A stretch of DNA of 64,000 bases from Escherichia coli (GTDB taxonomy: Bacteria; Pseudomonadota; Gammaproteobacteria; Enterobacterales; Enterobacteriaceae). How positions within the stretch are numbered: the stretch's first letter is position 1; each line of letters starts with the position of its first letter. The position numbers and the translations under genes are program-made. The stretch is taken from assembly GCF_024502345.1 (NCBI RefSeq), contig NZ_JALDNN010000001.1. One strand, written 5' to 3'. Positions 1 to 64,000 of this stretch are shown here, in pieces. The notes beneath the pieces are model-generated. The model made no database searches and was not told the DNA's origin. It saw only the letters and a list, made by a program, of their open reading frames with translations.

Positions 1-618
1 ATTCCATACGTTGAAAGCTTCCCGACCGGCACACCGCAAAGCCCTTACGGCAAAAGCAAGCTGATGGTGGAACAGATCCTCACCGATCTGCAAAAAGCCC
101 AGCCGGACTGGAGCATTGCCCTGCTGCGCTACTTCAACCCGGTTGGCGCGCATCCGTCGGGCGATATGGGCGAAGATCCGCAAGGCATTCCGAATAACCT
201 GATGCCATACATCGCCCAGGTTGCTGTAGGCCGTCGCGACTCGCTGGCGATTTTTGGTAACGATTATCCGACCGAAGACGGTACTGGCGTACGCGATTAC
301 ATCCACGTAATGGATCTGGCGGACGGTCACGTCGTGGCGATGGAAAAACTGGCGAACAAGCCAGGCGTACACATCTACAACCTCGGTGCTGGCGTAGGCA
401 GCAGCGTGCTGGACGTGGTTAATGCCTTCAGCAAAGCCTGCGGCAAACCAGTTAACTATCATTTTGCACCGCGTCGCGAGGGCGACCTTCCGGCCTACTG
501 GGCGGACGCCAGCAAAGCCGACCGTGAACTGAACTGGCGCGTAACGCGCACACTCGATGAAATGGCGCAGGACACCTGGCACTGGCAGTCACGCCATCCA
601 CAGGGATATCCCGATTAA
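1..618 (+). CDS. galE: UDP-glucose 4-epimerase, C-terminal part (5' end lies outside window)
   Basis: Frame open from window start to stop at 616-618; translation matches GalE C-terminus; immediately followed by galT-galK-galM. Confidence 0.9.
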   Translation: MPYVESFPTGTPQSPYGKSKLMVEQILTDLQKAQPDWSIALLRYFNPVGAHPSGDMGEDPQGIPNNLMPYIAQVAVGRRDSLAIFGNDYPTEDGTGVRDYIHVMDLADGHVVAMEKLANKPGVHIYNLGAGVGSSVLDVVNAFSKACGKPVNYHFAPRREGDLPAYWADASKADRELNWRVTRTLDEMAQDTWHWQSRHPQGYPD

Positions 619-627
619 GGAACGACC

Positions 628-1674
628 ATGACGCAATTTAATCCCGTTGATCATCCACATCGCCGCTACAACCCGCTCACCGGGCAATGGATTCTGGTTT
701 CACCGCACCGCGCTAAGCGCCCCTGGCAGGGGGCGCAGGAAACGCCAGCCAAACAGGTGTTACCTGCGCACGATCCAGATTGCTTCCTCTGCGCAGGTAA
801 TGTGCGGGTGACAGGCGATAAAAACCCCGATTACACCGGGACTTACGTTTTCACTAATGACTTTGCGGCCTTAATGTCTGACACGCCAGATGCGCCAGAA
901 AGCAACGATCCGCTGATGCGTTGCCAGAGCGCGCGCGGTACCAGCCGGGTGATCTGCTTTTCACCGGATCACAGTAAAACGCTGCCAGAGCTAAGTGTTG
1001 CGGCATTGACGGAAATCGTCAAAACCTGGCAGGAGCAAACCGCAGAACTGGGGAAAACGTACCCATGGGTGCAGGTCTTTGAAAACAAAGGCGCGGCGAT
1101 GGGCTGCTCTAACCCGCATCCGCACGGACAGGTTTGGGCAAATAGCTTCCTGCCTAACGAAGCTGAGCGCGAAGACCGCCTGCAAAAAGAATATTTTGCC
1201 GAGCAGAAATCACCAATGCTGGTGGATTATGTTCAGCGCGAGCTGGCAGACGGTAGCCGTACCGTTGTCGAAACCGAACACTGGTTAGCCGTAGTGCCTT
1301 ACTGGGCTGCCTGGCCGTTCGAAACGCTACTGCTGCCCAAAGCCCACGTTTTACGGATCACCGATTTGACCGACGCCCAGCGCAGCGATCTGGCGCTGGC
1401 GTTGAAAAAGCTGACCAGTCGTTATGACAACCTCTTCCAGTGCTCCTTCCCCTACTCTATGGGCTGGCACGGCGCGCCATTTAATGGCGAAGAGAATCAA
1501 CACTGGCAGCTGCACGCGCACTTTTATCCGCCTCTGTTGCGCTCCGCCACCGTACGTAAATTTATGGTTGGTTATGAAATGCTGGCAGAAACCCAGCGAG
1601 ACCTGACCGCAGAACAGGCAGCAGAGCGTTTGCGCGCAGTCAGCGATATCCATTTTCGCGAATCCGGAGTGTAA
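628..1674 (+). CDS. galT: Galactose-1-phosphate uridylyltransferase
   Basis: 348 aa ORF, typical GalT length, position in gal operon. Confidence 0.93.
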
Positions 1675-1677
1675 GAA

Positions 1678-2826
1678 ATGAGTCTGAAAGAAAAAACGCA
1701 ATCTCTGTTTGCCAACGCATTTGGCTACCCTGCCACTCACACCATTCAGGCGCCTGGCCGCGTGAATTTGATTGGTGAACACACCGACTACAACGACGGT
1801 TTCGTTCTGCCCTGCGCCATTGATTATCAAACCGTGATCAGTTGTGCGCCACGCGATGACCGTAAAGTTCGCGTAATGGCAGCCGATTATGAAAATCAGC
1901 TCGACGAGTTTTCCCTCGATGCGCCCATTGTCGCGCATGAAAACTATCAATGGGCGAACTACGTTCGTGGCGTGGTGAAACATCTGCAACTGCGTAACAA
2001 CAGCTTCGGCGGTGTGGACATGGTGATCAGCGGCAATGTGCCGCAGGGTGCCGGGTTAAGTTCTTCCGCTTCACTGGAAGTCGCGGTCGGAACCGTATTG
2101 CAGCAGCTTTATCATCTGCCGCTGGACGGCGCACAAATCGCGCTTAACGGTCAGGAAGCAGAAAACCAGTTTGTTGGCTGTAACTGCGGGATCATGGATC
2201 AGCTAATTTCCGCACTCGGCAAGAAAGATCATGCCTTGCTGATTGACTGTCGCTCACTGGGGACCAAAGCAGTTTCCATGCCGAAAGGTGTGGCTGTCGT
2301 CATCATCAACAGTAACTTCAAACGTACCCTGGTTGGCAGCGAATACAACACCCGTCGTGAACAGTGCGAAACCGGTGCGCGTTTCTTCCAGCAGCCAGCT
2401 CTGCGCGATGTCACCATTGAAGAGTTCAACGCTGTTGCACATGAGCTGGACCCAATCGTGGCGAAACGCGTGCGTCATATCCTGACTGAAAACGCCCGCA
2501 CCGTTGAAGCTGCCAGTGCGCTGGAGCAAGGCGACCTGAAACGTATGGGCGAGTTGATGGCGGAGTCTCATGCCTCTATGCGCGATGATTTCGAAATCAC
2601 CGTGCCGCAAATTGACACTCTGGTAGAAATCGTCAAAGCTGTGATTGGCGACAAAGGTGGCGTACGCATGACCGGCGGCGGATTTGGCGGCTGTATCGTC
2701 GCGCTGATCCCGGAAGAGCTGGTGCCTGCCGTACAGCAAGCTGTCGCTGAACAATATGAAGCAAAAACAGGTATTAAAGAGACTTTTTACGTTTGTAAAC
2801 CATCACAAGGAGCAGGACAGTGCTGA
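1678..2826 (+). CDS. galK: Galactokinase
   Basis: 382 aa; GHMP kinase motifs ([11 protein letters not shown]); 4 nt after galT stop. Confidence 0.93.
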
Positions 2827-3860
2827 ACGAAACTCCCGCACTGGCACCCGATGGTCAGCCGTACCGACTGTTAACTTTGCGTAACAACGCAGGGATGGTA
2901 GTCACGCTGATGGACTGGGGTGCGACTTTACTTTCAGCCCGTATTCCGCTTTCCGATGGCAGCGTCCGCGAGGCGCTGCTCGGCTGTGCCAGCCCGGAAT
3001 GCTATCAGGATCAGGCCGCGTTTCTGGGGGCCTCTATTGGTCGTTATGCCAACCGCATCGCCAATAGCCGTTATACCTTTGACGGTGAAACCGTGACGCT
3101 TTCGCCAAGTCAGGGCGTTAACCAGCTGCACGGCGGCCCGGAAGGGTTCGACAAACGTCGCTGGCAGATTGTGAACCAGAACGATCGTCAGGTGCTGTTT
3201 GCCCTGACTTCAGATGATGGCGATCAGGGCTTCCCGGGTAATCTCGGCGCGACGGTGCAATATCGTCTGACCGACGATAACCGTATCTCCATTACTTATC
3301 GCGCCACAGTTGATAAACCTTGCCCGGTGAATATGACTAATCACGTCTATTTCAATCTTGACGGCGAGCAGTCTGACGTGCGCAATCACAAGTTGCAGAT
3401 TCTGGCGGACGAATATCTGCCGGTTGATGAAGGCGGCATTCCGCACGACGGCCTGAAATCTGTCGCCGGAACGTCTTTTGATTTCCGCAGCGCCAAAATC
3501 ATCGCCAGTGAGTTTCTTGCCGACGACGATCAGCGCAAAGTGAAAGGTTACGATCACGCGTTCTTGTTACAGGCCAAAGGCGATGGCAAGAAAGTGGCGG
3601 CGCATGTCTGGTCAGCAGATGAAAAATTGCAGCTGAAGGTCTACACCACCGCTCCGGCTCTGCAATTCTACTCCGGCAACTTCCTCGGCGGCACACCGTC
3701 GCGGGGAACCGAACCTTACGCCGACTGGCAAGGGCTGGCGTTGGAAAGCGAGTTTCTGCCGGACAGCCCGAACCACCCTGAATGGCCGCAACCGGACTGC
3801 TTCCTGCATCCTGGTGAAGAGTATTCCAGCCTGACGGAATATCAGTTTATTGCTGAGTAA
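2820..3860 (+). CDS. galM: Aldose 1-epimerase (galactose mutarotase)
   Basis: 346 aa; overlaps galK stop; last gene of gal operon. Confidence 0.92.
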
Positions 3861-3864
3861 GTTT

Positions 3865-3890
3865 AAGCCCTCGCGATGAGGGCTTTCCCC
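3865..3890 (+). terminator. Putative stem-loop terminator downstream of galM
   Basis: Inverted repeat aagccctcgcgatgagggctt directly after the galM stop; weak T-tract. Confidence 0.4.
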
Positions 3891-4062
3891 TTGTATTGTT
3901 CAAATCACCAGCAAACACCGACATATTTGCAACTCAATATTCACAACAACCTTACACTGCGACACTATTTTCGCTATGGTTATGCGTAAGCATTGCTGTT
4001 GCTTCGTCACGGCAATATAATGAGAATTATTATCATTAAAAGATGATTTGAGGAGTAAGTAT

Positions 4063-4815
4063 ATGGCTGTAACTAAGCTGGTTCTGGTTCGTCATGGCGA
4101 AAGTCAGTGGAACAAAGAAAACCGTTTCACCGGTTGGTACGACGTGGATCTGTCTGAGAAAGGCGTAAGCGAAGCAAAAGCAGCAGGTAAGCTGCTGAAA
4201 GAGGAAGGTTACAGCTTTGACTTTGCTTACACCTCTGTGCTGAAACGTGCTATCCATACCCTGTGGAATGTGCTGGACGAACTGGATCAGGCATGGCTGC
4301 CCGTTGAGAAATCCTGGAAACTGAACGAACGTCACTACGGTGCGTTGCAGGGTCTGAACAAAGCGGAAACTGCTGAAAAGTATGGCGACGAGCAGGTGAA
4401 ACAGTGGCGTCGTGGTTTTGCAGTGACTCCGCCGGAACTGACCAAAGATGATGAGCGTTATCCGGGTCACGATCCGCGTTACGCGAAACTAAGCGAGAAA
4501 GAGCTGCCGCTGACTGAAAGCCTGGCGCTGACTATTGACCGCGTGATCCCTTACTGGAATGAAACCATTCTGCCGCGTATGAAGAGCGGTGAGCGCGTAA
4601 TCATCGCTGCACACGGTAACTCGTTACGTGCGCTGGTGAAATATCTCGATAACATGAGCGAAGAAGAGATTCTTGAGCTGAATATCCCGACCGGCGTGCC
4701 GCTGGTTTATGAGTTTGACGAGAACTTCAAACCGCTGAAACGCTATTATCTGGGTAATGCTGACGAGATCGCGGCGAAAGCAGCAGCCGTTGCGAACCAG
4801 GGTAAAGCGAAGTAA
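4063..4815 (+). CDS. gpmA: 2,3-bisphosphoglycerate-dependent phosphoglycerate mutase
   Basis: 250 aa from [17 protein letters not shown] (histidine phosphatase RHGE motif); ORF-track start at 4048 is an upstream extension. Confidence 0.93.
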
Positions 4816-4838
4816 ACGTCATTCGTTTAAAAATGAGA

Positions 4839-4868
4839 AAGCCGACTGCAAGTGAGTCGGCTTTTTTG
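4839..4868 (+). terminator. Rho-independent terminator after gpmA
   Basis: GC-rich hairpin aagccgactgcaagtgagtcggctt followed by TTTTTTGTTT. Confidence 0.75.
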
Positions 4869-4894
4869 TTTGTCGTCGCTAACAATGGAGCACA

Positions 4895-4975
4895 TTGCCT
4901 GATGCGACGCTGCGCGTCTTGTCAGGGCTACGGTGATTCATCGGATACGCCACTCTGACGGCGCATCCGACAATT
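4895..4975. repeat. REP-like palindromic element between gpmA and aroG
   Basis: gcctgatgcgacgc...ggcgcatccgac motifs typical of enterobacterial REP units. Confidence 0.5.
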
Positions 4976-4980
4976 AAACT

Positions 4981-6033
4981 TTACCCGCGACGCGCTTTCA
5001 CTGCGTTCGCCAGTTGACGTAACAGAGCATCGGTATCTTCCCAGCCGATGCAGGCATCGGTGATGCTCTTACCGTAGGCCAGCGGCTCCCCGCTCTCGAG
5101 GCTCTGATTGCCTTCCACCAGATGGCTTTCCACCATCACGCCAATAATGGCCTTTTCGCCACCGGCAATCTGCTGGCAAACGTCAGCACAAACATCCATC
5201 TGCTTTTTGAATTGTTTTGACGAGTTAGCATGGCTGAAATCGATCATCACCTGTGCTGGCAGGCCTGCTTTGTTCAGCCCTTCTTTCACTTCAGCAACGT
5301 GCTTCGCGCTGTAGTTAGGCTCTTTACCGCCGCGCAGAATGATATGGCAATCACCGTTACCGCTGGTATTCACAATCGCCGAATGCCCCCATTTCGTTAC
5401 GGACAGGAAGCAGTGCGGCGCACCGGCGGCATTAATGGCATCGATAGCCACTTTAATCGTACCGTCGGTGCCATTTTTGAAGCCGACCGGACAAGAAAGC
5501 CCTGATGCCAGTTCGCGGTGCACCTGCGATTCGGTGGTACGTGCGCCAATTGCGCCCCAGCTCATCAGGTCAGCGAGATATTGTGGGGTGATCATATCGA
5601 GAAACTCACCCGCCGCTGGCAGACCGCTGTCGTTAATATCAAGCAGCAATTTACGGGCTATACGCAGACCGTCGTTGATCTGGAAGCTGTTATCCATATG
5701 CGGATCGTTAATCAGCCCTTTCCAGCCCACCGTGGTACGCGGCTTTTCAAAATAGACGCGCATTACGATTTCCAGCTCATCTTTCAGCTCTTCACGCAGC
5801 GCCAGCAAGCGAGTGGCATACTCTTTAGCCGCGACAGGATCATGAATTGAGCACGGGCCAATCACCACCAACAGGCGATCATCATTCCCTTTCAGGATTT
5901 TATGGATCGCTTTTCGGACATGGGCAACCGTATTAGCGGCATTTTCAGTAGCGGGGAATTTTTCCAGCAATGCGACAGGAGGAAGTAACTCTTTGATTTC
6001 TTTGATGCGTAAATCGTCGTTCTGATAATTCAT
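4981..6033 (-). CDS. aroG: Phe-sensitive DAHP synthase (3-deoxy-7-phosphoheptulonate synthase)
   Basis: 350 aa; class I DAHP synthase sequence. Confidence 0.93.
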   Translation of the reverse strand: MNYQNDDLRIKEIKELLPPVALLEKFPATENAANTVAHVRKAIHKILKGNDDRLLVVIGPCSIHDPVAAKEYATRLLALREELKDELEIVMRVYFEKPRTTVGWKGLINDPHMDNSFQINDGLRIARKLLLDINDSGLPAAGEFLDMITPQYLADLMSWGAIGARTTESQVHRELASGLSCPVGFKNGTDGTIKVAIDAINAAGAPHCFLSVTKWGHSAIVNTSGNGDCHIILRGGKEPNYSAKHVAEVKEGLNKAGLPAQVMIDFSHANSSKQFKKQMDVCADVCQQIAGGEKAIIGVMVESHLVEGNQSLESGEPLAYGKSITDACIGWEDTDALLRQLANAVKARRG

Positions 6034-6103
6034 GTCTGTTCCAGTGTTGCCATACTTATCTTAGTGAATGCAATACCTCCAATCTATATCTTCCGTCAGA
6101 ATG

Positions 6104-6121
6104 TGTAAACGGGGTTTTACA
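6104..6121. promoter_or_regulatory. TyrR box upstream of aroG
   Basis: Exact TGTAAA-N6-TTTACA palindrome (tgtaaacggggttttaca) about 70-90 bp upstream of the aroG start. Confidence 0.6.
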
Positions 6122-6348
6122 CTATGAACGGATTAATCCTGGAATTAGCAAGAAAAACGCCAGATTGTCGCGAAAAACGAGATCTCTCCTACAATTTCTA
6201 ACTGTAACTCCTTTGTTTGTTAATTATTTCAAGATTCTCTGCTGGATTTCTTTGCCTGGCTGAAATCTTAAACCAATGCCTTATATTCACCTGCAAATGC
6301 ACTGTTGGAAGAGGTTATCCGACATAACGACCATAACAGGAGCATCCT

Positions 6349-6729
6349 ATGAAAATGACAAAACTGGCCACACTATTTCTGACTGCCACTCTAAGCCTTG
6401 CCAGCGGTGCCGCACTGGCTGCCGATAGCGGAGCGCAAACCAATAACGGCCAGGCAAACGCCGCAGCTGATGCGGGCCAGGTAGCCCCTGACGCCCGTGA
6501 AAATGTCGCGCCAAATAACGTCGACAATAACGGGGTAAATACCGGTTCTGGCGGCACTATGCTGCATCCGGATGGTTCTTCAATGAACAATGACGGCATG
6601 ACCAAAGATGAAGAGCACAAGAACACCATGTGCAAAGATGGTCGCTGCCCGGATATCAATAAAAAGGTACAAACCGGTGATGGCATCAATAATGATGTCG
6701 ATACCAAAACCGACGGTACCACGCAGTAA
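6349..6729 (+). CDS. ybgS: Small secreted Asn/Gly/Asp-rich protein YbgS
   Basis: 126 aa with N-terminal signal peptide ([24 protein letters not shown]); RBS aggag upstream. Confidence 0.85.
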
Positions 6730-6750
6730 CCCTGCAAAATAGCCAATAAT

Positions 6751-6780
6751 GGGAGAGCGGAGTCTCTCCCTTTTAATTTT
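6751..6780 (+). terminator. Rho-independent terminator after ybgS
   Basis: Hairpin gggagagcggagtctctccc followed by TTTTAATTTT. Confidence 0.65.
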
Positions 6781-6842
6781 TCACTTCTAAAAGCAGTATG
6801 ATGTCATAAAGTTAAGTGAGAATAATTAAGGGATGACTCGTC

Positions 6843-7784
6843 ATGGCGCACTCACACTCACACACGTCCTCACACCTGCCAGAAGATAATAATGCTCGTC
6901 GCTTGTTGTATGCTTTCGGCGTGACTGCCGGGTTTATGCTGGTAGAAGTCATTGGTGGTTTTCTTTCTGGTTCTCTGGCTTTGCTGGCCGATGCGGGTCA
7001 TATGTTGACCGATACTGCCGCCCTGCTTTTCGCTCTACTCGCCGTGCAATTTTCACGTCGTCCTCCCACCATTCGCCACACTTTCGGTTGGCTAAGACTG
7101 ACCACGCTCGCGGCGTTTGTGAATGCCATCGCCCTGGTGGTGATTACCATTTTGATTGTCTGGGAGGCGATAGAACGCTTCCGCACACCGCGTCCGGTCG
7201 AGGGCGGCATGATGATGGCAATTGCCGTGGCTGGGTTGCTGGCAAATCTACTTTCTTTCTGGTTACTTCATCACGGCAGCGAAGAGAAAAACCTCAACGT
7301 ACGAGCAGCGGCACTGCATGTGCTCGGGGACCTGCTGGGTTCGGTTGGGGCTATTATTGCCGCGTTGATTATTATCTGGACCGGCTGGACACCTGCTGAC
7401 CCCATTCTCTCGATACTGGTGTCGCTTCTGGTTCTGCGTAGCGCGTGGCGACTGTTGAAAGATAGCGTGAATGAATTACTTGAGGGTGCACCGGTATCGC
7501 TGGATATCGCTGAACTGAAGCGTCGTATGTGCCGGGAAATCCCGGAAGTCCGCAATGTGCACCATGTGCATGTATGGATGGTAGGCGAGAAGCCGGTGAT
7601 GACGTTGCATGTGCAGGTGATCCCGCCACACGATCACGATGCCTTGTTGGATCAGATCCAACACTACCTGATGGATCACTATCAGATTGAGCACGCCACC
7701 ATTCAGATGGAATATCAACCTTGTCATGGGCCAGACTGCCACCTGAATGAAGGGGTGTCTGGCCATTCACATCATCACCATTAA
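6843..7784 (+). CDS. zitB: Zn(II)/cation diffusion facilitator exporter
   Basis: 313 aa CDF-family membrane protein with His-rich N and C termini. Confidence 0.9.
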
Positions 7785-8500
7785 TGGGACAGCGCGCGTG
7801 AGCCTCTTTCACGTGCGCTGTTGATCCACATCCGGCTGCCGTTGAGCGCAATAAAGGTCAGGATGATGTACTCCAGAGACATGGCGTAAACGCCCTGAAG
7901 TGCAAAAATAACGACGCTAATCACGTTAATAATCACCCACAACAGCCAGTTTTCCACATACTTACGCGTCATCAGAATCATTGCCACGATAGATAACACC
8001 ATCATGCATGAATCCCAGAACGGGAAAGCGTCCGGTTGCAGTTCAGGCATCACAACCTGTAATCCTAATGCTTGCATGATCATGACTGCCACGCGGGTCA
8101 AAAATGCAAACACCGGATTGATAAATACCGTCATCAGACCAATCGAAACAACGCAAACCGCCAACCAGCTTAGCGCCTTCGGCAATGGCAACCAGCGAAT
8201 TTTCAACTCCGCCTCGTTCTGACTGGTTTGTCGCGACCACGCATACCAACCGTAAATATTCGCGGCAAAGAAAAACACCTGTAATAGCAGGCTGGCATAC
8301 AGCTGAATCTGAAAGAAAATAATGCCAAACAAGGTGACGTTGATCAGGCCAAAGAAGTAGTTGCTGATCTTCTCCAGACTGGCAAGGCCAATACACAGCA
8401 ACCCGGCGATCGTGCCTACCGCTTCGATCCATGAGAGATCATAACCGCCTGCTCCTATTGGTATATGTACCAGGATATTCTGCACACTAAAAAAATCCAT
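7781..8500 (-). CDS. pnuC: Nicotinamide riboside transporter
   Basis: 239 aa polytopic membrane protein directly downstream of nadA on the same strand. Confidence 0.9.
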
Positions 8501-8537
8501 CTTTCCCCCAAAGCGTAACGTTACGCCTTATTATTCG

Positions 8538-9581
8538 TTATCCACGTAGTGTAGCCGCAAAATCCAGCATACGATTGAGCGGCACCAGCGCCCTCTCTCG
8601 CAGCCTTTCATCAACATGAACCTCGTGATTGCTTCCTTCCTGTTCTAATGCCTCTGCGATGGCCTGAAGGCCATTCATGGCCATCCACGGACAATGCGCG
8701 CAGCTGCGGCAGGTTGCACCCTCACCCGCGGTTGGTGCTTCCAGTAACTCTTTATCTGGCACCGCCTGCTGCATTTTGTAGAAAATACCCCGATCGGTTG
8801 CCACAATAAGCCTCTGATGTGGCAATGTTTTCGCAGCAGCGATCAGTTGACTGGTGGAACCGACCGCATCCGCCATATCGACAATAGCTTGTGGTGATTC
8901 TGGATGCACCAGTATGGCAGCATCCGGGTATTCTTCTTGCAAGCGGGTTAACGCCTGAGTCTTAAATTCATCATGCACAATGCAGGCACCCTGCCAGCAT
9001 AAAATGTCTGCGCCCGTCTGTTTTTGCACGTAACGCCCCAGATGTTTGTCGGGTGCCCAGATGATTTTTTCACCCAAACTATCCAGATGATCAATAAGTT
9101 CGACGGCAATGCTTGAAGTTACCACCCAATCTGCCCGCGCTTTTACCGCAGCAGAAGTGTTGGCGTAGACGACGACAGTATGATCGGGATGGGCATCGCA
9201 AAATGCGTTAAATTCTTCAACAGGGCAGCCGAGATCCAGTGAACATTCAGCCTGAAGTGTCGGCATCAGAATTGTTTTTTCCGGACTGAGAATTTTGGCG
9301 GTTTCTCCCATAAATCTCACCCCAGCGACTAACAACGTAGAGGCGGGATGCTTTGCACCGAAGCGCGCCATTTCCAAAGAATCAGAAATGCAGCCACCGG
9401 TTTCTTCTGCCAGTTGTTGAATTTCGGGATCGGTATAGTAGTGGGCAACCATCACCGCATTACGTTCTTTTAGCAGACGTTTTATCTTCTCGCGGTAATA
9501 CGCTTTTTCATCAATGCTTAACGGCGTCGGCTTCGGGGGGAAAGGATAAATCGCCGTGTCTGGATCAAACATCACGCTCAT
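8538..9581 (-). CDS. nadA: Quinolinate synthase
   Basis: 347 aa; NadA family sequence. Confidence 0.93.
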
Positions 9582-9824
9582 CTTACCATCTCGTTTTACA
9601 GGCTTAACGTTAAAACCGACATTAGCGTGATATTCGCTGTTATCGGTGTGATTTGTTTTATATGCTAAACAAGATAGTCGAATGGTGGGGAAAAGTCACT
9701 CGAATTACGTATGAGATGCCGAATGCCACACTTTGCGTCTTATTCCTCCGACGTAAAGTTGTTTACGCAGCAAGCGCGGAGTATGTCATCAGGGTCAAGA
9801 ATTGAAATTGAGAGATGCCTGAAT

Positions 9825-9860
9825 AGCAAAAAAGCGCCTTTAGGGCGCTTTTTTACATTG
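9825..9860 (-). terminator. Distal copy of the lysT-operon terminator
   Basis: Hairpin aaaaaagcgccctaaaggcgctttttt (minus-strand sense); second copy of a ~55 bp direct repeat. Confidence 0.6.
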
Positions 9861-9978
9861 GTGGGTCGTGCAGGATGACTCGCTTCGCTCGCCCTTCGGG
9901 CCGTCGCCGCGAGCGGCTCCGTTGTTTCGCTGCGCTCAACTCAAACCTGCTGCAGGTTCGAATCTTTGAGTATCGCAG

Positions 9979-10012
9979 ATAGCAAAAAAGCGCCTTTAGG
10001 GCGCTTTTTTAC
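9979..10012 (-). terminator. Rho-independent terminator immediately after lysQ
   Basis: Same GC hairpin plus T-tract directly 3' of the last tRNA. Confidence 0.75.
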
Positions 10013-10014
10013 AT

Positions 10015-10090
10015 TGGTGGGTCGTGCAGGATTCGAACCTGCGACCAATTGATTAAAAGTCAACTGCTCTACCAACTGAGCTAACGACCC
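10015..10090 (-). tRNA. lysQ: tRNA-Lys (anticodon UUU)
   Basis: 76 nt; reverse complement reads GGGTCGTTAGCTCAGTTGGTAGAGCAGTTGACTTTTAATCAATTGGTCGCAGGTTCGAATCCTGCACGACCCACCA. Confidence 0.95.
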
Positions 10091-10123
10091 CTTGCGGGAT
10101 TATGCTGCTTTAATCATTCAGGA

Positions 10124-10199
10124 TGGTGGGTCGTGCAGGATTCGAACCTGCGACCAATTGATTAAAAGTCAACTGCTCTACCAACTGAGCTAACGACCC
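10124..10199 (-). tRNA. lysZ: tRNA-Lys (UUU)
   Basis: Identical 76 nt tRNA-Lys copy. Confidence 0.95.
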
Positions 10200-10247
10200 A
10201 TACGGGTGTTACCTGAAAGATTTTTACTCGGGGCCAATCTTTAAGAT

Positions 10248-10323
10248 TGGTGGGTCGTGCAGGATTCGAACCTGCGACCAATTGATTAAAAGTCAACTGC
10301 TCTACCAACTGAGCTAACGACCC
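10248..10323 (-). tRNA. lysY: tRNA-Lys (UUU)
   Basis: Identical 76 nt tRNA-Lys copy. Confidence 0.95.
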
Positions 10324-10326
10324 GAG

Positions 10327-10402
10327 TGGTGGGTGATGACGGGATCGAACCGCCGACCCCCTCCTTGTAAGGGAGGTGCTCTCCCAGCTGAGCTAATCAC
10401 CC
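10327..10402 (-). tRNA. valZ: tRNA-Val (UAC)
   Basis: 76 nt; reverse complement reads GGGTGATTAGCTCAGCTGGGAGAGCACCTCCCTTACAAGGAGGGGGTCGGCGGTTCGATCCCGTCATCACCCACCA. Confidence 0.95.
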
Positions 10403-10453
10403 GATACTGCGCTAGATACTACAAACTACTTCCACCGAACCCACCGTAATTAG

Positions 10454-10529
10454 TGGTGGGTCGTGCAGGATTCGAACCTGCGACCAATTGATTAAAAGTC
10501 AACTGCTCTACCAACTGAGCTAACGACCC
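10454..10529 (-). tRNA. lysW: tRNA-Lys (UUU)
   Basis: Identical 76 nt tRNA-Lys copy. Confidence 0.95.
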
Positions 10530-10531
10530 GG

Positions 10532-10607
10532 TGGTGGGTGATGACGGGATCGAACCGCCGACCCCCTCCTTGTAAGGGAGGTGCTCTCCCAGCTGAGCTA
10601 ATCACCC
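10532..10607 (-). tRNA. valT: tRNA-Val (UAC)
   Basis: Identical 76 nt tRNA-Val copy. Confidence 0.95.
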
Positions 10608-10742
10608 GATACTACGCTGGATACTACAACTAACTATGTTAGTGGTGGGTCGTGCAGGATGACTCGACTTCGTCTCGCCCTTCGGGCCGTTGCTGATGCA
10701 ACGTTATCCTTCACGTTTTACTACCGCTTCCACCTTAGCGAT

Positions 10743-10818
10743 TGGTGGGTCGTGCAGGATTCGAACCTGCGACCAATTGATTAAAAGTCAACTGCTCTAC
10801 CAACTGAGCTAACGACCC
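10743..10818 (-). tRNA. lysT: tRNA-Lys (UUU)
   Basis: Identical 76 nt tRNA-Lys copy; first gene of the operon. Confidence 0.95.
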
Positions 10819-10982
10819 ACTTTTTCGTTGCTTTCGGTTTGTTTGATATCCCGTGGCAACGGCGGCATATATTACTGATTTCAGACTTGAGCGCAACAAA
10901 AATTTCGATGTAGATCACTCAACTGCTTATGATTCGCACGACACGACCAGAAATAATGCGACTTCTGGTCGTGTGTTATGCA

Positions 10983-11774
10983 TTACATCGCGTTCAGACG
11001 TTTTTGTGCCTGTTTAGCGCCATCAGTACCAGGGTATTTACTGATAACCTGCTGGTATACGGCTTTCGCTTTTGCGGTGTCACCTTTGTCCTGCATGATG
11101 ACGCCGACTTTAAACATCGCATCTGCAGCCTTTGGTGACTTCGGATAGTTTTTCACTACCGAAGCAAAATAGTACGCCGCATCATCTTTTTTACCCTTGT
11201 TGTAGTTTAACTGACCCAGCCAATAATTGGCGTTTGGCAGGTAAGTTGAATCAGGGTAATTTTTGATGAAATTCTGAAATGCCACCATTGCGTCATCCTG
11301 GCGGGATTTATCCTGCACCAGCGCAATAGCTGCATTGTAATCCGTGTTTGCATCACCGCTTTTCACCGGCGCGCCAGCATTCGCAGTACCAGCATCAGCT
11401 GTCGGCGTCGTTGATGCCGCCGCACCGCTTTGATCGACGCTGGTTGATTGCGCCGCTGCACCACCGCTGCTGAGGCTATCGATCTGCAACAGGATCTGCT
11501 TTTGCCGCTCCACGACCTGATTCAGTTGATACTGATTTTCCTGAATCTGACCACGCAGGGAATCAATATCGGATTGATTATCAGAGAGTTGTTGCTGGAG
11601 TTGGGTTAAAAGCTGGCTGTGAGCATTAGAAATACGCTCAAGTTGAGTGACGCGGTCTTCGACCGAGCCTGAGCCGACACTACTGATTGGTGCCTGAGCA
11701 AAAGCGGCCCAGGGGGCCGCTATACCAACCAGTAACGACAGACTCAATAGTTGATGTCTGAAGTTACTGCTCAT
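10983..11774 (-). CDS. cpoB: Cell division coordinator CpoB (TPR protein, Tol-Pal associated)
   Basis: 263 aa; signal peptide, coiled-coil region, TPR repeats; downstream of pal. Confidence 0.9.
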   Translation of the reverse strand: MSSNFRHQLLSLSLLVGIAAPWAAFAQAPISSVGSGSVEDRVTQLERISNAHSQLLTQLQQQLSDNQSDIDSLRGQIQENQYQLNQVVERQKQILLQIDSLSSGGAAAQSTSVDQSGAAASTTPTADAGTANAGAPVKSGDANTDYNAAIALVQDKSRQDDAMVAFQNFIKNYPDSTYLPNANYWLGQLNYNKGKKDDAAYYFASVVKNYPKSPKAADAMFKVGVIMQDKGDTAKAKAVYQQVISKYPGTDGAKQAQKRLNAM

Positions 11775-11783
11775 GCAATTCTC

Positions 11784-12329
<546 letters not shown>

Positions 12330-12339
12330 TTAATTATTA

Positions 12340-13632
12340 TCACAGATACGGCGACCAGGCAGGGAATTTGACCTGTCCATCAGTTGCCGGAAGACGCGCT
12401 TTGAAACGCCCATCTGTAGAAACCAAATTCAGCACGGCTCCCATCCCCTGAGAAGAGCTGTAGATTACCATAGTGCCGTTAGGTGCCAGACTTGGCGTTT
12501 CATCCAGGAACGTGGACGACAGAACTTGTACGCCTCCCGTTGCCAGATCTTGTTTGGCAATGTGCTGCTGCCCACCATTGGAGCTGACCATTACCATAAA
12601 TTTACCGTCGCTGCTGACATCCGCATCCTGGTTCTGCGAACCTTCCCAGGTAATACGTTGTGGCGCACCGCCGTTGATATTCACTTTATAAACCTGGGGA
12701 CGACCGGCCTGGTCAGAAGTAAATGCCAGGTTCTGGCTGTCCGGGAACCAGGTCGGTTCGGTATTGTTACTGCGACCATCAGTCACCTGGCGGATCTGAC
12801 CAGAAGCCAAATCCATTACGTACAGGTTCAGGCTACCGGTTTTCGACAAGGCGAATGCCAGTTTGCTGCCGTCTGGCGAGAATGCAGGTGCACCGTTGTG
12901 ACGCGGGAATGAAGCCACCTGGCGTACAGCGCCATTTGCCAGCGTTTGGATGACCAGCGCGGAACGACCGCTTTCGAAGGTCACATAAGCCAGTTTAGAA
13001 CCGTCTGGTGACCACGCCGGAGACATCAGCGGCTGTGGTGAACGGTGAACGACAAACTGGTTGTAACCGTCATAGTCAGATACGCGCAGTTCATACGGGA
13101 ACTGACCGCCGTTGGTCTGAACAACGTAGGCAATACGGGTACGGAACGCACCTTTAATGCCGGTCAGTTTTTCAAACACTTCATCACTGGCGGTATGACC
13201 AGCATAACGCAGCCACTGCTTGTTCACTTTGTACGAGTTCTGAGCAAGTACAGTACCCGGTGCGCCGCCAGTGTCAACAAGTTGATAAGCAACATTGTAA
13301 GAACCATCCGGATTCGGAGTGACCTGACCGACAACTACAGCGTCAATGCCCAGTGCGGACCATGCAGCTGGTTGTACTTCCTGCGCACTACCCGGCTGCT
13401 GTGGCAGACGAGCGCGATCTAACGGATTAAATTTACCGCTGTTACGCAAGTCAGCAGCAACGATGCCGCCAATATCTTCAGGTGCTGCACCAGGACCCGC
13501 CCACTGGAAAGGAACAACGCCAATAGGACGACCGGAATCTACACCGCTGTCGATCACAATGCGGACTTCAGCATGCAGAACTGATGCCCACAGTATGAGA
13601 AAACCAAATGCTACTCGTAATGCCTGCTTCAT
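12340..13632 (-). CDS. tolB: Tol-Pal system periplasmic beta-propeller protein TolB
   Basis: 430 aa; signal peptide plus WD40-like repeats. Confidence 0.92.
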
Positions 13633-13764
13633 CATATCTCCCTTATCTGGACCGATGGCCCACGATAATTTAGCAGAATGTTAACAAACTAAAATACACA
13701 AAACTACCAGAACCCTGTGGCAACCGGTGCCTGATGTTGACCGTCGGAACAGTCACCATCACGA

Positions 13765-15030
13765 TTACGGTTTGAAGTCCAATGGCGCGTTTTTGAACAC
13801 TTCATATACTGCCTGGCTTGGTGGTTTCGGGATCTTCGCAAGTTTAGCTGCTGCCAACGCAGCCTGACAAAGTGCGGGATCGCCACCTTCAGGTTTGATA
13901 TCCAGTAACATACCATCGGGTGCCAGTTTTATGCGCAGCGTACAGGTTTTGCCTGCATAGGACGATGCGTCATAGAACTTACTTTCGATAGCAGATTTAA
14001 TCTGTCCGGCATAGTTATTGATATCGGCCCCTGATGCGCCATTGTTTTTAGTATTACCACTCCCGGCAGGCGAAGCATTGTTCCCTTTCGCCCCTCCCCC
14101 CGTTTTCGGTGCATTCTTACCAGAGCTTAGCTCACCGAAAATATCATCTGCCTCTGCGGCCGCTTTTGCTGCAGCGGCTTTTTCAGCTGCAGCTTTTGCC
14201 GCTGCCGCTTTTTTGTCTGCGGCGGCTTTTTCTGCCGCTGCTTTCTTATCAGCTGCTGCCTTTTCAGCAGCCGCTTTTTCTGCTGCTTTTTTGTCGGCTG
14301 CAGCTTTCTCTGCTGCCGCTTTCTTATCAGCTGCAGCCTTTTCAGCAGCCGCTTTCTTCTCAGCTTCTGCTTTGGCTTTTTCAGCAGCTTCAGTTGCCGC
14401 TTTCTTTCTTGCTTCAGCTGCAGCTGCTTCTGCCGCTTCCGCTTTCTTCTTCAGTGCCGCAGCGGCTGCCTCGGCTTTTTTCTGCGCTTCGGCTGCGGCT
14501 TTGGCGGCTTCTGCTTCTGCTTTTTTCTTTGCGTCTGCAGCCGCTTTCTTCGCTGCTTCTTCCGCAGCTTTAGCATCTGCTTCGGCCTTCGCTTTAGCAT
14601 CTGCCGCCGCTTTCGCTGCCGCCTCTTCAGCTTGCTTCTGCTTTAACTCGGCCTGTTTTGCGGCTTCTTCAGCCTGCTTTTTCTGCTCCTGAGCCGCTAA
14701 CCGCTCTTTCTCAAGTTGCTTCAGGCGTTCCTGTTCAGCCGCTTGTTTCTCACGCAGTTCTTCAGCAGCCTGCTGTTCCTTCATCTTGCGCTGTTCATCA
14801 GAACGCTTCGCGCTTGATTCCTGGCTTTGCATGCGTTTGTACTGCTCAACTACCGCACCTGAATCAACCATGACAGCGTCGATGGACGAACCACCGCCGC
14901 CTCCGGCTGAAGCTTCTATATTCTCATCGAACGAACTCCAGATCAGCGCCGCAAATAAGATGACATGCAGCACTGCTGAAATAATTATCGCCCGCTTGAG
15001 CTTGTCGTTTTGTTCGGTTGCCTTTGACAC
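13765..15030 (-). CDS. tolA: Tol-Pal system protein TolA
   Basis: 421 aa; N-terminal TM anchor, long Ala/Lys/Glu-rich helical domain II, C-terminal domain. Confidence 0.92.
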   Translation of the reverse strand: MSKATEQNDKLKRAIIISAVLHVILFAALIWSSFDENIEASAGGGGGSSIDAVMVDSGAVVEQYKRMQSQESSAKRSDEQRKMKEQQAAEELREKQAAEQERLKQLEKERLAAQEQKKQAEEAAKQAELKQKQAEEAAAKAAADAKAKAEADAKAAEEAAKKAAADAKKKAEAEAAKAAAEAQKKAEAAAAALKKKAEAAEAAAAEARKKAATEAAEKAKAEAEKKAAAEKAAADKKAAAEKAAADKKAAEKAAAEKAAADKKAAAEKAAADKKAAAAKAAAEKAAAAKAAAEADDIFGELSSGKNAPKTGGGAKGNNASPAGSGNTKNNGASGADINNYAGQIKSAIESKFYDASSYAGKTCTLRIKLAPDGMLLDIKPEGGDPALCQAALAAAKLAKIPKPPSQAVYEVFKNAPLDFKP

Positions 15031-15094
15031 TCTCGGTTTCCAAAAACTGTTCGCCTGTTACCCGCTCTCTTTCAAGCAAGGGAAACGCAGATGT

Positions 15095-15523
15095 TTAGAT
15101 AGGCTGCGTCATTAAACCAACCGATTTCACACCCGCACTATGTAACAAGTTCAGTGCTTTAATTATTTCATCGTAAGGCACATCTTTTGCGCCACCGATC
15201 AGAAAGACCGTTTTCGGGTTGGCCTTGAAACGGCTGGACACTTCCGCCACCACCTGCTCTGGTGGTAAACGCTCCAGGCGATCTTTCTCAACCACCACGG
15301 TGTACTGACCAATACCAGACACTTCAACAATCACTGGCGGATTATCGTTACTGCTCACCGCCTGTGATTCAGTAGCGTCTGGCAGATCGACCTCCACGCT
15401 CTGGGTGATGATGGGCGCTGTCGCCATAAAGATCAGCAACAGCACCAGCAGTACGTCCAGCAACGGTACAATGTTGATTTCGGACTTGAGATCGCGACGA
15501 CCTCGTCCACGCGCTCTGGCCAT
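15095..15523 (-). CDS. tolR: Tol-Pal system protein TolR
   Basis: 142 aa ExbD/TolR family. Confidence 0.92.
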   Translation of the reverse strand: MARARGRGRRDLKSEINIVPLLDVLLVLLLIFMATAPIITQSVEVDLPDATESQAVSSNDNPPVIVEVSGIGQYTVVVEKDRLERLPPEQVVAEVSSRFKANPKTVFLIGGAKDVPYDEIIKALNLLHSAGVKSVGLMTQPI

Positions 15524-15526
15524 GGC

Positions 15527-16620
<1,094 letters not shown>

Positions 16621-16769
16621 TTTACATCCCGGTAATGCAACAAAAGTTAGAGCTTTTAAACGCTGCTACTATACGCGCGCGATTGAGGTTTGGGAATGAG
16701 GGCAAGTTAAGGGAGCGTAAAAATTTATGGGCCTGGAGCGGCCCATAATTTTTTAAAGAGAATTCTGAT

Positions 16770-17063
16770 TTAAAAGAAGAAGAAAATCAGCCCGACAATG
16801 AGAACAATATCGGCAAGCAATGGGCAAAAAATCCCTTGCCAAAGAACCTTCTGCGGACGAAAGCCCACGCCGTGAATCACACCAGCACAGACGGCCCACA
16901 TCAGCAATAAACCATGCCAGATTTCCAGTTCACTGGTCTTCGCGGCAAAACGAGATGGGTCCCAAAACATACATCCTGCTAACAGAAGCGCCATCACGAA
17001 GGAAAGCGCCCGCAGGGGGCGCTTGTCCATTACCGCATACAAAGTCGCGATAATCTTACTCAT
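16770..17063 (-). CDS. ybgE: Small inner-membrane protein of the cyd operon
   Basis: 97 aa hydrophobic protein immediately downstream of cydX. Confidence 0.85.
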   Translation of the reverse strand: MSKIIATLYAVMDKRPLRALSFVMALLLAGCMFWDPSRFAAKTSELEIWHGLLLMWAVCAGVIHGVGFRPQKVLWQGIFCPLLADIVLIVGLIFFFF

Positions 17064-17176
17064 CAGATGTCTTCTTGACCGGCTTTGCCTGATTCGACGT
17101 GTTCAAGCGCCAGCGCGGTGATTACCCCAAACGAACAGGCAAGAAGCGTTCCCAGAATCCATGCGAAATACCACAT
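17063..17176 (-). CDS. cydX: Cytochrome bd-I oxidase accessory subunit CydX (37 aa)
   Basis: Manual translation of minus strand gives MWYFAWILGTLLACSFGVITALALEHVESGKAGQEDI; its stop overlaps the ybgE start; too short to appear in the ORF track. Confidence 0.85.
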   Translation of the reverse strand: MWYFAWILGTLLACSFGVITALALEHVESGKAGQEDI

Positions 17177-17190
17177 TTTTAGCTCCTTAC

Positions 17191-18330
17191 TTAGTACAGA
17201 GAGTGGGTGTTACGTTCAATATCTTCTTTGGTGATACGACCGAACATTTTCCAGTAACACCAGGCGGTGTAGAGCAGAATGATCGGTACCAGAACCACCG
17301 CAACCCAGGTCATGACGTTAAGCGTCAGCTGGCTGGAAGTTGCATCCCACATTGTCAGACTTGCGTTCATCATGGTGCTGGACGGCATCACAAACGGGAA
17401 CATTGCGATACCGGCTGTCAGGATGATGCAGGCCAGCGCCAGGGAGGAGAACACAAACGCCCACGCGGCTTTATCCATACGTGCAGTCAGGATGGTCAGC
17501 AGCGGCAGAACCACACCCAGTGCCGGAATAGCCCACAGAATTGGCGTGTTGTTGAAGTTAACCAGCCATGCGCCAGCTTCACGAACCACTTCTTTATTCA
17601 GTGGGTTAGAGGCTGCGTAATGGTCCATTGTCGATTTCACGACATAACCATCGATACCGTACATCACCCATACGCCAGCCAGTGCGAAACAGACCAGTGT
17701 CACCAGCGCAGCCACCTGAGCCGTTGCACGGGTACGCAGGTGCAGTTCGCCCACGGTACGCATTTGCAGATAGGTTGCGCCCTGAGTAATGATCATCCCT
17801 ACGCTCACCACGCCTGCCAGCAGGCCGAACGGGTTAAGCAACTGGAAGAAGTTACCGGTGTAGTACAGACGCAGATATTCATCAACGTTGAACGGTACGC
17901 CCTGCAACAGGTTACCGAACGCTACACCAATTACCAGCGGCGGAACGAAGCTACCAATGAAGATGCCCCAGTCCCACATGTTACGCCAGCGGGTTTCTTC
18001 AATCTTGGAGCGGTAGTCAAAACCGACCGGACGGAAGAACAAAGACGCCAGCACGAGGATCATCGCCACATAGAAGCCGGAGAACGCAGCGGCATAGACC
18101 ATCGGCCAGGCAGCAAAGAGTGCGCCGCCCGCGGTGATCAGCCAAACCTGGTTACCGTCCCAGTGTGGTGCAATGGAGTTAATCATAATTCGACGCTCGG
18201 TGTCGTTACGACCGAGGAAACGGGTGAGCATGCCCACCCCCATGTCGAAACCGTCAGTGACTGCAAAACCAATCAGCAGAACGCCAACCAGCAGCCACCA
18301 GATAAAACGCAATACTTCATAATCGATCAT
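17191..18330 (-). CDS. cydB: Cytochrome bd-I ubiquinol oxidase subunit II
   Basis: 379 aa polytopic membrane protein. Confidence 0.93.
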   Translation of the reverse strand: MIDYEVLRFIWWLLVGVLLIGFAVTDGFDMGVGMLTRFLGRNDTERRIMINSIAPHWDGNQVWLITAGGALFAAWPMVYAAAFSGFYVAMILVLASLFFRPVGFDYRSKIEETRWRNMWDWGIFIGSFVPPLVIGVAFGNLLQGVPFNVDEYLRLYYTGNFFQLLNPFGLLAGVVSVGMIITQGATYLQMRTVGELHLRTRATAQVAALVTLVCFALAGVWVMYGIDGYVVKSTMDHYAASNPLNKEVVREAGAWLVNFNNTPILWAIPALGVVLPLLTILTARMDKAAWAFVFSSLALACIILTAGIAMFPFVMPSSTMMNASLTMWDATSSQLTLNVMTWVAVVLVPIILLYTAWCYWKMFGRITKEDIERNTHSLY

Positions 18331-18345
18331 TTGACGACTCCTGTC

Positions 18346-19914
18346 TTAGCGTGCCGGCTGAGTAGTCGTGGAAGACTGCTCAAAGTGATAGCGACCGGTT
18401 TTCAGGCTGCTTGGGCCGAGGCGTGCAAACTTGAACATTAAGAACAATTCTGCCACCAGGAACAGGGTATACAGGCCGCAAATCAGCACCATTGAGAAGA
18501 TGAGATCGCCTGCGGTCAGTGACGAGTTCGCCACAGCTGTCGGCAGCACTTCACCGATAGCCCACGGTTGGCGGCCATATTCAGCCACGAACCAGCCCGC
18601 TTCTACAGCAATCCACGGCAGCGGAATACCGTACAGCGCGGCGCGCAGCAGCCATTTTTTCTCGCCAATGCGGTTGCGGATGACACTCCAGAAAGAGAGC
18701 GCGATGATTGCCAGCAGCAGGAAGCCACACGCCACCATGATACGGAACGCGAAGTACAGCGGCGCTACACGCGGAATGGAGTCTTTGGTTGCCTGTTGAA
18801 TCTGCGCTTCAGTCGCATCAGCCACGTTTGGCGTATAGCGTTTCAGCAGCAGACCGTAACCGAGGTCTTTCTTCATGCTATTGAACTGGTCACGAACTGC
18901 CTGGTCGGTAGAACCAGAACGCAGTTGCTCGAGCAGAGAGTACGCCTTCATCCCGTTACGAATGCGTTCTTCATGCTGCACCATCAGTTCTTTCAGGCCG
19001 ATAACTGGAGTATCCACGGAACGCGTTGCAATGATGCCCAGCGCGTAAGGGATCTGGATCGCAAATTTGTTCGTCTCCTCTTCCTGATCAGGAATGCCGA
19101 ACAGAGTAAAGGCAGCAGGCGCAGGTTGCGTTTCCCACTCGGCTTCAATAGCAGCCAGTTTGGTTTTCTGCACGTCGCCCATTTCGTAACCAGATTCATC
19201 ACCCAGAACAATAACAGACAGAACGGCAGCCATACCGAAGCTGGCAGCGATAGCAAAGGAGCGTTTAGCGAAGGCGAAGTCACGACCTTTCAGCATATAC
19301 CATGCGCTGATACCGAGGATGAACATCGCGCCAGTCACATAACCAGACGCTACAGTGTGAACGAATTTCACCTGAGCAACCGGGTTAAGCACCAGCTCGG
19401 AGAAGCTCACCATCTCCATACGCATAGTTTCAAAGTTGAAATCGGACGCGATTGGGTTTTGCATCCAGCCGTTCGCAACCAGAATCCACAGTGCGGACAG
19501 GTTTGAACCGAGCGCCACCAGCCAGGTGACACACATATGCTGAACTTTACCCAGACGATCCCAACCGAAGAAGAACAGACCTACAAAGGTGGATTCGAGG
19601 AAGAAGGCCATCAGACCTTCGATTGCCAGCGGCGCACCGAAGATATCCCCTACATAGTGGGAATAGTAAGACCAGTTAGTCCCGAACTGGAACTCCATGG
19701 TCAGACCGGTAGCCACACCCAGAGCGAAGTTGATACCAAACAACTTGCCCCAGAACTTGGTCATATCTTTATAAATCTGTTTGCCGGAAAGGACGTAGAC
19801 CGTTTCCATAATGGCCAGCAGGAACGCCATACCGAGCGTCAGTGGCACAAAAAGGAAGTGGTACATCGCGGTCAAGGCAAACTGTAAGCGCGACAGTTCG
19901 ACTATATCTAACAT
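18346..19914 (-). CDS. cydA: Cytochrome bd-I ubiquinol oxidase subunit I
   Basis: 522 aa from [12 protein letters not shown]; ORF-track start is one codon upstream. Confidence 0.93.
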
Positions 19915-20251
19915 CATGACTCCTTGCTCATCGCATGAAGACTCCGAGAGTGAACCCCGTTAGAAAGGGTCACACGCATGCCCCAATACAAAATTATTTG
20001 CTCGCCTCTATCGTTGCCATTTCATCAAAAGAGGAAAAGACAATGATAAAAAAGTTACAAATATGTTAATGAATAAACCAAATTGATCCCGTAATTATAT
20101 TACGCCGCAAAATCCTTACAATAAACAGGTTTTTATTGAGCAAATTTGCATTTTTCGACAGTGATCAATTTATAGCGAAATTGTCACGATCTCACCAATT
20201 TGATCTACGACAATTTATCGTGTTTTGCAGATTTTTTTCAAGAATTAAAAA

Positions 20252-20265
20252 TTGATTTATATCAA
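20252..20265. promoter_or_regulatory. FNR-type palindrome in the long AT-rich cydA upstream region
   Basis: Perfect TTGAT-N4-ATCAA (ttgatttatatcaa) about 340 bp upstream of the cydA start codon. Confidence 0.5.
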
Positions 20266-20719
20266 AACCAACCAAATATGTTAATTATGTATAAACCATA
20301 GATCATTGGTGATTTTATTGTTAATTTATTGTGAAATATTTATGCAACACAATTATTACAATGAAAAGGTATAGATAAAAAACCAGTGTTTTATTTAACA
20401 GAACCGCCCAATCAACTTTTTATAATACCAATTGATTAGAGTAGCCAATTTGTTGCTATTTTACATAACATATTTTTATCAAAGTTAATTGATTGTTGCC
20501 TTTATGAGCACCGACCGTAAGCCCGTTATGTTATTGTTTCATTAGTAATAATCACTTAAATGTATCGATGAAACAGGTATGACTTACCGGGAGTGATTGT
20601 TTCTGAGTGAACAGAGGCCACTTTCGCCTGATAAATGAAAAATGAGCGATTTTTGCAAGTTAGTTTTTCTATAGCCGAGTACGCTCAGCGCCTCGCTTGA
20701 TTACAATGAGGTTGCTGCT

Positions 20720-21664
20720 ATGAGTCCTGATAATATCGGTTCGGCTGTCAATCGCTTCTCAGGTTGGCCATCTAATGATCCTCTAAAAACAGATGAAGAA
20801 TCAATGAAATCACCCGTGACTGTGCAAGTAATAAAGATGATTGCCGCCATCCTTGACCCACATCGGATAGTCGTTGGAATTGATACACTTTATACAACGC
20901 AGCGCGAAACATTTACCTCAGAGAGTCAACAGCTCATTGAATCAGCATTGCAAACACTTCATGTGATGAATTTAAATAATCTGGAAACAAATCGCGATGA
21001 AGAAGGTCACTATCTGGCTTTTGAATATAACGTTGACACCTCTGACAGAATAACCGTTTCTGCTTATAATGAAAAAAAGCCTGGCTGCTATGGCCAATGT
21101 CTTTTAATACAGGATGACGAAACAGACTTATTTAACCTGATAAAAATTAAAATTTTCGAAGCCAGGCATAATTATGTCGCTCAATTGATGAGCGATCCGG
21201 AATTTATGTTCAAATTCAGTTATAGCGCTCAACAAAATAGATTAGAACCTCATCTTCTGGTTCCCGCTTATTTCCCTCTAAAAACAAACGAACCGGTTAC
21301 GCAAGAGGATGTACTGTTACTTTATCGTTTCTTTAAAATGAATGATGATTTTAATAAATTAACATCAGAGGAATACATGAGTATCATGACTCCTCTGATG
21401 AAGTGTGAGCGTAGCGTCCACGACAACAACAGGTATGTGACGGGCAAAGATACCCATCTTCTGGACTATCCTCCTTCTGGTAACCAGATACATTTCCATA
21501 TTTTTCCTGACGAATCAGCAACACTAGTCCTTTATTTTTCAAACAATGACCTTGAATGTTTCGTCTTTGAAAGAGATATTCCTAGCCAGTATCGCTTTTT
21601 CAAAATGTTTACCAATCTGGCACTGGTTATAGATCAGTTAACCGAAGCCAATAAAATACTTTAA
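20720..21664 (+). CDS. Hypothetical protein, 314 aa, low-GC, no recognisable domain
   Basis: Long ORF with GAGG RBS 9 nt upstream; GC visibly lower than flanking core genes; polar Ser/Thr/Asn-rich N-terminus; absent from the K-12 arrangement. Confidence 0.6.
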   Translation: MSPDNIGSAVNRFSGWPSNDPLKTDEESMKSPVTVQVIKMIAAILDPHRIVVGIDTLYTTQRETFTSESQQLIESALQTLHVMNLNNLETNRDEEGHYLAFEYNVDTSDRITVSAYNEKKPGCYGQCLLIQDDETDLFNLIKIKIFEARHNYVAQLMSDPEFMFKFSYSAQQNRLEPHLLVPAYFPLKTNEPVTQEDVLLLYRFFKMNDDFNKLTSEEYMSIMTPLMKCERSVHDNNRYVTGKDTHLLDYPPSGNQIHFHIFPDESATLVLYFSNNDLECFVFERDIPSQYRFFKMFTNLALVIDQLTEANKIL

Positions 21665-21744
21665 TTTTCTATATATCCCTATGGCAAATATTGCTAAACA
21701 ATGCCTGGGGATTAATTTTTATTACTCACGGAAAGATTTAAATA

Positions 21745-22167
21745 ATGATACCATCTCAGATCTCTTTCAATACCCTTCCAGTCAATGCAACATACGCTTC
21801 AGAGACAACAGTTGACACACAAAAATTCTCTGACATCCTCTACTCAGCGGGGTGTTCCCTAAAGGATATGGCTTATCTGAGCAGATGTCTGGCATCAATA
21901 CACCCGACTCTCGCCAAAAACATTTATGAAACAGAAAATCTCAGCGATCAAAAATTACTGCATATTGATTGCCGTAGTACAAATGACATCAAGATAAATA
22001 TCTTTTTTGGTCAGCAACGAGAAGGATTAATTGAAATTAGTTCTGACACAGTTATTTTTTCGATACTGTCTTCATTGATTGACTCCGCCATTTCTAAATT
22101 TCAACATCAAAACCCCGTTAACGGTTCAGTTAATCCTGAACTATTGTATAAGGATTATACTGATTAA
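21745..22167 (+). CDS. Hypothetical protein, 140 aa, low-GC
   Basis: ORF 80 bp downstream of the 314 aa ORF, same strand and same composition; Ser/Thr/Ile-rich N-terminus. Confidence 0.5.
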   Translation: MIPSQISFNTLPVNATYASETTVDTQKFSDILYSAGCSLKDMAYLSRCLASIHPTLAKNIYETENLSDQKLLHIDCRSTNDIKINIFFGQQREGLIEISSDTVIFSILSSLIDSAISKFQHQNPVNGSVNPELLYKDYTD

Positions 22168-22714
22168 ACCCACCCAGTCGCGAAAAATGGCCTGCGTTAT
22201 TGCCAGACGTAATAAAACCGTTGATTAACGTTACTCATACTGGTAGCACCTTCATGTACCTCTCTTTTTTACGAAAAATCAAAAGAGCTAACTAAGGTCA
22301 TAATTCGCATGAATCATTAACCATTTGTTATTTTCAACATTATTTTTACATTAAGCAGAAATGAATTGCAGTGAAATTCGACTTAAATCTTATGAAATGC
22401 ATTTACTCATGGCTAAAACCACGTCACAAAAATGCAAATTAGAAGTAGATCACAATTATCTCAATACATTAAATCAAGTTAATTTTAAAAATTTAACATT
22501 CATGTCATTAGTTGACATAACACACTGAATTAACATGGAAATTTAAAAACACACTTTAAACAATCATTTCCCGAAAGACATTTTGAAAATAGATCAATTG
22601 CAACATTACGGTCAGATAAAGACACTCCTGTGATATTAAACCTGTGCCGTTATGAACGGCCATAAATACGACGTGTGTAACTTATTTTACTCTCTGTCTT
22701 ACAAAGGATTACCC

Positions 22715-23164
22715 ATGAAGAAAGCAACACTTGTGATTGGCGTTATTGGCGCGGACTGCCATGCAGTAGGCAATAAAGTTCTGGACCGCGTTTTTAGCAA
22801 CCACGACTTCAGAGTCATTAATCTGGGCGTAATGGTCAGCCAGGACGAATATATTGATGCTGCCATCGAAACTGGCGCTGACGCGATTATCGTCTCCTCT
22901 ATCTATGGGCATGGCGATATCGACTGTCTGGGCATGCGCGAACGCTGCATCGAGCGTGGACTGGGTGACATCCTCCTCTATGTGGGCGGTAACCTGGTGG
23001 TCGGAAAACATGACTTCGCTGACGTGGAAACCAAGTTCAAAGAGATGGGATTTGATCGCGTCTTTGCCCCAAGTCATGACTTAGAAGATGTTTGTCAGCT
23101 GATGGCCCACGATATCAATCAACGTCATGACGTTGATACTCGTATTCTTGAAGAGGCTATCTGA
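22715..23164 (+). CDS. glmS: Glutamate mutase (methylaspartate mutase) S subunit, B12-binding
   Basis: 149 aa from [22 protein letters not shown] (cobalamin-binding DxHxxG-type motif); RBS aagga upstream; ORF-track start at 22652 is an extension. Confidence 0.85.
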
Positions 23165-24552
23165 TGCAAATCGTCTCTGTCGATATTGGATCGACGTGGA
23201 CCAAAGCTGCCCTCTTCACCCGGGAGGGGGACGCGTTAACGTTGGTTAACCACGTACTGACCCCAACCACCACCCATCATCTGGCGAAGGGGTTTTTCTC
23301 CAGCCTGAACCAGGTGTTAAACGTAGATAATGCCCTCCCCCTGTTAAACAGCGGTGAGGTTGCATTGAAGTATTCCTCCTCTGCCAAAGGTGGGCTGGCG
23401 GTTGCCGCAATGGGATTGGTGCCTTCTATCACCCTGGAAACCGCGAAAGTAACCGCTCACTCTGCGGGGGCTAAAATTGCGCAATATTACGCCTACAAGC
23501 TGAACCGCCGTGATATCCAGGCACTGGAAGAAACGCAGCCCGATATTCTCTTGTTCACCGGCGGCACCGACGGCGGAGAAGAAAGCTACGGACTGAATAA
23601 CGCCCGTGTGCTGGCAGAATCCAAACTCGACTGCGCCATTATTTATGCCGGAAACCGGGATATTCAGGACGAGGTGCAGGAGATCCTCGGGCATAAAGAC
23701 CTGACCATCGTCGACAATGTTCTGCCCGATCTTGACCATCCGAACCCTTTAGCCGCACGCCAGGCTATTTGCGACATATTCCTTAAACGCATCGTTAAAG
23801 GGAAAGGGCTGGATGTCATTGTTGATAAAACAGGCGAAGAACCAATGCCGACACCATGGACGGTCTTTGAACTGGTCAAGGCAATCAGTAACGTCGATCA
23901 CAGCTGGAAAGAGTTCATGCTGATCGACATGGGCGGCGCAACCACCGATGTTTATTCCGCCGGTGCCAACACGCTCTCGCCCGACACCGTTTTACACGGC
24001 GTACCGGAACCCTTCGTAAAACGGACGGTGGAAGGCGATCTGGGAATGCGCGTCTCGGCAGTGGTGGTTGGTGAAAGTGCGAAAGAGTTAGTCAATGTGA
24101 ATTTTGCTCAGCAACCCGCACAGCTGGACGCTTTTTATCATTACCTCCGTCATCTAGTCGCTCATCCCGACTACTTACCCGCAAATGCAGAAGAGAAATA
24201 TTTCGATACCGTCCTGGCCGGACTGTGTGTGGGTTATGCCACCGAAAGACATGCGGGCACCAAAAAAGAGGTCTGCACCTGCGTCGGCAATGTCGATTTA
24301 CAGATGGGACGTGACCTGACAACCGTGCGTAAAGTCGTCGGATCCGGCGGATGGCTCTCGCGTGCCAGTCAGTTCGATATGCATCACTGGTTGAAATACC
24401 GCGAGTTAAACGACGACGGTAAACGCATTCTCTTACCGACCGAATTTGAATATTACCGCGATTCCCGGGGGCTATTACCACTGCTGGCAAACGTCGCCAG
24501 AGTCGATCCGCTGGCCGCCGCGCGCACCAGTATTCAATGCTTAACCCTATAA
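23164..24552 (+). CDS. glmL: Glutamate mutase-associated protein GlmL (MutL-like)
   Basis: 462 aa; start overlaps the glmS stop (ATGA); sits between the S and E subunits as in clostridial glutamate mutase operons. Confidence 0.8.
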   Translation: MQIVSVDIGSTWTKAALFTREGDALTLVNHVLTPTTTHHLAKGFFSSLNQVLNVDNALPLLNSGEVALKYSSSAKGGLAVAAMGLVPSITLETAKVTAHSAGAKIAQYYAYKLNRRDIQALEETQPDILLFTGGTDGGEESYGLNNARVLAESKLDCAIIYAGNRDIQDEVQEILGHKDLTIVDNVLPDLDHPNPLAARQAICDIFLKRIVKGKGLDVIVDKTGEEPMPTPWTVFELVKAISNVDHSWKEFMLIDMGGATTDVYSAGANTLSPDTVLHGVPEPFVKRTVEGDLGMRVSAVVVGESAKELVNVNFAQQPAQLDAFYHYLRHLVAHPDYLPANAEEKYFDTVLAGLCVGYATERHAGTKKEVCTCVGNVDLQMGRDLTTVRKVVGSGGWLSRASQFDMHHWLKYRELNDDGKRILLPTEFEYYRDSRGLLPLLANVARVDPLAAARTSIQCLTL

Positions 24553-24570
24553 CAATTAAGGCTGCAATCA

Positions 24571-26016
24571 ATGGAACTTCGAAATAAGAAATTAACCCAT
24601 GACGAATTCATGACCGAGCGGCAACAGGTACTGAAAACCTGGGAAACCGGCAAGGATGTTGAAAACTTTGAAGATGGCGTTAAATACCAACAAAACATTC
24701 CTGAGCATAAACGCTTCTCTCATGCCCTGCTGAAAGCAGACAAGGAAGGTAAAACCCTTAGCCAACCGCGCGCAGGTGTGGCGCTGATGGACGAACACAT
24801 CGAACTGCTGAAAACACTACAAGAAGAGTGCGATCTGCTGCCAAGCACCATCGATGCATATACCCGTCTGAATCGGTACGAAGAAGCGGCTGTAGGGATT
24901 AAAAAATCCATCGAAGCCGGAACCTCTAAACTGAACGGTTTACCGGTAGTTAACCATGGTGTCGCAGCTTGCCGTCGCCTCACCGAAACCCTGCAAAAAC
25001 CGCTACAGATCCGCCACGGCACGCCAGATGCGCGTCTGCTGGCTGAAATCTCAATGGCCAGCGGCTTTACCAGTTATGAAGGCGGTGGCATTTCCTACAA
25101 CATTCCGTATGCCAAACGTGTAACGCTGGAAAAATCGATCCGCGACTGGCAGTACTGCGACCGTTTAATGGGGATGTACGAAGAACACGGGATCCGCATC
25201 AACCGCGAACCGTTTGGCCCACTAACGGGTACGCTGATCCCGCCGTTTATCTCGCACTCTATCGCGATAATCGAAGGCTTGCTGGCGCTGGAACAGGGTG
25301 TGAAATCTATCACCGTTGGTTATGGCCAGGTCGGCAGCCTGACGCAGGATGTTGCGGCGATCCAGTCTCTGCGTGAACTTGCACACGAATACTTTCAGAG
25401 CTATGGCTATACCGACTATGAATTAAGTACCGTGTTTCACCAGTGGATGGGCGGCTTTCCGGAAGACGAATCGAAAGCGTTCGCTATTATCTCCTGGGGC
25501 GCAGCCGTCGCGGGGATGTCTGGTGCCACCAAACTCATCACCAAAAGTCCGCACGAAGCCTGGGGCATTCCGACTGCCGCTGCCAACATTCAGGGGCTGA
25601 AAGCCTCCCGCCAGATGCTCAACATGGTCAATGAGCAGAAATTCCCGCCGTGCCCTGCGGTTGAACTGGAAATTGAACTGATTAAGAGCGAGGTTCGCGC
25701 AGTACTGAATAAAGTGTTCGAACTGGGTAATGGTGATATTGCGCGCGGAACGGTGCTGGCATTTGAAGCGGGCGTACTGGATGTGCCGTTTGCGCCAGCC
25801 GCCTGCAACGCGGGCAAAATTCTTCCGGTCCGTGACAACACCGGCGCGATACGCGTACTGGAAGCCGGAGCCGTTCCATTGCCAAAAGATATTCTCGACC
25901 TCCACCACGATTACGTTGCGGAACGCGCACGCTGTGAAGGACGCCAACCGACATTCCAGATGGTTGTAGATGACATCAATGCTGTATCCCACAGTAAATT
26001 AATAGGAAGACCATAA
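24571..26016 (+). CDS. glmE: Glutamate mutase (methylaspartate mutase) E subunit
   Basis: 481 aa, typical E-subunit size and operon position. Confidence 0.85.
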   Translation: MELRNKKLTHDEFMTERQQVLKTWETGKDVENFEDGVKYQQNIPEHKRFSHALLKADKEGKTLSQPRAGVALMDEHIELLKTLQEECDLLPSTIDAYTRLNRYEEAAVGIKKSIEAGTSKLNGLPVVNHGVAACRRLTETLQKPLQIRHGTPDARLLAEISMASGFTSYEGGGISYNIPYAKRVTLEKSIRDWQYCDRLMGMYEEHGIRINREPFGPLTGTLIPPFISHSIAIIEGLLALEQGVKSITVGYGQVGSLTQDVAAIQSLRELAHEYFQSYGYTDYELSTVFHQWMGGFPEDESKAFAIISWGAAVAGMSGATKLITKSPHEAWGIPTAAANIQGLKASRQMLNMVNEQKFPPCPAVELEIELIKSEVRAVLNKVFELGNGDIARGTVLAFEAGVLDVPFAPAACNAGKILPVRDNTGAIRVLEAGAVPLPKDILDLHHDYVAERARCEGRQPTFQMVVDDINAVSHSKLIGRP

Positions 26017-27257
26017 TGAAAATAAAACAGGCCCTGTTCACCGCTGGCTATTCCTCATTCTATTTCGATGACCAGCAGGCGATAAAAAACGGAGCGGGTC
26101 ATGACGGCTTTTTTTATACCGGGGAGCCGGTAACACAGGGGTTTAACGCCGTTCGTCAGGCCGGGGAGTGCGTATCGGTACAGTTGATTCTGGAAAACGG
26201 CGCGGTCGCCGTAGGTGACTGTACTGCCGTACAGTATTCCGGGGCAGGCGGTCGCGATCCACTGTTCCTCGCAGAGCACTTTATTCCGTTCCTCAACGAC
26301 CATATCAAGCCATTACTGGTAGGCCGCGATGTGGATGCTTTCCTGCCGAATGCCCGTTTCTTCGACAAATTGCGTATTGACGGCAACTTGCTGCATACCG
26401 CCGTGCGCTACGGATTATCACAGGCGCTGCTTGATGCTACCGCGCTGGCAACCGGCCGTCTGAAAACTGAAGTGGTCTGTGATGAATGGCAGTTGCCACG
26501 CGTGGCGGAATCCATTCCATTATTTGGTCAGAGCGGCGACGATCGATATATCGCCGTCGATAAGATGATCCTTAAAGGCATCGACGTGCTGCCCCATGCG
26601 CTGATTAATAACGTCGAAGAGAAGCTGGGCTTTAAAGGTGAAAAACTGCGCGAATATGTCCACTGGCTGTCGGATCGCATTCTGAGCAAGCGCACCAGCG
26701 CACGCTACCACCCAACCCTGCACATCGATGTATACGGCACTATCGGTCTGATCTTCGATATGGATCCGCTTCGCTGTGCGCAATACATCGCCAGCCTGGA
26801 AAAAGAAGCGCAAGGCCTGCCGCTCTACATCGAAGGGCCGGTCGATGCCGGTAACAAGCCCGATCAAATTCGCCTGCTGACCGCGATTACCAAAGAGCTG
26901 ACGCGCCTCGGTTCCGGCGTGAAAATTGTGGCCGATGAATGGTGTAACACCTACCAGGATATTGTTGATTTCACTGATGCTGCCAGTTGTCACATGGTGC
27001 AAATCAAAACCCCGGATCTGGGCAGTATTCACAACATCGTCGATGCGGTTCTTTACTGCAACAGCCACAGCATGGAAGCGTACCAGGGCGGCACCTGCAA
27101 TGAAACTGATGTCAGTGCCCGCACCTGTGTCCACGTCGCCCTTGCCGCTCGCCCTATGCGTATGCTGGTAAAACCAGGGATGGGCTTTGACGAAGGCCTC
27201 GATATCGTCTTCAACGAAATGAATCGTACTATCGCGCTGTTGCAGGCTAAGGATTAA
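26016..27257 (+). CDS. mal: 3-Methylaspartate ammonia-lyase (methylaspartase)
   Basis: 413 aa; N-terminus (FYFDDQ.AIK.GAGHDGF.YTG ... AVQYSGAGGRDPLFLA) closely resembles clostridial methylaspartase (enolase superfamily). Confidence 0.9.
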   Translation: MKIKQALFTAGYSSFYFDDQQAIKNGAGHDGFFYTGEPVTQGFNAVRQAGECVSVQLILENGAVAVGDCTAVQYSGAGGRDPLFLAEHFIPFLNDHIKPLLVGRDVDAFLPNARFFDKLRIDGNLLHTAVRYGLSQALLDATALATGRLKTEVVCDEWQLPRVAESIPLFGQSGDDRYIAVDKMILKGIDVLPHALINNVEEKLGFKGEKLREYVHWLSDRILSKRTSARYHPTLHIDVYGTIGLIFDMDPLRCAQYIASLEKEAQGLPLYIEGPVDAGNKPDQIRLLTAITKELTRLGSGVKIVADEWCNTYQDIVDFTDAASCHMVQIKTPDLGSIHNIVDAVLYCNSHSMEAYQGGTCNETDVSARTCVHVALAARPMRMLVKPGMGFDEGLDIVFNEMNRTIALLQAKD

Positions 27258-27260
27258 CAA

Positions 27261-28631
27261 ATGGCTCGTTCTTTTAAAGTCTTATCGCCAACGGCAATCC
27301 TCGGGTATGGATTCCCGGAAGAGAGCTTCCGCAAAGCGATGGCAGAATCGCCCGATCTGATCGCCGTTGATGCAGGCTCTTCCGATCCAGGCCCCCACTA
27401 CCTCGGGGCAGGCAAACCGTTTACCGATCGCGCAGGGGTCAAGCGCGATCTGCGCTATATGATCACCGCAGGCGTGCAAAATAATATACCGGTGGTGATC
27501 GGAACGGCTGGCGGTTCTGGTGCCGCACCACACCTGGAGTGGTGCCGAGAAATAATTCATGAGATTGCCCGGGAAGAGCACCTCTCGTTCTCGATGGCGC
27601 TGATCCCGGCAGACGTTGACAAAGCCATCGTCCACCAGGCGCTGGATAACGGCAAAATCACGGCGCTGGAGTTTGTCCCGCCGTTAACCCACGACGCGAT
27701 TGACGAAAGTACGTATATCGTCGCGCAAATGGGCATCGAACCCTTCCAGCGTGCGCTAAAAGAAGGCGCGCAAGTGGTGCTGGGTGGGCGCGCTTACGAC
27801 CCGGCCTGCTTTGCTGCGCTACCGATCATGCAAGGCTTTGATGAAGGTCTGGCGCTGCATTGTGGGAAAATCCTTGAGTGCGCAGCAATCGCCGCAACGC
27901 CCGGCTCAGGCTCTGACTGTGCGATGGGCATCATTGATGACAACGGCTTTACGCTGAAGACATTTAATCCGAAGCGTAAATTTACCGAAACGTCAGCAGC
28001 TGCACACACACTGTATGAGAAATCCGATCCTTACTTCCTGCCAGGACCTGGCGGCGTGTTGAATCTGAAAGGCTGCACATTTAAAGCGGTCAATAACGGC
28101 GAAGTGTACGTCAGCGGTTCTAAGCATGAAGAAACGCCGTATGCCCTGAAACTGGAAGGTGCACGACGGGTGGGCTTCCGCTGTCTGACCATCGCCGGAA
28201 CGCGCGACCCGATTATGATCGCCGGGATCGATAAAATCATCGATGAAGTCAAAACCAGCGTTTCGCGTAACCTGTCGCTCGACGATGACAGCATTCGCAT
28301 CAATTTCCACCTGTACGGCAAAAACGGGGTGATGGGAGACCATGAACCGATGCAAACTGCCGGGCATGAGCTGGGGATTGTCCTTGATGTAGTTGCACCG
28401 ACCCAGGAAATTGCCAACAGCGTTTGCTCGCTGGTGCGCTCTACCATGCTGCACTACGGCTATGAAAACCGCATCGCTACCGCAGGCAATCTGGCGTTCC
28501 CGTTCTCCCCTTCTGATATCCAGGGCGGGCCGGTATACGAATTTTCCATATATCACCTGATTGAAGCCAACGACGCTCTGCGTTTTGATTTCCATATTGA
28601 ACAGGTGACGCCAGAAGGAGTTCAGGCATGA
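27261..28631 (+). CDS. Uncharacterised conserved protein (tentatively AtuA-like/DUF1446 type), translationally coupled to mal
   Basis: 456 aa ORF starting 3 nt after the mal stop; normal GC; family assignment is from memory and needs an HMM search. Confidence 0.7.
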   Translation: MARSFKVLSPTAILGYGFPEESFRKAMAESPDLIAVDAGSSDPGPHYLGAGKPFTDRAGVKRDLRYMITAGVQNNIPVVIGTAGGSGAAPHLEWCREIIHEIAREEHLSFSMALIPADVDKAIVHQALDNGKITALEFVPPLTHDAIDESTYIVAQMGIEPFQRALKEGAQVVLGGRAYDPACFAALPIMQGFDEGLALHCGKILECAAIAATPGSGSDCAMGIIDDNGFTLKTFNPKRKFTETSAAAHTLYEKSDPYFLPGPGGVLNLKGCTFKAVNNGEVYVSGSKHEETPYALKLEGARRVGFRCLTIAGTRDPIMIAGIDKIIDEVKTSVSRNLSLDDDSIRINFHLYGKNGVMGDHEPMQTAGHELGIVLDVVAPTQEIANSVCSLVRSTMLHYGYENRIATAGNLAFPFSPSDIQGGPVYEFSIYHLIEANDALRFDFHIEQVTPEGVQA

Positions 28632-28945
28632 AACAGTCAATTGTCTCACTGGCGCAAGTCATTCGTTCGAAAAATGCCGGACCTTACGAACTGGTTTTAG
28701 ATATTTTATTTAAAACGAAAGAAAACTATGAGCGAGTTAAATCATCAGGGCAATTAACCCCAGAACTGATTGCGCGCTTATATCATGTTGAACCTGACTT
28801 TATTCATCGTATTGTCTGGTTTGATCCTTCTAACGCAGTAAAAATCGTCATGCCACGAGATATTATCTCCGGGAATGTAGGTGACAATGATGTCTATGGT
28901 GCACAGCAACATGCACCTTTATTAAATATGAGTTTCGATTTGTAA
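28628..28945 (+). CDS. Small uncharacterised protein (tentatively DUF4387 type), overlaps upstream gene by 4 nt
   Basis: 105 aa ORF with ATGA overlap to the 456 aa ORF; last gene of the operon. Confidence 0.6.
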   Translation: MKQSIVSLAQVIRSKNAGPYELVLDILFKTKENYERVKSSGQLTPELIARLYHVEPDFIHRIVWFDPSNAVKIVMPRDIISGNVGDNDVYGAQQHAPLLNMSFDL

Positions 28946-29084
28946 AAATCCGAATACTTTTAGCCAACTGACATCCCGTCACTTATTACAGTTCAACACT
29001 TCAGCTATTTGTAAGGTTGTAATAGCAGGTAGATGCCTGAATCTCTATTCAGGCATCTACTTCTCCTGATTCTGATTTATCGCC

Positions 29085-29378
29085 GTGCACCTGATGGAGG
29101 AAAAAATGAAGAAAATAAGTTTAACCACGATGATTCTTTTGGCGCTGGTACTTGGAATGATTATCGGCGTAGTGCTCAATAACACTGTTTCACCGGAAAC
29201 AGCAAAACTCTATGCGCAAGAAATATCGATATTCACGACGATTTTCTTACGACTGATAAAAATGATTATCGCTCCGTTAGTGGTCTCTACCCTGGTGGTA
29301 GGTATTGCTAAAATGGGAGATGCCAAAGCCCTTGGTCGTATTTTTTCTAAAACACTCTTTTTATTTATTTGCGCCTCA
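29085..29378 (+). pseudogene. 5' fragment (about 98 codons) of a GltP/DctA-family dicarboxylate/amino-acid:cation symporter, truncated by IS1
   Basis: N-terminus [23 protein letters not shown]...[30 protein letters not shown] matches the conserved first TM segments of GltP-type symporters; frame runs into the IS1 left end and stops at 29405. Confidence 0.8.
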
Positions 29379-29433
29379 GGTGATGCTGCCAACTTACTGA
29401 TTTAGTGTATGATGGTGTTTTTGAGGTGCTCCA

Positions 29434-29709
29434 GTGGCTTCTGTTTCTATCAGCTGTCCCTCCTGTTCAGCTACTGACGGGGTGGTGCGTAACGGCAAAA
29501 GCACCGCCGGACATCAGCGCTATCTCTGCTCTCACTGCCGTAAAACATGGCAACTGCAGTTCACTTACACCGCTTCTCAACCCGGTACGCACCAGAAAAT
29601 CATTGATATGGCCATGAATGGCGTTGGATGCCGGGCAACCGCCCGCATTATGGGCGTTGGCCTCAACACGATTTTCCGCCATTTAAAAAACTCAGGCCGC
29701 AGTCGGTAA
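29434..29709 (+). CDS. insA: IS1 InsA protein
   Basis: 91 aa [43 protein letters not shown]... Confidence 0.95.
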
Positions 29710-30131
29710 CCTCGCGCATACAGCCGGGCAGTGACGTCATCGTCTGCGCGGAAATGGACGAACAGTGGGGATACGTCGGGGCTAAATCGCGCCAGCGCTG
29801 GCTGTTTTACGCGTATGACAGGCTCCGGAAGACGGTTGTTGCGCACGTATTCGGTGAACGCACTATGGCGACGCTGGGGCGTCTTATGAGCCTGCTGTCA
29901 CCCTTTGACGTGGTGATATGGATGACGGATGGCTGGCCGCTGTATGAATCCCGCCTGAAGGGAAAGCTGCACGTAATCAGCAAGCGATATACGCAGCGAA
30001 TTGAGCGGCATAACCTGAATCTGAGGCAGCACCTGGCACGGCTGGGACGGAAGTCGCTGTCGTTCTCAAAATCGGTGGAGCTGCATGACAAAGTCATCGG
30101 GCATTATCTGAACATAAAACACTATCAATAA
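29628..30131 (+). CDS. insB: IS1 InsB reading frame (expressed as InsAB' transposase by -1 frameshift)
   Basis: 167 aa ORF in the -1 frame overlapping the insA 3' end; classic IS1 organisation. Confidence 0.9.
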
Positions 30132-30146
30132 GTTGGAGTCATTACC

Positions 30147-30555
30147 AATCGCCGTTATTAGCTAAAGAATGAATATTAACAATAATATCGGGATGTAACT
30201 TTGTGAATTCATGTAAATTTGGGATTAACCAGTGGGTACTAAAAGTAGGATTAACGGCAAGTTCAATAACCTGAACCGTAGGCTGCCAGGTCATAATGGT
30301 ATTGGTATCGCGTTCCAGCTTATTTAATGTTTCTTTTACTATCCCCAGGTAATACTTCCCTGCATCATTAAGAAAAATGCGTTTTTTAGAGTGTGAAAAT
30401 AACGGAGTACGTAAAAATTCCTCCAGCGCACTTACTTGTCTGAATACTGCACTTTGGGTTAACGCTAACTCCTCTGCCGCTCTGGTATAACTTTCATGAC
30501 GTGCGACGACCTCAAAAGTCACCAGCAGTTCCGTTTTAGGTATTTTCCCTCGCAT
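30147..30555 (-). pseudogene. 5' fragment (about 136 codons) of a LysR-family transcriptional regulator, truncated by IS1
   Basis: N-terminal HTH typical of LysR (TFEVVARHESYTRAAEELALTQSAVFRQVSALEEFL); reading frame runs into the IS1 right end. Confidence 0.8.
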
Positions 30556-31107
30556 AATGCCGTCCCTTAAAAATAGTTTAAACCATCAAAAATACATTAC
30601 TTATTACGAAGTAATGGTAACAAAGCAGCAATAAATAATTTATAAGAATCATGATTGACATTTATAAACCAGTAAGGCTGGCGTGACAAATATCTTAATC
30701 AGATAATAATAATCCGAAAAGCACAGCGCCTTTCGAATTATCCGGAATCACATTAAGTGAAAATTATTAAATTGATATCATTTATCATATCTGTGGATAT
30801 TATGATAAACAATCAACAAAGATTTTATTTTTGATTTATAGCATATCCATCTAAGAATTTTTGCGATGCTGCAATATCCGGGGTAAAGACCCGATCCTGG
30901 CTGACAAATGGCACGACTTGACGAAAAGCGGTGAACATCGCTTTTGTTGATTTACTTAACGCTACGGTCAAACGCTGGGAAGCCAGTGCATCAGGTAACG
31001 ATTCGAAATTCGCCGTCGTTCTTATTCGTGGCTTGCGGTCGGTCGCGGCAATCCACAGTGGCTGTGGTCATGCAGTCAAGCCTGCAGTCAGATTTCGACC
31101 GTGGTTA

Positions 31108-31140
31108 ACCGTTTAAGGTATAAAAAAGGCCATCATACGA
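31108..31140 (-). terminator. Rho-independent terminator downstream of sucD
   Basis: Minus-strand hairpin ggccatcgtatgatggcc followed by TTTTTTAT. Confidence 0.65.
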
Positions 31141-31220
31141 TGGCCAACCATGTCGAAACCGACAGCCCTTCGCCATTCCTGTAGAGGGAAGCGGCGAGGG
31201 CTATTTCTTATTACAGATAT
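31110..31220 (-). ncRNA. sdhX: Possible SdhX (RybD) sRNA from the sucD 3' UTR
   Basis: About 100 nt between the sucD stop and the terminator, the position where the 3'-UTR-derived sRNA lies in K-12; sequence identity not verified. Confidence 0.4.
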
Positions 31221-32090
31221 TTATTTCAGAACAGTTTTCAGTGCTTCACCGATATCCGCCAGGCTGCGAACGGTTTTCACGCCTGCGGCTTCCAGAGCAG
31301 CGAATTTCTCATCCGCAGTCCCTTTCCCACCGGCAATGATGGCACCCGCGTGGCCCATACGTTTGCCTTTCGGCGCAGTCACACCAGCGATGTAACCCAC
31401 AACTGGCTTGGTAACGTGCTCTTTGATGTACGCAGCTGCTTCTTCTTCAGCGCTACCGCCGATCTCACCGATCATCACGATCGCTTCGGTCTGCGGATCT
31501 TTTTCGAACATTTCGAGAATGTCGATAAAGTTAGAGCCAGGGATCGGGTCACCGCCGATACCGACACAGGTCGACTGACCGAAACCGTAATCCGTGGTCT
31601 GTTTAACCGCTTCATAGGTCAGTGTACCGGAACGGGAAACGATACCCACTTTACCCGGTTTGTGAATGTGACCCGGCTGGATACCGATTTTGCATTCACC
31701 CGGAGTGATAACGCCCGGGCAGTTCGGGCCGATCATACGAACGCCGGCTTCGTCCAGTTTCACTTTCACAGTCAGCATATCCAGCGTCGGGATGCCTTCA
31801 GTGATGGTGATAATCAGTTTGATGCCTGCATCAATAGCTTCCAGAATGGAGTCTTTGCAGAACGGTGCTGGTACGTAGATAACAGAAGCGGTAGCGCCAG
31901 TAGCAGCAACAGCTTCACGCACGGTGTTGAACACCGGCAGGCCGAGGTGGGTAGTACCGCCTTTACCTGGGGTTACGCCGCCAACCATTTTAGTGCCGTA
32001 TGCAATGGCCTGTTCTGAGTGGAAAGTCCCCTGGCTACCAGTAAAGCCCTGGCAGATAACCTTGGTGTTTTTATCAATTAAAATGGACAT
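31221..32090 (-). CDS. sucD: Succinyl-CoA synthetase alpha subunit
   Basis: 289 aa. Confidence 0.95.
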
Positions 32091-33256
32091 TATTTCCCCT
32101 CCACTGCGGCAACAACCTGCTGAGCTGCATCCGTCAGACCTTTTGCTGCAATAATATTCAGGCCGCTGTCAGCCAGTTTCTTCGCGCCGAGTTCGGCGTT
32201 GTTACCTTCCAGACGTACCACGACCGGTACGTTAACACCCACTTCTGCTACCGCGCCGATGATACCGTCAGCGATCAGGTCGCAACGAACGATACCGCCG
32301 AAGATGTTAACCAGAACGGCTTTCACTTTGTCGTCAGAGAGGATGATTTTGAACGCTTCGGTTACACGTTCTTTGGTTGCGCCGCCGCCAACGTCAAGGA
32401 AGTTAGCCGGTTCGCCGCCGTGCAGTTTAACGATGTCCATCGTACCCATCGCCAGACCTGCGCCGTTAACCATACAACCGATGTTACCGTCCAGCGCAAC
32501 GTAGTTCAGTTCCCACTGTGCAGCCTGTGCTTCACGCGGATCTTCCTGCGACTGGTCACGCATTTCGCGCAGATCAGGCTGGCGGAACAGTGCGTTGCCA
32601 TCAGCGCCCAGTTTGCCGTCGAGGCAAATCAGATCGCCCTGTTTGGTAATGACCAGCGGGTTGATTTCGATCAGCGCCAGGTCACGCTCCAGGAAAATGG
32701 TCGCCAGGCCCATGAAGATTTTGGTGAACTGCTGAACCAGTTTACCTTCCAGACCCAGTTTGAACGCCAGCTCGCGTCCCTGATACGGCATCGGGCCAGT
32801 CAGCGGATCAAGCGCAACTTTGTGGATCAGGTGCGGAGTTTCTTCCGCCACTTTTTCGATTTCCACGCCGCCTTCGGTAGAGGCCATAAAGACCACGCGA
32901 CGTGAACTACGGTCTACAACGGCACCGAGATACAGCTCTTTAGCGATATCGGTCGCCGCTTCAACCAGAATCTGGTTAACCGGTTGGCCATTGGCATCTG
33001 TTTGATACGTTACCAGACGCTTGCCCAGCCAGTTTTCTGCAAAAGCACGGATGTCTTCTTTACTGTTTACAACTTTCACACCGCCCGCTTTACCGCGGCC
33101 ACCAGCGTGAACCTGACATTTCACTACCCACGGACCGGCACCGATTTTTGAAGCGGCTTCTTCTGCTTCGCGCGGAGTAGTACAGGCATAACCCACCGGT
33201 GCTGGTAAGCCATAGCGGGCAAAAAGTTGTTTTGCCTGATATTCATGTAAGTTCAT
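32090..33256 (-). CDS. sucC: Succinyl-CoA synthetase beta subunit
   Basis: 388 aa ([16 protein letters not shown]...); stop overlaps the sucD start. Confidence 0.95.
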
Positions 33257-33329
33257 GTGTTCTGTCCATCCTTCAGTAATCGTTATCTTTTAAACCGTAG
33301 ACCGAATATTTCGTATCGCTTCCGGGTAT

Positions 33330-33525
33330 TGTCGGTCACCCGTAGGCCTGATAAGACGTGTAAGCGTCGCATCTGGCATCGCTTGTCGGATGCGGCGCGA
33401 GCGCCTTATCCGACCTACATCGGTGCTTCCCGTAGGCCTGATAAGACGCGTTAAGCGTCGCATCAGGCTTCAATTGCCGGAGAAGGCGATAATGTCTTAT
33501 CCGGTCTACAGTGCAGGTGAAACTT
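33330..33525. repeat. BIME/REP cluster in the sucB-sucC intergenic region
   Basis: Repeated gcctgataagacg...cgcatc palindromic units. Confidence 0.6.
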
Positions 33526-33531
33526 AAACTA

Positions 33532-34749
33532 CTACACGTCCAGCAGCAGACGCGTCGGATCTTCCAGCAACTCTTTGATTGTTAACAGGAAGCCAACGGA
33601 TTCGCGACCATCGATCAGACGGTGATCGTAGGACAGCGCCAGGTACATCATCGGCAGGATCTCAACCTGACCATTCACAGCCATCGGACGATCTTTGATA
33701 GCGTGCATACCCAGAATTGCGCTCTGCGGCGGGTTGATGATAGGCGTAGACATCAGGGAACCGAACACACCACCGTTGGTGATGGTGAAGTTACCACCGG
33801 TCAGATCTTCAACCGTCAGCTTGCCGTCACGGCCTTTAACTGCCAGCTCTTTGATTTTCTTCTCGATGTCTGCCATGCCGAGGGTATCGACATCACGCAG
33901 TACCGGCGTCACCAGGCCGCGCGGCGTAGAAACCGCCATGCTGACGTCGAAATAGTTGTGGTAAACCACGTCATCGCCGTCGATAGAAGCATTCACTTCC
34001 GGGTAACGTTTCAGGGCTTCAACCACCGCTTTCACGTAGAAGGACATAAAGCCCAGACGGATGCCGTGGCGTTTTTCAAATGCTTCACCGTACTGCTTAC
34101 GCAGATCCATAATCGGCTTCATGTTGACTTCGTTGAACGTGGTCAGCATGGCGGTGGAGTTTTTCGCTTCCAGCAGACGCTCTGCCACACGCTTACGCAG
34201 GCGAGTCATCGGGACACGTTTTTCGCTACGTGCAGCCAGAGCCGGTTGCGCCGCCGGAGCAGCCGCTGCCGGAGCAGACTCTTTCGCCGGAGCTTTCGCC
34301 AGATGTTTTTCCACATCTTCACGGGTCAGACGACCACCCACACCGGTGCCTTTAATGGCGCTGGCGTCGAGGTTATGTTCAGCCAGCAGGCGACGGATCG
34401 CCGGGCTTAACGCATCGTTGTTTTGCTCTTCCAGAGACGCCTGCTGGCGTTGCGCCGGAGTGGACGCTTTCTCTTCAGATTTGGCGCTGGTTTCTTTACC
34501 GGCGCTGTTGCCTTCACGCAGGCGACCAAGGATCTGACGAGACGTTACCGTTGTACCTTCATCTTCCAGAACCGCATCCAGAATGCCATCTGCTGATGCC
34601 GGTACTTCCAGTACCACTTTGTCAGTTTCGATTTCTACCAGCACTTCATCACGTACGACTGCGTCGCCGGGTTTTTTATGCCAGGTTGCGACGGTGGCAT
34701 CGGCTACGGATTCAGGCAGGTCAGGGACCAGAATATCTACGCTACTCAT
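33532..34749 (-). CDS. sucB: 2-Oxoglutarate dehydrogenase E2 (dihydrolipoyllysine succinyltransferase)
   Basis: 405 aa; lipoyl domain, Ala/Pro linker, catalytic domain. Confidence 0.95.
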
Positions 34750-34763
34750 TGTGTATCCTTTAT

Positions 34764-37565
34764 TTATTCGACGTTCAGCGCGTCATTAACCAGATCTTGT
34801 TGCTGTTTCTGGTGAACGGACATATACCCTACCGCCGGAGAGGCGGAGGCCGGGCGGCCTGCATAACGCAGAGAAGCCCCAAACGGAATCACTTCACGGA
34901 AATGATGCTGGCTGCAGTACCATGCGCCCTGGTTGAGCGGCTCTTCCTGGCACCAGACAAAATCCTTGACGTGAGCAAACTGCTGCAACACTTCCTGCAT
35001 CGCTTTATGCGGGAACGGGTAGAGTTGCTCGATACGCACAATGGCGACATCATGTTGATTGTTCTTACGACGCTGTTCCAGCAGGTCGTAATAAACCTTA
35101 CCAGAACACATCACTACGCGCTTCACGCCCTTCGGATCAAGCTCGTCGATTTCACCGATGGCTGGCAGGAAGGTGCCGTTCGCCAGTTCTTCGAGGCTGG
35201 AAACCGCCAGCGGATGACGCAGCAGGGATTTCGGCGACATCACTACCAGCGGACGACGCATCCCGCGCAGCGCCTGACGACGCAGCATGTGGTAAACCTG
35301 TGCCGGGGTAGACGGAACGCAAACCTGCATGTTTTGCTCAGCACAAAGTTGCAGATAACGTTCCAGACGCGCGGAGGAGTGCTCCGGCCCCTGCCCTTCG
35401 TAACCGTGCGGCAGCAACATCACCAGACCACACATCCGGCCCCATTTCTGTTCGCCAGAAGAGATGAACTGGTCGATAACCACCTGCGCACCGTTGGCGA
35501 AGTCACCGAACTGCGCTTCCCAGATGGTCAGAGTGCGTGGTTCTGCGGTGGCATAACCGTATTCAAACGCCAGCACTGCTTCTTCAGACAGTACGGAGTC
35601 CCAGACGCGGAACGCGCCCTGCCCGTTATGGATGTGTTGCAACGGCGTGTAAGTGGAACCGTTAGACTGGTTGTGGATCACCGCGTGGCGGTGGAAGAAG
35701 GTACCGCGACCGGAGTCTTCACCCGACAGGCGAACCGGAATGCCTTCGTCAACCAGCGTGGCGTAAGCGAGGTTTTCCGCACCGCCCCAGTCGAACAGTT
35801 TTTCACCGGCAGCCATCGCCTGGCGATCGCCATAAATCTTGGCAACGCGAGACTGCATTTCAACTGCTTCCGGCACCGTGCTGATGCGTTTCGCCAGCTC
35901 CTGCAGGCGCTTCATCTCAACTTTGTTCGGGTACTCTTCGTCCCATTCGTGGTTGAGGTACGGCGACCAGGTGAAAGAGTGCATGTTCATCGGACGCCAC
36001 TCTGCCACTACGCAATCGCCAGCATCCAGCGCATCGCGGTACAGGTTAACCATCTCGGTGGCATCTTCCAGCGTCGCCACTTTTTCCTGCTCCAGCTTGT
36101 CAGCGTAGATTTTGCGCGGTGTCGGATGTTTTTTGATTTTCTGATACATCAGCGGCTGGGTTGCGCTCGGCTCGTCGGCTTCGTTGTGGCCGTGACGGCG
36201 GTAGCACACCAGGTCGATGAAGACATCACGTTTAAAGGTGTTACGGAAATCGAGCGCCAGACGGGTCACAAAGGCAACGGCTTCCGGATCATCCGCGTTA
36301 ACGTGGAAAATCGGTGCCTGAACCATCTTACCGATATCAGTACAGTACGGTGTAGAACGAGCATCCAGCGGATTAGAGGTGGTGAAACCAACCTGGTTGT
36401 TGATAACGATACGTACCGTACCGCCAACTTCATAACCACGCGCTTTCGACATGTTCAGAGTTTCCTGAACCACGCCCTGCCCGGTCACTGCGGCGTCACC
36501 GTGGATGGTGATTGGCAGCACTTTGTTGCTGCTCGGCTCATCAAGTCTGTCCAGACGGGCACGAACAGAACCGATAACTACCGGGCTTACAATCTCAAGG
36601 TGAGACGGGTTAAACGCCAGCGCCAGGTGCACCAGGCCGCCATCGGTCTGGAAGTCAGACGAGAAGCCCATGTGGTATTTCACGTCACCCGTGCCGAGGT
36701 GTTCTTTATGTTTACCGGCAAACTCGTCGAACAAGTCTTGCGGTTTTTTACCCAGCACGTTCACCAGCACGTTCAGACGACCACGGTGCGCCATCCCAAG
36801 AACCACTTCGCGGGTGCCGCTGTTGCCAGCGTGGCGGATCATCTCTTTAAGCATCGGGATTAACGCGTCACCGCCTTCCAGCGAGAAGCGTTTTGCGCCA
36901 GGGAATTTTGCGCCGAGGTAACGTTCAAGGCCTTCAGCGGCGGTCAGTTCGCTTAAGAAGCGTTTTTTCTCTTCGCTATTGAAAGTCGCGCGACCAGACT
37001 CGATACGCTGTTGGATCCAGCGTTTTTCTTCGGTGCTGGTAATGTGCATATACTCGGCACCAATCGGGCCACAGTAGGTTTGCTTGAGTGCTTCCAGCAG
37101 CTCGCCGAGTTTCATGGTTTCTTTGCCGCTGGCAAATGAACCGACGTTGAAGGTTTCCTGGAAGTCTGCTTCGGTCAGATCGTGGAAAGACGGATCCAGA
37201 TCGGCCACTTTATCTTGCTGCCACAGTCCCAGCGGATCGAGATTCGCATGCTGGTGACCACGGAAGCGGTATGCGTTAATGAGCTGCAGGACTTTAACCT
37301 GCTTCACATTGGTGTCAGGGTCGGAGATCGTTGAAGAGTAACGTGAAGCGTCTTTCGCCAGGCGGCGGAAATATTCACGCGTTTGAGAGTGGAATTGATC
37401 CGGTTTGACTCCCGTACCAGGTAACTGCTGGAACGTCGAACGCCAGTTAGCGTCAACCGAGTCAGGATCGGTTAAGAAGTCTTCATAGAGCTGTTCTATC
37501 CAGCTCTGGTTTGCGCCAGAGAGGTAAGAAGAGTCCAACCAGGCTTTCAAAGCGCTGTTCTGCAT
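34764..37565 (-). CDS. sucA: 2-Oxoglutarate dehydrogenase E1 component
   Basis: 933 aa. Confidence 0.95.
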
Positions 37566-37739
37566 CGTGATCCCTTAAGCATCTTTTTTATGCTTACTTC
37601 GCCGTGGATACTACCACGCACAGTGATGTGCGTGCCGGGGTTCACTTGCGAGCTCTTGTCTACGTAGTGGCTCGCGAAGGAACCTTTAAAAACTGTCTTA
37701 GTGTCAGGGGCAGTTTTTAAAGATTTCCTGCATTTCTTT

Positions 37740-37865
37740 GTTACGCCTGATGCGCTGCGCTTATCAGGCCTACGGGTAATGACTTGTAGGCCGGATAAGG
37801 CGTTCACGCCGCATCCGGCACTGGTTGCCTGATGCGACGCTTGCGCGTCTTATCAGGCCTACGGT
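37740..37865. repeat. REP elements in the sdhB-sucA intergenic region
   Basis: gcctgatgcgctgcgcttatcaggcctac and repeated copies. Confidence 0.6.
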
Positions 37866-38582
37866 TTACGCATTACGTTGCAACAACATCGACTTGATAT
37901 GGCCGATGGCGCGCGTCGGGTTCAGCCCCTTCGGACATACACTGACGCAGTTCATGATGCTGTGACAGCGGAATACGCTGAATGCATCGCTCAAACCGTC
38001 GAGGCGGCTGTCAGTCTCGGTATCACGGCTATCGATCAGGAAACGATATGCCGCTAACAAGCCTGCCGGGCCGATAAACTTATCGGGATTCCACCAGAAA
38101 GACGGACAAGAGGTTGAACAACATGCGCAGAGAATACATTCATACAGCCCGTCGAGTTTTTCGCGCTGCTCTGGCATCTGTAAATGCTCGCGAGCTGGCG
38201 GATTTTGTCCATTATTCAACAGGTAAGGCTTAATTTTCTCATATTGCGCATAGAATTGTCCCATGTCTACCACCAAATCGCGGATCACCGGTAAACCTGG
38301 CAGCGGGCGAATCACAATCTTCTTGCCCGGCTGGTTGAGTGCCGAAATCGGGGTAATACAGGCCAGACCATTCTTGCCGTTCATGTTCAGACCGTCGGAA
38401 CCGCACACACCTTCACGACAGGAGCGGCGGAACGACAGGCTGGGATCTTTCTCTTTCAGCTGGATAAGCGCATCCAGCAGCATCATGTCGCGACCTTCTT
38501 CCGCTTCCAGGGTGTAATCCTGCATACGCGGAGCATCATCAACATCCGGGTTATAGCGATAAATTGAAAACTCGAGTCTCAT
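37866..38582 (-). CDS. sdhB: Succinate dehydrogenase iron-sulfur subunit
   Basis: 238 aa; Cys clusters for 2Fe-2S/4Fe-4S/3Fe-4S centres. Confidence 0.95.
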   Translation of the reverse strand: MRLEFSIYRYNPDVDDAPRMQDYTLEAEEGRDMMLLDALIQLKEKDPSLSFRRSCREGVCGSDGLNMNGKNGLACITPISALNQPGKKIVIRPLPGLPVIRDLVVDMGQFYAQYEKIKPYLLNNGQNPPAREHLQMPEQREKLDGLYECILCACCSTSCPSFWWNPDKFIGPAGLLAAYRFLIDSRDTETDSRLDGLSDAFSVFRCHSIMNCVSVCPKGLNPTRAIGHIKSMLLQRNA

Positions 38583-38597
38583 TTTCCTGTCTCCGCA

Positions 38598-40364
38598 TTA
38601 GTAAGTACGAATCTTCGGCGGGAATGCCGGGCGCAGTTTCGGTTCCATGTTGACGCTTCGGCGCGTCATGGATTCCGACTCTGGCAGATACAGGGAGTGG
38701 CACAGCCAGTTTTCATCATCACGATCCGGGAAGTCGAAGCGGCTATGTGCGCCACGGCTTTCGGTACGGAAGTTGGCAGAAACAGCCGTTGCATACGCCG
38801 TTTCCATCAGGTTATCCAGTTCCAGGCACTCAACGCGCTGGGTGTTGAACTCGCTGGAAGTGTCATCCAGACGGGCATTTTTCAGACGCTCGCGGATAAC
38901 TTTCAACTGCTCAAGCCCTTTCGCCATCGCATCACCTTCACGGAAGACCGAGAAGTTATGCTGCATACATTCTTGCAGCGCTTTACGAATCGCCACCGGA
39001 TCTTCACCGTTACGATTATTGTTCCAGCGGTTCAGACGATCCAGAGATGCTTCAACATCAGACTCGCTGGCATCGCGCAATGCGCCCTGTTCGGCGATAG
39101 ACTCTTGCAGATGCAGACCTGCCGCACGACCAAAGACCACCAGGTCCAGCAGCGAGTTGCCGCCCAGACGGTTAGCGCCGTGTACCGATACACAAGCGAT
39201 TTCACCAACGGCAAACAGCCCCGGAACAACCACATCTTCGCCTTTCTCGTTCACCGTCAGCGCCTGACCGGTCACTTTGGTCGGAATACCGCCCATCATG
39301 TAGTGACAGGTTGGGATAACCGGAATCGGCTCTTTCACCGGATCGACGTGAGCGAAGGTACGGGAAAGCTCCAGGATACCCGGCAGACGGGATTCGAGAA
39401 CTTCTTTACCCAGGTGATCGAGTTTCAGTTTCGCGTGTGGCCCCCACGGACCATCACAGCCGCGACCTTCACGGATTTCAATCATGATGGAACGCGCCAC
39501 CACATCACGGCCCGCCAGGTCTTTGGCGTTCGGCGCATAACGCTCCATAAAGCGTTCGCCATGTTTGTTCAGCAGATAACCGCCTTCACCACGGCAACCT
39601 TCGGTGACCAGTACGCCCGCACCGGCAATGCCGGTCGGGTGGAATTGCCACATTTCCATATCCTGCACCGGTACGCCTGCGCGGATAGCCATGCCGACAC
39701 CGTCGCCAGTGTTAATGTGGGCGTTAGTGGTGGACTGATAAATACGCCCTGCCCCGCCAGTCGCCAGCACGGTAGCGCGGGCTTTGAAATAAACCACTTC
39801 ACCGGTTTCGATGCACAGTGCGGTACAACCCACCACCGCGCCATCCTGGTTTTTCACCAGATCCAGCGCATACCACTCGGAGAAAATGGTGGTGTGGTTT
39901 TTCAGGTTCTGCTGATAAAGCGTGTGCAACAGTGCGTGACCGGTACGGTCAGCCGCCGCCGCAGTGCGTGCCGCCTGCTCGCCGCCGAAGTTTTTCGACT
40001 GACCGCCAAACGGACGTTGATAGATACGACCATCATCAAGACGCGAGAACGGCAGGCCCATGTGTTCGAGTTCCAGAATCGCTTCCGGCCCGGTTTTACA
40101 CATATATTCAATCGCGTCCTGGTCACCGATATAGTCCGACCCTTTTACGGTGTCGTACATATGCCATTCCCAGTTATCTTCATGGGTATTACCCAGCGCA
40201 ACGGTAATGCCGCCTTGCGCAGAAACGGTATGGGAACGGGTCGGGAAGACTTTAGAGAGCAGCGCACAGGTCTGGCCGCTCTGGGAAATTTGCAGCGCCG
40301 CGCGCATACCTGCGCCACCGGCACCAATCACAACTGCATCAAATTCTCTGACTGGCAATTTCAT
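38598..40364 (-). CDS. sdhA: Succinate dehydrogenase flavoprotein subunit
   Basis: 588 aa from [19 protein letters not shown] (FAD-binding); ORF-track start is 4 codons upstream. Confidence 0.95.
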
Positions 40365-40711
40365 CACACACCCCACACCACAACGAATCCATAAATCACG
40401 TAAACCACCAGTGCAACGACAATCACCAGTTGCAGCATCAGGCGCAAAGCCAGCGGTTTAACGTAGTCGGTCAACACCTGCCACATGCCGATCCAGGCAT
40501 GGATCAAGATAGAAAACAGCGCCAGCAGGGTGAACACTTTGGTGAACGCAGAGGCGAAGAAACCGATCCAGACTTCATATGTCAGCTCGCCACTGGTGGC
40601 GAAAAAACCGACCATATAAATGATGTAGAGCGTCAGGACGATAGCGGTAGCGCGAACGAGGATGAAATCATGTACGCCATTGCGTCCTAATGCGGAGGCG
40701 TTGCTTACCAT
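40364..40711 (-). CDS. sdhD: Succinate dehydrogenase membrane anchor subunit
   Basis: 115 aa hydrophobic. Confidence 0.93.
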
Positions 40712-41094
40712 ACGAGGACTCCTGCGAGAAGTGAAAGCACGACAGTAATAACAAAGGAGATTTTGGCGGAGCGTTTACCCGCTTCGAATGTTTCTTCCAG
40801 ATAGCCAAAATCCATCATCATGTGGCGAATACCTACGACGACGTGATACGCCATAGCGGTAAGGATGCCCCACATGATAAATTTGACGAAAAAGCTGCCC
40901 ATAATCGCGGAAGCTTGCTCGAAACCTTCAGGGGAAGAGAGGCTGGTACCCAGAAGCCACAGCAGGATACCCACTGCAACAAAGGTGATCACACCGGAAA
41001 CGCGATGGAGAATGGACGCTATCGCCGTGATGGGGAACCGGATGGTCTGTAGGTCCAGATTAACAGGTCTTTGTTTTTTCACATTTCTTATCAT
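40705..41094 (-). CDS. sdhC: Succinate dehydrogenase cytochrome b556 subunit
   Basis: 129 aa from [15 protein letters not shown]; ORF-track start is 5 codons upstream. Confidence 0.9.
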
Positions 41095-41802
41095 GAATAA
41101 CGCCCACATGCTGTTCTTATTATTCCCTGGGGACTACGGGCACAGAGGTTAACTTTCTGTTACCTGGAGACGTCGGGATTTCCTTCCTCCGGTCTGCTTG
41201 CGGGTCAGACAGCGTCCTTTCTATAACTGCGCGTCATGCAAAACACTGCTTCCAGATGCGAAAACGACACGTTACAACGCTGGGTGGCTCGGGATTGCAG
41301 GGTGTTCCGGAGACCTGGCGGCAGTATAGGCCGTTCACAAAATCATTACAATTAACCTACATATAGTTTGTCGGGTTTTATCCTGAACAGTGATCCAGGT
41401 CACGATAACAACATTTATTTAATTTTTAATCATCTAATTTGACAATCATTCAACAAAGTTGTTACAAACATTACCAGGAAAAGCATATAATGCGTAAAAG
41501 TTATGAAGTCGGTATTTCACCTAAGATTAACTTATGTAACAGTGTGGAAGTATTGACCAATTCATTCGGGACAGTTATTAGTGGTAGACAAGTTTAATAA
41601 TTCGGATTGCTAAGTACTTGATTCGCCATTTATTCGTCATCAATGGATCCTTTACCTGCAAGCGCCCAGAGCTCTGTACCCAGGTTTTCCCCTCTTTCAC
41701 AGAGCGGCGAGCCAAATAACAAACGGGTAAAGCCAGGTTGATGTGCGAAGGCAAATTTAAGTTCCGGCAGTCTTACGCAATAAGGCGCTAAGGAGACCTT
41801 AA

Positions 41803-43086
41803 ATGGCTGATACAAAAGCAAAACTCACCCTCAACGGGGACACAGCTGTTGAACTGGATGTGCTGAAAGGCACGCTGGGTCAAGATGTTATTGATATCCG
41901 TACTCTCGGTTCAAAAGGTGTGTTCACCTTTGACCCTGGCTTCACTTCAACCGCATCCTGCGAATCTAAAATTACTTTTATTGATGGTGATGAAGGTATT
42001 TTGCTGCACCGCGGTTTCCCGATCGATCAGCTGGCGACCGATTCTAACTACCTGGAAGTTTGTTACATCCTGCTGAATGGTGAAAAACCGACTCAGGAAC
42101 AGTATGACGAATTTAAAACTACGGTGACCCGTCATACCATGATCCACGAGCAGATTACCCGTCTGTTCCACGCTTTCCGTCGCGACTCACATCCAATGGC
42201 AGTCATGTGTGGTATTACCGGCGCGCTGGCGGCGTTCTATCACGACTCGCTGGATGTTAACAATCCTCGTCATCGTGAAATTGCCGCGTTCCGCCTGCTG
42301 TCGAAAATGCCGACCATGGCAGCGATGTGTTACAAGTATTCCATTGGTCAGCCATTTGTTTATCCGCGCAACGATCTCTCCTATGCCGGTAACTTCCTGA
42401 ATATGATGTTCTCCACGCCGTGCGAACCGTATGAAGTTAATCCGATTCTGGAACGTGCTATGGACCGTATTCTGATCCTGCACGCTGACCATGAACAGAA
42501 CGCCTCTACCTCCACCGTGCGTACCGCTGGCTCTTCGGGTGCGAACCCGTTTGCCTGTATCGCAGCAGGTATTGCTTCACTGTGGGGACCTGCGCACGGG
42601 GGTGCTAACGAAGCGGCGCTGAAAATGCTGGAAGAAATTAGCTCCGTTAAACACATTCCGGAATTTGTTCGTCGTGCGAAAGATAAAAATGATTCTTTCC
42701 GCCTGATGGGCTTCGGTCACCGCGTGTACAATAATTACGACCCGCGCGCCACCGTAATGCGTGAAACTTGCCATGAAGTTCTGAAAGAGCTGGGCACCAA
42801 AGATGACCTGCTGGAAGTGGCTATGGAGCTGGAAAACATCGCGCTGAACGACCCGTACTTTATCGAGAAGAAACTGTACCCGAACGTCGATTTCTACTCT
42901 GGTATCATCCTGAAAGCGATGGGTATTCCGTCTTCCATGTTCACTGTCATTTTCGCAATGGCACGTACCGTTGGCTGGATCGCCCACTGGAGCGAAATGC
43001 ACAGTGACGGTATGAAGATTGCCCGTCCGCGTCAGCTGTATACAGGATATGAAAAACGCGACTTTAAAAGCGATATCAAGCGTTAA
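41803..43086 (+). CDS. gltA: Citrate synthase
   Basis: 427 aa ([13 protein letters not shown]...), divergent from sdhCDAB. Confidence 0.95.
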
Positions 43087-43113
43087 TGGTTGATTGCTAA
43101 GTTGTAAATATTT

Positions 43114-43146
43114 TAACCCGCCGTTCAAATGGCGGGTTAATTTTTA
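43114..43146 (+). terminator. Rho-independent terminator after gltA
   Basis: Hairpin aacccgccgttcaaatggcgggtt followed by aatttttat. Confidence 0.75.
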
Positions 43147-43476
43147 TATGCCTAAACACAAAAAATTGTAAAAATAAAATCCACTATCGGACATTCATAT
43201 ATTCTAAAAAAAAATATATCGGTATAAATTATAAACAAATCGATGATTTTTAATCATGTATCTTCCTCTCAGTTACATGAATAAACCACCAAATATAGCG
43301 CCCCCCTATAATTTCCAATACTTTATTCATCAAACATTTAATTCATACCATCAATTAATTACTTTTACATTTAATAAAATTAATAATATTTTTAAGAAAA
43401 ACTAAAAACATTCGACAATCAAATAAGATATTCTTGCACCGATATACTTTTTTCTTTTCTGTTAAAGGACTCCGTT

Positions 43477-44043
43477 ATGTTTAAAGGACAAAAAACATTG
43501 GCCGCACTGGCCGTATCTCTGTTGTTCACTGCACCTGTTTATGCGGCTGATGAAGGATGCGGTGCAATTCATTTTAAAGGTGAGGTTATTGAAGCGCCTT
43601 GTGAAATACATCAGGATGATATTGATAAAGAAGTTGAACTTGGTCAGGTGACCACCAGCCACATTAATCAGTCACATCACAGCGATGCCGTTGCTGTCGA
43701 CCTGCGCTTAGTCAACTGTGATCTGGAAAACTCCAGCAACGGTTCCGGTGGCAAGATTTCTAAAGTTGCAGTCACCTTTGATAGCTCAGCGAAAACCACC
43801 GGCGCAGATCCGATTCTCAACAACACCAGCACGGGTGAAGCCACCGGCGTCGGCGTGCGTTTATTGAATAAAGATCAAACCAATATCGTTTTAGGCACTG
43901 CTGCTCCAGACATCGACCTGGCACCGACCTCCAGCGAACAAATGCTGAATTTCTTTGCCTGGATGGAACAAATTGATCAGGCTACACCTGTAACGCCAGG
44001 CGCAGTTACAGCGAATGCTACCTACGTGCTGGATTATAAATAA
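43477..44043 (+). CDS. ybgD: Fimbrial major subunit-like protein (chaperone-usher pilus)
   Basis: 188 aa with signal peptide and fimbrial subunit features. Confidence 0.85.
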   Translation: MFKGQKTLAALAVSLLFTAPVYAADEGCGAIHFKGEVIEAPCEIHQDDIDKEVELGQVTTSHINQSHHSDAVAVDLRLVNCDLENSSNGSGGKISKVAVTFDSSAKTTGADPILNNTSTGEATGVGVRLLNKDQTNIVLGTAAPDIDLAPTSSEQMLNFFAWMEQIDQATPVTPGAVTANATYVLDYK

Positions 44044-44093
44044 GTATTACTTTGGCGGCGCTATCGCCGCCTTTCTTCAAATATTTATCAGGT

Positions 44094-46553
44094 ATGGACA
44101 CCGTGAATATTTATCGACTCTCTTTTGTATCCTGCCTGGTTATCGCGATGCCTTGCGCATTGGCGGTCGAATTCAACCTTAATGTTCTCGATAAATCAAT
44201 GCGCGACCGCATTGATATTTCATTATTAAAGGAAAAAGGAGTCATTGCTCCCGGTGAGTATTTTGTTAGCGTTGCGGTAAATAATAACCAAATCAGTAAC
44301 GGGCAAAAGATTAACTGGCACAAAAATGACGATAAAACCATTCCGTGCATCAATGATTTACTGGTCGATAAATTTGGCTTAAAACCTGAAGTCCGTCAGT
44401 CGTTACCATTGATAAATCAGTGCGTCGATTTTAGCTCCCGACCTGAAATGCTCTTCAATTTCGATCAAGCCAATCAGCAACTGAATATTAGTATTCCGCA
44501 AGCCTGGCTGGCGTGGCACTCAGAAAACTGGACCCCACCGTCCACATGGAAAGAAGGTGTCGCCGGTGTCCTGATGGATTACAACTTGTTTGCCAGCAGC
44601 TACCGCCCACAGGATGGCAGCAGCAGCACTAATCTTAACGCCTATGGAACAGCCGGAATCAACACGGGGGCATGGCGCTTACGCAGTGATTATCAGTTGA
44701 ATCAGACTGATAGCGATGATAACCATGAACAGTCAGGCGAAATATCACGTACCTATCTTTTTCGCCCGTTACCGCAATTAGGTTCAAAATTAACCCTCGG
44801 CGAAACGGATTTTAGTTCCAATATTTTCGACGGTTTTTCTTATACCGGCGCGGCACTGGCAAGTGACGATCGAATGTTGCCATGGGAACTACGCGGCTAC
44901 GCCCTACAAATTAGCGGTATTGCACAGACCAATGCCACGGTGACGATCAGTCAATCAGGCCGCGTCATTTACCAGAAAAAAGTCCCACCAGGCCCATTTA
45001 TCATTGACGACCTTAATCAGTCTGTTCAGGGCACACTGGATGTCAAAGTGACGGAAGAAGATGGTCGGGTGAACAATTTCCAGGTTTCGGCAGCATCGAC
45101 GTCCTTCCTGACTCGTCAGGGACAGGTTCGCTATAAACTGGCCGCGGGTCAGCCACGGCCCTCCATGTCACATCAAACTGAAAATGAAACCTTTTTTAGC
45201 AATGAAGTTTCCTGGGGGATGCTGTCAAACACCTCGCTGTACGGCGGCCTGCTGCTTTCTGGTGATGACTACCATTCTGCCGCAATGGGTATTGGGCAAA
45301 ATATGCTGTGGCTTGGTGCGCTGTCGTTTGATGTCGCGTGGGCCAGTAGCCATTTTGATACTCAGCAGGACGAGCGGGGCTTAAGCTACCGTTTTAATTA
45401 CAGCAAACAAGTGGATGCCACTAACAGCACGATTTCCCTCGCCGCTTATCGTTTCTCCGATCGTCATTTTCACAGCTACGCCAACTATCTGGATCACAAA
45501 TACAACGACAGCGATGCGCAGGACGAAAAACAGACGATCAGCTTATCCGTGGGCCAACCGATTACCCCACTAAACCTCAATCTTTACGCCAACCTGTTGC
45601 ATCAAACCTGGTGGAATGCAGACGCCTCCACGACCGCCAACATCACAGCAGGTTTTAATGTTGATATTGGTGACTGGAGAGATATCTCTATTTCGACGTC
45701 ATTCAATACAACCCATTACGAAGATAAAGATCGCGACAACCAGATTTACCTGTCGATTTCGCTCCCCTTCGGTAATGGTGGTCGGGTTGGTTATGACATG
45801 CAAAACAGTAGCCACAGCACCACACACCGCATGTCGTGGAACGATACACTGGATGAACGTAATAGCTGGGGCATGTCTGCCGGACTGCAATCCGACCGTC
45901 CTGACAATGGAGCCCAGGTGAGCGGTAACTATCAGCACCTGAGTTCAGCGGGTGAGTGGGATATTTCTGGTACCTATGCCGCCAATGATTACAGTTCCGT
46001 CAGCAGCAACTGGAGCGGTTCTTTCACCGCAACCCAATATGGTGCAGCGTTTCATCGCCGCAGCTCCACCAATGAACCACGCCTGATGGTCAGTACCGAT
46101 GGCGTGGCAGATATTCCGGTTCAGGGCAATCTCGACTACACCAACCATTTTGGCATTGCGGTGGTGCCGTTGATTTCCAGTTACCAGCCTTCCACCGTGG
46201 CGGTGAACATGAATGGCTTACCCGACGGCGTAACAGTTGCAGAAAACGTTATCAAAGAAACGTGGATTGAAGGCGCGATAGGTTACAAATCACTGGCTTC
46301 CCGTTCCGGTAAAGACGTTAACGTCATCATTCGCAACGCCAGCGGTCAGTTCCCTCCCCTCGGAGCGGATATCCGCCAGGATGACAGCGGCATTAGCGTG
46401 GGGATGGTTGGCGAGGAAGGACATGCCTGGTTAAGCGGAGTCGCTGAAAATCAAAAGTTTACCGTGGTCTGGGGTGATAGCCAGCATTGCTCGCTCCATC
46501 TTCCTGAACATATGGAAGACACCGAAAATCGCCTGATTTTACCTTGTCATTAA
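44094..46553 (+). CDS. ybgQ: Fimbrial outer-membrane usher
   Basis: About 819 aa usher-family protein; start codon choice uncertain (ORF track begins at 44052). Confidence 0.85.
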   Translation: MDTVNIYRLSFVSCLVIAMPCALAVEFNLNVLDKSMRDRIDISLLKEKGVIAPGEYFVSVAVNNNQISNGQKINWHKNDDKTIPCINDLLVDKFGLKPEVRQSLPLINQCVDFSSRPEMLFNFDQANQQLNISIPQAWLAWHSENWTPPSTWKEGVAGVLMDYNLFASSYRPQDGSSSTNLNAYGTAGINTGAWRLRSDYQLNQTDSDDNHEQSGEISRTYLFRPLPQLGSKLTLGETDFSSNIFDGFSYTGAALASDDRMLPWELRGYALQISGIAQTNATVTISQSGRVIYQKKVPPGPFIIDDLNQSVQGTLDVKVTEEDGRVNNFQVSAASTSFLTRQGQVRYKLAAGQPRPSMSHQTENETFFSNEVSWGMLSNTSLYGGLLLSGDDYHSAAMGIGQNMLWLGALSFDVAWASSHFDTQQDERGLSYRFNYSKQVDATNSTISLAAYRFSDRHFHSYANYLDHKYNDSDAQDEKQTISLSVGQPITPLNLNLYANLLHQTWWNADASTTANITAGFNVDIGDWRDISISTSFNTTHYEDKDRDNQIYLSISLPFGNGGRVGYDMQNSSHSTTHRMSWNDTLDERNSWGMSAGLQSDRPDNGAQVSGNYQHLSSAGEWDISGTYAANDYSSVSSNWSGSFTATQYGAAFHRRSSTNEPRLMVSTDGVADIPVQGNLDYTNHFGIAVVPLISSYQPSTVAVNMNGLPDGVTVAENVIKETWIEGAIGYKSLASRSGKDVNVIIRNASGQFPPLGADIRQDDSGISVGMVGEEGHAWLSGVAENQKFTVVWGDSQHCSLHLPEHMEDTENRLILPCH

Positions 46554-46567
46554 TTAAGGAAATGAAA

Positions 46568-47299
46568 ATGACATTTATGAAAGGACTACCCCTTTTGTTG
46601 TTGGTTGCCAGTCTGTGCAGCCACGCTGCACTACAACCCGATCGCACTCGTATTGTGTTTAACGCTAATGATAAAGCTACCAGTCTGCGCGTGGATAATC
46701 GTAGCGATAAACTCCCCTACCTCGCTTATTCCTGGCTCGAAAATGAAAAAGGGGAGAAAAGCGATGATCTTCTGGTCGCCCTGCCACCGATACAACGTCT
46801 GGAACCGAAAGCAACAACGCAGGTACGGATAGTAAAGCAAGCCTCGACCACAAAATTACCGGGCGATCGCGAAACGCTATTTTTCTACAATATGCGTGAA
46901 ATTCCTCCCGCCCCGGAAAAAAACAGCGACCATGCCGTTCTGCAAGTCGCCATTCAGAGTCGTATCAAGGTGTTCTGGCGACCGGCTGCATTACGCAAGA
47001 AAGCAGGAGAAAAGGTCGAACTGCAGTTACAGGTCAGCCAGCAGGGCAACCAACTGACACTGAAAAATCCTACCGCGTATTATCTGACCATTGCCTACCT
47101 GGGACGAAATGAAAAAGGCGTTCTCCCCGGCTTCAAAACCGTGATGGTTGCGCCTTTTAGTACGGTCAACACAAACACCGGAAATTATAGCGGCAGCCAG
47201 TTTTATCTCGGTTATATGGATGATTACGGCGCGTTACGCATGACGACACTCAACTGCAGCGGACAATGCCGTTTACAAGCCGTGGAGGCGAAGAAATGA
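46568..47299 (+). CDS. ybgP: Fimbrial periplasmic chaperone (PapD-like)
   Basis: About 243 aa; signal peptide; start uncertain within 46544-46568. Confidence 0.85.
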
Positions 47300-48357
47300 G
47301 TGCTGGCAAGGGAGTGTTGCTCGTCATCTGTCTGTTATTTCTGCCGTTGAAGTCTGCGCTTGCCCTGAACTGCTACTTTGGTTCATCCGGTGGTTCGGTA
47401 GAAAAATCAGAAGTGATTCAACCTTTTGCTGTACCAGGCAATGCCAAACCCGGCGATAAGATTTGGGAATCTGACGATATTAAAATTCCCGTCTATTGTG
47501 ACAACAATACCAACGGCAATTTTGAAAGTGAGCATGTTTACGACTGGGTAAACCCCTACCCGGGGGTGCAAGATCGCTATTATCAACTCGGCGTAACTTA
47601 CAATGGCGTTGATTATGACGCCAACCAGGGAAAAAGCCGCATCGACACTAACCAGTGTATCGACAGTAAGAACATTGACATTTATACCCCTGAGCAGATT
47701 ATCGCGATGGGATGGCAGAACAAAATTTGCTCGGGTGATCCCGCTAATATTCACATGTCGCGTACCTTTCTCGCTCGCATGCGGTTATACGTCAAAATAC
47801 GAGAAATGCCGCCGCATGATTATCAAAGTACGCTTAGCGACTATATCGTCGTGCAATTTGACGGTGCCGGTAGCGTTAACGAAGATCCTACTGCCCAAAA
47901 CCTGAAATATCATATTACCGGTCTGGAAAACATTCGCGTGCTGGATTGCAGCGTCAATTTTTCCATTTCACCGGAAACACAGGTGATTGATTTTGGTAAA
48001 TTTAATTTGCTGGATATTCGTCGCCACACAATGTCGAAAACATTCAGTATTAAGACGACAAAATCACAAAATGACCAATGCACCGACGGATTTAAAGTCA
48101 GTTCCTCCTTTTATACCGAAGAAACGTTGGTTGAAGAAGATAAAGCATTGTTGATTGGTAATGGTCTGAAGCTACGTTTGCTGGATGAAAACGCCTCGCC
48201 TTATACATTCAATAAATATACTGAATACGCCGATTTCACCAGCGATATGCTGATCTACGAAAAAACCTATACGGCTGAACTTTCGTCCATTGCAGGCACC
48301 CCCATCGAGGCTGGCCCCTTCGATACAGTGGTGCTTTTTAAGATTAACTATAACTGA
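47296..48357 (+). CDS. ybgO: Fimbrial adhesin-like protein
   Basis: About 353 aa with signal peptide; last gene of the operon; start uncertain (ORF track 47266). Confidence 0.8.
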
Positions 48358-48508
48358 CTTGCCATGATGCCCTTTGCAGCCGGAAAGGGCATCTCTTTCA
48401 GAAAATTGCTGATTTTCCCCTTTTCCTTGATTGCTGTTATTTTTTCCTGGCCCGGCTTTCTTTATGCTGTATCGATACACCAAAGAGAAAATAATGAGGG
48501 AGCAAAGG

Positions 48509-49555
48509 ATGCCAGTTTTGCAGTGGGGAATGTTATGTGTGCTATCACTTCTCCTTTCTATTGGTTTCCTCGCGGTACATCTCCCGGCGGCATTATTACT
48601 TGGGCCGATGATCGCCGGGATCATCTTTAGTATGCGCGGGGTTACCCTGCAACTCCCCCGCTCCGCTTTTCTCGCCGCGCAGGCCATTCTTGGCTGCATG
48701 ATTGCGCAAAACTTGACCGGTTCGATCCTGACCACGCTGGCGGTTAACTGGCCGATTGTGTTAGCTATTTTACTGGTGACGTTGCTTTCCAGCGCTATCG
48801 TGGGATGGCTACTGGTGCGCTATAGCTCACTGCCCGGAAATACTGGTGCCTGGGGCTCCTCGCCTGGCGGGGCGGCGGCAATGGTCGCGATGGCGCAGGA
48901 TTACGGCGCAGATATCCGCCTGGTGGCGTTTATGCAGTATCTGCGAGTGCTGTTTGTCGCGGGGGCCGCAGTTCTGGTCACGCGAATGATGCTGGGCGAT
49001 AACGCTGAAGCGGTTAACCAGCATATCGTCTGGTTCCCGCCAGTGAGCATTAATCTCCTGCTTACTATTTTGCTCGCGGTCGTTGCCGGTACAGTGGGAT
49101 GCCTGCTGCGTCTTCCTTCCGGCACGATGCTCATCCCGATGCTGGCGGGCGCAGTGCTCCAGTCTGGTCAGCTCATCACCATCGAACTACCGGAATGGCT
49201 GCTGGCGATGGCGTATATGGCAATTGGCTGGCGGATTGGTCTTGGTTTCGATAAACAAATCTTACAGCGGGCACTACGCCCGCTACCACAAATCCTGCTG
49301 TCGATTTTTGCTCTGCTGGCTATTTGTGCGGGTATGGCGTGGGGACTGACCCGGTTTATGCACATTGATTTTATGACTGCCTACCTCGCCACCAGCCCCG
49401 GCGGGCTTGATACCGTGGCGGTCATCGCCGCAGGGAGCAATGCCGATATGGCGCTCATTATGGCGATGCAAACCCTGCGCCTGTTCAGTATTTTGCTGAC
49501 AGGGCCTGCCATTGCGCGGTTTATTTCAACCTATGCGCCGAAACGTACGGCCTAG
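48509..49555 (+). CDS. abrB: AbrB-family putative membrane transporter/regulator (AidB regulator)
   Basis: 348 aa polytopic membrane protein from MPVLQWGML; ORF-track start is an extension. Confidence 0.85.
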
Positions 49556-50343
49556 TGCTGGCAGCCCGAACACCAGTAAAACGGGCGAGATGACAGCGTG
49601 GTTTTCTCAATGATGCCGCCACAGCGTTCGCACAGTTCGCCATCACGATGAAAAACCTTAAAGCGAAACAGCGCCCCATGATGCTTATTCTCATCCACCT
49701 GCCCCCGCGTAGCGTAAGAAAACCGAGGAATATCCAGTAACGCGTGTGCGAGTGCATCCAGTTGCGCCGCATTGAGGTCTTTCGCTTTATGATTTCCAGT
49801 CAACCCAACCTGCCAGAGGATCTCCACACGCAAATAATTGCCAAGCCCAGCCAGAAACGCCTGATCGAGCAGTAATCCAGCAAACTGACGGTTACGAAAG
49901 CGCGGCGACAATAACCGTTCTTTCACCACCTCCGGCGTCAGATTCGGATCCAGCACATCGGGACCAACGCGTTGTAAAAACGGATGCGTGGTCAGTTGTT
50001 CCGGGGTCAACATCTCAATATCCGAGGCGCTATAAAGCAGAATGGTTTTGTCAGCCGTTTGCAGTTTTACCCGCAATACTCGCGTGGTCTGCGGCTCTTC
50101 GCCGGTATCAACCACGCGCCAGACGCCATAAAGCTGATTATGGCTGTAGAGCGTTAAGTCGTTGGAAAAATGAGTTAACAACGCCTTACCACGCGTTTCC
50201 ACATGGGTAACGTGTTGACCGATAAGTTGTGATTGATAAGTTTTTAACTGCGGGAAGGCAAACCAGACATCAGTTAGTGGTTTGCCTTTGATCGCCGCCT
50301 CCAGGTTATCCGCTGCACGGCGGATCTCCGGGCCTTCAGGCAT
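49552..50343 (-). CDS. nei: Endonuclease VIII (DNA glycosylase/AP lyase)
   Basis: 263 aa; N-terminal MPEGPEI and C-terminal zinc finger (CxxC...CxxC). Confidence 0.93.
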
Positions 50344-50378
50344 GGTGATATCCTTTTTTCATTCTTTATTAATCGGGG

Positions 50379-51113
50379 TTATGCTGCGACAACAATCCCC
50401 TTTTCGGCAAATGCAGAGCGTAGTCGGCGGGCGAACGCCAGTGCGTGCTCGCCGTCGCCATGCAGGCAGACCGTTTGCGCCGTGACCGTTGCCCATTCGC
50501 CGGTGATACTTTTGACTCTGCCGTGTTGCACCATCTCCAGCGTTTGCGCCAACGCCTGTTCTTCGTTTTCAATCAACGCGCCTGGCTGATTTCGCGGCAC
50601 CAGCGAGCCGTCAGCCTGATAACCGCGATCGGCAAACACTTCCTCGCGCGTTGTCAGGCCATATTGCTTGCCTGCACGAATCAGCTCGCTTCCTGCCAGC
50701 CCAACTAGAACCAATGCTGGATCGCAAGCGTATACCGCTCTGGCGATGGCGTCTGCCAGTTGTGCTTCTTTCGCCGCCTGGTTGTACAACATGCCGTGCG
50801 GTTTGACATGACACATTACGCCGCCTTGCGCACGGGCAATCGTTGCCAGCGCGCCAATTTGATACAGCGTCTGGGCGTAAACGGTTTCTGGCGGCAGCTG
50901 CATAGCGCTGCGACCAAAATTTTCCCTGTCGGGAAAACTCGGATGAGCGCCAATCGCGACACCATTTTTTATTGCTTCACGCACGCAAGCCTGCATGGTT
51001 TGCGCATCGCCTGCATGAAATCCACAGGCAATATTGGCAGAGGAAACCAGCGTTAATAGCTCTGCGTCGCTGGTGCAGCCTTCGCCCAGATCGGCGTTCA
51101 GGTCAATTTTCAT
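50379..51113 (-). CDS. pxpA: 5-Oxoprolinase subunit A (LamB/YcsF family)
   Basis: 244 aa. Confidence 0.88.
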
Positions 51114-52035
51114 TGTGCAGCCGCCACGCTAATTGTTCGAAATAACGTTGCTGATCTTGCCGCGCTTTCAGTGCCTCTTCCAATGAACACTGGACAAAAT
51201 GAATCGGCTGACCGAGCGGAATTTGCGCCAGATGGTACATATCAGCCTCAATGATACAGGCAATACGCGGGTAACCACCGGTGGTCTGTGCGTCGTTCAT
51301 CAACACAATGGGCTGCCCGTTATGCGGCACCTGCACCACGCCCGGTAACAAACCGTGAGATAACAGTTCGCGATCGGTGGTGCGTTTTAAAATTTGCCCC
51401 TGTAAGCGATAGCCCATGCGGTTACTTTGCGAGCTAAGCTGCCAGGGCGAACGCCAGAATGCATCCTGCGAGGCGCGATCGAACTCATGATATTCCGGCC
51501 CCGGCAAGGCGCGAATGCGGTTGCCCCACAGCAGCTGTTTAACGCCCTGCGCTTCCATAAAATCACGCTTCGATTTGCCAATCGGGAGTCGGTCACCATC
51601 CTTCAGTAAACGGCCTTCCAGCCCGCCAATCCCCACTTTGAGATCGGTGCTGCATGACCCCATTACCGGCGGAACATCAATACCACCCGCGACCGCCAGA
51701 TAACTGCGCATCCCGTGCTGCGGGCGTTTAAGCGTTAAACGCTGGCCTGCTTTCATCGGCAATCGCCAGCCGGTCCAGACGGCATTATCATCCAGCCGCG
51801 CTTCGCAACCGGCACCCGTCAGAGCAAACCACCCATCAGTTTCGAACTCAACCGTTAACTGACCGAGCGTGATCTCCAGCGCGGGGGCATTGGCGTCATT
51901 ACCCACCAGTAGGTTAGCAATGCGTAACGCGGGCATATCCAGTGCGCCGCAGTGGCTGATACCCGACTGGCGAAAACCGTGACGACCGCCATCCTGCACA
52001 GTGGTATACATGCCCGCACGAATAATCTTCAGCAT
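51103..52035 (-). CDS. pxpC: 5-Oxoprolinase subunit C
   Basis: 310 aa; overlaps pxpA and pxpB. Confidence 0.88.
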
Positions 52036-52685
52036 ACCCCCTCCTTTTGCGGTACAAAGCGCACGCTGTCTCCCGGACGTAATAAGATGGGTTTGTCACG
52101 CGCCGGATCAAACAGGCTGAGAGAGGTATGACCAATCAACTGCCAGCCACCCGGCGTTGCCAGCGGATAAACACCAGTCTGCGGCCCGCCGATCCCGACA
52201 GAACCTGCCGGAACGAGCAAGCGCGGTTCAGCGCGCCGTGGCGTGTGTAGTTGTTCCGGCAAACTCCCGAGATACGGGAAGCCCGGTTGAAAACCTAAAA
52301 ACCAGACCACGTATTCCACGGAGGAGTGCAATTCAACAACCTGTTTTTCGCTCAACCCGCAATGCGCCGCGACCACCGCCAAATCCGGTCCGCCTGCACC
52401 ACCGTAAACCACCGGAATTTCAATAAAGCGAGACTCAGGTTCCAGGGCCTCGCTCTCCTCCCACCAGCGTTGCAAACGCTCTATGGCATCCAGCGCCAGC
52501 GACTCAGGATTACGCAAAATCACCGTGATATTGTTCATGCCGGGAATGGCTTCAACCACATTCGGCATATCCACCAGACGCTGCGCCAGTCGCCAGATCC
52601 GTTTCTGGCTAGCCAGCGTCACCGGCGGTTCCAGTTCCAGCACTACCGCCGTTTCACCTATCAGATAACAACGCGCTCGTTGCAC
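52029..52685 (-). CDS. pxpB: 5-Oxoprolinase subunit B
   Basis: 218 aa. Confidence 0.88.
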
Positions 52686-52707
52686 TTTCGATCCCTCTGA
52701 TTATTCG

Positions 52708-53451
52708 TTATGCAGGATTAGGAATATCAATAAAGGTCACATCAAGATCGGTATTTTCATTCAGCCACTCGCTCAACGCGCGAATACCACCGCGTTCAGT
52801 GGCATGGTGACCCGCAGCATAAAAATGCAATCCCTGCTCGCGGGCTGAATGAATGGTCTGTTCAGAAACTTCGCCAGTAATAAAAGCATCCACGCCAAAA
52901 CGCGCGGCGCTATCGATAAAACTTTGCCCGCCGCCCGTGCACCAGGCAACACGCTGGACCACCTCAGGTCCGGTATCGCCACACCATAACGGCTTACGTC
53001 CCAGGCGCGCTTCAATCCAGGAAGCCAGCTCCAGTCCCGGCACAGGCATGGTCAGCTCACCCCACGGCACCAACGGCTCAATTTCGCCCATGACCGTGAT
53101 CCCCAGTAACGCCGCCAGCTGTGCGTTATTGCCCAGCTCAGGATGTGCGTCAAGCGGCAAATGCCAGCCATACAGGTTGATATCATTCGCCAGCAACGTT
53201 TTTAAACGGTTACGCTTCATTCCGCGAATGACCGGAGACTCTCCTTTCCAGAAGTAGCCATGATGCACAATGACCGCATCCGCGCCCAGACGCACTGCCT
53301 CATCGAGCAAAGCCTGGCTGGCGGTGACACCGGTAACAATTTTTTGCACCGTCTCTTTGCCTTCCACCTGCAAACCATTCGGCGCGTAATCACTAATCGC
53401 CGCGCTGTTCAGTTTTTCGTTAATCAGTTGTTCCAGTTCGGTGTTTTTCAT
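52708..53451 (-). CDS. ybgI: GTP cyclohydrolase 1 type 2 homologue (NIF3/YbgI family metal-binding protein)
   Basis: 247 aa. Confidence 0.88.
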   Translation of the reverse strand: MKNTELEQLINEKLNSAAISDYAPNGLQVEGKETVQKIVTGVTASQALLDEAVRLGADAVIVHHGYFWKGESPVIRGMKRNRLKTLLANDINLYGWHLPLDAHPELGNNAQLAALLGITVMGEIEPLVPWGELTMPVPGLELASWIEARLGRKPLWCGDTGPEVVQRVAWCTGGGQSFIDSAARFGVDAFITGEVSEQTIHSAREQGLHFYAAGHHATERGGIRALSEWLNENTDLDVTFIDIPNPA

Positions 53452-53538
53452 CTTCGCGCCTTCCGTATTCTGATAGCTACACCGTTAACATAGCGTTACC
53501 TCGCCTGTTCGTCGATAGCCAATCTTTTGACATATTAA

Positions 53539-55203
<1,665 letters not shown>

Positions 55204-55209
55204 TAGGCC

Positions 55210-55345
55210 AGCACCGATGCCTGATGCGACGCTTGACGCGTCTTATCAGGCCTACGCATTTCCTGCAATTTATTGAATTTGCACAAATTTGTAGGCTGGA
55301 TAAGGCGTTCACGCCGCATCCGGCATCTGGGCTCGATTGCCTGAC
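55210..55345. repeat. REP elements between dtpD and phrB
   Basis: gcctgatgcgacgcttgacgcgtcttatcaggcctac and a second copy. Confidence 0.6.
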
Positions 55346-55352
55346 GCGTCTG

Positions 55353-56771
55353 TTATTTCCCCTTCCGCGCCGCCTCATACGCTGCCAACGTTTGTACTCT
55401 CGCCTCTTTGTGCTCGACTATCGGTTGCGGATAATCCAGCTTCACACCTGCTTTCTCAGCCCACTTCCACGGCTCATGCACCGATTTCCCCGGTACATTG
55501 CGTAGTTCCGGTAGCCACTGGCGGATAAACTCGCCTTCGCGGTCAAATTTCTCGCCCTGGGTTGTCGGGTTGAAAATACGAAAATACGGCGCTGCATCAG
55601 TACCCGTAGAAGCCGCCCACTGCCAGCCACCGTTATTGGCTGCCAAATCACCATCAATCAGCTGCGACATGAAATATCGCTCGCCTTCGCGCCAGTCGAT
55701 CAATAAATCTTTCACCAGAAAACTGGCTGTAATCATCCGTAGCCTGTTATGCATCCAGCCAGTGCTGTTAAGCTGACGCATGGCAGCATCGACAATCGGG
55801 TATCCCGTTTTGCCTTCCTGCCAGGCCTGTAAATGTGCGGGATTGCTCTGCCACTGTACACGATCCGTCCAGGCAATAAATGGACGATGTTTACACAACG
55901 AGGGGTGATACGTTATCAGGTGACGGTAAAACTCGCGCCAGATCAGCTCATTAAGCCAGACACTACCGGCCCCACCGTCCAGCGCCTGCGGCTGTTCAGC
56001 CAACAAGCGATGCAAGCACTGGCGAGGCGATAACCCGCCCGTTGCCAGGCTGGCCGACAAACGGCTGGTGCCTTCCACTGCCGGAAAATCTCGTTGTTGC
56101 TCATATTCTCCGGCACCGTTCTGGCAAAACTGGCGTAATTGCGCAATCGCCGCTTTTTCTTCCACCGGAAAATGCGCAGTATCGAAAGACTGACGAGGAT
56201 AATTCAGCGTAATGGATGGCGAGGGCTCTATCGATCCGCTACTACGAACTTTTGGCGCAGCGACGCACTCCGGCATCCCTTCCCGCAGCCGTTTCAGCCA
56301 GGCATTCTTAAAAGGCGTAAAGACTTTGTACATCTCGTGATTACCGGTCATCACCGCGCCAGGCGGCAGGATCACGCTGTCATCAAATCCTTCACACACC
56401 ACGTTACGCAGCGCTCTTTCAACTTCCACATCCCGCGCCCGCTCATTCACCTCATACTGATAGTTATAAAAAAGATGAGTAACGCTGTTTTCCGCGCACA
56501 CCTGTTTAATTATTTCGACGCTGGCGGCAAAGTCATCCACTTCACGGAACAATAAAGGAATACCTTTTTCCGCAAGCGCGATTTGTAGCCCATTCAGTTG
56601 AGCATTGATAAGTTCAGCCTGACGCGGCGACATGTTATGCGTCGCCCACTGGCGTGGTGTAGCGATATATAACGCCAGCACGCGTGCAGACGAATTGCGG
56701 CAGGCGGCAGCCAGTGCGAGATTATCGTGCAGACGTAAATCCTGGCGAAACCAGACCAGATGAGTAGTCAT
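55353..56771 (-). CDS. phrB: Deoxyribodipyrimidine photolyase
   Basis: 472 aa photolyase sequence. Confidence 0.93.
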   Translation of the reverse strand: MTTHLVWFRQDLRLHDNLALAAACRNSSARVLALYIATPRQWATHNMSPRQAELINAQLNGLQIALAEKGIPLLFREVDDFAASVEIIKQVCAENSVTHLFYNYQYEVNERARDVEVERALRNVVCEGFDDSVILPPGAVMTGNHEMYKVFTPFKNAWLKRLREGMPECVAAPKVRSSGSIEPSPSITLNYPRQSFDTAHFPVEEKAAIAQLRQFCQNGAGEYEQQRDFPAVEGTSRLSASLATGGLSPRQCLHRLLAEQPQALDGGAGSVWLNELIWREFYRHLITYHPSLCKHRPFIAWTDRVQWQSNPAHLQAWQEGKTGYPIVDAAMRQLNSTGWMHNRLRMITASFLVKDLLIDWREGERYFMSQLIDGDLAANNGGWQWAASTGTDAAPYFRIFNPTTQGEKFDREGEFIRQWLPELRNVPGKSVHEPWKWAEKAGVKLDYPQPIVEHKEARVQTLAAYEAARKGK

Positions 56772-57277
56772 AAAACTCCTGAATGGCGCAAGTTAATCAC
56801 ACGCGGCCAAAGTTCGAAATAACGCTGCCCTGAAAGCCAGGCGTCAGGATAAAGCGCCATATAGTGTTTGATACGCATCAGCGGCGCAAGAAGTGGTTGC
56901 TCGCCACGGCGATAACTGTCGATAAGCGCCGCCAACTGCTGGCGTTCTGTGGAATCAATATGCGGGCGAAAATAACCCTGAACGTGCATCAAAACGTTGG
57001 TGTGATCGCGCGGGTTGGCGGGATGAGAAAGCAAAACAATTACGCGTTGGCGGTACTGGTTGTAATAGTCATCCAGATTTTGCCACTGGTGAATATCAGC
57101 CACAAACGGGCCAAGTTTGCGGTATTCCGGCTGGGAATGAGCCAGAAAGACGAGTTTATAGCGGCTGTGATAATCGAGAAGCGCCCCGCGCGTTAAGCCA
57201 TGTTCTTTCAGTCGATGTAACTCATGAAGGGCGAAGATACGGATTAGGGTGCTGTCATCAAATCGTTGCTGATTCAT
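56768..57277 (-). CDS. ybgA: DUF1722-family protein upstream of phrB
   Basis: About 169 aa from MNQQRFDD; ORF-track start is an extension; stop overlaps the phrB start. Confidence 0.8.
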   Translation of the reverse strand: MNQQRFDDSTLIRIFALHELHRLKEHGLTRGALLDYHSRYKLVFLAHSQPEYRKLGPFVADIHQWQNLDDYYNQYRQRVIVLLSHPANPRDHTNVLMHVQGYFRPHIDSTERQQLAALIDSYRRGEQPLLAPLMRIKHYMALYPDAWLSGQRYFELWPRVINLRHSGVL

Positions 57278-57378
57278 TACTGCTCCTGAACGGTTTACAG
57301 GAGTAAGTGTAGACGGCGATAAGAAAAAAACCGCCAGCGTTTCCACTAGCGGTTTTCAATGTATTCAAAACTCAGCAA

Positions 57379-57585
57379 TCAGTAAAAATCACCGGTTGCC
57401 TTTTCGGCCTGATCCATCCACACCGGTTTGTCGCTGGTTTTCGACCAGACGCGGTGCAGGTAGCTGTAAAAGCGGGCGCGGTCTTTCCAGAAAAGCATGA
57501 AAGGCAGCGCCAGAACGCCCGCTGCAACCGCATAAGTACGGCGTAAAAAGATAAGCCATGCAGGATATTCTCTGTAGAGTTCCAT
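57379..57585 (-). CDS. ybfA: Small membrane protein YbfA
   Basis: 68 aa with one hydrophobic segment. Confidence 0.75.
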
Positions 57586-57794
57586 ACTTTTCTCCCCCTT
57601 TTGTATCTACCCGGTGAATAGCACCGGAAAAATGAATTTGTTTATCTGATGAAAATAGTACCGCCTTTTGTGTAATTTTACTACTCATCCGACCACTTAT
57701 TTTTGCTTATTGATGGTTTATTTACATTCACCCTGTAATTAAGTTACACAAAAGTTAAATTAATACTAAACATTAGTTAAATCATGGCTTTTGC

Positions 57795-57820
57795 CATTTT
57801 TATACTTTTTTTACACCCCG
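57795..57820 (+). promoter_or_regulatory. KdpE operator upstream of the kdpFABC promoter
   Basis: T-rich catttttatactttttttacacccc element about 80-100 bp upstream of kdpF, matching the remembered KdpE binding region. Confidence 0.5.
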
Positions 57821-57897
57821 TCCGCAGATTTTTGCGAAATCTTTGCAGCCAGAATTCTACCCTTCCGGTATCACTTTTAGGCCACTGGAGGTGCACT

Positions 57898-57987
57898 GTG
57901 AGTGCAGGCGTGATAACCGGCGTATTGCTGGTGTTTTTATTACTGGGTTATCTGGTTTATGCCCTGATCAATGCGGAGGCGTTCTGA
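57898..57987 (+). CDS. kdpF: Kdp ATPase small subunit KdpF (29 aa, GTG start)
   Basis: GTG-initiated [29 protein letters not shown]; stop overlaps the kdpA ATG. Confidence 0.85.
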
Positions 57988-59660
57988 TGGCTGCGCAAGG
58001 GTTCTTACTGATCGCCACGTTTTTACTGGTGTTAATGGTGCTGGCGCGTCCTTTAGGCAGCGGGCTGGCGCGGCTGATTAATGACATTCCTCTTCCAGGT
58101 ACAGCGGGCGTTGAACGTATACTCTTTCGTTTACCTGGCGTCTCTGACCGTGAGATGAACTGGAAGCAATATCTCTGTGCCATTCTCGGCCTGAACATGC
58201 TGGGGCTGGCGGTGCTGTTTTTTATGTTGCTCGGTCAGCACTATCTGCCGCTTAATCCACAGCAGTTGCCGGGGCTGTCGTGGGATCTGGCGCTGAATAC
58301 CGCCGTCAGCTTTGTCACGAATACCAACTGGCAATCTTACAGCGGTGAAACCACGTTGAGCTATTTCATCCAGATGGCTGGCTTAACGGTGCAAAACTTT
58401 CTTTCTGCCGCCAGCGGGATTGCGGTGATTTTTGCCCTCATCCGTGCGTTTACCCGCCAGAGCATGAGCACACTCGGGAATGCCTGGGTCGATCTGCTAC
58501 GCATCACGTTATGGGTGCTCGTCCCTGTGGCGTTGTTGATCGCACTGTTTTTTATTCAACAAGGTGCGCTGCAAAACTTTCTGCCCTATCAGGCAGTGAA
58601 TACCGTTGAAGGAGCGCAACAGCTGTTACCCATGGGGCCAGTAGCTTCTCAGGAAGCGATCAAGATGCTCGGTACTAACGGCGGTGGCTTCTTTAATGCC
58701 AACTCGTCGCATCCGTTTGAAAACCCAACCGCACTGACCAACTTCGTGCAGATGCTGGCGATCTTCTTGATCCCAACAGCGCTGTGCTTTGCCTTTGGTG
58801 AAGTGACGGGCGATCGCCGCCAGGGGCGCATGTTGCTGTGGGCGATGTCGGTGATTTTTGTCATCTGCGTAGGCGTGGTGATGTGGGCAGAAGTTCAGGG
58901 TAATCCTCATCTGCTGGCGCTCGGCGCAGACAGCAGCATCAATATGGAAGGTAAAGAGAGCCGTTTCGGCGTGCTGGTCAGTAGCCTGTTTGCGGTCGTG
59001 ACTACGGCGGCGTCCTGTGGCGCGGTGATTGCGATGCATGATTCGTTTACCGCTCTCGGTGGCATGGTGCCGATGTGGCTGATGCAAATTGGTGAAGTGG
59101 TATTCGGCGGTGTCGGCTCTGGTCTTTACGGCATGATGCTGTTTGTCCTGCTGGCGGTGTTTATTGCCGGGCTGATGATTGGTCGTACACCGGAATATCT
59201 GGGTAAAAAAATCGACGTACGTGAGATGAAACTGACTGCACTGGCGATTCTGGTCACCCCGACGCTGGTGCTGATGGGCGCGGCGCTGGCAATGATGACC
59301 GACGCCGGACGTAGCGCCATGCTCAACCCTGGCCCGCATGATTTTAGCGAAGTGCTGTACGCCGTGTCATCCGCCGCTAACAACAACGGCAGCGCCTTTG
59401 CCGGATTAAGCGCCAACTCTCCGTTCTGGAACTGTTTACTGGCGTTCTGCATGTTTGTCGGTCGCTTCGGGGTGATTATCCCGGTGATGGCAATTGCCGG
59501 TTCGCTGGTGAGTAAAAAGAGCCAACCCGCCAGCTCCGGCACGCTGCCAACGCACGGCCCGCTGTTTGTTGGCCTGTTAATCGGCACCGTGTTGCTGGTT
59601 GGCGCACTGACCTTTATCCCTGCCCTGGCGCTTGGTCCGGTGGCGGAATATCTCTCCTGA
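57987..59660 (+). CDS. kdpA: K+-transporting ATPase subunit A
   Basis: 557 aa from [14 protein letters not shown]. Confidence 0.95.
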
Positions 59661-59682
59661 TGATATTGAGTGAGCACTGAAT

Positions 59683-61731
59683 ATGAGTCGTAAACAACTG
59701 GCGCTATTCGAACCAACACTTGTCGTTCAGGCGCTGAAAGAAGCGGTGAAAAAATTAAACCCGCAGGCGCAATGGCGCAATCCGGTGATGTTTATCGTCT
59801 GGATCGGCAGTCTGCTGACCACCTGTATTAGCATCGCGATGGCAAGCGGCGCGATGCCTGGCAATGCGCTGTTTAGCGTGGCCATTAGCGGCTGGCTGTG
59901 GGTCACCGTACTGTTCGCTAATTTCGCCGAGGCGCTGGCAGAAGGCCGCAGTAAAGCGCAGGCCAACAGCCTGAAAGGGGTGAAAAAAACGGCCTTTGCC
60001 CGCAAGCTGCGTGAGCCGAAATATGGCGCTGCGGCGGACAAAGTTCCCGCCGATCAACTGCGTAAAGGCGATATCGTACTGGTAGAAGCAGGCGATATTA
60101 TCCCCTGCGATGGTGAAGTTATTGAAGGCGGCGCATCGGTCGATGAAAGCGCCATCACCGGGGAATCGGCACCGGTGATCCGTGAATCCGGCGGCGATTT
60201 TGCCTCCGTCACCGGCGGCACGCGTATTCTTTCTGACTGGCTGGTGATTGAGTGTAGCGTTAACCCCGGCGAGACATTTCTGGATCGGATGATCGCGATG
60301 GTGGAAGGCGCACAGCGACGCAAAACGCCGAACGAGATTGCCCTGACCATCCTGCTGATTGCCCTGACTATCGTCTTTTTACTGGCAACCGCCACGCTGT
60401 GGCCGTTTTCCGCGTGGGGCGGTAATGCAGTCAGCGTAACGGTACTGGTGGCGCTGCTGGTCTGTCTGATCCCAACCACTATTGGCGGCCTGTTGTCAGC
60501 GATCGGCGTCGCCGGGATGAGTCGGATGCTGGGCGCGAATGTGATTGCCACCAGCGGACGTGCAGTTGAAGCGGCAGGTGACGTTGACGTTCTGCTGCTG
60601 GATAAAACCGGCACCATCACACTCGGTAACCGTCAGGCATCGGAGTTTATCCCTGCGCAGGGCGTGGATGAAAAAACGCTGGCTGACGCCGCACAACTGG
60701 CTTCGCTGGCTGATGAAACGCCGGAAGGCCGCAGTATTGTGATCCTCGCCAAGCAGCGTTTTAACCTGCGCGAGCGCGATGTGCAGTCGCTCCATGCCAC
60801 CTTTGTACCGTTTACTGCGCAAAGCCGGATGAGCGGGATCAACATCGACAACCGTATGATCCGTAAAGGCTCTGTCGATGCCATTCGCCGCCATGTTGAG
60901 GCTAACGGTGGTCACTTCCCTGCCGATGTCGATCAAAAAGTCGATCAGGTTGCGCGTCAGGGAGCCACGCCGCTGGTGGTGGTGGAAGGTTCCCGTGTGC
61001 TGGGCGTTATTGCGCTGAAAGATATCGTTAAAGGCGGCATTAAAGAACGCTTCGCGCAACTGCGCCAAATGGGCATTAAAACGGTGATGATTACTGGCGA
61101 TAACCGTCTGACTGCCGCCGCGATAGCTGCGGAAGCGGGCGTCGATGATTTCCTCGCCGAAGCGACACCGGAGGCCAAGCTGGCATTGATTCGTCAGTAT
61201 CAGGCGGAAGGCCGTTTGGTAGCGATGACTGGCGACGGCACCAATGATGCTCCGGCGCTGGCGCAGGCAGATGTCGCGGTGGCGATGAACTCCGGTACTC
61301 AGGCGGCGAAAGAAGCGGGCAATATGGTGGATCTCGACTCTAACCCGACCAAGTTGATCGAGGTGGTGCATATTGGCAAACAGATGCTGATTACCCGTGG
61401 CTCGCTGACCACCTTCAGCATTGCCAACGATGTGGCGAAATATTTCGCCATTATTCCGGCGGCGTTCGCGGCAACGTATCCGCAGTTAAATGCGCTGAAC
61501 ATCATGCGCCTGCATTCGCCCGACTCCGCCATTCTCAGTGCGGTGATTTTCAACGCCTTGATTATCGTCTTTTTGATTCCCCTGGCGTTAAAAGGCGTGA
61601 GTTATAAACCGCTTACCGCTTCTGCCATGTTGCGCCGTAACTTATGGATTTACGGTCTGGGTGGGCTGCTGGTGCCGTTTATTGGTATCAAAGTCATTGA
61701 TTTACTGCTGACCGTTTGCGGTCTGGTGTGA
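59683..61731 (+). CDS. kdpB: K+-transporting P-type ATPase subunit B
   Basis: 682 aa; P-type ATPase motifs DKTGT and TGDGTND. Confidence 0.95.
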
Positions 61732-61739
61732 GGTTTACC

Positions 61740-62312
61740 ATGCGTGGATTACGTCCGGCATTATCGACATTTATCTTTCTGTTATTGATTACTGGCGGCG
61801 TTTACCCGCTGCTGACCACCGCGCTGGGGCAATGGTGGTTTCCCTGGCAGGCCAACGGTTCGTTGATCCGTGAAGGTGATACGGTGCGCGGTTCGGCATT
61901 AATCGGGCAGAATTTTACCGGCAACGGCTATTTTCATGGTCGCCCGTCGGCAACGGCAGAAATGCCTTATAATCCACAGGCTTCTGGCGGGAGCAATCTG
62001 GCGGTCAGTAACCCTGAGCTGGATAAACTAATAGCCGCACGCGTTGCTGCATTACGGGCCGCTAACCCGAATGCCAGCACGAGCGTTCCGGTTGAACTGG
62101 TGACGGCGTCGGCAAGCGGGCTGGACAATAACATCACCCCGCAAGCGGCGGCCTGGCAGATCCCACGCGTAGCGAAAGCGCGTAATCTCAGCGTTGAACA
62201 GCTCACGCAACTGATCGCAAAATACAGCCAACAACCACTGGTGAAATATATCGGCCAGCCGGTCGTCAACATTGTCGAACTCAATCTGGCGCTGGATAAA
62301 CTTGATGAATAA
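61740..62312 (+). CDS. kdpC: K+-transporting ATPase subunit C
   Basis: 190 aa from [15 protein letters not shown]; ORF-track start is an extension into kdpB. Confidence 0.92.
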
Positions 62313-64000
62313 CGAACCCTTACGTCCCGACCCCGATCGTCTGCTGGAACAAACTGCCGCGCCGCATCGGGGGAAGCTGAAAGTTTTCTTCGGTGCCTGC
62401 GCAGGCGTCGGGAAGACCTGGGCGATGCTGGCAGAAGCCCAGCGACTGCGGGCGCAAGGGCTGGATATTGTGGTTGGCGTGGTAGAAACCCACGGGCGGA
62501 AAGATACTGCAGCAATGCTCGAAGGGCTGGCTGTTCTACCGCCAAAACGCCAGGCGTACCGTGGGCGGCACATCAGCGAGTTTGATCTCGATGCCGCCCT
62601 CGCCCGCCGTCCGGCGCTGATCTTAATGGACGAACTGGCGCACAGTAATGCACCTGGTTCTCGTCATCCCAAACGCTGGCAGGATATTGAAGAGCTGCTG
62701 GAAGCAGGCATTGATGTTTTTACTACCGTCAACGTTCAACATCTGGAAAGCCTGAATGATGTGGTCAGCGGCGTCACCGGAATTCAGGTACGGGAAACCG
62801 TGCCCGATCCTTTTTTCGATGCCGCCGACGACGTGGTGCTGGTGGACTTGCCCCCGGACGATCTGCGCCAGCGGCTGAAAGAAGGCAAAGTCTATATTGC
62901 CGGGCAGGCGGAGCGCGCCATTGAACATTTTTTCCGCAAAGGCAATCTGATCGCCCTGCGCGAACTGGCACTGCGCCGTACTGCCGATCGCGTAGATGAG
63001 CAAATGCGCGCCTGGCGGGGGCATCCTGCCGAAGAGAAAGTCTGGCACACGCGCGACGCGATCCTTTTATGCATCGGCCATAACACCGGCAGTGAGAAAC
63101 TGGTCCGCGCGGCGTCGCGGCTGGCGTCGCGGCTGGGGAGCGTCTGGCACGCGGTGTATGTTGAAACCCCTGCCCTGCATCGCTTACCGGAGAAAAAACG
63201 TCGGGCAATTCTCAGCGCCTTACGTCTGGCGCAGGAGCTGGGCGCGGAGACGGCAACACTTTCTGATCCAGCGGAAGAGAAAGCGGTAGTGCGTTATGCC
63301 CGTGAACATAATCTCGGCAAGATTATTCTCGGTCGCCCAGCCTCGCGCCGCTGGTGGCGTCGGGAAACGTTTGCTGACCGACTGGCGCGCATCGCCCCCG
63401 ATCTCGATCAGGTGCTGGTCGCGCTTGATGAACCACCCGCCCGCACGATTAACAACGCGCCGGATAGCCGCTCTTTTAAAGACAAGTGGCGGGTACAGAT
63501 TCAGGGATGCGTGGTTGCCGCCGCGTTATGCGCCGTTATCACCTTAATTGCCATGCAGTGGCTGATGGCGTTTGATGCCGCCAACCTGGTGATGCTGTAT
63601 CTACTTGGCGTGGTGGTGGTGGCGCTATTTTATGGACGCTGGCCTTCGGTGGTTGCTACCGTCATTAATGTGGTGAGTTTCGATCTCTTTTTTATCGCCC
63701 CACGCGGCACGCTCGCCGTCTCTGATGTGCAATATCTGCTGACCTTCGCGGTGATGTTAACCGTCGGGCTGGTGATCGGGAATCTTACTGCGGGTGTGCG
63801 TTATCAGGCGCGGGTAGCCCGTTACCGCGAGCAACGCACACGGCACTTATATGAAATGTCGAAAGCTCTGGCGGTGGGCCGCAGTCCGCAGGACATCGCC
63901 GCCACCAGCGAACAATTTATTGCCTCCACGTTTCATGCCCGCAGTCAGGTGTTGTTGCCCGATGACAACGGTAAATTGCAGCCGTTAACACATCCGCAAG
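62305..64000 (+). CDS. kdpD: Sensor histidine kinase KdpD, N-terminal part (3' end outside window)
   Basis: ATG at 62305 overlapping the kdpC stop; [16 protein letters not shown]... with Walker-A-like GVGKT; frame open to window end. Confidence 0.9.

Follow-up and report, generated by a model that had tools for sequence, protein, structure and literature searches.

The window, the whole 64,000-nt stretch of Escherichia coli DNA that was analyzed, carries a seven-tRNA operon whose last gene, lysQ, is followed by a repeated segment and then by the nadA regulatory region (Table 1). A repeat search of the window returned an exact direct repeat of 54 nt, with 100% identity between the copies and 156 nt from start to start; identity over such a length is far beyond chance. 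On the plus strand the repeat reads ATAGC-AAAAAAGCGCCTTTAGGGCGCTTTTTT-ACAT-TGGTGGGTCGTGCAGGAT. On the minus strand, which ARAGORN assigns to the tRNA operon, it consists of ATCCTGCACGACCCACCA, the last 18 nt of tRNA-Lys(UUU), followed by AUGU and by a hairpin with its U-tract. The last 18 nt of lysQ make up the first half of the proximal copy, i.e. the array opens with the genuine end of that gene. A preliminary description, prepared from the sequence alone, had reported a duplicated tRNA-Lys 3′-end and terminator downstream of lysQ, with a unit of ~55 bp, copies ~155 bp apart, and ~19 nt of tRNA. The exact repeat bears this out, the true values of 54, 156, and 18 falling within 1–2 nt of those given.

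The DNA between the two copies is an RtT body of 102–107 nt. Its antisense T arm is 100% complementary to all five tRNA-Lys genes and, on folding, forms a hairpin with the adjoining GCAGGUUUGA. The conserved core is 95% identical to positions 10674–10693, within a second unit in the lysT-valT spacer, and is common to units behind other tRNAs. The lysQ-distal feature is thus one and approximately one-third tandem copies of a 156-bp RtT repeat unit, which comprises the last 18 nt of tRNA-Lys, an intrinsic terminator, and an RtT body of ~105 nt.

Table 1. Features at the distal end of the lysT operon and in the lysT-valT spacer
Feature	Position	Strand	Basis
Terminator 2, identical to terminator 1, last before the nadA regulatory region	9828..9854	-	Repeat search, fold
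Distal 54-nt copy	9823..9876	-	Repeat search, exact match to proximal copy
RtT unit 3′-end, AUCCUGCACGACCCACCA, identical to the final 18 nt of tRNA-Lys with CCA	9859..9876	-	Repeat search, operon comparison
Long-form RtT body, with 5′ arm, antisense T arm, 5′ half of the T arm (GCAGGUUUGA), and three core hairpins	9877..9983	-	Rfam RF00391
Conserved RtT core GCGACGGCCCGAAGGGCGAG (3′ strand of hairpin 1 and hairpin 2)	9888..9907	-	Repeat and pattern search, alignment
Antisense tRNA-Lys T arm, 13 nt, GAUUCGAACCUGC on the minus strand	9952..9964	-	Inverted-repeat search
Proximal 54-nt copy (tRNA-Lys 3′ 18 nt, AUGU, terminator, GCUAU)	9979..10032	-	Repeat search
Terminator 1, A6-GCGCC-CUAAA-GGCGC-U6, intrinsic, apparently bidirectional	9984..10010	-	Fold, -14.1 kcal/mol, z = -4.3
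lysQ, last tRNA-Lys(UUU) of the seven-tRNA operon	10015..10090	-	ARAGORN; Rfam tRNA, 79.2 bits
Second RtT unit (100 nt, short form), which fills the lysT-valT spacer	10643..10742	-	Rfam, repeats, filled/empty comparison

Tandem terminators between lysQ and nadA

Terminator 1 is identical in sequence to the K-12 lysQ terminator and to the lysV terminator. It shows what is expected of an intrinsic terminator (a GC-rich hairpin, a U-tract, and ends mapped at the K-12 sequence) in its GCGCC/GGCGC stem and U6 tract, and terminator 2, which is identical in sequence, would be expected to act likewise. A consensus terminator scan was silent on both because the A-tract pairs with the U-tract, but folding reveals the hairpin. 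When the whole 194-nt region was folded, the two identical palindromic terminators paired with each other, which was regarded as an artefact of single-molecule folding.

Northern analysis has shown that the lysT primary transcript of ~1100 nt ends at a Rho-independent terminator after lysQ, that RNase P takes off this terminator, and that the long spacers of the operon are treated as 3′ trailers and degraded by RNase II and PNPase (PMC4176162). Because the main transcript ends at terminator 1, the lysQ-distal unit is probably mostly silent; read-through of terminator 1 could give rise to RNA from it. The single obvious local effect of the unit would appear to be that two identical terminators, instead of one, separate nadA from the tRNA operon. 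Two identical terminators 156 nt apart, immediately upstream of the nadA control region, could act as an insulator that shields the NadR-regulated nadA promoter from read-through of the very strong tRNA operon, with the second terminator as the selected feature; in the distal RtT units of Pro tRNAs and of a Yersinia Arg tRNA, the terminator likewise forms part of the repeat unit. However, nearly half of the strains have one terminator, an identical [terminator][RtT][18 nt][terminator] cassette lies behind lysV in a different downstream context, and an RtT body is superfluous for a bare terminator duplication. We therefore consider the insulator explanation distinctly unlikely.

RtT family identity of the lysQ-distal unit

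The Rfam model for RtT RNA (RF00391) matched positions 9859–9984 over its full length (model positions 1–130 of 130) at 46.7 bits (E = 6.6e-6 for the whole window), a marginal score that lies just 1.7 bits above the gathering score of 45 bits and compares with 133–137 bits for the copies in the tyrT operon. At the orthologous place in RefSeq E. coli genomes (four loci compared), PGAP has applied the label "RtT sRNA", unlike the curated K-12 MG1655 record, which holds no feature there; in K-12, RF00391 gave five matches in the lysT operon and four at tyrT. On the minus strand, that of the tRNAs, the lysQ-distal unit begins 30 nt past lysQ, the final tRNA gene, and closes with the last 18 nt of tRNA-Lys including CCA (9859–9876). 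By alignment, it contains the core hairpins ACGNNGC-loop-GCNNCG and GCCC-GWA-GGGC and a variable hairpin 3 flanked by GAG...CGAGU; hairpin 1 has GA/AG for UU/AA in this copy, and hairpin 3 is GCGAAGC. The outer stem is degenerate, with 4 of 7 outer model pairs non-canonical and a 5′ arm that reads CUCAAAGAU, compared with CGUGAAGGAU in the short-form Lys units. The lysQ-distal feature is a member of the already known and catalogued RtT family.

The rtT/rttR RNA of the tyrT operon is described as a processed RNA (Bosl and Kersten 1991, PMID 1840671, as cited in PMC3318445; bioRxiv 10.1101/2024.07.17.603846). In that operon, three full units of 178 bp, each closing with a 19-nt tRNA-Tyr 3′-end, are followed by a partial last copy. 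The lysQ-distal array resembles it in its homologous core hairpins, in units that end in the 3′ 18–19 nt of the upstream tRNA with CCA, in a tandem arrangement with a partial last copy on the tRNA strand and distal to the last tRNA, and in the name given by PGAP. Because its host is tRNA-Lys and not the tRNA-Tyr of tyrT, it has a different sequence in the terminal 18 nt and in the pieces that derive from the T arm. The lysQ-distal repeat unit also holds an intrinsic terminator between the tRNA and the RtT body, whereas the tyrT RNA starts 7 nt after tyrV. The lysQ-distal outer stem is largely lost. Literature searches for RtT-like repeats turned up no further work.

A 28-amino acid ORF at 9853–9939(-) with a TTG start (MSAAKQRSRSRRRPEGRAKRVILHDPPM) was rejected as a small protein. 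Its start is non-ATG, and its likeness to Tpr, annotated as "protamine-like" in tyrT (MRSFDQGSTRAPARERCRRQRPEGRSAQR), is confined to the RPEGR stretch, which is translated from the conserved RNA core; the ORF was taken to be a by-product of that core.

Filled and empty positions in the lysT operon

At 10643–10666, in the lysT-valT spacer, the tRNA-Lys 3′-end occurs a third time, again flanked by the same 6 bases. This copy belongs to the short-form RtT unit, which ends in the same 18 nt (10643–10660), is matched by RF00391 at 10643–10811 with 60.2 bits, and folds so that the 5′ arm CGUGAAGGAU pairs with AUCCUGCACG. Neither this unit with its third 3′-end copy nor the 13-nt inverted T arm at 9952–9964 had been noticed in the preliminary description. 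The lysT-valT unit is missing in strains A16 and O157:H7, where the spacer consists of the remaining 35 nt. In Citrobacter, the same position holds a close counterpart of the unit.

Nine operon sequences, that of the window and those of eight E. coli strains, were compared. At each of the five tRNA-Lys positions, the gene is followed either directly by its native spacer or by a unit of 98–156 nt and then by the same spacer. The unit boundaries coincide exactly with the copy of the tRNA 3′-end, the optional units ending in ATCCTGCACGACCCACCA, with one base off in a few of the lysY-lysZ units. The number of tRNAs in the operon also varies, with six in O157:H7. Of 5426 complete E. coli genomes, 3047 contained the full-length lysQ-distal body at ≥99% identity and 44% were without it; the empty alleles, e.g. 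that of E. coli B, appear as places of 352 bp.

Judging from the boundaries alone, RtT units may be gained, lost, and homogenised via homologous recombination or replication slippage between direct repeats, of which 18 nt inside the operon, 54 nt behind lysQ, and the identical tRNA-Lys genes themselves would be available. No site-specific recombinase would be needed. Optional segments of this kind have a parallel in the intervening sequences of enterobacterial 23S rRNA, which lie inside a helix of the mature RNA and are excised by RNase III. Both are structured inserts of ~100–150 nt in stable-RNA operons that vary between strains and between operon copies, both may be removed from the transcript by RNases of the host, and neither is known to confer a benefit. 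RtT units, by contrast, follow the mature RNA and repeat its 3′-end.

Tyrosine integrases of the T-loop type leave behind a directly repeated tRNA segment that reaches from the T loop to CCA. The lysQ-distal arrangement resembles their att sites (P4-like, T loop to 3′-end) in that a direct repeat of a tRNA 3′ part flanks an optional segment, with filled and empty alleles and exact boundaries. The preliminary description had proposed a scar of integrase-mediated insertion and excision. In such a case the 3′-end copies would be attL and attR of a phage or island in lysQ that has since lost nearly all of its DNA. However, the neighbors are tRNA genes and nadA, and no integrase, integrase remnant, or cargo was found next to or between the two repeat copies. 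The 54-nt repeat runs 36 nt past the tRNA and spans the host terminator, the same layout occurs between tRNA genes and behind 5S rRNA, and the chromosomal body has homologues in the RtT units of Tyr, Arg, Pro, and Ser tRNAs and of 5S rRNA. Position-specific units also recur at the same operon positions in all E. coli strains compared. With the 126-nt unit as query, 50,697 phage records yielded no real attP-like counterpart, only three weak partial matches, and the matches in a plasmid search were almost exclusively mis-filed chromosomes. An integrase scar is, on this evidence, extremely improbable.

RtT units across the Gammaproteobacteria

The body of 102–107 nt is conserved across Enterobacterales chromosomes. 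Synteny of lysT and nadA with RtT units was observed in Citrobacter, Pluralibacter, Enterobacter, and Phytobacter, whereas nadA lies ~2.4 kb further on in Erwinia, Pantoea, and Mixta. Three tandem 156-bp units are present in Pantoea and a Klebsiella sp. Comparison with other Enterobacteriaceae lysT operons, as suggested in the preliminary description, found the unit to be widespread but not universal. Universal conservation together with a role as a processed spacer RNA, the outcome that the preliminary description had set against its own interpretation, is nearly what was found: the prototype rtT/rttR is processed, and the cassette of terminator, RtT, and 3′-end is present in several genera.

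Genomes were then scanned with a core pattern derived from the Lys and Tyr copies, which biases the host counts, as does the fact that they refer to the matches listed. Among the matches listed, the hosts include at least Lys, Tyr, Arg-ACG, Arg-CCG, Pro-UGG, Pro-CGG, and Ser-UGA tRNAs, and 5S rRNA is also a host of the core. An exact 18/18 copy of the host 3′-end within 70 nt accompanies 81 of the 100 core matches listed with an upstream tRNA on the same strand, with a 16–17/18 copy in 7 more. Where the tRNA differs between taxa, as in the Arg tRNAs of Hafnia and Yersinia and in Tyr variants, the 3′-end follows the host. The layout of the family is an antisense arm, a conserved three-hairpin core, and a usually exact copy of the 3′-end of the upstream RNA. 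In the Alteromonadales, the core is also found in hairpin-mosaic repeats away from tRNAs.

A degenerate tRNA-like sequence, read as a possible decayed eighth tRNA, had also been described behind lysQ. In this explanation, a tandem duplicate of tRNA-Lys and its terminator would have arisen and the distal tRNA degenerated. Pieces derived from a tRNA are indeed present (only the 18 nt, the T-arm half, and the inverted T arm): the unit retains the 3′ 18 nt and a 10-nt 5′ half of the T arm (GCAGGTTTGA versus GCAGGTTCGA), and removal of the core (GTTGAGCG...GCGAGTC) joins these into a T arm that is intact bar one base. In Citrobacter, Kosakonia, and Phytobacter, a nearly complete 5′ part of tRNA-Tyr is fused at GGTTCGA to an RtT core, and the varying tRNA number of the operon points in the same direction. 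There is, however, no cloverleaf. ARAGORN, one of the programs named in the preliminary description, found no tRNA in 9821–10014, and the Rfam tRNA model was blank there even at E ≤ 10. Compared by eye, the 5′ 38 nt of the body and the 5′ 58 nt of tRNA-Lys share no convincing similarity; the homologues of the body are instead RtT units behind other tRNA types, including Tyr, Arg, and Pro. The fusion in Citrobacter may just as well have arisen secondarily, by deletion between the tyrT T loop and a T-loop-like segment of an RtT that was already there. A decayed tRNA is unlikely and holds at most in a historical sense; it fails as a present-day description because the unit belongs to a multi-host family with its own conserved core.

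Pair counts for the family were made on a hand-specified structure, since RNAalifold, faced with misaligned indels in hairpins 1 and 3 of the family alignment, recovered no more than 7 invariant pairs. The 5′ arm was paired with the host-type 3′-end in 81.9% of cells, compared with 37–56% in slid controls. Compensatory change was seen in 7 of 10 of these pairs, and both-side changes in 4 of 5 pairs of core hairpin 3, which lies outside the search pattern; both counts come from sequences related by descent with few independent host switches (~5–7). For Lys, Tyr, and Arg, the cognate duplex was the most stable one by duplex energy. Host specificity, evident from duplex energies and pair counts, did not show in the longest exact antisense words because single mismatches split the arm. 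The covariation in the 5′ arm and hairpin 3 argues that some RtT members at least are under selection for structure, and the family, taken together, is thus probably more than junk.

A transcribed unit would probably be cut out by the nucleases that mature its host tRNA, because the same 3′ sequence stands at the end of the unit, and the released product would be a hairpin RNA like rtT of tyrT. The 3′ETS-leuZ segment of the glyW-cysT-leuZ transcript is a tRNA-operon spacer RNA that acts as an sRNA sponge. The lysQ-distal unit resembles it as a non-tRNA segment of a tRNA-operon transcript that tRNA-processing nucleases may release. Unlike 3′ETS-leuZ, it lies beyond a terminator and belongs to a multi-copy repeat family, not a unique spacer. 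The lysQ-distal unit could itself be a functional RNA, a read-through product with a stable hairpin and a tRNA-identical tail that acts in trans. Processing of the prototype from the tyrT transcript, the family-wide covariation in the outer stem and hairpin 3, and the tracking of the host tRNA by the 3′-end would all agree with this. However, the lysQ-distal copy, with its degenerate outer stem, lies behind the strong terminator that ends the main transcript and is absent from 44% of E. coli genomes, and each of the five operon positions is dispensable in some strain. A functional RNA at this place is rather unlikely, as are the roles that might be given to it, e.g. modulation of the stringent response, which has been proposed for rtT, or that of a decoy for enzymes or factors that read the 3′-ends of uncharged tRNA. 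Given its position behind terminator 1, its degenerate outer stem, and its absence from 44% of strains, the lysQ-distal unit is most likely a largely silent, dispensable copy.

The presence of the core between antisense and sense copies of the host 3′-end at seven or more tRNA species and at 5S rRNA would also be expected of a mobile element that reaches new stable-RNA genes and copies the 3′-end of its target, once direct and once inverted. Filled and empty alleles and the hairpin-mosaic repeats of the Alteromonadales are in keeping with such an element, but no associated enzyme was identified, and slow adaptation of the arm under selection for pairing gives the same picture. Units at the same position have diverged among themselves; they look vertically inherited and give no evident sign of recent mobility. 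A target-copying element, whether by fold-back, template switching, or an RNA-templated process, is very unlikely.

An RtT unit subject to recombinational gain and loss, present here as a mostly silent copy, is in our judgment a highly probable explanation of the lysQ-distal feature as a whole. The locus itself is of little consequence, being a catalogued repeat that lies behind the operon terminator and is dispensable in ~44% of E. coli genomes. It does bear on annotation, in which neither att site nor pseudo-tRNA is a proper label for the duplicated tRNA end. More tentatively, RtT may be a general gammaproteobacterial cassette of stable-RNA 3′-ends, in which either a hairpin with a host-identical tail is selected or an undescribed target-copying mechanism makes the cassette. 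If so, the core would stand between antisense and sense copies of the last ~13–25 nt of its host at seven or more tRNA species and 5S rRNA, and the match between host, sense, and antisense sequences would survive changes of the host sequence between taxa. Were the hairpin the object of selection, it might act, by decoy or competition, on enzymes and factors whose targets are the 3′-ends of tRNA and 5S rRNA. The natural filled and empty alleles at five positions of one operon offer ready, isogenic-like comparisons, and the host-matched sense and antisense arms, including those at 5S rRNA, make the 35-year-old question of the purpose of rtT-like RNA directly testable.

The duplicated tRNA-Lys end and the RtT unit distal to lysQ

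A repeat search confirmed that the end of tRNA-Lys and its terminator are duplicated beyond lysQ, as an exact 54-nt direct repeat with its copies 156 nt apart. On the transcribed strand, each copy consists of the last 18 nt of tRNA-Lys (AUCCUGCACGACCCACCA), AUGU, an A6-GCGCC-CUAAA-GGCGC-U6 hairpin (fold −14.1 kcal/mol, z = −4.3), and GCUAU. The proximal copy starts within the genuine lysQ gene, and at the distal copy neither ARAGORN nor the Rfam tRNA model (E ≤ 10) found a tRNA. A consensus terminator scan reported neither hairpin, since in both the A-tract is base-paired to the U-tract. That it overlooked the lysQ terminator, whose use is known from experiment, advises care with automated terminator prediction.

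When all Rfam families were scanned, the segment between the copies matched RF00391 (RtT RNA) along the full length of the model (E = 6.6e-6 over the whole window). An ncRNA described as "RtT sRNA, processed from tyrT transcript" is placed by PGAP at the exact orthologous position in RefSeq E. coli genomes; the curated record of MG1655 is without a feature there. The element belongs to a known family and has an existing PGAP annotation at this site. The Rfam model matches K-12 five times in the lysT operon and four times at tyrT, the locus that carries the rttR and tpr annotations. The bodies of the tyrT and lysQ-distal units are clearly homologous, sharing in order GAGCG..GCGAG, ACG..GC-loop-GC..CG, GCCCGAAGGGC, a small hairpin, and GAGU, whereas their ends depend on the tRNA (AAUCCUUCCCCCACCACCA from tRNA-Tyr versus AUCCUGCACGACCCACCA from tRNA-Lys).

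Features of the window, with model scores where available
Feature	Position	Strand	Score or remark
nadA upstream region	9700-9815		two haplotypes
54-nt repeat, distal copy	9823-9876
Terminator 2	9828-9854	-
28-aa ORF	9853-9939	-	TTG start
RtT match, lysQ-distal	9859-9984	-	46.7 bits, gathering score 45
54-nt repeat, proximal copy	9979-10032
Terminator 1	9984-10010	-
Third tRNA-Lys 3'-end copy with six flanking bases	10643-10666
RtT unit, short form, lysT-valT	10643-10742	-	Rfam, 60.2 bits
CpoB/ybgF thermometer	11745-11883	-	Rfam gathering-level, 140 bits
naRNA4/CssrE element	33345-33415	-	Rfam gathering-level
naRNA4/CssrE element	37789-37859	+	Rfam gathering-level
ES036/CssrF	55248-55290	-	Rfam gathering-level

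Long-form units, including the lysQ-distal one, carry an extra antisense T arm followed by the 5' half of a sense T arm, and without the core their GGUUYGA and AUCC would rejoin as a T arm. The suggestion in the preliminary description that the distal copy is a decayed tRNA holds something real as to origin, because the unit carries tRNA-derived pieces, and fails as a description of the present element. Integrase-mediated insertion and excision, of which a duplicated tRNA 3' end would be the typical scar, was rejected: the repeat runs through the host terminator, there is neither integrase nor cargo, phage and plasmid searches returned no phage counterpart of the unit, and the same layout is found in spacers between tRNA genes and after 5S rRNA.

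An arginine-rich 28-aa ORF overlaps the RtT core and has RPEGR in common with Tpr of tyrT, annotated as "protamine-like" (loci compared: window 9853-9939 and L009 1088-1177, both minus strand). This likeness is no more than the translation of the conserved RNA core in one and the same frame, and makes it doubtful that tpr is a real gene.

Optional units in the lysT operon

The operon was dissected in the window and in eight E. coli strains. Five tRNA-Lys genes are followed either directly by their native spacer or by a unit of 98-100 nt and then the same spacer; the unit after lysQ is 156 nt long and includes the terminator. The optional units end in the 18-nt copy of the tRNA-Lys 3' end, with a few lysY-lysZ units one base off. 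Two of the five positions are occupied in the window (lysT and lysQ only) and all five in K-12, combinations being strain-dependent. The second unit of the window, 100 nt long, fills the lysT-valT spacer and ends in the identical 18-nt copy; the repeat search found this third copy with the same six flanking bases and the same core. In its predicted fold, CGUGAAGGAU pairs with AUCCUGCACG and GGUGG with CCACC. This unit is transcribed within the lysT 3' trailer. The spacer is reduced to the remaining 35 nt in O157:H7 and in A16, where the lysT unit is missing.

The lysQ-distal unit is missing from E. coli B, O157:H7, and PEC178, and the number of tRNAs also varies (six in O157:H7). Of 5426 complete E. 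coli genomes, 3047 carry the body of this unit in full length, nearly always at 99% identity or more, leaving 44% without it; the empty allele appears as 352-bp matches, ~40% among the evenly sampled matches listed. A cassette of terminator, RtT, 18 nt, and terminator, ~94% identical to the lysQ-distal one, follows lysV at the end of the valU-valX-valY-lysV operon (L075, 9877-10110), with a repeat 14 nt longer (GCTATCTGCGATAT), and ~2180 of the 5426 genomes had a match at neither locus.

The 5' parts of the units differ between operon positions, each position retaining its own version among the E. coli strains compared, and Citrobacter has a unit closely similar to the lysT-valT one at the corresponding position; the units are therefore old paralogues rather than recent insertions. 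On the simplest reading of the unit boundaries, units would be lost and alleles exchanged through recombination or slippage, with the direct repeats and the identical tRNA-Lys genes as partners.

The ~110 nt from terminator 2 to the conserved nadA promoter-proximal region, compared with two other E. coli operons (L003, L004), exist as two strongly diverged haplotypes, one of window/A16/B/O157 type and one of K-12/S51 type. The latter has 28 bp extra, bordered by TTAGGCGTAA repeats and enclosing GCATCCTGCAC, which resembles the tRNA-Lys 3' motif.

Host-matched arms across the family

A scan with the core pattern GCRACGRCCCGWAGGGYGAR, using one genome per species, returned at least 120 loci. Synteny of the lysT operon and nadA, together with RtT units, was also seen in Citrobacter, Pluralibacter, Enterobacter, Phytobacter, and Pseudescherichia, and ~2.4 kb separate nadA from the tRNA-Lys end in Erwinia, Pantoea, and Mixta. 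Three tandem 156-bp units of terminator plus RtT stand behind a tRNA-Lys in one Pantoea and one Klebsiella species.

Among the matches listed, a same-strand tRNA lies within 500 nt upstream in 100 of 152 core matches, and within 70 nt after the core, 81 of these 100 have an exact 18/18 copy of the host tRNA 3' end (16-17/18 in 7 more). Hosts among these matches are Lys-UUU (41), Tyr-GUA (31), Arg-ACG (14), Pro-UGG (6), Arg-CCG (4), Ser-UGA (2), and Pro-CGG (1), from Enterobacterales, Orbales (Gilliamella), Oceanospirillales-type genera, and Thioalkalivibrio. The Rfam RtT model scored the Pro, Yersinia Arg-ACG, Arg-CCG, Ser, and Pantoea Lys copies above threshold and the short-form Arg and 5S-linked copies below it. 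There is a low to moderate probability that RtT is a mobile element that copies its target.

The 5' arm of the unit is antisense to the 3' strand of the host T-stem plus the first acceptor bases, reading CGUGAAGGAU for Lys, GGGGAAGGAU for Tyr, CAGGGAGGAU for Arg, AGAGGAU for Pro, and GGGAAGAU for the Hafnia Arg whose tRNA has CUUCC; for Lys, Tyr, and Arg, the most stable duplex is the cognate one. With the alignment anchored on the conserved GAU motif and not on complementarity, pairing was found in 81.9% of cells, versus 37-56% with the partner slid, and both sides had changed in 7 of 10 pairs. In core hairpin 3, which lies outside the search pattern, both sides had changed in 4 of 5 pairs. 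As comparisons among sequences related by descent, with few independent host switches, these values show complementarity kept across the family, whatever the reason.

Variant arrangements were also seen. At Citrobacter, Kosakonia, and Phytobacter tyrT loci (L021 ~9140-9440, minus strand; L023, L071, L101), a near-complete 5' part of tRNA-Tyr is fused at GGTTCGA to the RtT core as the first gene behind the tyrT promoter; its 3' end is decayed and ARAGORN called no tRNA there. The fusion has two readings: the core lies in the T loop of a tRNA gene, or a deletion joined a tRNA to a unit that was already present. In Pseudocitrobacter and Siccibacter (L086 297-443, L039 205-342), the core follows a 5S rRNA of confirmed identity, between rrf and tRNA-Thr or tRNA-Asp, preceded by GGCAGTTC, antisense to the 5S 3' end, and followed by a 13-19-nt copy of that end. 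An Alcanivoracaceae MAG (L026 7324-7720) has the mirror image, a duplicated tRNA 5' end: it has two tandem 156-nt core-bearing units, and both start with the first 22 nt of the tRNA-Ser(GGA) that lies downstream. In the Alteromonadales (L015 Alishewanella, L098 Arsukibacterium, L051 Aliiglaciecola), core hairpins are set among other GC-rich hairpins in mosaics. The 500 nt upstream hold no tRNA, save for an unrelated tRNA-Glu at a distance of 432 nt in L051. This suggests that the core may be part of a broader group of hairpin repeats.

Transcription and likely role of the lysQ-distal unit

According to Agrawal, Mohanty and Kushner (PMC4176162), the K-12 lysT promoter yields one ~1100-nt transcript, which carries all seven tRNAs and stops at the Rho-independent terminator that follows lysQ. 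They report that lysV has the identical terminator, that RNase P is presumed to remove it, as shown for valU, and that RNase II and PNPase remove the 133-150-nt spacers, which are 3' trailers. K-12 is identical to the window along the whole unit after lysQ, so the RtT body lies beyond the main transcript end. Because of this position, a degenerate outer stem, and its absence from many strains, the unit is most likely a largely silent, dispensable member of a tandem array. PMC3318445 and bioRxiv 10.1101/2024.07.17.603846 describe the prototype rtT RNA as a processing product of the tyrT transcript and as a possible modulator of the stringent response; a trans-acting RNA at the lysQ-distal position is given low to moderate probability, as is an insulator. 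For the silent, dispensable unit, the one obvious local consequence would be a second terminator before nadA.

The lysQ-distal unit is of little interest for this locus itself; the host-matched sense and antisense arms, the use of 5S rRNA as a host, and the five optional positions in one operon merit specialist attention.

Follow-up and report, generated by a model that had tools for sequence, protein, structure and literature searches.

A short-form tRNA-linked repeat of the RtT RNA family in the lysT-valT spacer of Escherichia coli

The spacer between lysT and valT in the window, the whole stretch of 64,000 nucleotides of Escherichia coli DNA that was analysed, contains a module of 100 nt (10643-10742, minus strand) that, from its match to RF00391 and its predicted fold, is very probably a short-form member of the tRNA-linked repeat (TLR) or RtT RNA family. 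On this reading the module is a 3' trailer that would be trimmed during tRNA maturation, is dispensable and has no demonstrated role. Judged by its sequence, the element has every feature by which TLRs are recognized and is of an already-known kind. It is a routine copy of a family that was described in 1978, catalogued in 1999, entered in Rfam and partly annotated by PGAP. What is documented here is that the outer stem of the repeat covaries with the identity of the host tRNA, that the long form looks like an insertion into a T loop, and that a single operon has from 0 to 5 copies. The preliminary description had spoken of two decayed tRNA-like modules in addition to seven intact genes. The two modules and the seven tRNAs are there, but the simple decay of tRNA-Lys is not borne out. 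The notion of a decayed tRNA is partly right as to ancestry and misses the conserved core and the identity of the family.

ARAGORN located seven tRNA genes on the minus strand between cpoB (ybgF) and nadA: lysT, which encodes tRNA-Lys(UUU) (10743-10818; 79.2 bits with the Rfam tRNA model), valT (tRNA-Val, 10532-10607), another tRNA-Val gene (10327-10402) and further tRNA-Lys genes at 10454-10529, 10248-10323, 10124-10199 and 10015-10090. The repeats, stems and hairpins of the operon described below are on the same strand. The ends of the tRNA genes place the lysT-valT spacer at 10608-10742, which gives the 135 nt originally reported, and the spacer sequence quoted with that figure is present in the window. 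The residual 35 nt between the module and valT (10608-10642) are all that is left of the spacer in strains that lack the module. No tRNA or tRNA-clan model matched inside 10608-10742 in the Rfam scan, even at E <= 1, and ARAGORN found no tRNA there. Both strands of the region have open reading frames of 31-55 amino acids, which extend across the tRNA genes and have no support. Matches of the Y RNA-like (YrlA) and Plastid-ycf2 models over the tRNA genes fell below the gathering threshold and were set aside as reflecting tRNA-likeness. Several other structured RNAs were recorded in the window. A strong match to the CpoB/ybgF intergenic RNA thermometer (RF02782; 11745-11883, minus strand, 140 bits) lies upstream of the operon, and naRNA4 (RF02564; 37789-37859, plus strand, 88.4 bits, and 33345-33415, minus strand, 64.9 bits) and ES036 (RF02751; 55248-55290, minus strand, 72.4 bits) were above gathering.

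The module extends from the first base past the lysT CCA to a repeated CCA. Its 3' end, ATCCTGCACGACCCACCA at 10643-10660, is identical to positions 59-76 of lysT, as found by both repeat search and local alignment, and comprises A59-U60, the T-stem 3' strand, the acceptor 3' strand and ACCA. The hairpin followed by a copy of the tRNA-Lys acceptor/T-arm 3' strand and CCA that had been noticed earlier is thus real, and the copy is exact over 18 nt. Local alignment of the module with intact lysT showed that the similarity is confined to these 18 nt. The proposed kinship with the fragment downstream of lysQ was substantiated by the alignment that had been suggested as a check: 10642-10700 against 9861-9920 gave a score of 79, compared with a mean of 13.8 and a maximum of 33 for shuffled sequences (0 of 2000 reached 79). 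The non-tRNA parts of the two elements alone gave a score of 47, with a shuffle maximum of 28 (0 of 2000). The two elements have in common an exact 24-nt repeat, TGGTGGGTCGTGCAGGATGACTCG, at 10643-10666 and 9859-9882, whose first 18 nt are the 3' end of every tRNA-Lys gene in the operon, and a second block, CTCGCCCTTCGGGCCGT(C/T)GC, at 10674-10693 and 9888-9907 (GCAACGGCCCGAAGGGCGAG, one mismatch).

The spacer element was matched by RF00391 (RtT RNA) at 10643-10811 with 60.2 bits against a gathering threshold of 45 (E = 2.9e-9 for the whole window). Model positions 1 to approximately 55 fall on lysT with non-canonical pairs, and the convincing match is the 3' part. Since the 5' half of the model is laid on lysT, the short form fits the curated family only in its 3' ~70 nt. 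The match over lysT (10743-10811) was rejected as true homology; the two are probably not homologous, the short form having been forced into a model of the long form, and the real partner of the outer stem P1 lies at 10706-10715. In K-12, the lysT operon has five RF00391 matches, one per tRNA-Lys gene, and the tyrT-tyrV locus has four canonical RtT copies.

As recounted by Stenum et al. 2021 (PMC8144298), the first description of TLRs is that of Egan and Landy in 1978, and Rudd 1999, relayed by the same paper, counted 22 of them in K-12, spread over ten loci that hold one to five each. Rudd 1999 and Bosl & Kersten 1991 are given here as they are cited in PMC8144298 and PMC2965389. [quoted passage not shown] The lysT-valT module lies directly downstream of a tRNA gene, on the same strand and in the same operon, and ends in 18 nt (10643-10660) identical to that upstream tRNA. 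Its core, which consists of the hairpin CGUUGC/GCAACG, GNCCCGNAGGG, a variable hairpin and then GAGU, is common to the Tyr, Arg, Pro and Lys copies of about 60 genomes and to the 5S-linked copy of rrnB. The view that nothing beyond the 18-nt copy resembles the tyrT RtT copies is contradicted by the Rfam scan, the family alignment and local alignment.

Members of the family were retrieved with the core pattern CGTTGC-N4-5-GCAACGNCCCGNAGGG, using one genome per species, which yielded at least 175 modules at no fewer than 120 loci. The hosts among the matches listed were Enterobacterales together with Marinobacterium, Alcanivorax/Alloalcanivorax and Amphritea. Among the matches listed (at least 175 modules), the upstream tRNA was Lys(UUU) for 44 modules, Tyr(GUA) for 36, Arg(ACG) for 32, Pro(UGG) for 21, Pro(CGG) for 10, Arg(CCG) for 5 and Pro(GGG) for 1, while for 26 no upstream tRNA was detected in the retrieved flanking DNA. 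Of the 149 listed modules that have an upstream tRNA, 127 end by repeating the 3' end of their own tRNA exactly over at least 12 nt, usually 18-19 nt. The core is also present in the 5S-linked rrnB repeat. Because it is common to copies behind different host RNAs, the non-tRNA part of the module is not an eroded tRNA-Lys.

The minimum free energy (MFE) fold of the 100-nt module was -34.7 kcal/mol (z = -2.77), and the fold of the 74-nt core had z = -3.6, with 0 of 200 shuffles as stable. In the predicted structure, P1 (GUGAAGGAU/AUCCUGCAC) encloses three hairpins. The 5' strand of P1, CGUGAAGGAU at 10706-10715, pairs with 10651-10660 in both the MFE and the centroid folds, CGUG-AAGGAU being set against AUCCU-GCAC(G). 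The 3' strand corresponds to the first 10 nt of the 18-nt copy and is therefore tRNA-derived, consisting of the T-stem 3' strand and the first acceptor nucleotides. In the lysT-valT copy, P1 has one A.G mismatch and stops after two acceptor nucleotides. Within P1, the MFE fold has hairpin 1 (CGUUGC-AUCA-GCAACG, 10688-10703), hairpin 2 (GGCCC-GAA-GGGC with the stem GCCC/GGGC, 10677-10687), which is common to the post-lysQ copy and the rrnB 5S-linked repeat, and hairpin 3 (GAC-GAA-GUC, 10666-10674), whose sequence varies across the family while the hairpin is kept. The MFE folds of most family members have the same architecture.

The stem of hairpin 1 is invariant in all of the retrieved modules, at least 175, by construction of the search pattern. 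As the stems of hairpins 1 and 2 are fixed by that pattern, they lend no independent support to the fold and their covariation is uninformative. In the alignment of 40 sequences, pair 34-45 of hairpin 3 was GC in 20, CG in 10, UA in 4, UG in 2 and AU in 1; the covariation score of this hairpin was reached by 0 of 500 shuffles and was also above all slid controls. The 5' strand of P1 is matched to the 3' strand of the tRNA class behind which it lies. Counting one event per class, 9 of 5040 permutations paired as well, and this class-level test is still significant even though the score, which counts contiguous pairs, is lowered in the Lys short form by its A.G mismatch. The 5' and 3' strands are GUG(A/C/U)AGGAU and AUCCUGCAC behind Lys, GGGGAAGGAU and AUCCUUCCCC behind Tyr, GGGAGGAU and AUCCUCCC behind Arg(ACG), and GCCUGGAGGG and CCCUCCAGGC behind Arg(CCG). 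Since the pairing reaches acceptor nucleotides that no tRNA 5' segment pairs in this register, the 5' strand is not merely a copied T-stem strand. As read from the aligned sequences, the covariation shows selection on the structure somewhere in the history of the family; it does not show a present function of the lysT-valT copy.

The 5' segment of the module (10723-10742) has a motif of its own. GGUGG at 10730-10734 (minus strand), which is set against 10644-10648 in the MFE fold, is the complement of CCACC at the module's own end, where CCACC comprises the final two acceptor bases, the discriminator and CC. Mature tRNA-Lys and tRNA-Val have ends to which it is complementary as well. It recurs in modules of the lysT and lysZ types in K-12, Citrobacter and Enterobacter, while the lysW/lysY-type modules lack it and carry a UUAACAUC...GAUGUUAA hairpin in its place.

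The element downstream of lysQ (9859-9984) is a long-form tRNA-linked repeat whose outer stem has decayed and whose 3' end is again the 18-nt tRNA-Lys copy (9859-9876). Its RF00391 match, 46.7 bits against the gathering threshold of 45, has many non-canonical pairs. P1 is mostly lost in the E. coli copy, and a segment, GCAGGTTTGAG, resembles the 5' half of the tRNA-Lys T arm. In many genomes, PGAP (NCBI) labels the stretch orthologous to the post-lysQ copy 'RtT sRNA'. An exact 54-nt repeat (copy 1, 9979-10032; copy 2, 9823-9876; 100% identity, spacing 156) consists of the tRNA-Lys 3' end and a Rho-independent terminator, and the pair flanks a 156-nt unit that is present or absent by strain. 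A Rho-independent terminator of the operon has been described (PMC4176162). The A6-GCGCC...GGCGC-T6 terminators (minus strand) were missed by a simple scan, in which the A/T runs were absorbed into the stem, and their assignment is based on the sequence and on PMC4176162.

The long forms, the post-lysQ copy included, have the T-stem 5' strand and GUUCGA of the cognate tRNA just upstream of the core, and one Arg copy retains 23 nt of the tRNA 3' half. With these remnants in place, the long form reads as the 3' part of a tRNA with approximately 75 nt inserted in the T loop, and the point of insertion appears to lie between A58 and A59. This arrangement suggests that the family arose from the 3' portion of a tRNA that had received an insertion in its T loop. 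The lysT-valT copy, a short form, lacks the extra domain of the long forms.

Some individual loci may be noted beside this. In Citrobacter werkmanii (~9355-9445, reverse strand of the locus) and Citrobacter sp. FP75 (~1573), a near-exact tRNA-Tyr sequence, TGCCGTCATCGACTTC-AAGGTTCGA, runs straight into the core, which is followed by a degenerate 3' end, AATCCTTACCGCTATAG; by its sequence the copy looks like a tRNA-Tyr gene or pseudogene broken in the T loop. Tandem long forms with a terminator in each unit were found in Pantoea sp. IMH (locus positions 2126-2465, three 156-nt units behind tRNA-Lys) and in Serratia oryzae (locus positions 1473-1823, three 162-nt units behind tRNA-Pro). Both arrays mirror the 178-nt array at E. 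coli tyrT.

The occurrence of the modules varies among strains. The lysT-valT spacer was found at 80% or more of its length in 3591 of 5426 complete E. coli genomes, and the matches with partial coverage comprised query positions 83-135 only. The unique part of the post-lysQ unit was present in 3238 of the 5426. K-12 has five modules in the lysT operon, the window strain two, strain 104 one and strain 20AR0479 none. The lysT-valT spacer of strain 20AR0479 is 35 nt long, which is the remainder after removal of the DNA between the 18-nt repeats, and strain 104 is without exactly the 156-nt post-lysQ unit. The exactness of the loss at the repeats indicates that modules are gained and lost cleanly by recombination or slippage between them, and the existence of a strain with zero modules indicates that their absence is tolerated and that the module is dispensable. 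Since clean loss is frequent, the module probably adds little to fitness. With its direct repeats of 18 and 54 nt, the operon is a hotspot for length polymorphism and for assembly and annotation differences between strains, and natural strains with 0 to 5 copies in one operon offer ready isogenic-like comparisons. Per E. coli genome, the core of the post-lysQ long form (query 9877-9978) occurs at two places in the median and at five at most. In many strains it must thus be present elsewhere or in tandem; a likely site is downstream of lysV in the valU operon, where the terminator is identical (PMC4176162).

One rival reading, which takes up the decay proposed in the preliminary description, makes the modules pseudogene debris from tandem tRNA-Lys duplications, lacking a structure or role of their own. 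The 18-nt identity with tRNA-Lys is in keeping with this, as are the T-stem 5' strand and GUUCGA retained by the long forms, the 23 nt of tRNA 3' half in one Arg copy, the decayed outer stem and borderline score of the post-lysQ copy and the presence/absence polymorphism. However, a non-tRNA core that occurs behind Tyr, Arg and Pro tRNAs and 5S rRNA, from Enterobacterales to Marinobacterium, Alcanivorax and Amphritea, cannot be the yield of independent decay of different tRNA genes. The covariation of hairpin 3 and P1 and the lack of any tRNA-model match in the spacer at E <= 1 also weigh against debris, which is very unlikely to be the right account and, as a complete explanation, is largely refuted. 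Of the claim of decay, what survives is a tRNA ancestry for the long form; the identity of the spacer element with tRNA-Lys ends at 18 nt.

The same direct repeats could have been left by an integration event, the module being an attR-like duplication of a tRNA 3' end by a phage or integrative element and the core the remnant end of that element. The repeated segment begins in the T loop (A58/A59) and continues to the 3' end, a geometry that Williams, in 2002, is said to have described for the target sites of T-loop-class integrases. The long forms resemble an insertion between UUCGA and AAUCC, and presence or absence is precise between the repeats. Yet only ~80 nt lie between the repeats, with no integrase or credible open reading frame, the covariation of P1 and hairpin 3 points to a constraint at the RNA level, and 5S rRNA genes carry the core too. 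Nor does the core (CGTTGC..GCAACGGCCCGNAGGG) appear to be of phage or plasmid origin. Among 50,697 phage records, the only ones to contain it were mis-filed Salmonella chromosome contigs and one unverified contig, and it was found in 21 of 72,556 plasmid records, all of them non-mobilizable and mostly Mb-sized and chromosome-like. A phage or plasmid source was rejected, since the matches are mis-filed chromosome contigs, the one unverified contig and chromosome-sized 'plasmid' records, and an integration footprint is extremely improbable. The record OR850888.1, 'Salmonella phage S.Kent 1-2-1' (UNVERIFIED_ORG), is a low-coverage contig of 7.4 kb with tRNA-Pro(CGG) followed by a TLR core at 1268-1500 of the locus; its source is most likely the host chromosome and not a phage.

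A broader reading of the core may be put forward as a long shot. The core could be a structured RNA that replaces the T loop in an acceptor/T-arm helix, so that the module mimics the 'top half' of a tRNA with a genuine NCCA tail and engages the tRNA 3'-end or RNase P machinery as a decoy, a buffer or a device for ordered processing, or it could be the trace of an element that inserts between A58 and A59 at GGUUCGAAUCC T loops. If true, either version would explain why one core is found behind at least 7 tRNA species and 5S rRNA, why each copy ends in the last 18-19 nt of its own host, and why the 5' strand is fitted to the 3' strand of each host.

With a trimmed RtT-type trailer as the preferred reading, the published processing of the operon becomes relevant. 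The K-12 lysT operon is transcribed as a single RNA of ~1100 nt, whose tRNAs are separated by RNase P in the 3'->5' direction; RNase P cleaves poorly when the 3' trailer is long, and RNase E cuts the long spacers that trail the Lys tRNAs only when RNase P is inactive (PMC4176162). The published model gives the Lys pre-tRNAs trailers of up to 150 nt and has them removed by RNase II/PNPase and then RNase T, and probes to the lysT-valT spacer detect precursors in RNase P mutants (PMC4176162). In wild-type Northern lanes of this study, the one on processing that was located, no discrete spacer RNA from the lysT operon was reported, 'surprisingly few other processing intermediates' being seen, and the repeats in the operon were not mentioned (PMC4176162). 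In K-12, the rttR of tyrT is annotated with its 3' end precisely at the repeat's CCA. RrB, in its long form, extends 3 nt beyond its repeat, and from this Stenum et al. proposed that the repeat is a processing signal (PMC8144298).

By analogy, RNase P cleavage at the 5' end of valT would leave pre-tRNA-Lys with the module as its 3' trailer. The copy of the tRNA 3' end may then act as a processing signal at which the tRNA 3'-maturation nucleases would leave a defined CCA end, as in rttR, the fold of the module and its tRNA-like CCA end presumably halting 3' trimming at 10643. Cleavage near the CCA of lysT would free an RNA of approximately 95-100 nt. The module is thus most likely a co-transcribed 3' trailer trimmed to a tRNA-like CCA end, as the precedent of rttR suggests.

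The module might also act in cis on tRNA maturation, either as a surrogate acceptor/CCA end for RNase P or as a block to 3' exonucleases that imposes the 3'-first order. The 3'->5' order of RNase P, its poor cleavage with long trailers and the RNase E cuts in Lys-trailing spacers when RNase P is inactive (PMC4176162) would suit such a role, and in several family members P1 nearly reaches the discriminator base, so that a free CCA projects beyond the helix. On the other hand, P1 of the lysT-valT copy stops after two acceptor nucleotides, its tail may pair with GGUGG, many strains have operons lacking any module, and the valU operon, whose tRNAs are identical and whose spacers are short, uses the same processing route (PMC4176162). 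As module-free operons and valU are processed alike, a cis role is compatible with the data but not required, and we consider it unlikely.

A role in trans would have the freed spacer RNA act as a regulator, a sponge for proteins or small RNAs such as RrA/RrB/RrF or 3'ETS-leuZ. The structure is conserved, RrA, RrB and RrF undergo processing and bind both Hfq and CsrA in vitro (PMC8144298), and RtT copies at a presumably equivalent Klebsiella locus were reported to be differentially expressed (PMC4147364). Against these observations, all 19 tRNA-linked TLRs scored <0.01 in a CsrA-binding predictor, and the stringent-response role claimed for rtT of tyrT has since been withdrawn (PMC8144298). 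Strains lose all copies with no obvious consequence, and no stable product was noted in wild-type Northerns (PMC4176162). A trans-acting regulator is therefore quite unlikely.

The short-form TLR of the lysT-valT spacer may be compared with several known systems. Like the tRNA duplications at att sites, it has a direct repeat that starts in the T loop and a precise presence/absence pattern, but it has no integrase or cargo, the ~80 nt between the repeats form a conserved, covarying RNA-like structure, and its core was not found in phages or genuine plasmids. The lysT-operon modules are, like 3'ETS-leuZ, co-transcribed with tRNAs, and they would likewise be freed by tRNA-processing nucleases (PMC8144298, introduction). 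3'ETS-leuZ is a base-pairing sponge for small RNAs and lacks a copy of a tRNA 3' end, whereas the lysT-operon modules have no known target or partner. RrA, RrB and RrF lie between dual terminators after 5S rRNA and have GGA motifs that bind CsrA, while the tRNA-linked members are predicted to be non-binding (PMC8144298); the rrnB 5S-linked copy and the module nevertheless both hold AACGTTGC-GAAG-GCAACGGCCCGGAGGG.

The closest relative is rttR of the tyrT-tyrV locus (RF00391). Both have the same core (CGUUGC/GCAACG, GNCCCGNAGGG, a variable hairpin and GAGU-AUCC), the same outer stem that uses a tRNA-derived 3' strand, the same place behind a tRNA gene in one transcript and the same 18-19-nt copy of the tRNA 3' end. 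The tyrT copies are long forms of 178 nt that score 133-137 bits, end in the tRNA-Tyr 3' end and have an extra internal domain (GAGAACCUUCG...AAGGUUCGA..GAGCG), whereas the lysT-valT copy is a short form of 100 nt and 60 bits that lacks this domain and has a tRNA-Lys end. A processed RNA is annotated for tyrT, and none is documented for the lysT-valT copy. Compared with the K-12 TLRs as catalogued by Rudd 1999, in so far as that catalogue is relayed in later papers, the module has the hallmark of the class, 18 bp of 3' end identical to the upstream stable RNA. The window strain has two of the five copies found in the K-12 lysT operon, and the operon fits the description of a TLR locus with up to five copies.

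Follow-up and report, generated by a model that had tools for sequence, protein, structure and literature searches.

The repetitive Ala/Lys/Glu-rich stalk of Escherichia coli TolA: an in-frame tandem array, its length variation and the reading frames opposite it

Introduction

The domain II coding region of tolA in Escherichia coli raises three linked questions: how far its Ala/Lys/Glu-rich sequence is repeated beyond what composition alone would give, where and by how much its length differs between strains, and why the opposite strand carries long open reading frames. We address these for a stretch of 64,000 nucleotides (here called the window; NCBI RefSeq assembly GCF_024502345.1, contig NZ_JALDNN010000001.1), in which a first-pass annotation, made from the letters of the DNA alone, had marked positions 14100-14720 as highly repetitive DNA encoding the long alpha-helical linker of TolA, as a likely site of length variation between strains, and as the origin, through its repetition, of spurious open reading frames on the other strand.

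The tolA repeat tract and its length variation have been known since 2012. An intragenic tandem-repeat tract in E. coli tolA was reportedly the subject of work by Zhou, Vanoirbeek, Aertsen and Michiels in that year (Res Microbiol 163:316). Zhou, Michiels and Aertsen, also in 2012, described 13 imperfect repeats of 15 or 18 bp, with 8-16 copies among 234 isolates, of which 66% carried 13 (PMC3477136). In that study contraction occurred at a frequency of 6.9e-5, depended on RecA and was raised in a uvrD mutant, a mutS knock-out being without effect; deletion of five units was the predominant spontaneous event, and deletions sometimes reached degenerate units upstream of TR1 and never involved units 12 and 13 (PMC3477136). 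Alleles engineered to contain 2-39 units altered deoxycholate tolerance, survival at low pH combined with high salt, and plating of phage fd (PMC3477136).

Results

Identity of the gene

The open reading frame that contains the tract is tolA, an assignment on which curated protein models, annotation, gene order and PDB matches agree. Against the NCBIfam equivalog NF007065 its product reaches 554 bits, where the cut-off is 213, and against TIGR02794 it reaches 308 bits (cut-off 59.45); domain III is identified by Pfam PF06519 (TolA C-terminal domain) at residues 325-419, covering profile positions 1-96 of 96 (E = 2e-38). TolA chains of 421 aa in the PDB match with E = 2.6e-227, chain 9k49_H spanning residues 1-421, and the solved domain III structures 1tol, 1s62, 3qdp and 2x9a match likewise. 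The N-terminal transmembrane anchor, placed by AlphaFold2 in a helix at residues 4-34, reads AIIISAVLHVILFAALIWSSF and retains S18 and H22 of the SHLS motif, whose His22 is described as essential in the TolA anchor (PMC10666116). The gene order ybgC-tolQ-tolR-tolA-tolB is present in the window, all on the minus strand (Table 1), and in all fetched genomes the RefSeq annotation has tolA in the corresponding position, with tolR and tolB on either side.

Table 1. Positions of the tolA repeat tract, its parts and the surrounding reading frames in the window
Feature	Coordinates	Strand	Description	Basis
ybgC ORF	16216..16620	minus		ORF list
tolQ ORF	15527..16219	minus		ORF list
tolR ORF	15095..15523	minus		ORF list
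tolA CDS	13765..15030	minus	GTG start, 421 aa, 1266 nt	ORF list
tolB ORF	12340..13635	minus		ORF list
Region marked in the first-pass annotation	14100..14720	minus	TolA codons 104-311; most of domain II and first residues of Gly-rich linker	
Small tandem array	14553..14617	minus	24-nt unit DAKAKAEA, ~2.1 copies	TRF period 24
Degenerate upstream units	14359..14406	minus	codons 209-224; three units KKAATEAAE/KA/KAEAE	
Canonical array	14152..14358	minus	codons 225-293; 13 imperfect units of 15 or 18 nt	unit table, TRF
78-nt higher-order repeat	14202..14360	minus	26 aa, five units, 2 copies, 88-89% identity	TRF score 255
Last three units	14152..14196	minus	codons 279-293	invariant columns, array architectures
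Antisense ORF224	14018..14692	plus	224 aa, TTG start, product AAAFSAAAF..., low complexity	ORF list
Antisense ORF154	14109..14573	plus	154 aa, GTG start, Leu/Gln/Pro-rich	ORF list

Composition and repetition

Alanine (97), lysine (46) and glutamate (30) account for 83% of the 208 codons of positions 14100-14720, where GCA (37), AAA (30), GCT (24), GCG (21) and GAA (20) are the most frequent codons and the AT skew of the plus strand is -0.6 to -0.78. Repetition was judged against 1000 codon shuffles in which amino-acid composition, codon composition and frame were kept. Over codons 104-311 we count 29 pairs of repeated 12-mers, compared with 5.1 ± 3.9 in the shuffled genes, and 10 pairs of repeated 15-mers, compared with 0.5 ± 1.2; none of the 1000 shuffles reaches either figure. 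In a self-dot-plot, the check that the first-pass annotation had proposed, internal repeats are present and all 15 of the strongest diagonals fall at lags divisible by 3. The repetitive Ala/Lys/Glu tract that the annotation had read in tolA is accordingly real, although not over the whole of the range assigned to it.

Nearly all of the repeat signal comes from codons 213-302 (positions 14125-14394), the remainder of the range showing mainly compositional bias. Within these codons there are 91 pairs of identical peptide 6-mers (4.2 ± 4.4 when shuffled, with no shuffle in 1000 reaching 91) and nine pairs of DNA 15-mers (0.3 in codon shuffles), and Tandem Repeats Finder (TRF) reports periods of 15, 30, 33, 45 and 78 nt within 14153-14373, the best call being of 78 nt with 2.0 copies and 88% matches. 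The half on the side of the gene start (codons 104-212, positions 14395-14721) consists to 87% of A, K, E and D and is weakly repetitive: its four 12-mer pairs (shuffled 1.2 ± 1.8) are reached by 102 of the 1000 shuffles, and its nine peptide 6-mer pairs (shuffled 3.1 ± 3.3) by 51. The claim of repetition thus stands for 14125-14394 and holds only weakly for 14395-14721, which, the small 24-nt array aside, is mostly a matter of composition.

A candidate inverted repeat (I1, 27 nt, 74% complementary, with 221 nt between its arms) was set aside. It and nine terminator-like hairpins on the plus strand were judged to be by-products of GCAGCTGC-type palindromic strings of alanine codons that run on into the complement of AAA codons.

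Anatomy of the array

The units of the canonical array follow the consensus K(1-2)A(2-4)[E/D/A] and are five or six residues long. From codon 225 onwards, units 1-7 read KKAAAE, KAAAD, KKAAAE, KAAAD, KKAAE, KAAAE and KAAAD, and units 8-13, which end at codon 293, read KKAAAE, KAAAD, KKAAAA, KAAAE, KAAAA and KAAAE. The peptide repeat is much cleaner than the DNA repeat, since each of the 13 units is spelled with a different combination of synonymous codons. Higher-order periods of 33 nt and 78 nt are superimposed on the units; the diagonal at lag 78 in the dot-plot matches at 42 of 45 positions and extends over 76 nt at 89%, the longest homology in the array.

The two ends of the array differ in how they vary. 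The degenerate units on the upstream side are absent or replaced in four alleles (L007, L010, L013 and L014), among them O157:H7 alleles. At the other end, codons 281-293 (A281-E293) show no variation across an alignment of 15 sequences, and KAAAA/KAAAE, the pair of units that closes the array, occurs in all 21 sequences compared (the window and 20 fetched alleles). The last three units overlap the published CpoB/YbgF-binding stretch, TolA residues 280-313 (PMC8928145).

Length variation among strains

Of 5426 complete E. coli genomes, 5425 carry the gene. Lengths were read from two evenly spaced samples taken down the ranked matches (39 and 59 full-length rows), in a genome collection that is clinically biased as a source of allele frequencies. 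In 68 of these 98 rows (~69%) tolA is 1266 nt long, as in the window; the other 30 fall into 13 further lengths between 1170 and 1311 nt, and all 14 classes are divisible by 3. The commonest alternatives are 1311 nt (nine rows) and 1299 nt (seven); lengths of 1215, 1251 and 1290 nt were met twice each, and those of 1170, 1185, 1218, 1221, 1233, 1263, 1275 and 1296 nt once each. Relative to the window protein this range corresponds to -32 to +15 aa.

Comparison of the 20 fetched alleles places the indels in codons 209-282, with the exception of one of +24 nt and one of -6 nt further upstream, and nearly all of them add or remove complete units within the array. The length of the N-terminal 208 residues is constant in all but two of these alleles, and that of the C-terminal 128 residues in all 20. 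Length variation is therefore almost wholly confined to positions 14152-14406, ~250 nt in a range of 620 nt, so that the expectation of strain-to-strain variation held, in a much narrower segment. Fifteen distinct architectures occur among the 20 alleles, with the number of K-initiated units running from 7 (L005) to 17 (L014).

Insertions, in the clearest cases, duplicate a segment exactly and in tandem: 33 nt (39 nt of homology), 30 nt (38 nt) and 24 nt (35 nt). Where alleles have diverged little, deletions terminate in short direct repeats (5-12 nt), and the junctions of the more diverged alleles L006, L007, L010 and L014 have little or no flanking homology. Alleles of equal length need not be identical: among the 1299-nt alleles, L004, L016 and L018 duplicate KKAAAE/KAAAE and L017 contains KKAAAE/KAAAD three times, and the two 1290-nt alleles L011 and L015 have entirely different origins, so that alleles of the same length arose recurrently and independently. 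Four lengths (-48, +30, -33 and -45 nt) lie on flanks identical to those of K-12, as is expected if length changes faster than point substitutions accumulate.

The half of the range towards the gene start is not fully fixed in length, and variation there is rare. Allele L011 gains 24 nt at window position 14602, an exact third copy of the DAKAKAEA unit of the small tandem array; a three-copy query is matched at >=99% identity in 59 of 5424 genomes (~1%), and many of these come from poultry (chicken or turkey). Allele L015 lacks 6 nt (Ala-Ala) at 14422-14427. The 24-nt array at 14553-14617 may be a second, so far undescribed variable site in tolA.

Predicted structure of the stalk

Spacing of opposite charges at i,i+4 stabilises alanine-based helices. 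The window protein contains 43 opposite-charge pairs at this spacing, where shuffled sequences give 22.0 ± 3.9 (z = 5.4). The motif Lys1-2-Ala3-4-(Glu/Asp), published for TolA (PMC10666116) and credited there to Levengood et al. 1991, is found in it. AlphaFold2, run on the window protein with a shallow alignment of 15 near-identical alleles, predicts one unbroken helix at residues 61-283 (DSSP), with a pTM of 0.26 and a pLDDT of 47-60 over the repeat array. Motif and model agree with the annotation of the tract as the helical TolA linker. The public AlphaFold model depicts domain II as a helical hairpin of ~220 Å, and models based on SAXS also have a hairpin (PMC8928145); the hairpin was not reproduced in the present AlphaFold2 run, whose model lends weak support to helicity and to no particular tertiary arrangement.

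Open reading frames on the opposite strand

The three antisense frames contain stop-free runs of 171, 225 and 173 codons; the one with 171 has no start codon and is hence not among the listed reading frames. When codons are shuffled within the A/K/E-rich part, the longest antisense runs are 128 ± 30, 186 ± 62 and 83 ± 28 codons, and when synonymous codons are redrawn they are 188, 262 (± 68 for the ORF224 frame) and 125 codons. The long antisense frames are thus a by-product of Ala/Lys/Glu/Asp codon composition and not of repetition: GCN, AAR, GAR and GAY rarely give stops when read in reverse complement, which keeps the frames open, and repetition is not the cause, since codon-shuffled genes yield comparable runs. 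The first-pass annotation was right to regard the listed frames as long and spurious in appearance, and mistaken in attributing them to the repeats.

Discussion

We hold with very high confidence that the region is the domain II stalk of TolA, with an in-frame array of 13 units, length variation by whole units, and antisense reading frames driven by codon composition. The stalk brings the C-terminal domain across the periplasm to TolB-Pal at the outer membrane, on which the TolQR motor of the inner membrane acts through it; its C-terminal third is encoded by the array of imperfect 15- and 18-nt units, and the i,i+4 opposite charges should stabilise its helix. Because the units resemble one another in DNA sequence without being identical, they could pair out of register in replication slippage or in misaligned homologous recombination, so that whole units are added or removed, which would lengthen or shorten the helix while keeping the frame; junction homologies and the literature both point to such a mechanism. 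The five-unit deletion published as predominant may likewise be explained by the 78-nt repeat, which spans five units. At 1.5 Å per helical residue, the observed range would amount to about -48 to +22 Å for an extended helix, and to roughly half of that for a hairpin.

Other explanations are far less probable. Low-complexity coding sequence rich in Ala, Lys and Glu might by itself make apparent repeats where no true repeat exists, and for 14395-14721, where some shuffles reach the observed counts, this is nearly true; as an account of the tract it is very improbable, given the excess of peptide 6-mers and DNA 15-mers in 14125-14394, the 78-nt period found there by TRF and the fact that natural indels are whole units. 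It is scarcely credible, in turn, that the length differences are assembly or sequencing artefacts. Repeats are a classic setting for assembly collapse, and some of the records are labelled 'whole genome shotgun' chromosomes, but the array, at ~250 nt, is shorter than the span of a read pair and each unit has its own synonymous spelling; each of the 13 alternative lengths keeps the reading frame; alleles recur in many independent genomes, the 1311-nt length having been sampled in nine rows and the +24 allele being present in 59 genomes; and sizing by PCR of the 234 isolates gave a similar picture, 13 units again being the majority state (PMC3477136).

Extremely unlikely, too, is the proposal that an antisense frame, most plausibly 14018..14692, is a real overlapping gene for whose sake the repeat is partly kept, ORF224 being translated into an Ala/Phe/Ser-rich hydrophobic polypeptide. 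Its stop-free run extends over 225 codons, and of 32 natural SNPs 29 leave its amino acids unchanged, yet a run of this size is not unusual beside those of shuffled or redrawn genes, and the SNP test is uninformative, the same SNPs being synonymous in tolA. The third codon positions of ORF224 coincide with those of tolA, so that its apparent conservation is mechanical and the frame is invisible to substitution-based tests. In ORF154, 22 of 23 natural SNPs are nonsynonymous. Besides its TTG start and low-complexity AAAFS product, ORF224 contains no in-frame ATG; a Pfam search matched neither it nor ORF154 to a family; no promoter-like site was found upstream of it on the plus strand; the same strand has nine terminator-like hairpins within the frame, counted against a shuffle control that does not preserve local composition; and in the fetched genomes RefSeq annotates only tolA here and no antisense gene. 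The long antisense frames are better read as consequences of tolA codon composition.

The tract described in 2012 and the present one agree closely. About two-thirds of strains have 13 units in both (66% there, ~69% here), some deletions extend into the degenerate upstream units in both, and in both the last two units are untouched; the unit range is 7-17 here against 8-16, and nothing essential differs (PMC3477136). The separate 24-nt array, varying in ~1% of genomes, is seen here beside that tract. Our additions are accordingly small: this variable array, the slightly wider unit range, the independent origin of equal-length alleles, and the caveat of wobble coincidence.

Several known systems help to place the array. 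Alanine-based helical peptides of the type (E/K)AAA(K/E), engineered rigid linkers A(EAAAK)nA and the single-alpha-helix domains found in nature combine an alanine backbone with opposite charges at i,i+4. The TolA tract resembles them in its enrichment of such pairs and in its predicted helicity; its K-first unit order and mixture of five- and six-residue units are specific to TolA, and domain II, unlike an isolated single helix, has been described as a helical hairpin (PMC8928145). The domain II of TonB is likewise a repetitive, charged, periplasm-spanning spacer of a homologous force transducer, but it is built of Glu-Pro and Lys-Pro dipeptides in a polyproline-II helix and has no sequence similarity to that of TolA. 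Its role is one of reach and rigidity and not of specific contacts, and it partly replaces domain II of TolA, the helical TolA domain stabilising the outer membrane better than the TonB graft (PMC10666116). Outer-membrane stabilisation needs a structured domain II, for which the native helical one is best (PMC10666116).

In its copy changes the array is comparable to contingency loci in envelope proteins, with which it shares gain and loss of whole units, a preserved frame, recurrent equal lengths and a measurable contraction frequency, the published value for tolA being 6.9e-5 (PMC3477136). It differs from short-tract slippage switches in its diverged units of 15-18 nt and in its dependence on RecA and independence of mutS (PMC3477136), and it tunes length, whereas short homopolymer or oligonucleotide tracts switch expression on and off.

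The check confirmed the initial reading in the main, narrowed the variable part to ~250 nt and corrected the cause of the antisense reading frames. For annotation, it illustrates that long open reading frames opposite Ala/Lys/Glu-rich genes should not become gene calls, and that in an antisense frame with coincident wobble positions apparent purifying selection is no evidence of coding. The tract is a possible marker for strain typing, although equal lengths can arise independently. For the organism, stalk length affects stabilisation of the outer membrane by Tol-Pal, and the tolA tract is thereby a small natural tuning knob of envelope robustness, towards bile salts, acid and salt, and filamentous phage.

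Sequence and genomic background of tolA

A base-by-base check of tolA identified a synonymous A in codon 342 (GGA; window position 14005, T on the + strand), at which K-12 and 14 other alleles carry G, and no match above 99.9% to the tolA of the window was found among 5426 complete E. coli genomes; the A at this position reflects either a SNP private to this sequence or a discrepancy arising from sequencing. The same search left a single complete genome with no tolA match, and 2 of the 5429 matches lay in records labelled as plasmids. Despite this K-12-like tolA, the window is not K-12: the top genome-wide match to positions 1-25000 reaches just 98.2-98.4% identity over 25 kb, only 106 genomes cover at least 80% of this interval, and a gene cluster with glmL (methylaspartate mutase accessory), missing from most strains, lies within it. 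The strain of origin is absent from the set of complete genomes.

Repeat-number variation and further features

Besides its main array, tolA contains a second, small tandem array (see table), and an allele from another E. coli genome (L011, 1290 nt) carries an exact third copy of its 24-nt unit. A three-copy query was matched at 99% or above in 59 of 5424 complete genomes, many of them from chicken, turkey or APEC strains. The promoter-like site within tolA precedes the start of tolB by approximately 200 nt and falls in a region from which an internal promoter for tolB-pal is reported. Amongst the RNA features, the RNA thermometer match is located downstream of pal, two RtT RNA matches accompany the tRNA cluster, and naRNA4 is REP-derived.

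Features located in the window
Feature	Position	Strand	Details
Second small tandem array	14553-14617		24-nt unit (DAKAKAEA), ~2.1 copies; tolA codons ~139-160
Promoter-like site	13841-13870	-	TTGTCA, 18-nt spacer, TAAACT; inside tolA 3' end
CpoB/ybgF intergenic RNA thermometer (RF02782)	11745-11883	-	Rfam, 140 bits vs gathering score 51
Seven clustered tRNA genes	9859-10818	-	5 tRNA-Lys UUU, 2 tRNA-Val UAC
naRNA4 (two copies) and ES036 sRNA	33345-33415, 37789-37859, 55248-55290	-, +, -	Rfam matches

The strand opposite tolA

Nine sites resembling intrinsic terminators, i.e. a GC-rich hairpin with a T-run, occur on the + strand at 14154-14515, antisense to the tolA repeats, compared with 2.6 ± 1.7 when the wider region is shuffled, a control in which local composition is not preserved. 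These nine sites probably arise as a side effect wherever a palindromic GCNGC string precedes the complement of AAA codons. The 224-codon antisense frame on this strand (14018-14692) has its third codon positions in common with those of tolA and, because these positions coincide, 29 out of the 32 natural SNPs leave the amino acid unchanged in either frame. Such sharing of wobble positions between the antisense frame and tolA constitutes a pitfall for gene calling that is based upon conservation.

Follow-up and report, generated by a model that had tools for sequence, protein, structure and literature searches.

A very small membrane subunit of cytochrome bd-I in Escherichia coli, CydX, is a single-helix subunit positioned alongside transmembrane helices 1, 4, 5, 6 and 7 of CydA, near haem b558 (PMC8951039). 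It is needed for bd oxidase activity according to PMC4325964, and work cited by PMC4325964 and PMC8951039 found that both the assembly and the activity of the oxidase depend on CydX in E. coli K-12, where the protein has the same sequence as the one described here. Two other small E. coli subunits provide useful comparisons. AppX/CbdX (YccB), the small subunit of cytochrome bd-II, shares the Pfam family PF08173 with CydX, is also single-helix and attaches to AppC, the homologue of CydA, at almost the site that CydX occupies (PMC8951039), but unlike CydX it is encoded in the app/cbd operon. KdpF resembles CydX as a single-helix accessory subunit of fewer than 40 residues encoded within the operon of its own complex; it differs in that neither its family (PF09604) nor its complex is related to that of CydX, in being the first cistron of its operon whereas CydX is the third, and in its GTG start.

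The window, meaning the whole 64-kb stretch of DNA that was analysed, represents the E. coli chromosome from within galE to kdpB and is reversed relative to K-12. The gene order around the locus of interest is cydA-cydB-cydX-ybgE-ybgC-tolQ, the same as in K-12, and the features of the cyd operon are as follows:

18346..19914, minus strand: cydA, cytochrome bd-I subunit I, 1569 nt, an ORF with a RefSeq annotation
17191..18330, minus strand: cydB, cytochrome bd-I subunit II, a 379-aa ORF with a RefSeq annotation at the matching position
17183..17188, minus strand: putative Shine-Dalgarno sequence AAGGAG, read from the sequence, 6 nt upstream of the cydX ATG
17063..17176, minus strand: cydX (formerly ybgT), ATG at 17176..17174, TGA stop at 17065..17063, 37 codons
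16770..17063, minus strand: ybgE, a 97-aa cyd operon protein, an ORF matching PF09600 (E = 9e-34) and NF007881 (185 bits)
16725..16748, minus strand: terminator-like hairpin (9-bp stem, 5 G-C pairs) followed by a T-run, from a consensus scan

The annotated start of cydA is the second ATG of its frame, the mechanical ORF starting at 19917. Downstream, the gap between cydB and ybgE is filled by the cydX frame, and cydB adjoins cydX on its 5' side with its stop codon at 17191..17193. Read on the minus strand, the sequence across cydX is ...CTGTAC TAA GTAAGGAGCTAAAA ATG TGG TAT ... GAC ATC TGATGAGTAAG..., and translation of the frame gives the full-length 37-aa protein MWYFAWILGTLLACSFGVITALALEHVESGKAGQEDI. 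A 37-codon cydX gene at this position, absent from the ORF track, had been proposed in an earlier sequence-only reading of this DNA, and its coordinates proved exact from ATG to TGA. Over 176 nt, from the last part of cydB through the whole of cydX into the beginning of ybgE, identity to E. coli K-12 MG1655 is 100%, and the K-12 counterpart bears the annotation cydX, b4515, 'cytochrome bd-I accessory subunit CydX'. By the same reading, its proposal would fall if alignment to reference CydX showed a shifted frame or an early stop codon; alignment of these 176 nt to the K-12 reference revealed neither within cydX. An Rfam scan of the whole window placed no RNA family at or adjoining the gene.

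At the protein level, the match to chain X of the cryo-EM structure PDB 6RKO ('Cytochrome bd-I ubiquinol oxidase subunit X') extends over all 37 residues, which is consistent with a protein that belongs to the cytochrome bd-I complex; the same sequence is present in nine PDB entries, 6RKO and eight others. Both family models that describe the subunit score far over their curated cut-offs, Pfam PF08173 (YbgT_YccB) giving 53.9 bits against 26.2 (E = 1.8e-14) and the CydX equivalog model of NCBIfam, TIGR02106 (cyd_oper_ybgT), giving 70.7 bits against 31.6. The length of 37 aa falls within the roughly 30-40 aa of the CydX family, with one hydrophobic transmembrane helix, and the gene lies on the same strand directly 3' of cydB in the cydAB operon, as is expected for the family. 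The locus was found in 5,425 of 5,426 complete E. coli genomes, with cydX annotated in every genome record among the matches listed. Two divergent strains were examined, and within the gene they show no variant other than GAA to GAG, which is synonymous; the protein accession, WP_000270282.1, is unchanged. Taken by its sequence, the product here is the reference protein itself and no variant, and is already known. Compared with K-12 CydX (YbgT, b4515; PDB 6RKO/6RX4 chain X), no difference occurs within the gene: the DNA of the gene and its junctions, the protein of 37 aa, the place in the operon and the ybgE overlap all agree. Further away, upstream of cydA, the strain background departs from that of K-12. 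It is thus virtually certain, judging from homology and operon position, that 17063..17176 is the canonical E. coli cydX, third cistron of cydA-cydB-cydX-ybgE, whose 37-residue product has a single transmembrane helix, and no evidence to the contrary came to light.

Because 86 ORFs of at least 20 aa occur within 6 kb around cydX, several of them antisense to it (for example the plus-strand frame 17085..17234, which runs over the cydX bases), a 37-codon ORF by itself carries little weight, and the assignment therefore depends on homology and not on ORF length. The same abundance of short frames, including antisense frames on the very same bases, is what could be said for a chance ORF without protein product in a non-coding spacer between cydB and ybgE. 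Such a spacer would have to match, by accident, a protein chain resolved by cryo-EM, exceed the cut-offs of two family models, carry a strong Shine-Dalgarno site and vary only synonymously in the divergent E. coli examined; we reject this reading on the homology and the identity to the structure chain, and regard it as extremely improbable.

The possibility that the frame encodes the paralogous small subunit of bd-II, AppX/CbdX (formerly YccB), and not CydX, draws on the fact that PF08173 is common to both proteins and on a weak match to the CbdX model NF011333 (E = 1.3e-4). This match, of 21.7 bits where the cut-off is 57, spans residues 1-17 only, whereas the score against TIGR02106 is that of a CydX equivalog; moreover, the gene comes after cydB and not appB, and its product is identical to K-12 CydX. 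With a score below the cut-off and the wrong operon (membership requires the NF011333 cut-off together with an appCB operon), the paralogue was rejected and is, if anything, slightly less probable still than a chance ORF. Nothing was found in favour of a decayed pseudogene copy whose frame is shifted or cut short compared with reference CydX, and the complete nucleotide identity to K-12 over 176 nt and the full-length translation speak against it, so that this reading is rejected as next to impossible.

The 14-nt spacer between cydB and cydX (17177..17190) contains the AAGGAG hexamer, which is a likely functional Shine-Dalgarno site for cydX, with a predicted duplex with the 16S 3' end of -8.4 kcal/mol. 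The best 17-residue Kyte-Doolittle hydropathy window of the protein is 2.12, and the two values together fit the picture of a single-helix subunit. The structural role of CydX is taken here from the literature, while the present analysis contributes the ORF, the sequence identity, the family membership and the operon context. CydX would probably be translated from a polycistronic cyd mRNA by way of its own Shine-Dalgarno site. At its 3' end, the gene was earlier thought to overlap ybgE by a four-base ATGA; an overlap does exist, but it amounts to one base, since the TGA stop of cydX (17065..17063) and the ATG of ybgE (17063..17061) have only position 17063 in common (TGATG). The K-12 annotation has the identical 1-nt overlap (cydX 774196..774309, ybgE 774309..774602), and this arrangement suggests possible translational coupling to ybgE. 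The hairpin at 16725..16748 starts 21 nt 3' of the ybgE stop and may mark the end of the cydABX-ybgE transcript, although the terminator scan is a pattern match only and its two sites are near background (about 1.1 expected in shuffles).

The second small gene cited alongside cydX in the sequence-only reading, kdpF, was confirmed with its 29 aa, its GTG start and its coordinates:

57898..57987, plus strand: kdpF, 29-aa subunit of the Kdp K+-ATPase (KdpFABC), GTG start at 57898 with GGAGG upstream

The gene lies directly upstream of kdpA and, like cydX, shares one base with the next gene, its TGA stop and the kdpA ATG meeting at 57987 (TGATG). It also resembles cydX in being 100% identical to its K-12 counterpart (b4513) and in encoding a protein identical to a solved chain, in this case chain D of PDB 6HRA. 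The family models for KdpF are Pfam PF09604 and NCBIfam NF011332/TIGR02115; the scores exceed the curated cut-offs (76.7 bits against 56 for NF011332, 28.9 against 21.2 for PF09604) and the gene has the position expected for the family. A longest-ORF rule mis-starts this gene, giving 67 aa from the ATG at 57784 (57784..57987) in place of 29 aa from the GTG at 57898, and it also mis-starts kdpA at the TTG at 57843 (57843..59660, plus strand) in place of the ATG at 57987. The mechanical ORF list therefore mis-started kdpF rather than leaving it invisible, and kdpF is as well known a gene as cydX.

No fewer than four annotated genes in the window are 37 codons long or shorter, namely cydX, kdpF and the following two, which overlap each other between gltA and sdhC:

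41490..41597, plus strand: ybgU, 35 aa, 100% identical to K-12, with a Pfam PF23495 match
41581..41613, plus strand: ybgV, 10 aa, GTG start, 100% identical to K-12

The broader claim that length cut-offs hide very small membrane-protein genes, illustrated with cydX and kdpF, is borne out for cydX, which a default ORF threshold of 60 aa would hide, and a length-thresholded ORF track would miss ybgU and ybgV too; kdpF, being mis-started, is not an example of it. cydX is absent only from such a length-thresholded ORF list and not from public annotation. As a textbook functional small protein that is annotated in K-12 and by the NCBI pipeline and resolved by cryo-EM, its recovery has little biological import, and the practical value lies in the calibration of ORF calling, where a lower length threshold or a homology-based rescue is needed.

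We screened the whole window for small membrane-protein genes using 457 intergenic start/ORF combinations of 10-70 aa. To pass, a combination needed both a Shine-Dalgarno duplex at least as strong as -5 kcal/mol and a hydropathy score of 1.6 or more in a 17-aa window. Four combinations passed: cydX, the known gene ybfA, a plus-strand frame at 17023..17121 that is antisense to cydX/ybgE, and a frame at 3896..4039 that opens with TTG. Both of these frames are probably spurious. The screen missed kdpF only because the longest-start rule let the kdpA ORF swallow it. It had also been suggested that similar small ORFs could exist in the accessory segment, a speculation that the Shine-Dalgarno and hydrophobic-helix screen did not support. 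In a relaxed screen of the accessory-segment gaps, with 185 combinations, only three overlapping frames passed (29305..29405), and these are not credible genes as they lie in a truncated symporter pseudogene and run into the left end of an IS1 element. A further unannotated translated small protein in the accessory segment (about 20290..31122) or in other gaps of the window appears improbable to us; among the candidates would be kinds to which the screen is blind, namely non-hydrophobic proteins, leaderless or weak-Shine-Dalgarno genes and ORFs nested in longer genes.

The accessory segment is an island that stands between cydA and sucD in place of the K-12 genes mngR-mngA-mngB, and it begins about 370 nt upstream of cydA. 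Its genes encode a methylaspartate mutase (glmS, glmL, glmE), a methylaspartate ammonia-lyase, an AtuA-family protein and a DUF4387 protein, as well as a dicarboxylate symporter truncated by IS1. A query spanning the island (window positions 19900..31500) is covered to 80% or more by over 1,100 E. coli genomes, O157:H7 among them. The copy found here is shortened, as full-length copies add a class I fumarate hydratase, cobO and a LysR regulator. The remaining features noted in the island and at its right edge are:

20720..21664 and 21745..22167, plus strand: two ORFs of 314 aa and 140 aa, each 'hypothetical protein' in RefSeq
29085..30146: dicarboxylate/amino-acid:cation symporter gene truncated by an IS1 element
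31122..31220, minus strand: small regulatory RNA SdhX (sdhX), from the 3' end of sucD, 99 of 101 nt matched to K-12

The 314-aa and 140-aa ORFs lie at the left end of the island in a stretch of low GC content (34-38%). Searches of Pfam, NCBIfam and PADLOC gave no significant match for either, and the 314-aa ORF, the only one of the two searched against PDB sequences, has no match there. In the truncated symporter gene, the left inverted repeat of IS1 is exact at 29379..29401 and the insA/insB frames occupy 29434..30131; strain 14EC033 has the same symporter-IS1 arrangement. At the other end, SdhX stops exactly where K-12 homology does, and its terminator thus lies directly against the right junction of the island.

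Divergence from K-12 upstream of cydA was observed to grow towards the island junction. Identity to K-12 is about 97% over a 2.9-kb alignment taking in cydA and most of cydB, but only about 83% over the segment 19872..20290, most of which is the approximately 370 nt upstream of cydA, a part of the cyd regulatory region. A further difference from K-12 is located near 57315..57325, where the 9.6-kb block that K-12 has between ybfA and ybgA (rhsC-ybfB-ybfO-ybfC-ybfQ-ybfL-ybfD) is missing; strain 14EC033 has a different Rhs module at this ybfA-ybgA site. Elsewhere in the window, the Rfam scan identified several elements at the gathering score: the CpoB/ybgF thermometer at 11745..11883 (minus strand), seven tRNAs and two RtT elements at 9859..10818 (minus strand), and two naRNA4 copies and one ES036 element distributed among 33345..33415 (minus strand), 37789..37859 (plus strand) and 55248..55290 (minus strand).

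Follow-up and report, generated by a model that had tools for sequence, protein, structure and literature searches.

The glutamate-fermentation (methylaspartate) cluster of Escherichia coli O157:H7 was described, together with the mesaconase activity of its FumD protein, by Kronen & Berg in 2015 (PMC4682846). In the same work GlmL is assigned the role of a reactivating chaperone, FumA and FumB are reported to be promiscuous enzymes that also hydrate mesaconate, and the clostridial methylaspartate operon (C. tetanomorphum / C. tetani type) is characterized by a two-subunit mesaconase and a CitDEF-type citramalate lyase. No condition was found there in which the intact O157 cluster is expressed or supports growth on glutamate, so that a functional pathway in E. 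coli is generally unproven and has to be considered as putative. The AtuA/DUF4387 protein pair of the O157 island is now called citramalate lyase CmlAB in PDB entry 9ERQ.

Analysis of a 64 kb stretch of E. coli DNA (hereafter the window) reveals that the interval between cydA and sucD holds an island that is already known, the enterobacterial methylaspartate-pathway island, ordinary apart from damage at an IS1 element. Our main reading, to which we give a probability of approximately 0.88, is that the interval contains a damaged copy of this island and represents one state of a modular slot shaped by deletions.

Enzyme genes and the deletion at IS1

The following features make up the central and right-hand parts of the island:

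22715–23164, + strand: glmS, B12-binding subunit S of glutamate (methylaspartate) mutase (NF002612, 252.5 bits, cut-off 110)
23164–24552, + strand: glmL (mutL), mutase accessory/reactivating protein (NF040745, 508.9 bits, cut-off 475)
24571–26016, + strand: glmE, catalytic subunit E of glutamate mutase (TIGR01503, 864 bits, cut-off 390)
26016–27257, + strand: mal, 3-methylaspartate ammonia-lyase (TIGR01502, 542.7 bits, cut-off 286)
27261–28631, + strand: cmlA, citramalate lyase subunit A (AtuA/DUF1446 family), from a PDB match
28628–28945, + strand: cmlB, citramalate lyase subunit B (DUF4387), its start overlapping the cmlA stop
29106–29378, + strand: 5' stub of a GltP-like glutamate/dicarboxylate symporter gene, 91 of 426 codons (tblastn with Sakai ECs0758, residues 1–91 only)
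29379–30146, + strand: IS1, 768 bp, with insA and insB intact and readable terminal inverted repeats
30145–30555, − strand: 5' stub of a LysR-type regulator gene, 137 of 301 codons, HTH domain and linker (tblastn with Sakai ECs0755, residues 1–137)

The identities of glmS, glmL, glmE and mal come from curated NCBIfam equivalog models, all with scores above the cut-off. For glmS the match begins at residue 22 of a longer open reading frame, and the Sakai annotation agrees with the start given above. CmlA matches chain A of PDB 9ERQ/9EVF ("Citramalate lyase, subunit A (cmlA)") over its full length with approximately 91% identity, and CmlB, also over its full length, matches chain B of 9ERQ ("Citramalate lyase, subunit B (cmlB)", E = 5e-57). 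The open reading frames of glmS, glmL and glmE are of full length relative to Sakai, and neither frameshifts nor stop codons are found in the six remaining enzyme genes. Compared with Sakai and EC19, these six genes give dN/dS values of 0.04–0.16; dS of the island genes in these comparisons (0.014–0.11) is near that of the flanking cydA and sucD (0.011–0.089).

The window is collinear with Sakai up to position 29378 and again from 30147 onwards. In between, IS1 replaces 3,910 bp that in Sakai (L001, 12581–16490) hold fumD, cobO, the remainder of gltP and the 3' portion of lysR. Indeed, tblastn with Sakai FumD, a class I fumarase paralogue, finds no match in the window, cobO (cobalamin adenosyltransferase) is absent from it, and the transporter and LysR genes are incomplete, the former giving a partial GltP match in NCBIfam and the latter matching LysR-type models in its N-terminal part only. 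The IS1 copy is 99.9% identical to the annotated IS1B of strain 14EC033. Since it is not flanked by a 9-bp target duplication (the flanks read tgcgcctca and aatcgccgt) and 3,910 bp of the Sakai sequence are missing at this very point, the site has the marks of a deletion at IS1, not of a simple insertion. Adjacent deletion is an established behaviour of this element; recombination between two IS1 copies would give the same end product.

In the intact operon, glmS-glmL-glmE-mal-cmlA-cmlB-gltP-fumD-cobO with a convergent LysR-type regulator gene (Sakai ECs0755-0767), glutamate would be imported by the GltP-like symporter and converted to 3-methylaspartate by the adenosylcobalamin-dependent GlmS/GlmE mutase, which GlmL would keep active. 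Deamination by Mal would then yield mesaconate, hydration by FumD (S)-citramalate, and cleavage by CmlAB pyruvate and acetate, the adenosylated cofactor presumably being supplied by CobO. The window allele would enter this scheme with a transporter reduced to 91 codons, with fumD and cobO lost and with a LysR protein predicted to lack its effector-binding domain. From this gene content we infer that the pathway could no longer be induced as a whole. It would probably be silent or depend, at most, on FumA/FumB, a housekeeping adenosyltransferase and other glutamate carriers.

That the six-gene core glmSLE-mal-cmlAB is still working, these same enzymes and carriers filling the gaps and loss of the regulator perhaps even freeing expression, appears to us unlikely without being far-fetched. 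The intactness of the six genes and their signature of purifying selection relative to Sakai and EC19 speak for it, as do the activity of FumA and FumB on mesaconate (PMC4682846), the conservation of just this core across phyla (see below) and the presence of the allele in several gut metagenomes, from which it follows that the allele persists. On the other hand, dN/dS mostly reflects the time before the deletion, the regulator is without its effector-binding domain, and even the intact cluster resisted induction in the laboratory. Moreover, the right-hand block is missing in only about 8 of the 1,135 cluster-bearing complete genomes, which indicates that it is normally kept. The intact state of the six genes could reflect either a very recent deletion or a core still in use.

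Borders and modules of the cydA-sucD slot

Towards its two ends the interval contains further genes, gene remnants and border elements:

18346–19917, − strand: cydA, conserved left flank, 100% amino-acid identity to Sakai cydA
19918–20555, no strand: region upstream of cydA, a diverged allele that does not belong to the island
20720–21664, + strand: hypA, orphan gene, 314 residues, approximately 38% GC
21745–22167, + strand: hypB, orphan gene, 140 residues
30828–31016, − strand: two fragments of a hutH-like ammonia-lyase gene, a deletion scar (tblastn with the EC19 HAL protein)
31020–31119, + strand: rtcB fragments, a deletion scar that includes the rtcB stop codon
31120–31220, − strand: sdhX sRNA / sucD 3' UTR and terminator, right border of the slot
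31221–32090, − strand: sucD, conserved right flank, 100% amino-acid identity to Sakai sucD

The first-pass annotation had described an accessory segment at 19918–31107; the interval as such stands, but both of its ends have to be moved. From 31122 on, the sdhX region is a 100% match to K-12. The junction with K-12 on the right is 31121/31122, where the sdhX sRNA and the sucD terminator end; the hairpin of this terminator (31145–31128) lies within the sdhX/sucD 3' UTR. On the left, approximately 73 bp next to cydA align with K-12 without a difference, identity to K-12 is only about 81% beyond these and up to 20290, and an identity of about 90% to ST131-type strains reaches 20555. This homology with other E. 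coli places the beginning of slot-specific DNA near 20556. The elements listed by the same annotation (hypothetical low-GC genes, a glutamate-fermentation operon, a transporter fragment, IS1 and a LysR fragment) are all present, and the differing GC blocks it mentioned are real when GC is computed along the window: 28–41% at 20000–22700, 50–57% at 22750–28500, 39–42% at 28500–29250 and 36–41% at 30000–31000.

The hypA product has no match in Pfam, NCBIfam, PADLOC or PHROGs, and searches of protein sets of 5.8 billion and 1.84 billion entries recovered homologues from Escherichia only; family searches with hypB gave no match either, and its homologues are confined to E. coli, Shigella and E. 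albertii. The hypA reading frame is maintained in a related Escherichia (L091) with 64% identity; dN/dS is 0.4–0.5 for hypA and approximately 0.2 for hypB. In L091 hypA adjoins cydA without the glm cluster, and in Escherichia sp. E1V33 (L011) the cluster is present without hypA and hypB; the two genes therefore form a separate module. At the other end, the hutH-like fragments correspond to residues 511–556 (85% identity) and 378–397 (90%) of the EC19 HAL protein, with 87% blastn identity to EC19 L005 16649–16709, and the rtcB scar matches an internal part of EC19 rtcB (L005 26568–26624, 89% identity) and also its 3'-terminal 42 nt. As both genes are whole in EC19, roughly 10 kb were evidently lost in an earlier deletion. 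The window would consequently have undergone at least two successive deletions, that of hut and rtcB first and the IS1-linked loss thereafter.

Among 5,426 complete E. coli genomes the slot takes at least six configurations, which were read directly in annotated genomes. The block from glmS to cmlB is found in 1,135 of them (about 21%) and mngRAB in 3,887; a junction between rtcB and mngB, marking slots with both, occurs in 134, hut genes and rtcB are retained (EC19 type) in 144, and 546 slots hold only a TPR gene. Outside E. coli, the glm cluster lies between cydA and sucD also in Citrobacter, Klebsiella oxytoca, Salmonella arizonae and Pseudescherichia. In K-12 the interval carries mngRAB, as the first-pass annotation had stated (NC_000913.3, order sucD-sdhX-mngR-mngA-mngB-cydA), and the statement that these genes are missing here is borne out, tblastn with K-12 MngR, MngA and MngB giving no match anywhere in the 64 kb window (E ≤ 1e-3); the ST131-type TPR protein likewise has none in the whole window at this threshold. 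The claim that the island replaces mngRAB is not supported, because in some E. coli the two stand next to each other: in DA33137, one of the 134 genomes with the rtcB-mngB junction, the cydA-sucD interval accommodates the complete island as well as rtcB and mngBAR, and in Citrobacter sedlakii the glm island and mng genes are both in the slot. The position of mngRAB in the compound slot, between rtcB and sdhX, shows that it is no allele of the island; the K-12 state may have arisen either by deletion from a compound ancestor or by insertion of mngRAB.

A foreign island recently acquired and inserted between cydA and sucD, displacing mngRAB in one event, is in our opinion very improbable. Such an event would fit the low-GC blocks at both ends of the interval, the K-12 chromosome without the island, the IS element in the segment and the patchy occurrence of the island in E. 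coli. However, the features of a classical integrative genomic island are lacking: there is no tRNA gene within 17000–34000, no integrase family among the open reading frames and no flanking direct repeat (Rfam gave no family at threshold). The glm-cml genes resemble the core genome in their GC content, within E. coli the island and its flanks have similar dS, the cluster occupies the same slot in the other genera named above, and the rtcB-mngB junction and DA33137 join the island to the very genes it should have displaced. Recent acquisition, as implied by the first-pass annotation, is thus doubtful, while its view of a composite produced by several events at one variable site agrees with the IS1 deletion, the hutH/rtcB scars, the separate hypAB module and the number of configurations. 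On the modular reading, the slot would be assembled from hypAB, glm-cml-lysR, hut, rtcB, mngBAR and the TPR gene, the segment would be no mobile island, and lineages would differ mainly by deletions.

Occurrence of the IS1 allele

Independent assemblies contain the chimeric stub reading frames of the two IS1 junctions, on 14 and 18 contigs, and both junctions are present in the gut metagenome ERZ27268145. Their recurrence in independent assemblies and metagenomes shows that the IS1 allele is real and circulating. The exact left junction is in none of the 5,426 complete RefSeq E. coli genomes, though draft and metagenome assemblies contain it. Other IS-linked erosions of the island, comparable yet not the same, exist in 14EC033, 23CRST031, ETEC4077 and DETEC-P649. 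That an assembly error at a collapsed repeat brought two contigs together and only simulated the 3.9 kb loss is hardly credible: IS1 is multicopy, short-read assemblies often break at it, and complete genomes lack the left junction, but both exact chimeric junctions recur independently and these four strains show similar, distinct erosions.

Comparison with known systems

The K-12 genes mngR-mngA-mngB (mannosylglycerate PTS and hydrolase) likewise fill the cydA-sucD interval and abut the same sdhX terminator, but they have no sequence in common with the window interval. In the EC19 and DA33137 types, the cydA-proximal part (hypAB, glmS to cmlB) is 98–99% identical to the window. Between lysR and sucD they differ from it: EC19 carries hutH-hutG-hutI-hutD-permease-hutU and rtcB, of which the window keeps only the short hutH/rtcB scars, and DA33137 carries rtcB and mngBAR, whereas the window has no mng genes. 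With respect to the known adjacent deletions of IS1, the present case also shows a complete element without target duplication and with flanks collinear with an intact reference.

The O157:H7 Sakai/EDL933 cluster (ECs0755-ECs0767) occupies the same slot with the same gene order and has 99% nucleotide identity to the window over 12.4 kb and 3.2 kb. Shared are the two orphan genes, glmSLE, mal, the AtuA/DUF4387 pair (cmlAB) and the hutH/rtcB scars; the window differs by lacking the 3,910 bp (3' gltP, fumD, cobO, 3' lysR), in place of which it has IS1. With the clostridial type the enterobacterial one shares the first three steps, carried out by the homologues GlmS/MutS, GlmL/MutL, GlmE/MutE and Mal, as well as the end products pyruvate and acetate, whereas it uses a single-chain FumD and the unrelated CmlAB (AtuA/DUF4387). 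Among 80 loci examined, CmlAB was not found in those titled Clostridia, Bacillota, Sporomusaceae or their genera; it stands beside glmSLE-mal in Proteobacteria, Aminicenantes, Riflebacteria and others, and in the loci examined glmSLE-mal-cmlAB forms a core conserved across phyla, whereas these loci more often lack fumD, gltP and cobO.

Borders and content of the interval

What lies between cydA and sucD is an already known island that has decayed. The elements that define it in the window are the following:

18346-19917, minus strand: cydA (ORF listing and base composition)
20720-21664: hypA, low-GC orphan gene (314 aa)
21745-22167: hypB, low-GC orphan gene (140 aa)
29379-30146: IS1, 768 bp, between two stretches collinear with O157:H7 Sakai (pairwise BLAST)
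30828-31016: remains of a hutH-like ammonia-lyase gene in two pieces, lying between the LysR stub and sdhX
31020-31119: rtcB fragments including the stop codon, between the LysR stub and sdhX
31221-32090, minus strand: sucD (ORF listing and base composition)

The cydA-to-sucD spacing taken from the ORF listing is about 11 kb, and megablast against 5,426 complete E. coli genomes yields near-full-length matches at 98-99% for region 18300-33300 in O157:H7 and other strains. The annotated order in Sakai is cydA, two hypotheticals, glutamate mutase S, L and E, methylaspartate ammonia-lyase, two misnamed genes, a transporter, a fumA-like gene, cob(I)alamin adenosyltransferase, a regulator and sucD; pairwise BLAST reveals collinearity with the window over 17000-29378 and again from 30147. 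Homology to K-12 stops at 20290 on the cydA side (pairwise BLAST) and restarts at 31122, the end of the sdhX sRNA and sucD terminator. The first-pass annotation had described an accessory segment of about 11 kb lacking mngRAB, the K-12 occupants of the slot. Such a non-K-12 segment is real, its borders being refined to 20290 and 31122 by alignment to K-12 and Sakai, and a homology search of the whole window confirms that homologues of MngR, MngA, MngB and the TPR protein are all absent.

The Rfam scan of 19000-33000 at gathering thresholds returned zero families, sdhX itself also going unreported, and therefore no cobalamin riboswitch upstream of glmS. Consensus scans for promoters and terminators gave site numbers no higher than in shuffled sequence, the sucD/sdhX terminator being the sole meaningful site. 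About 115 nt upstream of glmS lies a 30-nt element (22573-22602, gaaagacattttgaaaatagatcaattgca). The loci of Citrobacter sedlakii and C. amalonaticus retain it with 96-100% conservation, although the intergenic sequence around it cannot be aligned. It is a candidate regulatory site (operator or promoter) of the glm operon.

As regards the flanking DNA, the region upstream of cydA (19990-20555) is only about 81% identical to K-12 over 19900-20290, with short conserved blocks interspersed, cydA itself being 98-99% identical; ST131-type and TPR-only strains carry the window's version up to 20555. The cydAB control region seems, from these alignments, to exist as two old alleles tied to slot content. 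Between sucB and sucC, the window and K-12 share a REP-like palindromic block of 196 bp (33306-33501) that O157 Sakai lacks.

Erosion of the island

Where Sakai holds 3,910 bp (12581-16490 of its locus, L001), the window contains the IS1, whose inverted repeats, insA and insB are all intact. Its 9-bp flanks are unlike each other (tgcgcctca vs. aatcgccgt), ruling out a simple insertion. Only 91 of 426 codons remain of the transporter and 137 of 301 of the LysR regulator; fumD and cobO are missing. Not one of the 5,426 complete genomes has the exact left IS1 junction. Both chimeric stub ORFs that run into IS1 recur in other assemblies (14 and 18 contigs), among them GCA_050022275.1 from NCBI and metagenomes of the human gut; a single metagenome holds both junctions. 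The IS1 allele is therefore genuine and in circulation. The six enzyme genes that are left have their full length, with dN/dS values of 0.04-0.16 and dS values of 0.014-0.11 against Sakai and EC19 (0.011-0.089 for the flanking cydA and sucD). The presence of glmE or mal is insufficient to score strains bearing the IS1 allele as having the complete pathway.

The deletion in the window is one case of recurrent island erosion. In 14EC033, IS1 has the same orientation and both junctions are shifted, by 198 bp and 309 bp; this deletion and that of the window share neither junction, which makes a common origin unlikely. In 23CRST031 (L104, 7976-10800) the island is almost wholly erased, only a 600-nt LysR fragment being left between IS903B and a frameshifted IS1A; ETEC4077 and DETEC-P649 carry IS1 within the glm block, and A34 has a cmlA-to-lysR deletion devoid of any IS. 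Of the 5,426 complete genomes, 1,135 carry the left block (glmS to cmlB) and 1,127 the right block, which is the part missing from the window; loss of the right block alone is therefore rare.

The scars of hutH and rtcB are older. Both genes are whole in EC19, so the O157-type island in turn arose from a larger segment by deletion. The slot of EC19 reads island, hutH-hutG-hutI-hutD-permease-hutU, rtcB, sucD (hut-rtcB part, 16168-26841 of its locus, L005), and this hut extension occurs in 144 of the complete genomes. The hut block and rtcB directly adjoin the glutamate-degradation cluster in slots of this type; the K-12 slot holds none of these genes. Combined, hut and glm-cml would provide an uninterrupted path leading from histidine via glutamate to pyruvate and acetate.

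A modular slot and its history

The first-pass annotation proposed that the segment replaces mngRAB. This is an over-simplification, as DA33137 carries the complete island, rtcB and mngBAR side by side in the order cydA-hypA-hypB-glmSLE-mal-cmlAB-gltP-fumD-cobO-lysR-rtcB-mngB-mngA-mngR-sucD (L111, 9932-30499); island and mngRAB therefore coexist there in one slot. The A34 locus (L110) is grouped with the same compound type. The breakpoint between the two states lies 10 nt past the rtcB stop codon, followed by either the mngB side or the sdhX terminator. In the census of 5,426 complete genomes, mngRAB is present in 3,887, the glm block in 1,135, the TPR gene alone, directly adjoining sucD, in 546, the rtcB-mngB junction in 134 and the ST131-type slot (TPR gene plus mngRAB) in about 570. 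The counts close, at 3,887 + 1,135 + 546 - 134 = 5,434, if each of the 134 junction genomes is taken to be included both with mngRAB and with the glm block. The mngRAB genes and the glm island sit next to each other in a slot built of modules and are not alternative alleles, and their presence and absence should consequently not be coded as a single character. The description of the interval as a composite hotspot holds, given the IS1 deletion, the hutH and rtcB scars, a separate hypAB module and several slot states. The TPR gene is located at 10097-11290 and 10949-12064 of two loci (L006 and L007, respectively) and has an internal stop in one UPEC strain.

The hypA and hypB products have zero matches in Pfam, NCBIfam and PADLOC, PHROGs giving a marginal match for hypB only (E = 0.094), and direct comparison shows them to be unrelated to each other. 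Their homologues are restricted to Escherichia; for hypA, an HMMER scan of 1.84 billion representative proteins recovered only fragments of the same Escherichia orphan protein, and the AlphaFold2 model built from a 5-sequence alignment (mean pLDDT 51) is too poor for a fold search. The hypB homologue of S. dysenteriae 1617 covers only 45% of hypB, which is intact in the window. Both ORFs are retained, with dN/dS of 0.4-0.5 for hypA and about 0.2 for hypB, suggesting that they are genuine genes that evolve quickly. In Escherichia sp. E1V33 the glm cluster is present and hypAB are absent, homology to the window restarting at 22426. The locus of a more distant Escherichia from SRR11658232 (L091), with flanks about 90-95% identical, has a hypA homologue (64% identity) adjoining cydA and no glm cluster; between this homologue and sucD, 11786-12562 encodes an unrelated protein of 258 aa with an N-terminal signal-like sequence and no Pfam match. 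Judging from these arrangements, hypA and hypB form a module separate from the glm cluster.

A scan for GlmE using one genome per species, together with a protein panel, was used to follow the cluster in other genera. Several Citrobacter species, Klebsiella oxytoca, Salmonella enterica subsp. arizonae, Pseudescherichia vulneris and other Escherichia carry it in the cydA-sucD interval, and in Citrobacter sedlakii it follows cydA-mngB-mngA-mngR. At the amino-acid level the cluster is 85-93% identical to that of Salmonella arizonae, against 96% for cydA and sucD, with dS of about 1.1-1.5 for the longer cluster genes, values compatible with long residence. Classical island features are lacking at the slot (zero tRNA, integrase or meaningful flanking repeat). 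Recent acquisition of a foreign segment is therefore unlikely, considering the same slot across genera, the divergence fitting long residence and the absence of these features. One point is discordant: compared with the window, the E1V33 cluster (L011, 2918-12276) has dS of 0.41-0.77 vs. 0.05-0.14 for the flanking cydA, sucC and sucD, i.e. it is 3-5 times more diverged, which points to either allele exchange by recombination or old polymorphism. The E1V33 locus is devoid of gltP and cobO.

We tentatively propose, with a probability of roughly 0.3, that the cydA-sucD slot is an old, Enterobacteriaceae-wide modular catabolic locus, of which K-12 (mngRAB only), O157 (glm-cml only) and the window would be alternative deletion products of a compound ancestor resembling DA33137 or EC19, the extended form with hut and glm-cml providing the histidine-to-pyruvate/acetate route and the Escherichia-only orphan pair, next to the diverged DNA upstream of cydA, being a further module.

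Gene identities and comparison with known pathways

The glmS, glmL, glmE and mal products score above curated NCBIfam equivalog thresholds. The AtuA-family (456 aa) and DUF4387 (105 aa) proteins, neither of them named by NCBIfam, have full-length matches to PDB entries 9ERQ/9EVF (about 91% identity for subunit A), in which the two chains carry the names citramalate lyase subunit A (cmlA) and subunit B (cmlB). The last missing step is thus already named in solved structures, and the idea that this pair represents a still-unassigned citramalate-cleaving enzyme was rejected since these entries are solved and named. Island genes labelled "3-methylaspartate ammonia-lyase", "acyl-CoA synthetase" or "AtuA family" should be annotated as cmlA and cmlB.

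On paper, the route from glutamate to pyruvate and acetate is complete once CmlAB is included: GlmSE with GlmL would convert glutamate into 3-methylaspartate, Mal would yield mesaconate, FumD would hydrate it to (S)-citramalate, and CmlAB would cleave citramalate into pyruvate plus acetate. The O157:H7 cluster was already described by Kronen & Berg 2015 (PMC4682846), who found no inducing condition for its genes, left the function of the DUF1446 gene and the fate of citramalate unexplained, and reported FumD as a mesaconase/fumarase, mesaconate hydration being also performed by FumA/FumB. A 2026 preprint employs Cml from Raoultella planticola, donated by the Berg laboratory, for the direct cleavage of citramalate into pyruvate and acetate. 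Earlier publications already cover the island, its enzymes and its patchy occurrence among pathogenic and commensal E. coli, and the feature has little discovery value.

Among the loci examined, glmSLE-mal-cmlAB occur together in Proteobacteria, Aminicenantes, Riflebacteria, Verrucomicrobia, Lentisphaerae, Spirochaetes and Acidobacteria, and cmlAB was not found in those titled Clostridia, Bacillota, Sporomusaceae or their genera. Clostridia/Bacillota-type organisms use a CitDEF-type citramalate lyase (PMC4682846). The clostridial pathway relies on the CitDEF-type enzyme for citramalate cleavage, whereas the enterobacterial island has CmlAB.

Follow-up and report, generated by a model that had tools for sequence, protein, structure and literature searches.

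Genomic context of the cydA upstream region

The window, meaning the whole 64-kb stretch of Escherichia coli DNA that was analyzed, contains cydA and, divergent from it, a hypothetical ORF of 314 amino acids (ORF314), with intergenic DNA of 26 to 33% G+C between them (Table 1). An FNR-type palindrome is located in this intergenic region, 335 to 348 bp upstream of cydA, and 455 bp separate its end from the start of ORF314. These distances, taken from ORF coordinates, agree with the approximately 340 and 455 bp given in a preliminary description of this DNA. That description had also characterized the divergent ORF as low in G+C, and its content is indeed approximately 35 to 43%, versus approximately 52% for cydA.

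The 1.1 kb around the palindrome matched 5425 of 5426 complete E. coli genomes and was 99.7% identical to the sequence of strain GF3-3. One E. coli match, H25, carries a cat cassette upstream of cydA and was set aside as an engineered strain. Between sucD and cydA, gene content was variable, with mngR-mngA-mngB in K-12 and a TPR-protein gene in LF82 and R3. In the window-type arrangement, two hypothetical ORFs (ORF314 and the 140-amino-acid ORF140) are followed by glmS-glmL-glmE, the gene for methylaspartate ammonia-lyase, and further genes. O157:H7 Sakai has this same arrangement (ECs_0755 to ECs_0767), and its cydA-ECs_0767 intergenic region differs from that of the window at 4 bases. The window-type cluster corresponds to the “glutamate fermentation” cluster with fumD (Kronen and Berg 2015, PMC4682846).

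Table 1. Coordinates of genes and sequence features around the FNR-type palindrome in the window
Feature	Position	Strand	Basis or remarks
cydA, cytochrome bd-I subunit I, the regulated gene	18346..19917	-	523-codon ORF; RefSeq start one codon later
cydA regulatory core common to K-12 (80% identity), including a leader of ~290 nt	19918..20339	-	blastn
ArcA-type repeat pair GTTACAAATATGTTAA in the cydA leader region	20054..20069	+	1 mismatch; orthologous to K-12 cydA3
Second, imperfect FNR-like site TTGATCTACGACAA	20200..20213	none	Scan allowing <=2 mismatches; has 2
P1-like sigma-70 promoter of cydA	20212..20241	-	-35 TTGAAA 20241-20236, 18-nt spacer, -10 TAAATT 20217-20212; consensus scan
Perfect FNR consensus palindrome	20252..20265	none	Orthologue of the K-12 cydAB P1 FNR operator at -53.5; uniqueness, chance, conservation
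ArcA-type direct repeats (TGTTAA-like, 11-bp phasing)	20280..20339	-	Just upstream of the palindrome; orthologous to K-12 cydA2
Distal cydA-upstream DNA, common to LF82-type E. coli and E. albertii but not K-12	20340..20555	none	Alignment
Conserved 80-bp block directly upstream of ORF314	20640..20719	+	Near-invariant in the window, a divergent E. coli haplotype, and E. albertii
Divergent 314-aa hypothetical ORF (ECs_0767 of O157:H7 Sakai)	20720..21664	+	ORF list; RefSeq annotation of near-identical genomes

The FNR-type palindrome, a P1-like cydA promoter, and ArcA-type repeats

The palindrome TTGATTTATATCAA (ttgatttatatcaa), centered at 20258.5, matched the FNR consensus TTGAT-N4-ATCAA at 10 of 10 half-site positions, which bears out its initial description as a perfect FNR-type site. 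It was the only exact TTGAT-N4-ATCAA in the 64-kb window, where shuffled sequences predicted 0.10. Among 20,000 simulated 802-bp sequences with the dinucleotide composition of the cydA-ORF314 intergenic region (33% G+C), a perfect FNR site was present in 0.5%. The extended FNR half-site AATTGAT was found five times in the 802-bp intergenic region (window positions 20082, 20164, 20251, 20431, and 20488) versus 0.58 times expected, and five copies were reached in 0 of 3000 simulations; one copy is within the palindrome, and the others are isolated half-sites.

The P1-like promoter detected by consensus scanning was conserved in an 18-sequence alignment of Enterobacteriaceae. A predicted P1 start near 20205, approximately 7 nt past the -10 element, puts the center of the palindrome at -53.5, as in the published K-12 geometry. 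The second FNR-like site (TTGTCGTAGATCAA in the cydA orientation) is 52 bp from the palindrome, center to center, and overlaps the predicted start, its own center being at approximately -1.5 by arithmetic from -53.5. Two mismatches to the consensus are present in this second site in the haplotype of the window, O157, and GF3-3, versus one in LF82 and in the K-12 orthologue, TTGTTCTCGATCAA. Its right half, ATCAA, was near-invariant across Enterobacteriaceae in the 18-sequence alignment. A further block, GCTATAAATTGATCnCCGTCGAAAAAyG (window 20150-20177, minus strand), lies approximately 30 to 55 nt downstream of the predicted P1 start and ranked with the most conserved stretches across Enterobacteriaceae. 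TATAAA and TTGATC are both present in it, and it may represent either an additional cyd promoter among the five or one more operator.

The ArcA-type repeats upstream of the palindrome comprise two pairs, at 20280-20296 and 20309-20335, and K-12 cydA2 aligned to approximately 20339-20287. TTAACA blocks of this type upstream were conserved across genera in the 18-sequence alignment. Three ArcA regions are given for K-12, namely, cydA1 (770081-770111), cydA2 (770260-770311, predicted), and cydA3 (770526-770556) (Park 2013 supplement, PMC3798270). Both cydA2 and cydA3 fall within the block that K-12 and the window share, and the K-12 counterpart of the repeat pair at 20054-20069 is found at positions 7307-7322 of the K-12 sequence used for alignment (L001). 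The strongest ArcA site of K-12, cydA1, is outside the aligned block, in K-12-specific DNA, and blastn gave no clear counterpart of it in the window. An Rfam scan of positions 19700-22800 returned 0 matches at E values up to 1.

Correspondence with the K-12 cydAB FNR site

In the cydA orientation, the palindrome aligned base for base with TTGATATTTATCAA of K-12 (L001 7111-7124); the half-sites were identical, and the spacers were ATAA in the window versus ATTT in K-12. A blastn search at word size 7 produced a single block, window 20339..19858 against L001 7037..7515, with 80% identity. The homology with K-12 thus ends at approximately 20339, 74 bp beyond the palindrome. Because the palindrome is within this shared block, it is core DNA and not island DNA. 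The preliminary description, which had considered the site probably part of the native cydAB control region (FNR/ArcA) and had proposed K-12 alignment as the way to find the end of the core, is upheld in this respect: the core reaches approximately 20339, the palindrome is inside it, and the site is orthologous to the K-12 P1 site at -53.5. Homology with LF82-type E. coli extended to approximately 20555, E. albertii aligned across the entire 800 bp upstream of cydA, and approximately 3180 genomes aligned only to approximately 20290, at 85% identity.

Within the distal upstream DNA, the stretch 20418-20498 was strongly conserved in the window, the divergent E. coli haplotype, E. albertii, and LF82-type genomes and was absent from K-12. 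It holds a perfect plus-strand TATAAT (20421-20426) and two of the AATTGAT copies, and it could serve as a plus-strand promoter or as a distal element controlling cydA. Candidate distal ArcA sites are located at 20461-20499.

After coordinate conversion, the center of the K-12 palindrome is at 770,339.5, and that of the second K-12 site is at 770,391.5. In K-12, cydAB is directly repressed by FNR through one listed site at -53.5 (Myers 2013, Table 1; PMC3688515), and the summit of the FNR chromatin immunoprecipitation sequencing (ChIP-seq) signal at cydAB is at 770,404 in U00096.2 coordinates (Myers 2013, PMC3688515). The summit is 64 bp from the K-12 palindrome and 12 bp from the second K-12 site.

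The window and K-12 agree in the orthologous position of the palindrome, its half-sites, its distance to P1-like -35 and -10 elements, the presence of a second FNR-like site 52 bp away, the distance of approximately 340 bp to the cydA start codon, and the flanking ArcA repeats. They differ in the promoter core, which is only 69% identical between them, and in the upstream neighbor, which is the co-oriented mngB in K-12 and a divergent hypothetical ORF in the window. The K-12 cydAB P1 FNR site is reportedly treated in work by Cotter in 1997 and Govantes in 2000, and the title of the latter names Fnr-1 and Fnr-2 binding sites; the upstream palindrome is probably the Fnr-1 of that literature. At class II FNR-activated promoters, the FNR site is centered at -41.5. 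The palindrome shares with such promoters the consensus sequence and the FNR protein; unlike them, it would be at -53.5 from the predicted P1 start, out of phase with FNR-activating positions, and its K-12 orthologue acts negatively. We assign to the palindrome, with a probability of approximately 0.93, the role of the already known upstream FNR operator of the main oxygen-regulated cydAB promoter, P1, centered at -53.5.

Conservation of the palindrome

Conservation was assessed in one genome per species by a scan that was anchored on the block coding for the CydA N terminus and was therefore blind to the FNR site, with 700 bp upstream of each cydA examined for FNR-like sites. Of the 15 other Enterobacteriaceae that were informative, 14 had a perfect TTGAT-N4-ATCAA approximately 340 bp upstream of cydA (E. 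albertii, three Citrobacter, four Enterobacter, Kluyvera, Superficieibacter, Pseudescherichia, Escherichia sp. ESNIH1, and two further Enterobacteriaceae), and the fifteenth, Enterobacter sp. Ag1, had the palindrome with one mismatch. Most also carried a second site 51 to 52 bp downstream, and pairs of FNR sites 50 to 51 bp apart were found in Yersinia, Vibrio, and Photobacterium.

In the 18-sequence alignment of Enterobacteriaceae, variation affected the four positions of the spacer and the DNA immediately around the palindrome, and 17 of 18 sequences had the ten half-site positions without change; further conserved blocks comprised the upstream TTAACA repeats, the -10 region, the right half of the second FNR-like site, and a downstream block. 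The four E. coli haplotypes sampled all had perfect half-sites, with three different spacers and promoter core identity down to 69%. As judged from these alignments, invariant half-sites around a drifting spacer are the signature of a functional operator.

The alleles themselves were deeply diverged. Over the 214-bp promoter core, the window was 69% identical to K-12, 87% to LF82, and 86% to E. albertii; its distance from K-12 is thus comparable to that between E. coli and Citrobacter, for which identity was 62 to 67%. These cydA regulatory alleles of E. coli go with the content of the variable sucD-cydA interval, and the leader segment at approximately 19960-20010 was almost unalignable between the window-type and K-12 alleles.

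The divergent ORFs and the glm cluster

Neither ORF314 nor ORF140 had a significant match in Pfam, NCBIfam, PADLOC, PHROGs, or PDB sequences, and the main texts searched contained nothing relevant under ECs0767, ECs0766, or the corresponding Z numbers. ORF314 was retained at full length at 8.7% nucleotide divergence between E. coli haplotypes. Together, ORF314 and ORF140 (20720-22167) form a local hot spot of divergence, with 91% nucleotide identity between two E. coli haplotypes whose flanks were 100% (cydA) and 98 to 100% (glmS) identical. Synonymous versus nonsynonymous codon differences numbered 26 versus 43 in ORF314 and 12 versus 23 in ORF140. The E. albertii homologue of ORF314 had 56 to 67% protein identity and appears to be frameshifted.

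The 80-bp block directly upstream of ORF314 is near-invariant although the encoded protein is only 56 to 67% identical, which suggests that the block, at least 375 bp from the palindrome, is likely the promoter or leader of ORF314 itself. Another invariant block, the 21-bp TTTTGAAAATAGATCAATTGC at 22581-22601, is approximately 115 to 135 bp upstream of glmS. The DNA around it is otherwise diverged among E. coli, three Citrobacter species, and Escherichia sp. ESNIH1, yet all of them share the block, which includes TTGA-N7-TCAA, with a T-N11-A core, and may be an operator for a regulator belonging to the glm cluster. As an FNR site it was rejected, the half-sites being spaced by 5 and not 4.

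In Citrobacter FP75, C. youngae, and C. werkmanii, the glm operon and cydA point directly away from each other, across a gap of approximately 1.2 kb (up to 1222 bp), and the glm cluster is divergent from cydA in Escherichia sp. ESNIH1, across a gap of 844 bp. These Citrobacter and ESNIH1 loci are without ORF314 and ORF140. Conversely, E. albertii has the ORF314/ORF140 pair beside cydA, with no glm genes in the 7 kb examined. Since the cluster and the ORF pair occur separately, they are two separable modules, for both of which the sucD-cydA interval is an old and recurrent location. The term “acquired genes,” used in the preliminary description, is therefore in need of qualification: by these comparisons, the glm and ORF genes did not simply enter E. 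coli at a random place, given the glm genes divergent from cydA in Citrobacter and ESNIH1 and the ORF314 homologue in E. albertii.

Alternative readings of the palindrome

CRP and FNR half-sites are related, and cross-recognition occurs at some promoters, which would favor CRP or a different CRP/FNR family protein, rather than FNR, as the main binder. The palindrome has the exact TTGAT half-site and N4 spacing and is without the CRP core TGTGA-N6-TCACA, and an FNR ChIP-seq peak sits at the K-12 orthologue (Myers 2013, PMC3688515), which together make such a binder scarcely credible. Equally hard to credit is a functionless chance occurrence in AT-rich, H-NS-type DNA. At 26 to 33% G+C, A/T-rich palindromes are commoner, but the local probability is approximately 0.5%, the half-sites are fixed across 69%-identical haplotypes and across genera while the spacer drifts, and the K-12 orthologue is occupied by FNR in vivo (Myers 2013, PMC3688515). 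A chance origin was rejected on the local simulation and the conservation pattern.

A different question is whether FNR bound at the palindrome would form a bidirectional operator, also driving or repressing the divergent ORF314 and perhaps ORF140 and the glutamate fermentation genes. The palindrome is symmetrical and is in a divergent intergenic region, and the pathway encoded by the neighboring cluster is of an anaerobic type and includes an oxygen-sensitive fumarase. A strict consensus scan gave 0 plus-strand promoters in 20266-20720. A relaxed survey of that strand detected no class II FNR geometry (-41.5), the best candidate being a -10-like TATAAA at 20290-20295, which would place FNR near that position, at approximately -43.5. 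LF82 and K-12 lack this element. Each of the three island-bearing haplotypes examined has it, but its preservation in a haplotype of approximately 92% identity is what linkage alone predicts; moreover, it has no -35 element, misses the class II position by 2 bp, and would require a leader of approximately 420 nt. Its neighbor is the invariant ArcA-type box ATGTTAATTATGT, and it falls within the orthologue of the cydA2 region, to which ArcA~P is expected to bind at low oxygen. The palindrome is older than the divergent genes, being conserved in genera without them, while ORF314 and glmS have their own conserved upstream blocks, at least 375 bp away. FNR-like sites with one mismatch or fewer were absent from 20266-23200; 2-mismatch sites near ORF314 and glmS were rejected as unconserved or located inside genes. 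Finally, the cluster was not expressed anaerobically in O157:H7, whose intergenic region is near-identical: strain ATCC 700728 had no methylaspartate ammonia-lyase activity under anoxic growth, and no condition, anoxic included, was found for expression of its cluster (Kronen and Berg 2015, PMC4682846). The suggestion in the preliminary description that oxygen-responsive control could reach the acquired genes thus receives no support from promoter geometry, conservation, the genes’ own upstream blocks, or expression in O157:H7, and we consider a bidirectional operator very unlikely. Similarly improbable is a broader version, in which the cydAB FNR/ArcA/H-NS region would have been co-opted in island-bearing E. 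coli as a bidirectional oxygen switch gating ORF314-ORF140. Such a switch may act through FNR at the palindrome or through ArcA~P relief of H-NS silencing that spreads over the 26 to 33% G+C DNA; transcription of the fast-evolving ORF pair would start, for example, from the haplotype-specific TATAAA at 20290-20295.

Proposed regulation of cydAB and implications

The reading of the palindrome as the cydAB P1 operator places it in a well-studied scheme. In K-12, cydAB has five promoters, of which P1 to P4 are controlled by O2, ArcA, and FNR (PMC3037301). FNR represses and ArcA~P activates, with maximal microaerobic expression (PMC3998891, PMC3688515), and ArcA is thought to act at cydAB by disrupting H-NS repression (PMC3798270). 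By analogy, we infer that this FNR/ArcA/H-NS scheme, including cooperation between two sites, applies to the window haplotype; FNR occupancy and anoxic repression at the palindrome would be as in the K-12 orthologue, from which they are taken.

Without oxygen, dimeric [4Fe-4S] FNR would bind the palindrome and also, with lower predicted affinity, the second site, located 52 bp farther downstream and covering the transcription start. Two FNR dimers, at -53.5 and -1.5, would then be separated by five helical turns, both on one face of the DNA, and would jointly lower cydAB transcription. ArcA~P on the flanking direct repeats would raise transcription by counteracting H-NS on the very AT-rich DNA, and the predicted net outcome is that cytochrome bd-I is maximal under microaerobic conditions. 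Tandem FNR repression sites also occur at other promoters of aerobic respiration, such as that of ndh. Promoters of the ndh type resemble the proposed arrangement in having FNR dimers at nonactivating positions upstream of and over the core promoter and in the lowering of an aerobic respiratory gene under anoxia; they differ in the positions of the sites and in the coregulators, the repression of cydAB being superimposed on ArcA~P antisilencing of H-NS.

Because the second site is weaker and cydA1 has no clear counterpart, the quantitative oxygen response of the window haplotype may differ from that of K-12, and K-12 regulatory data may not transfer quantitatively to approximately 40% of E. 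coli genomes. The invariance of the half-sites across cydA promoter alleles of E. coli that are 69% identical offers a clean natural demonstration of operator constraint.
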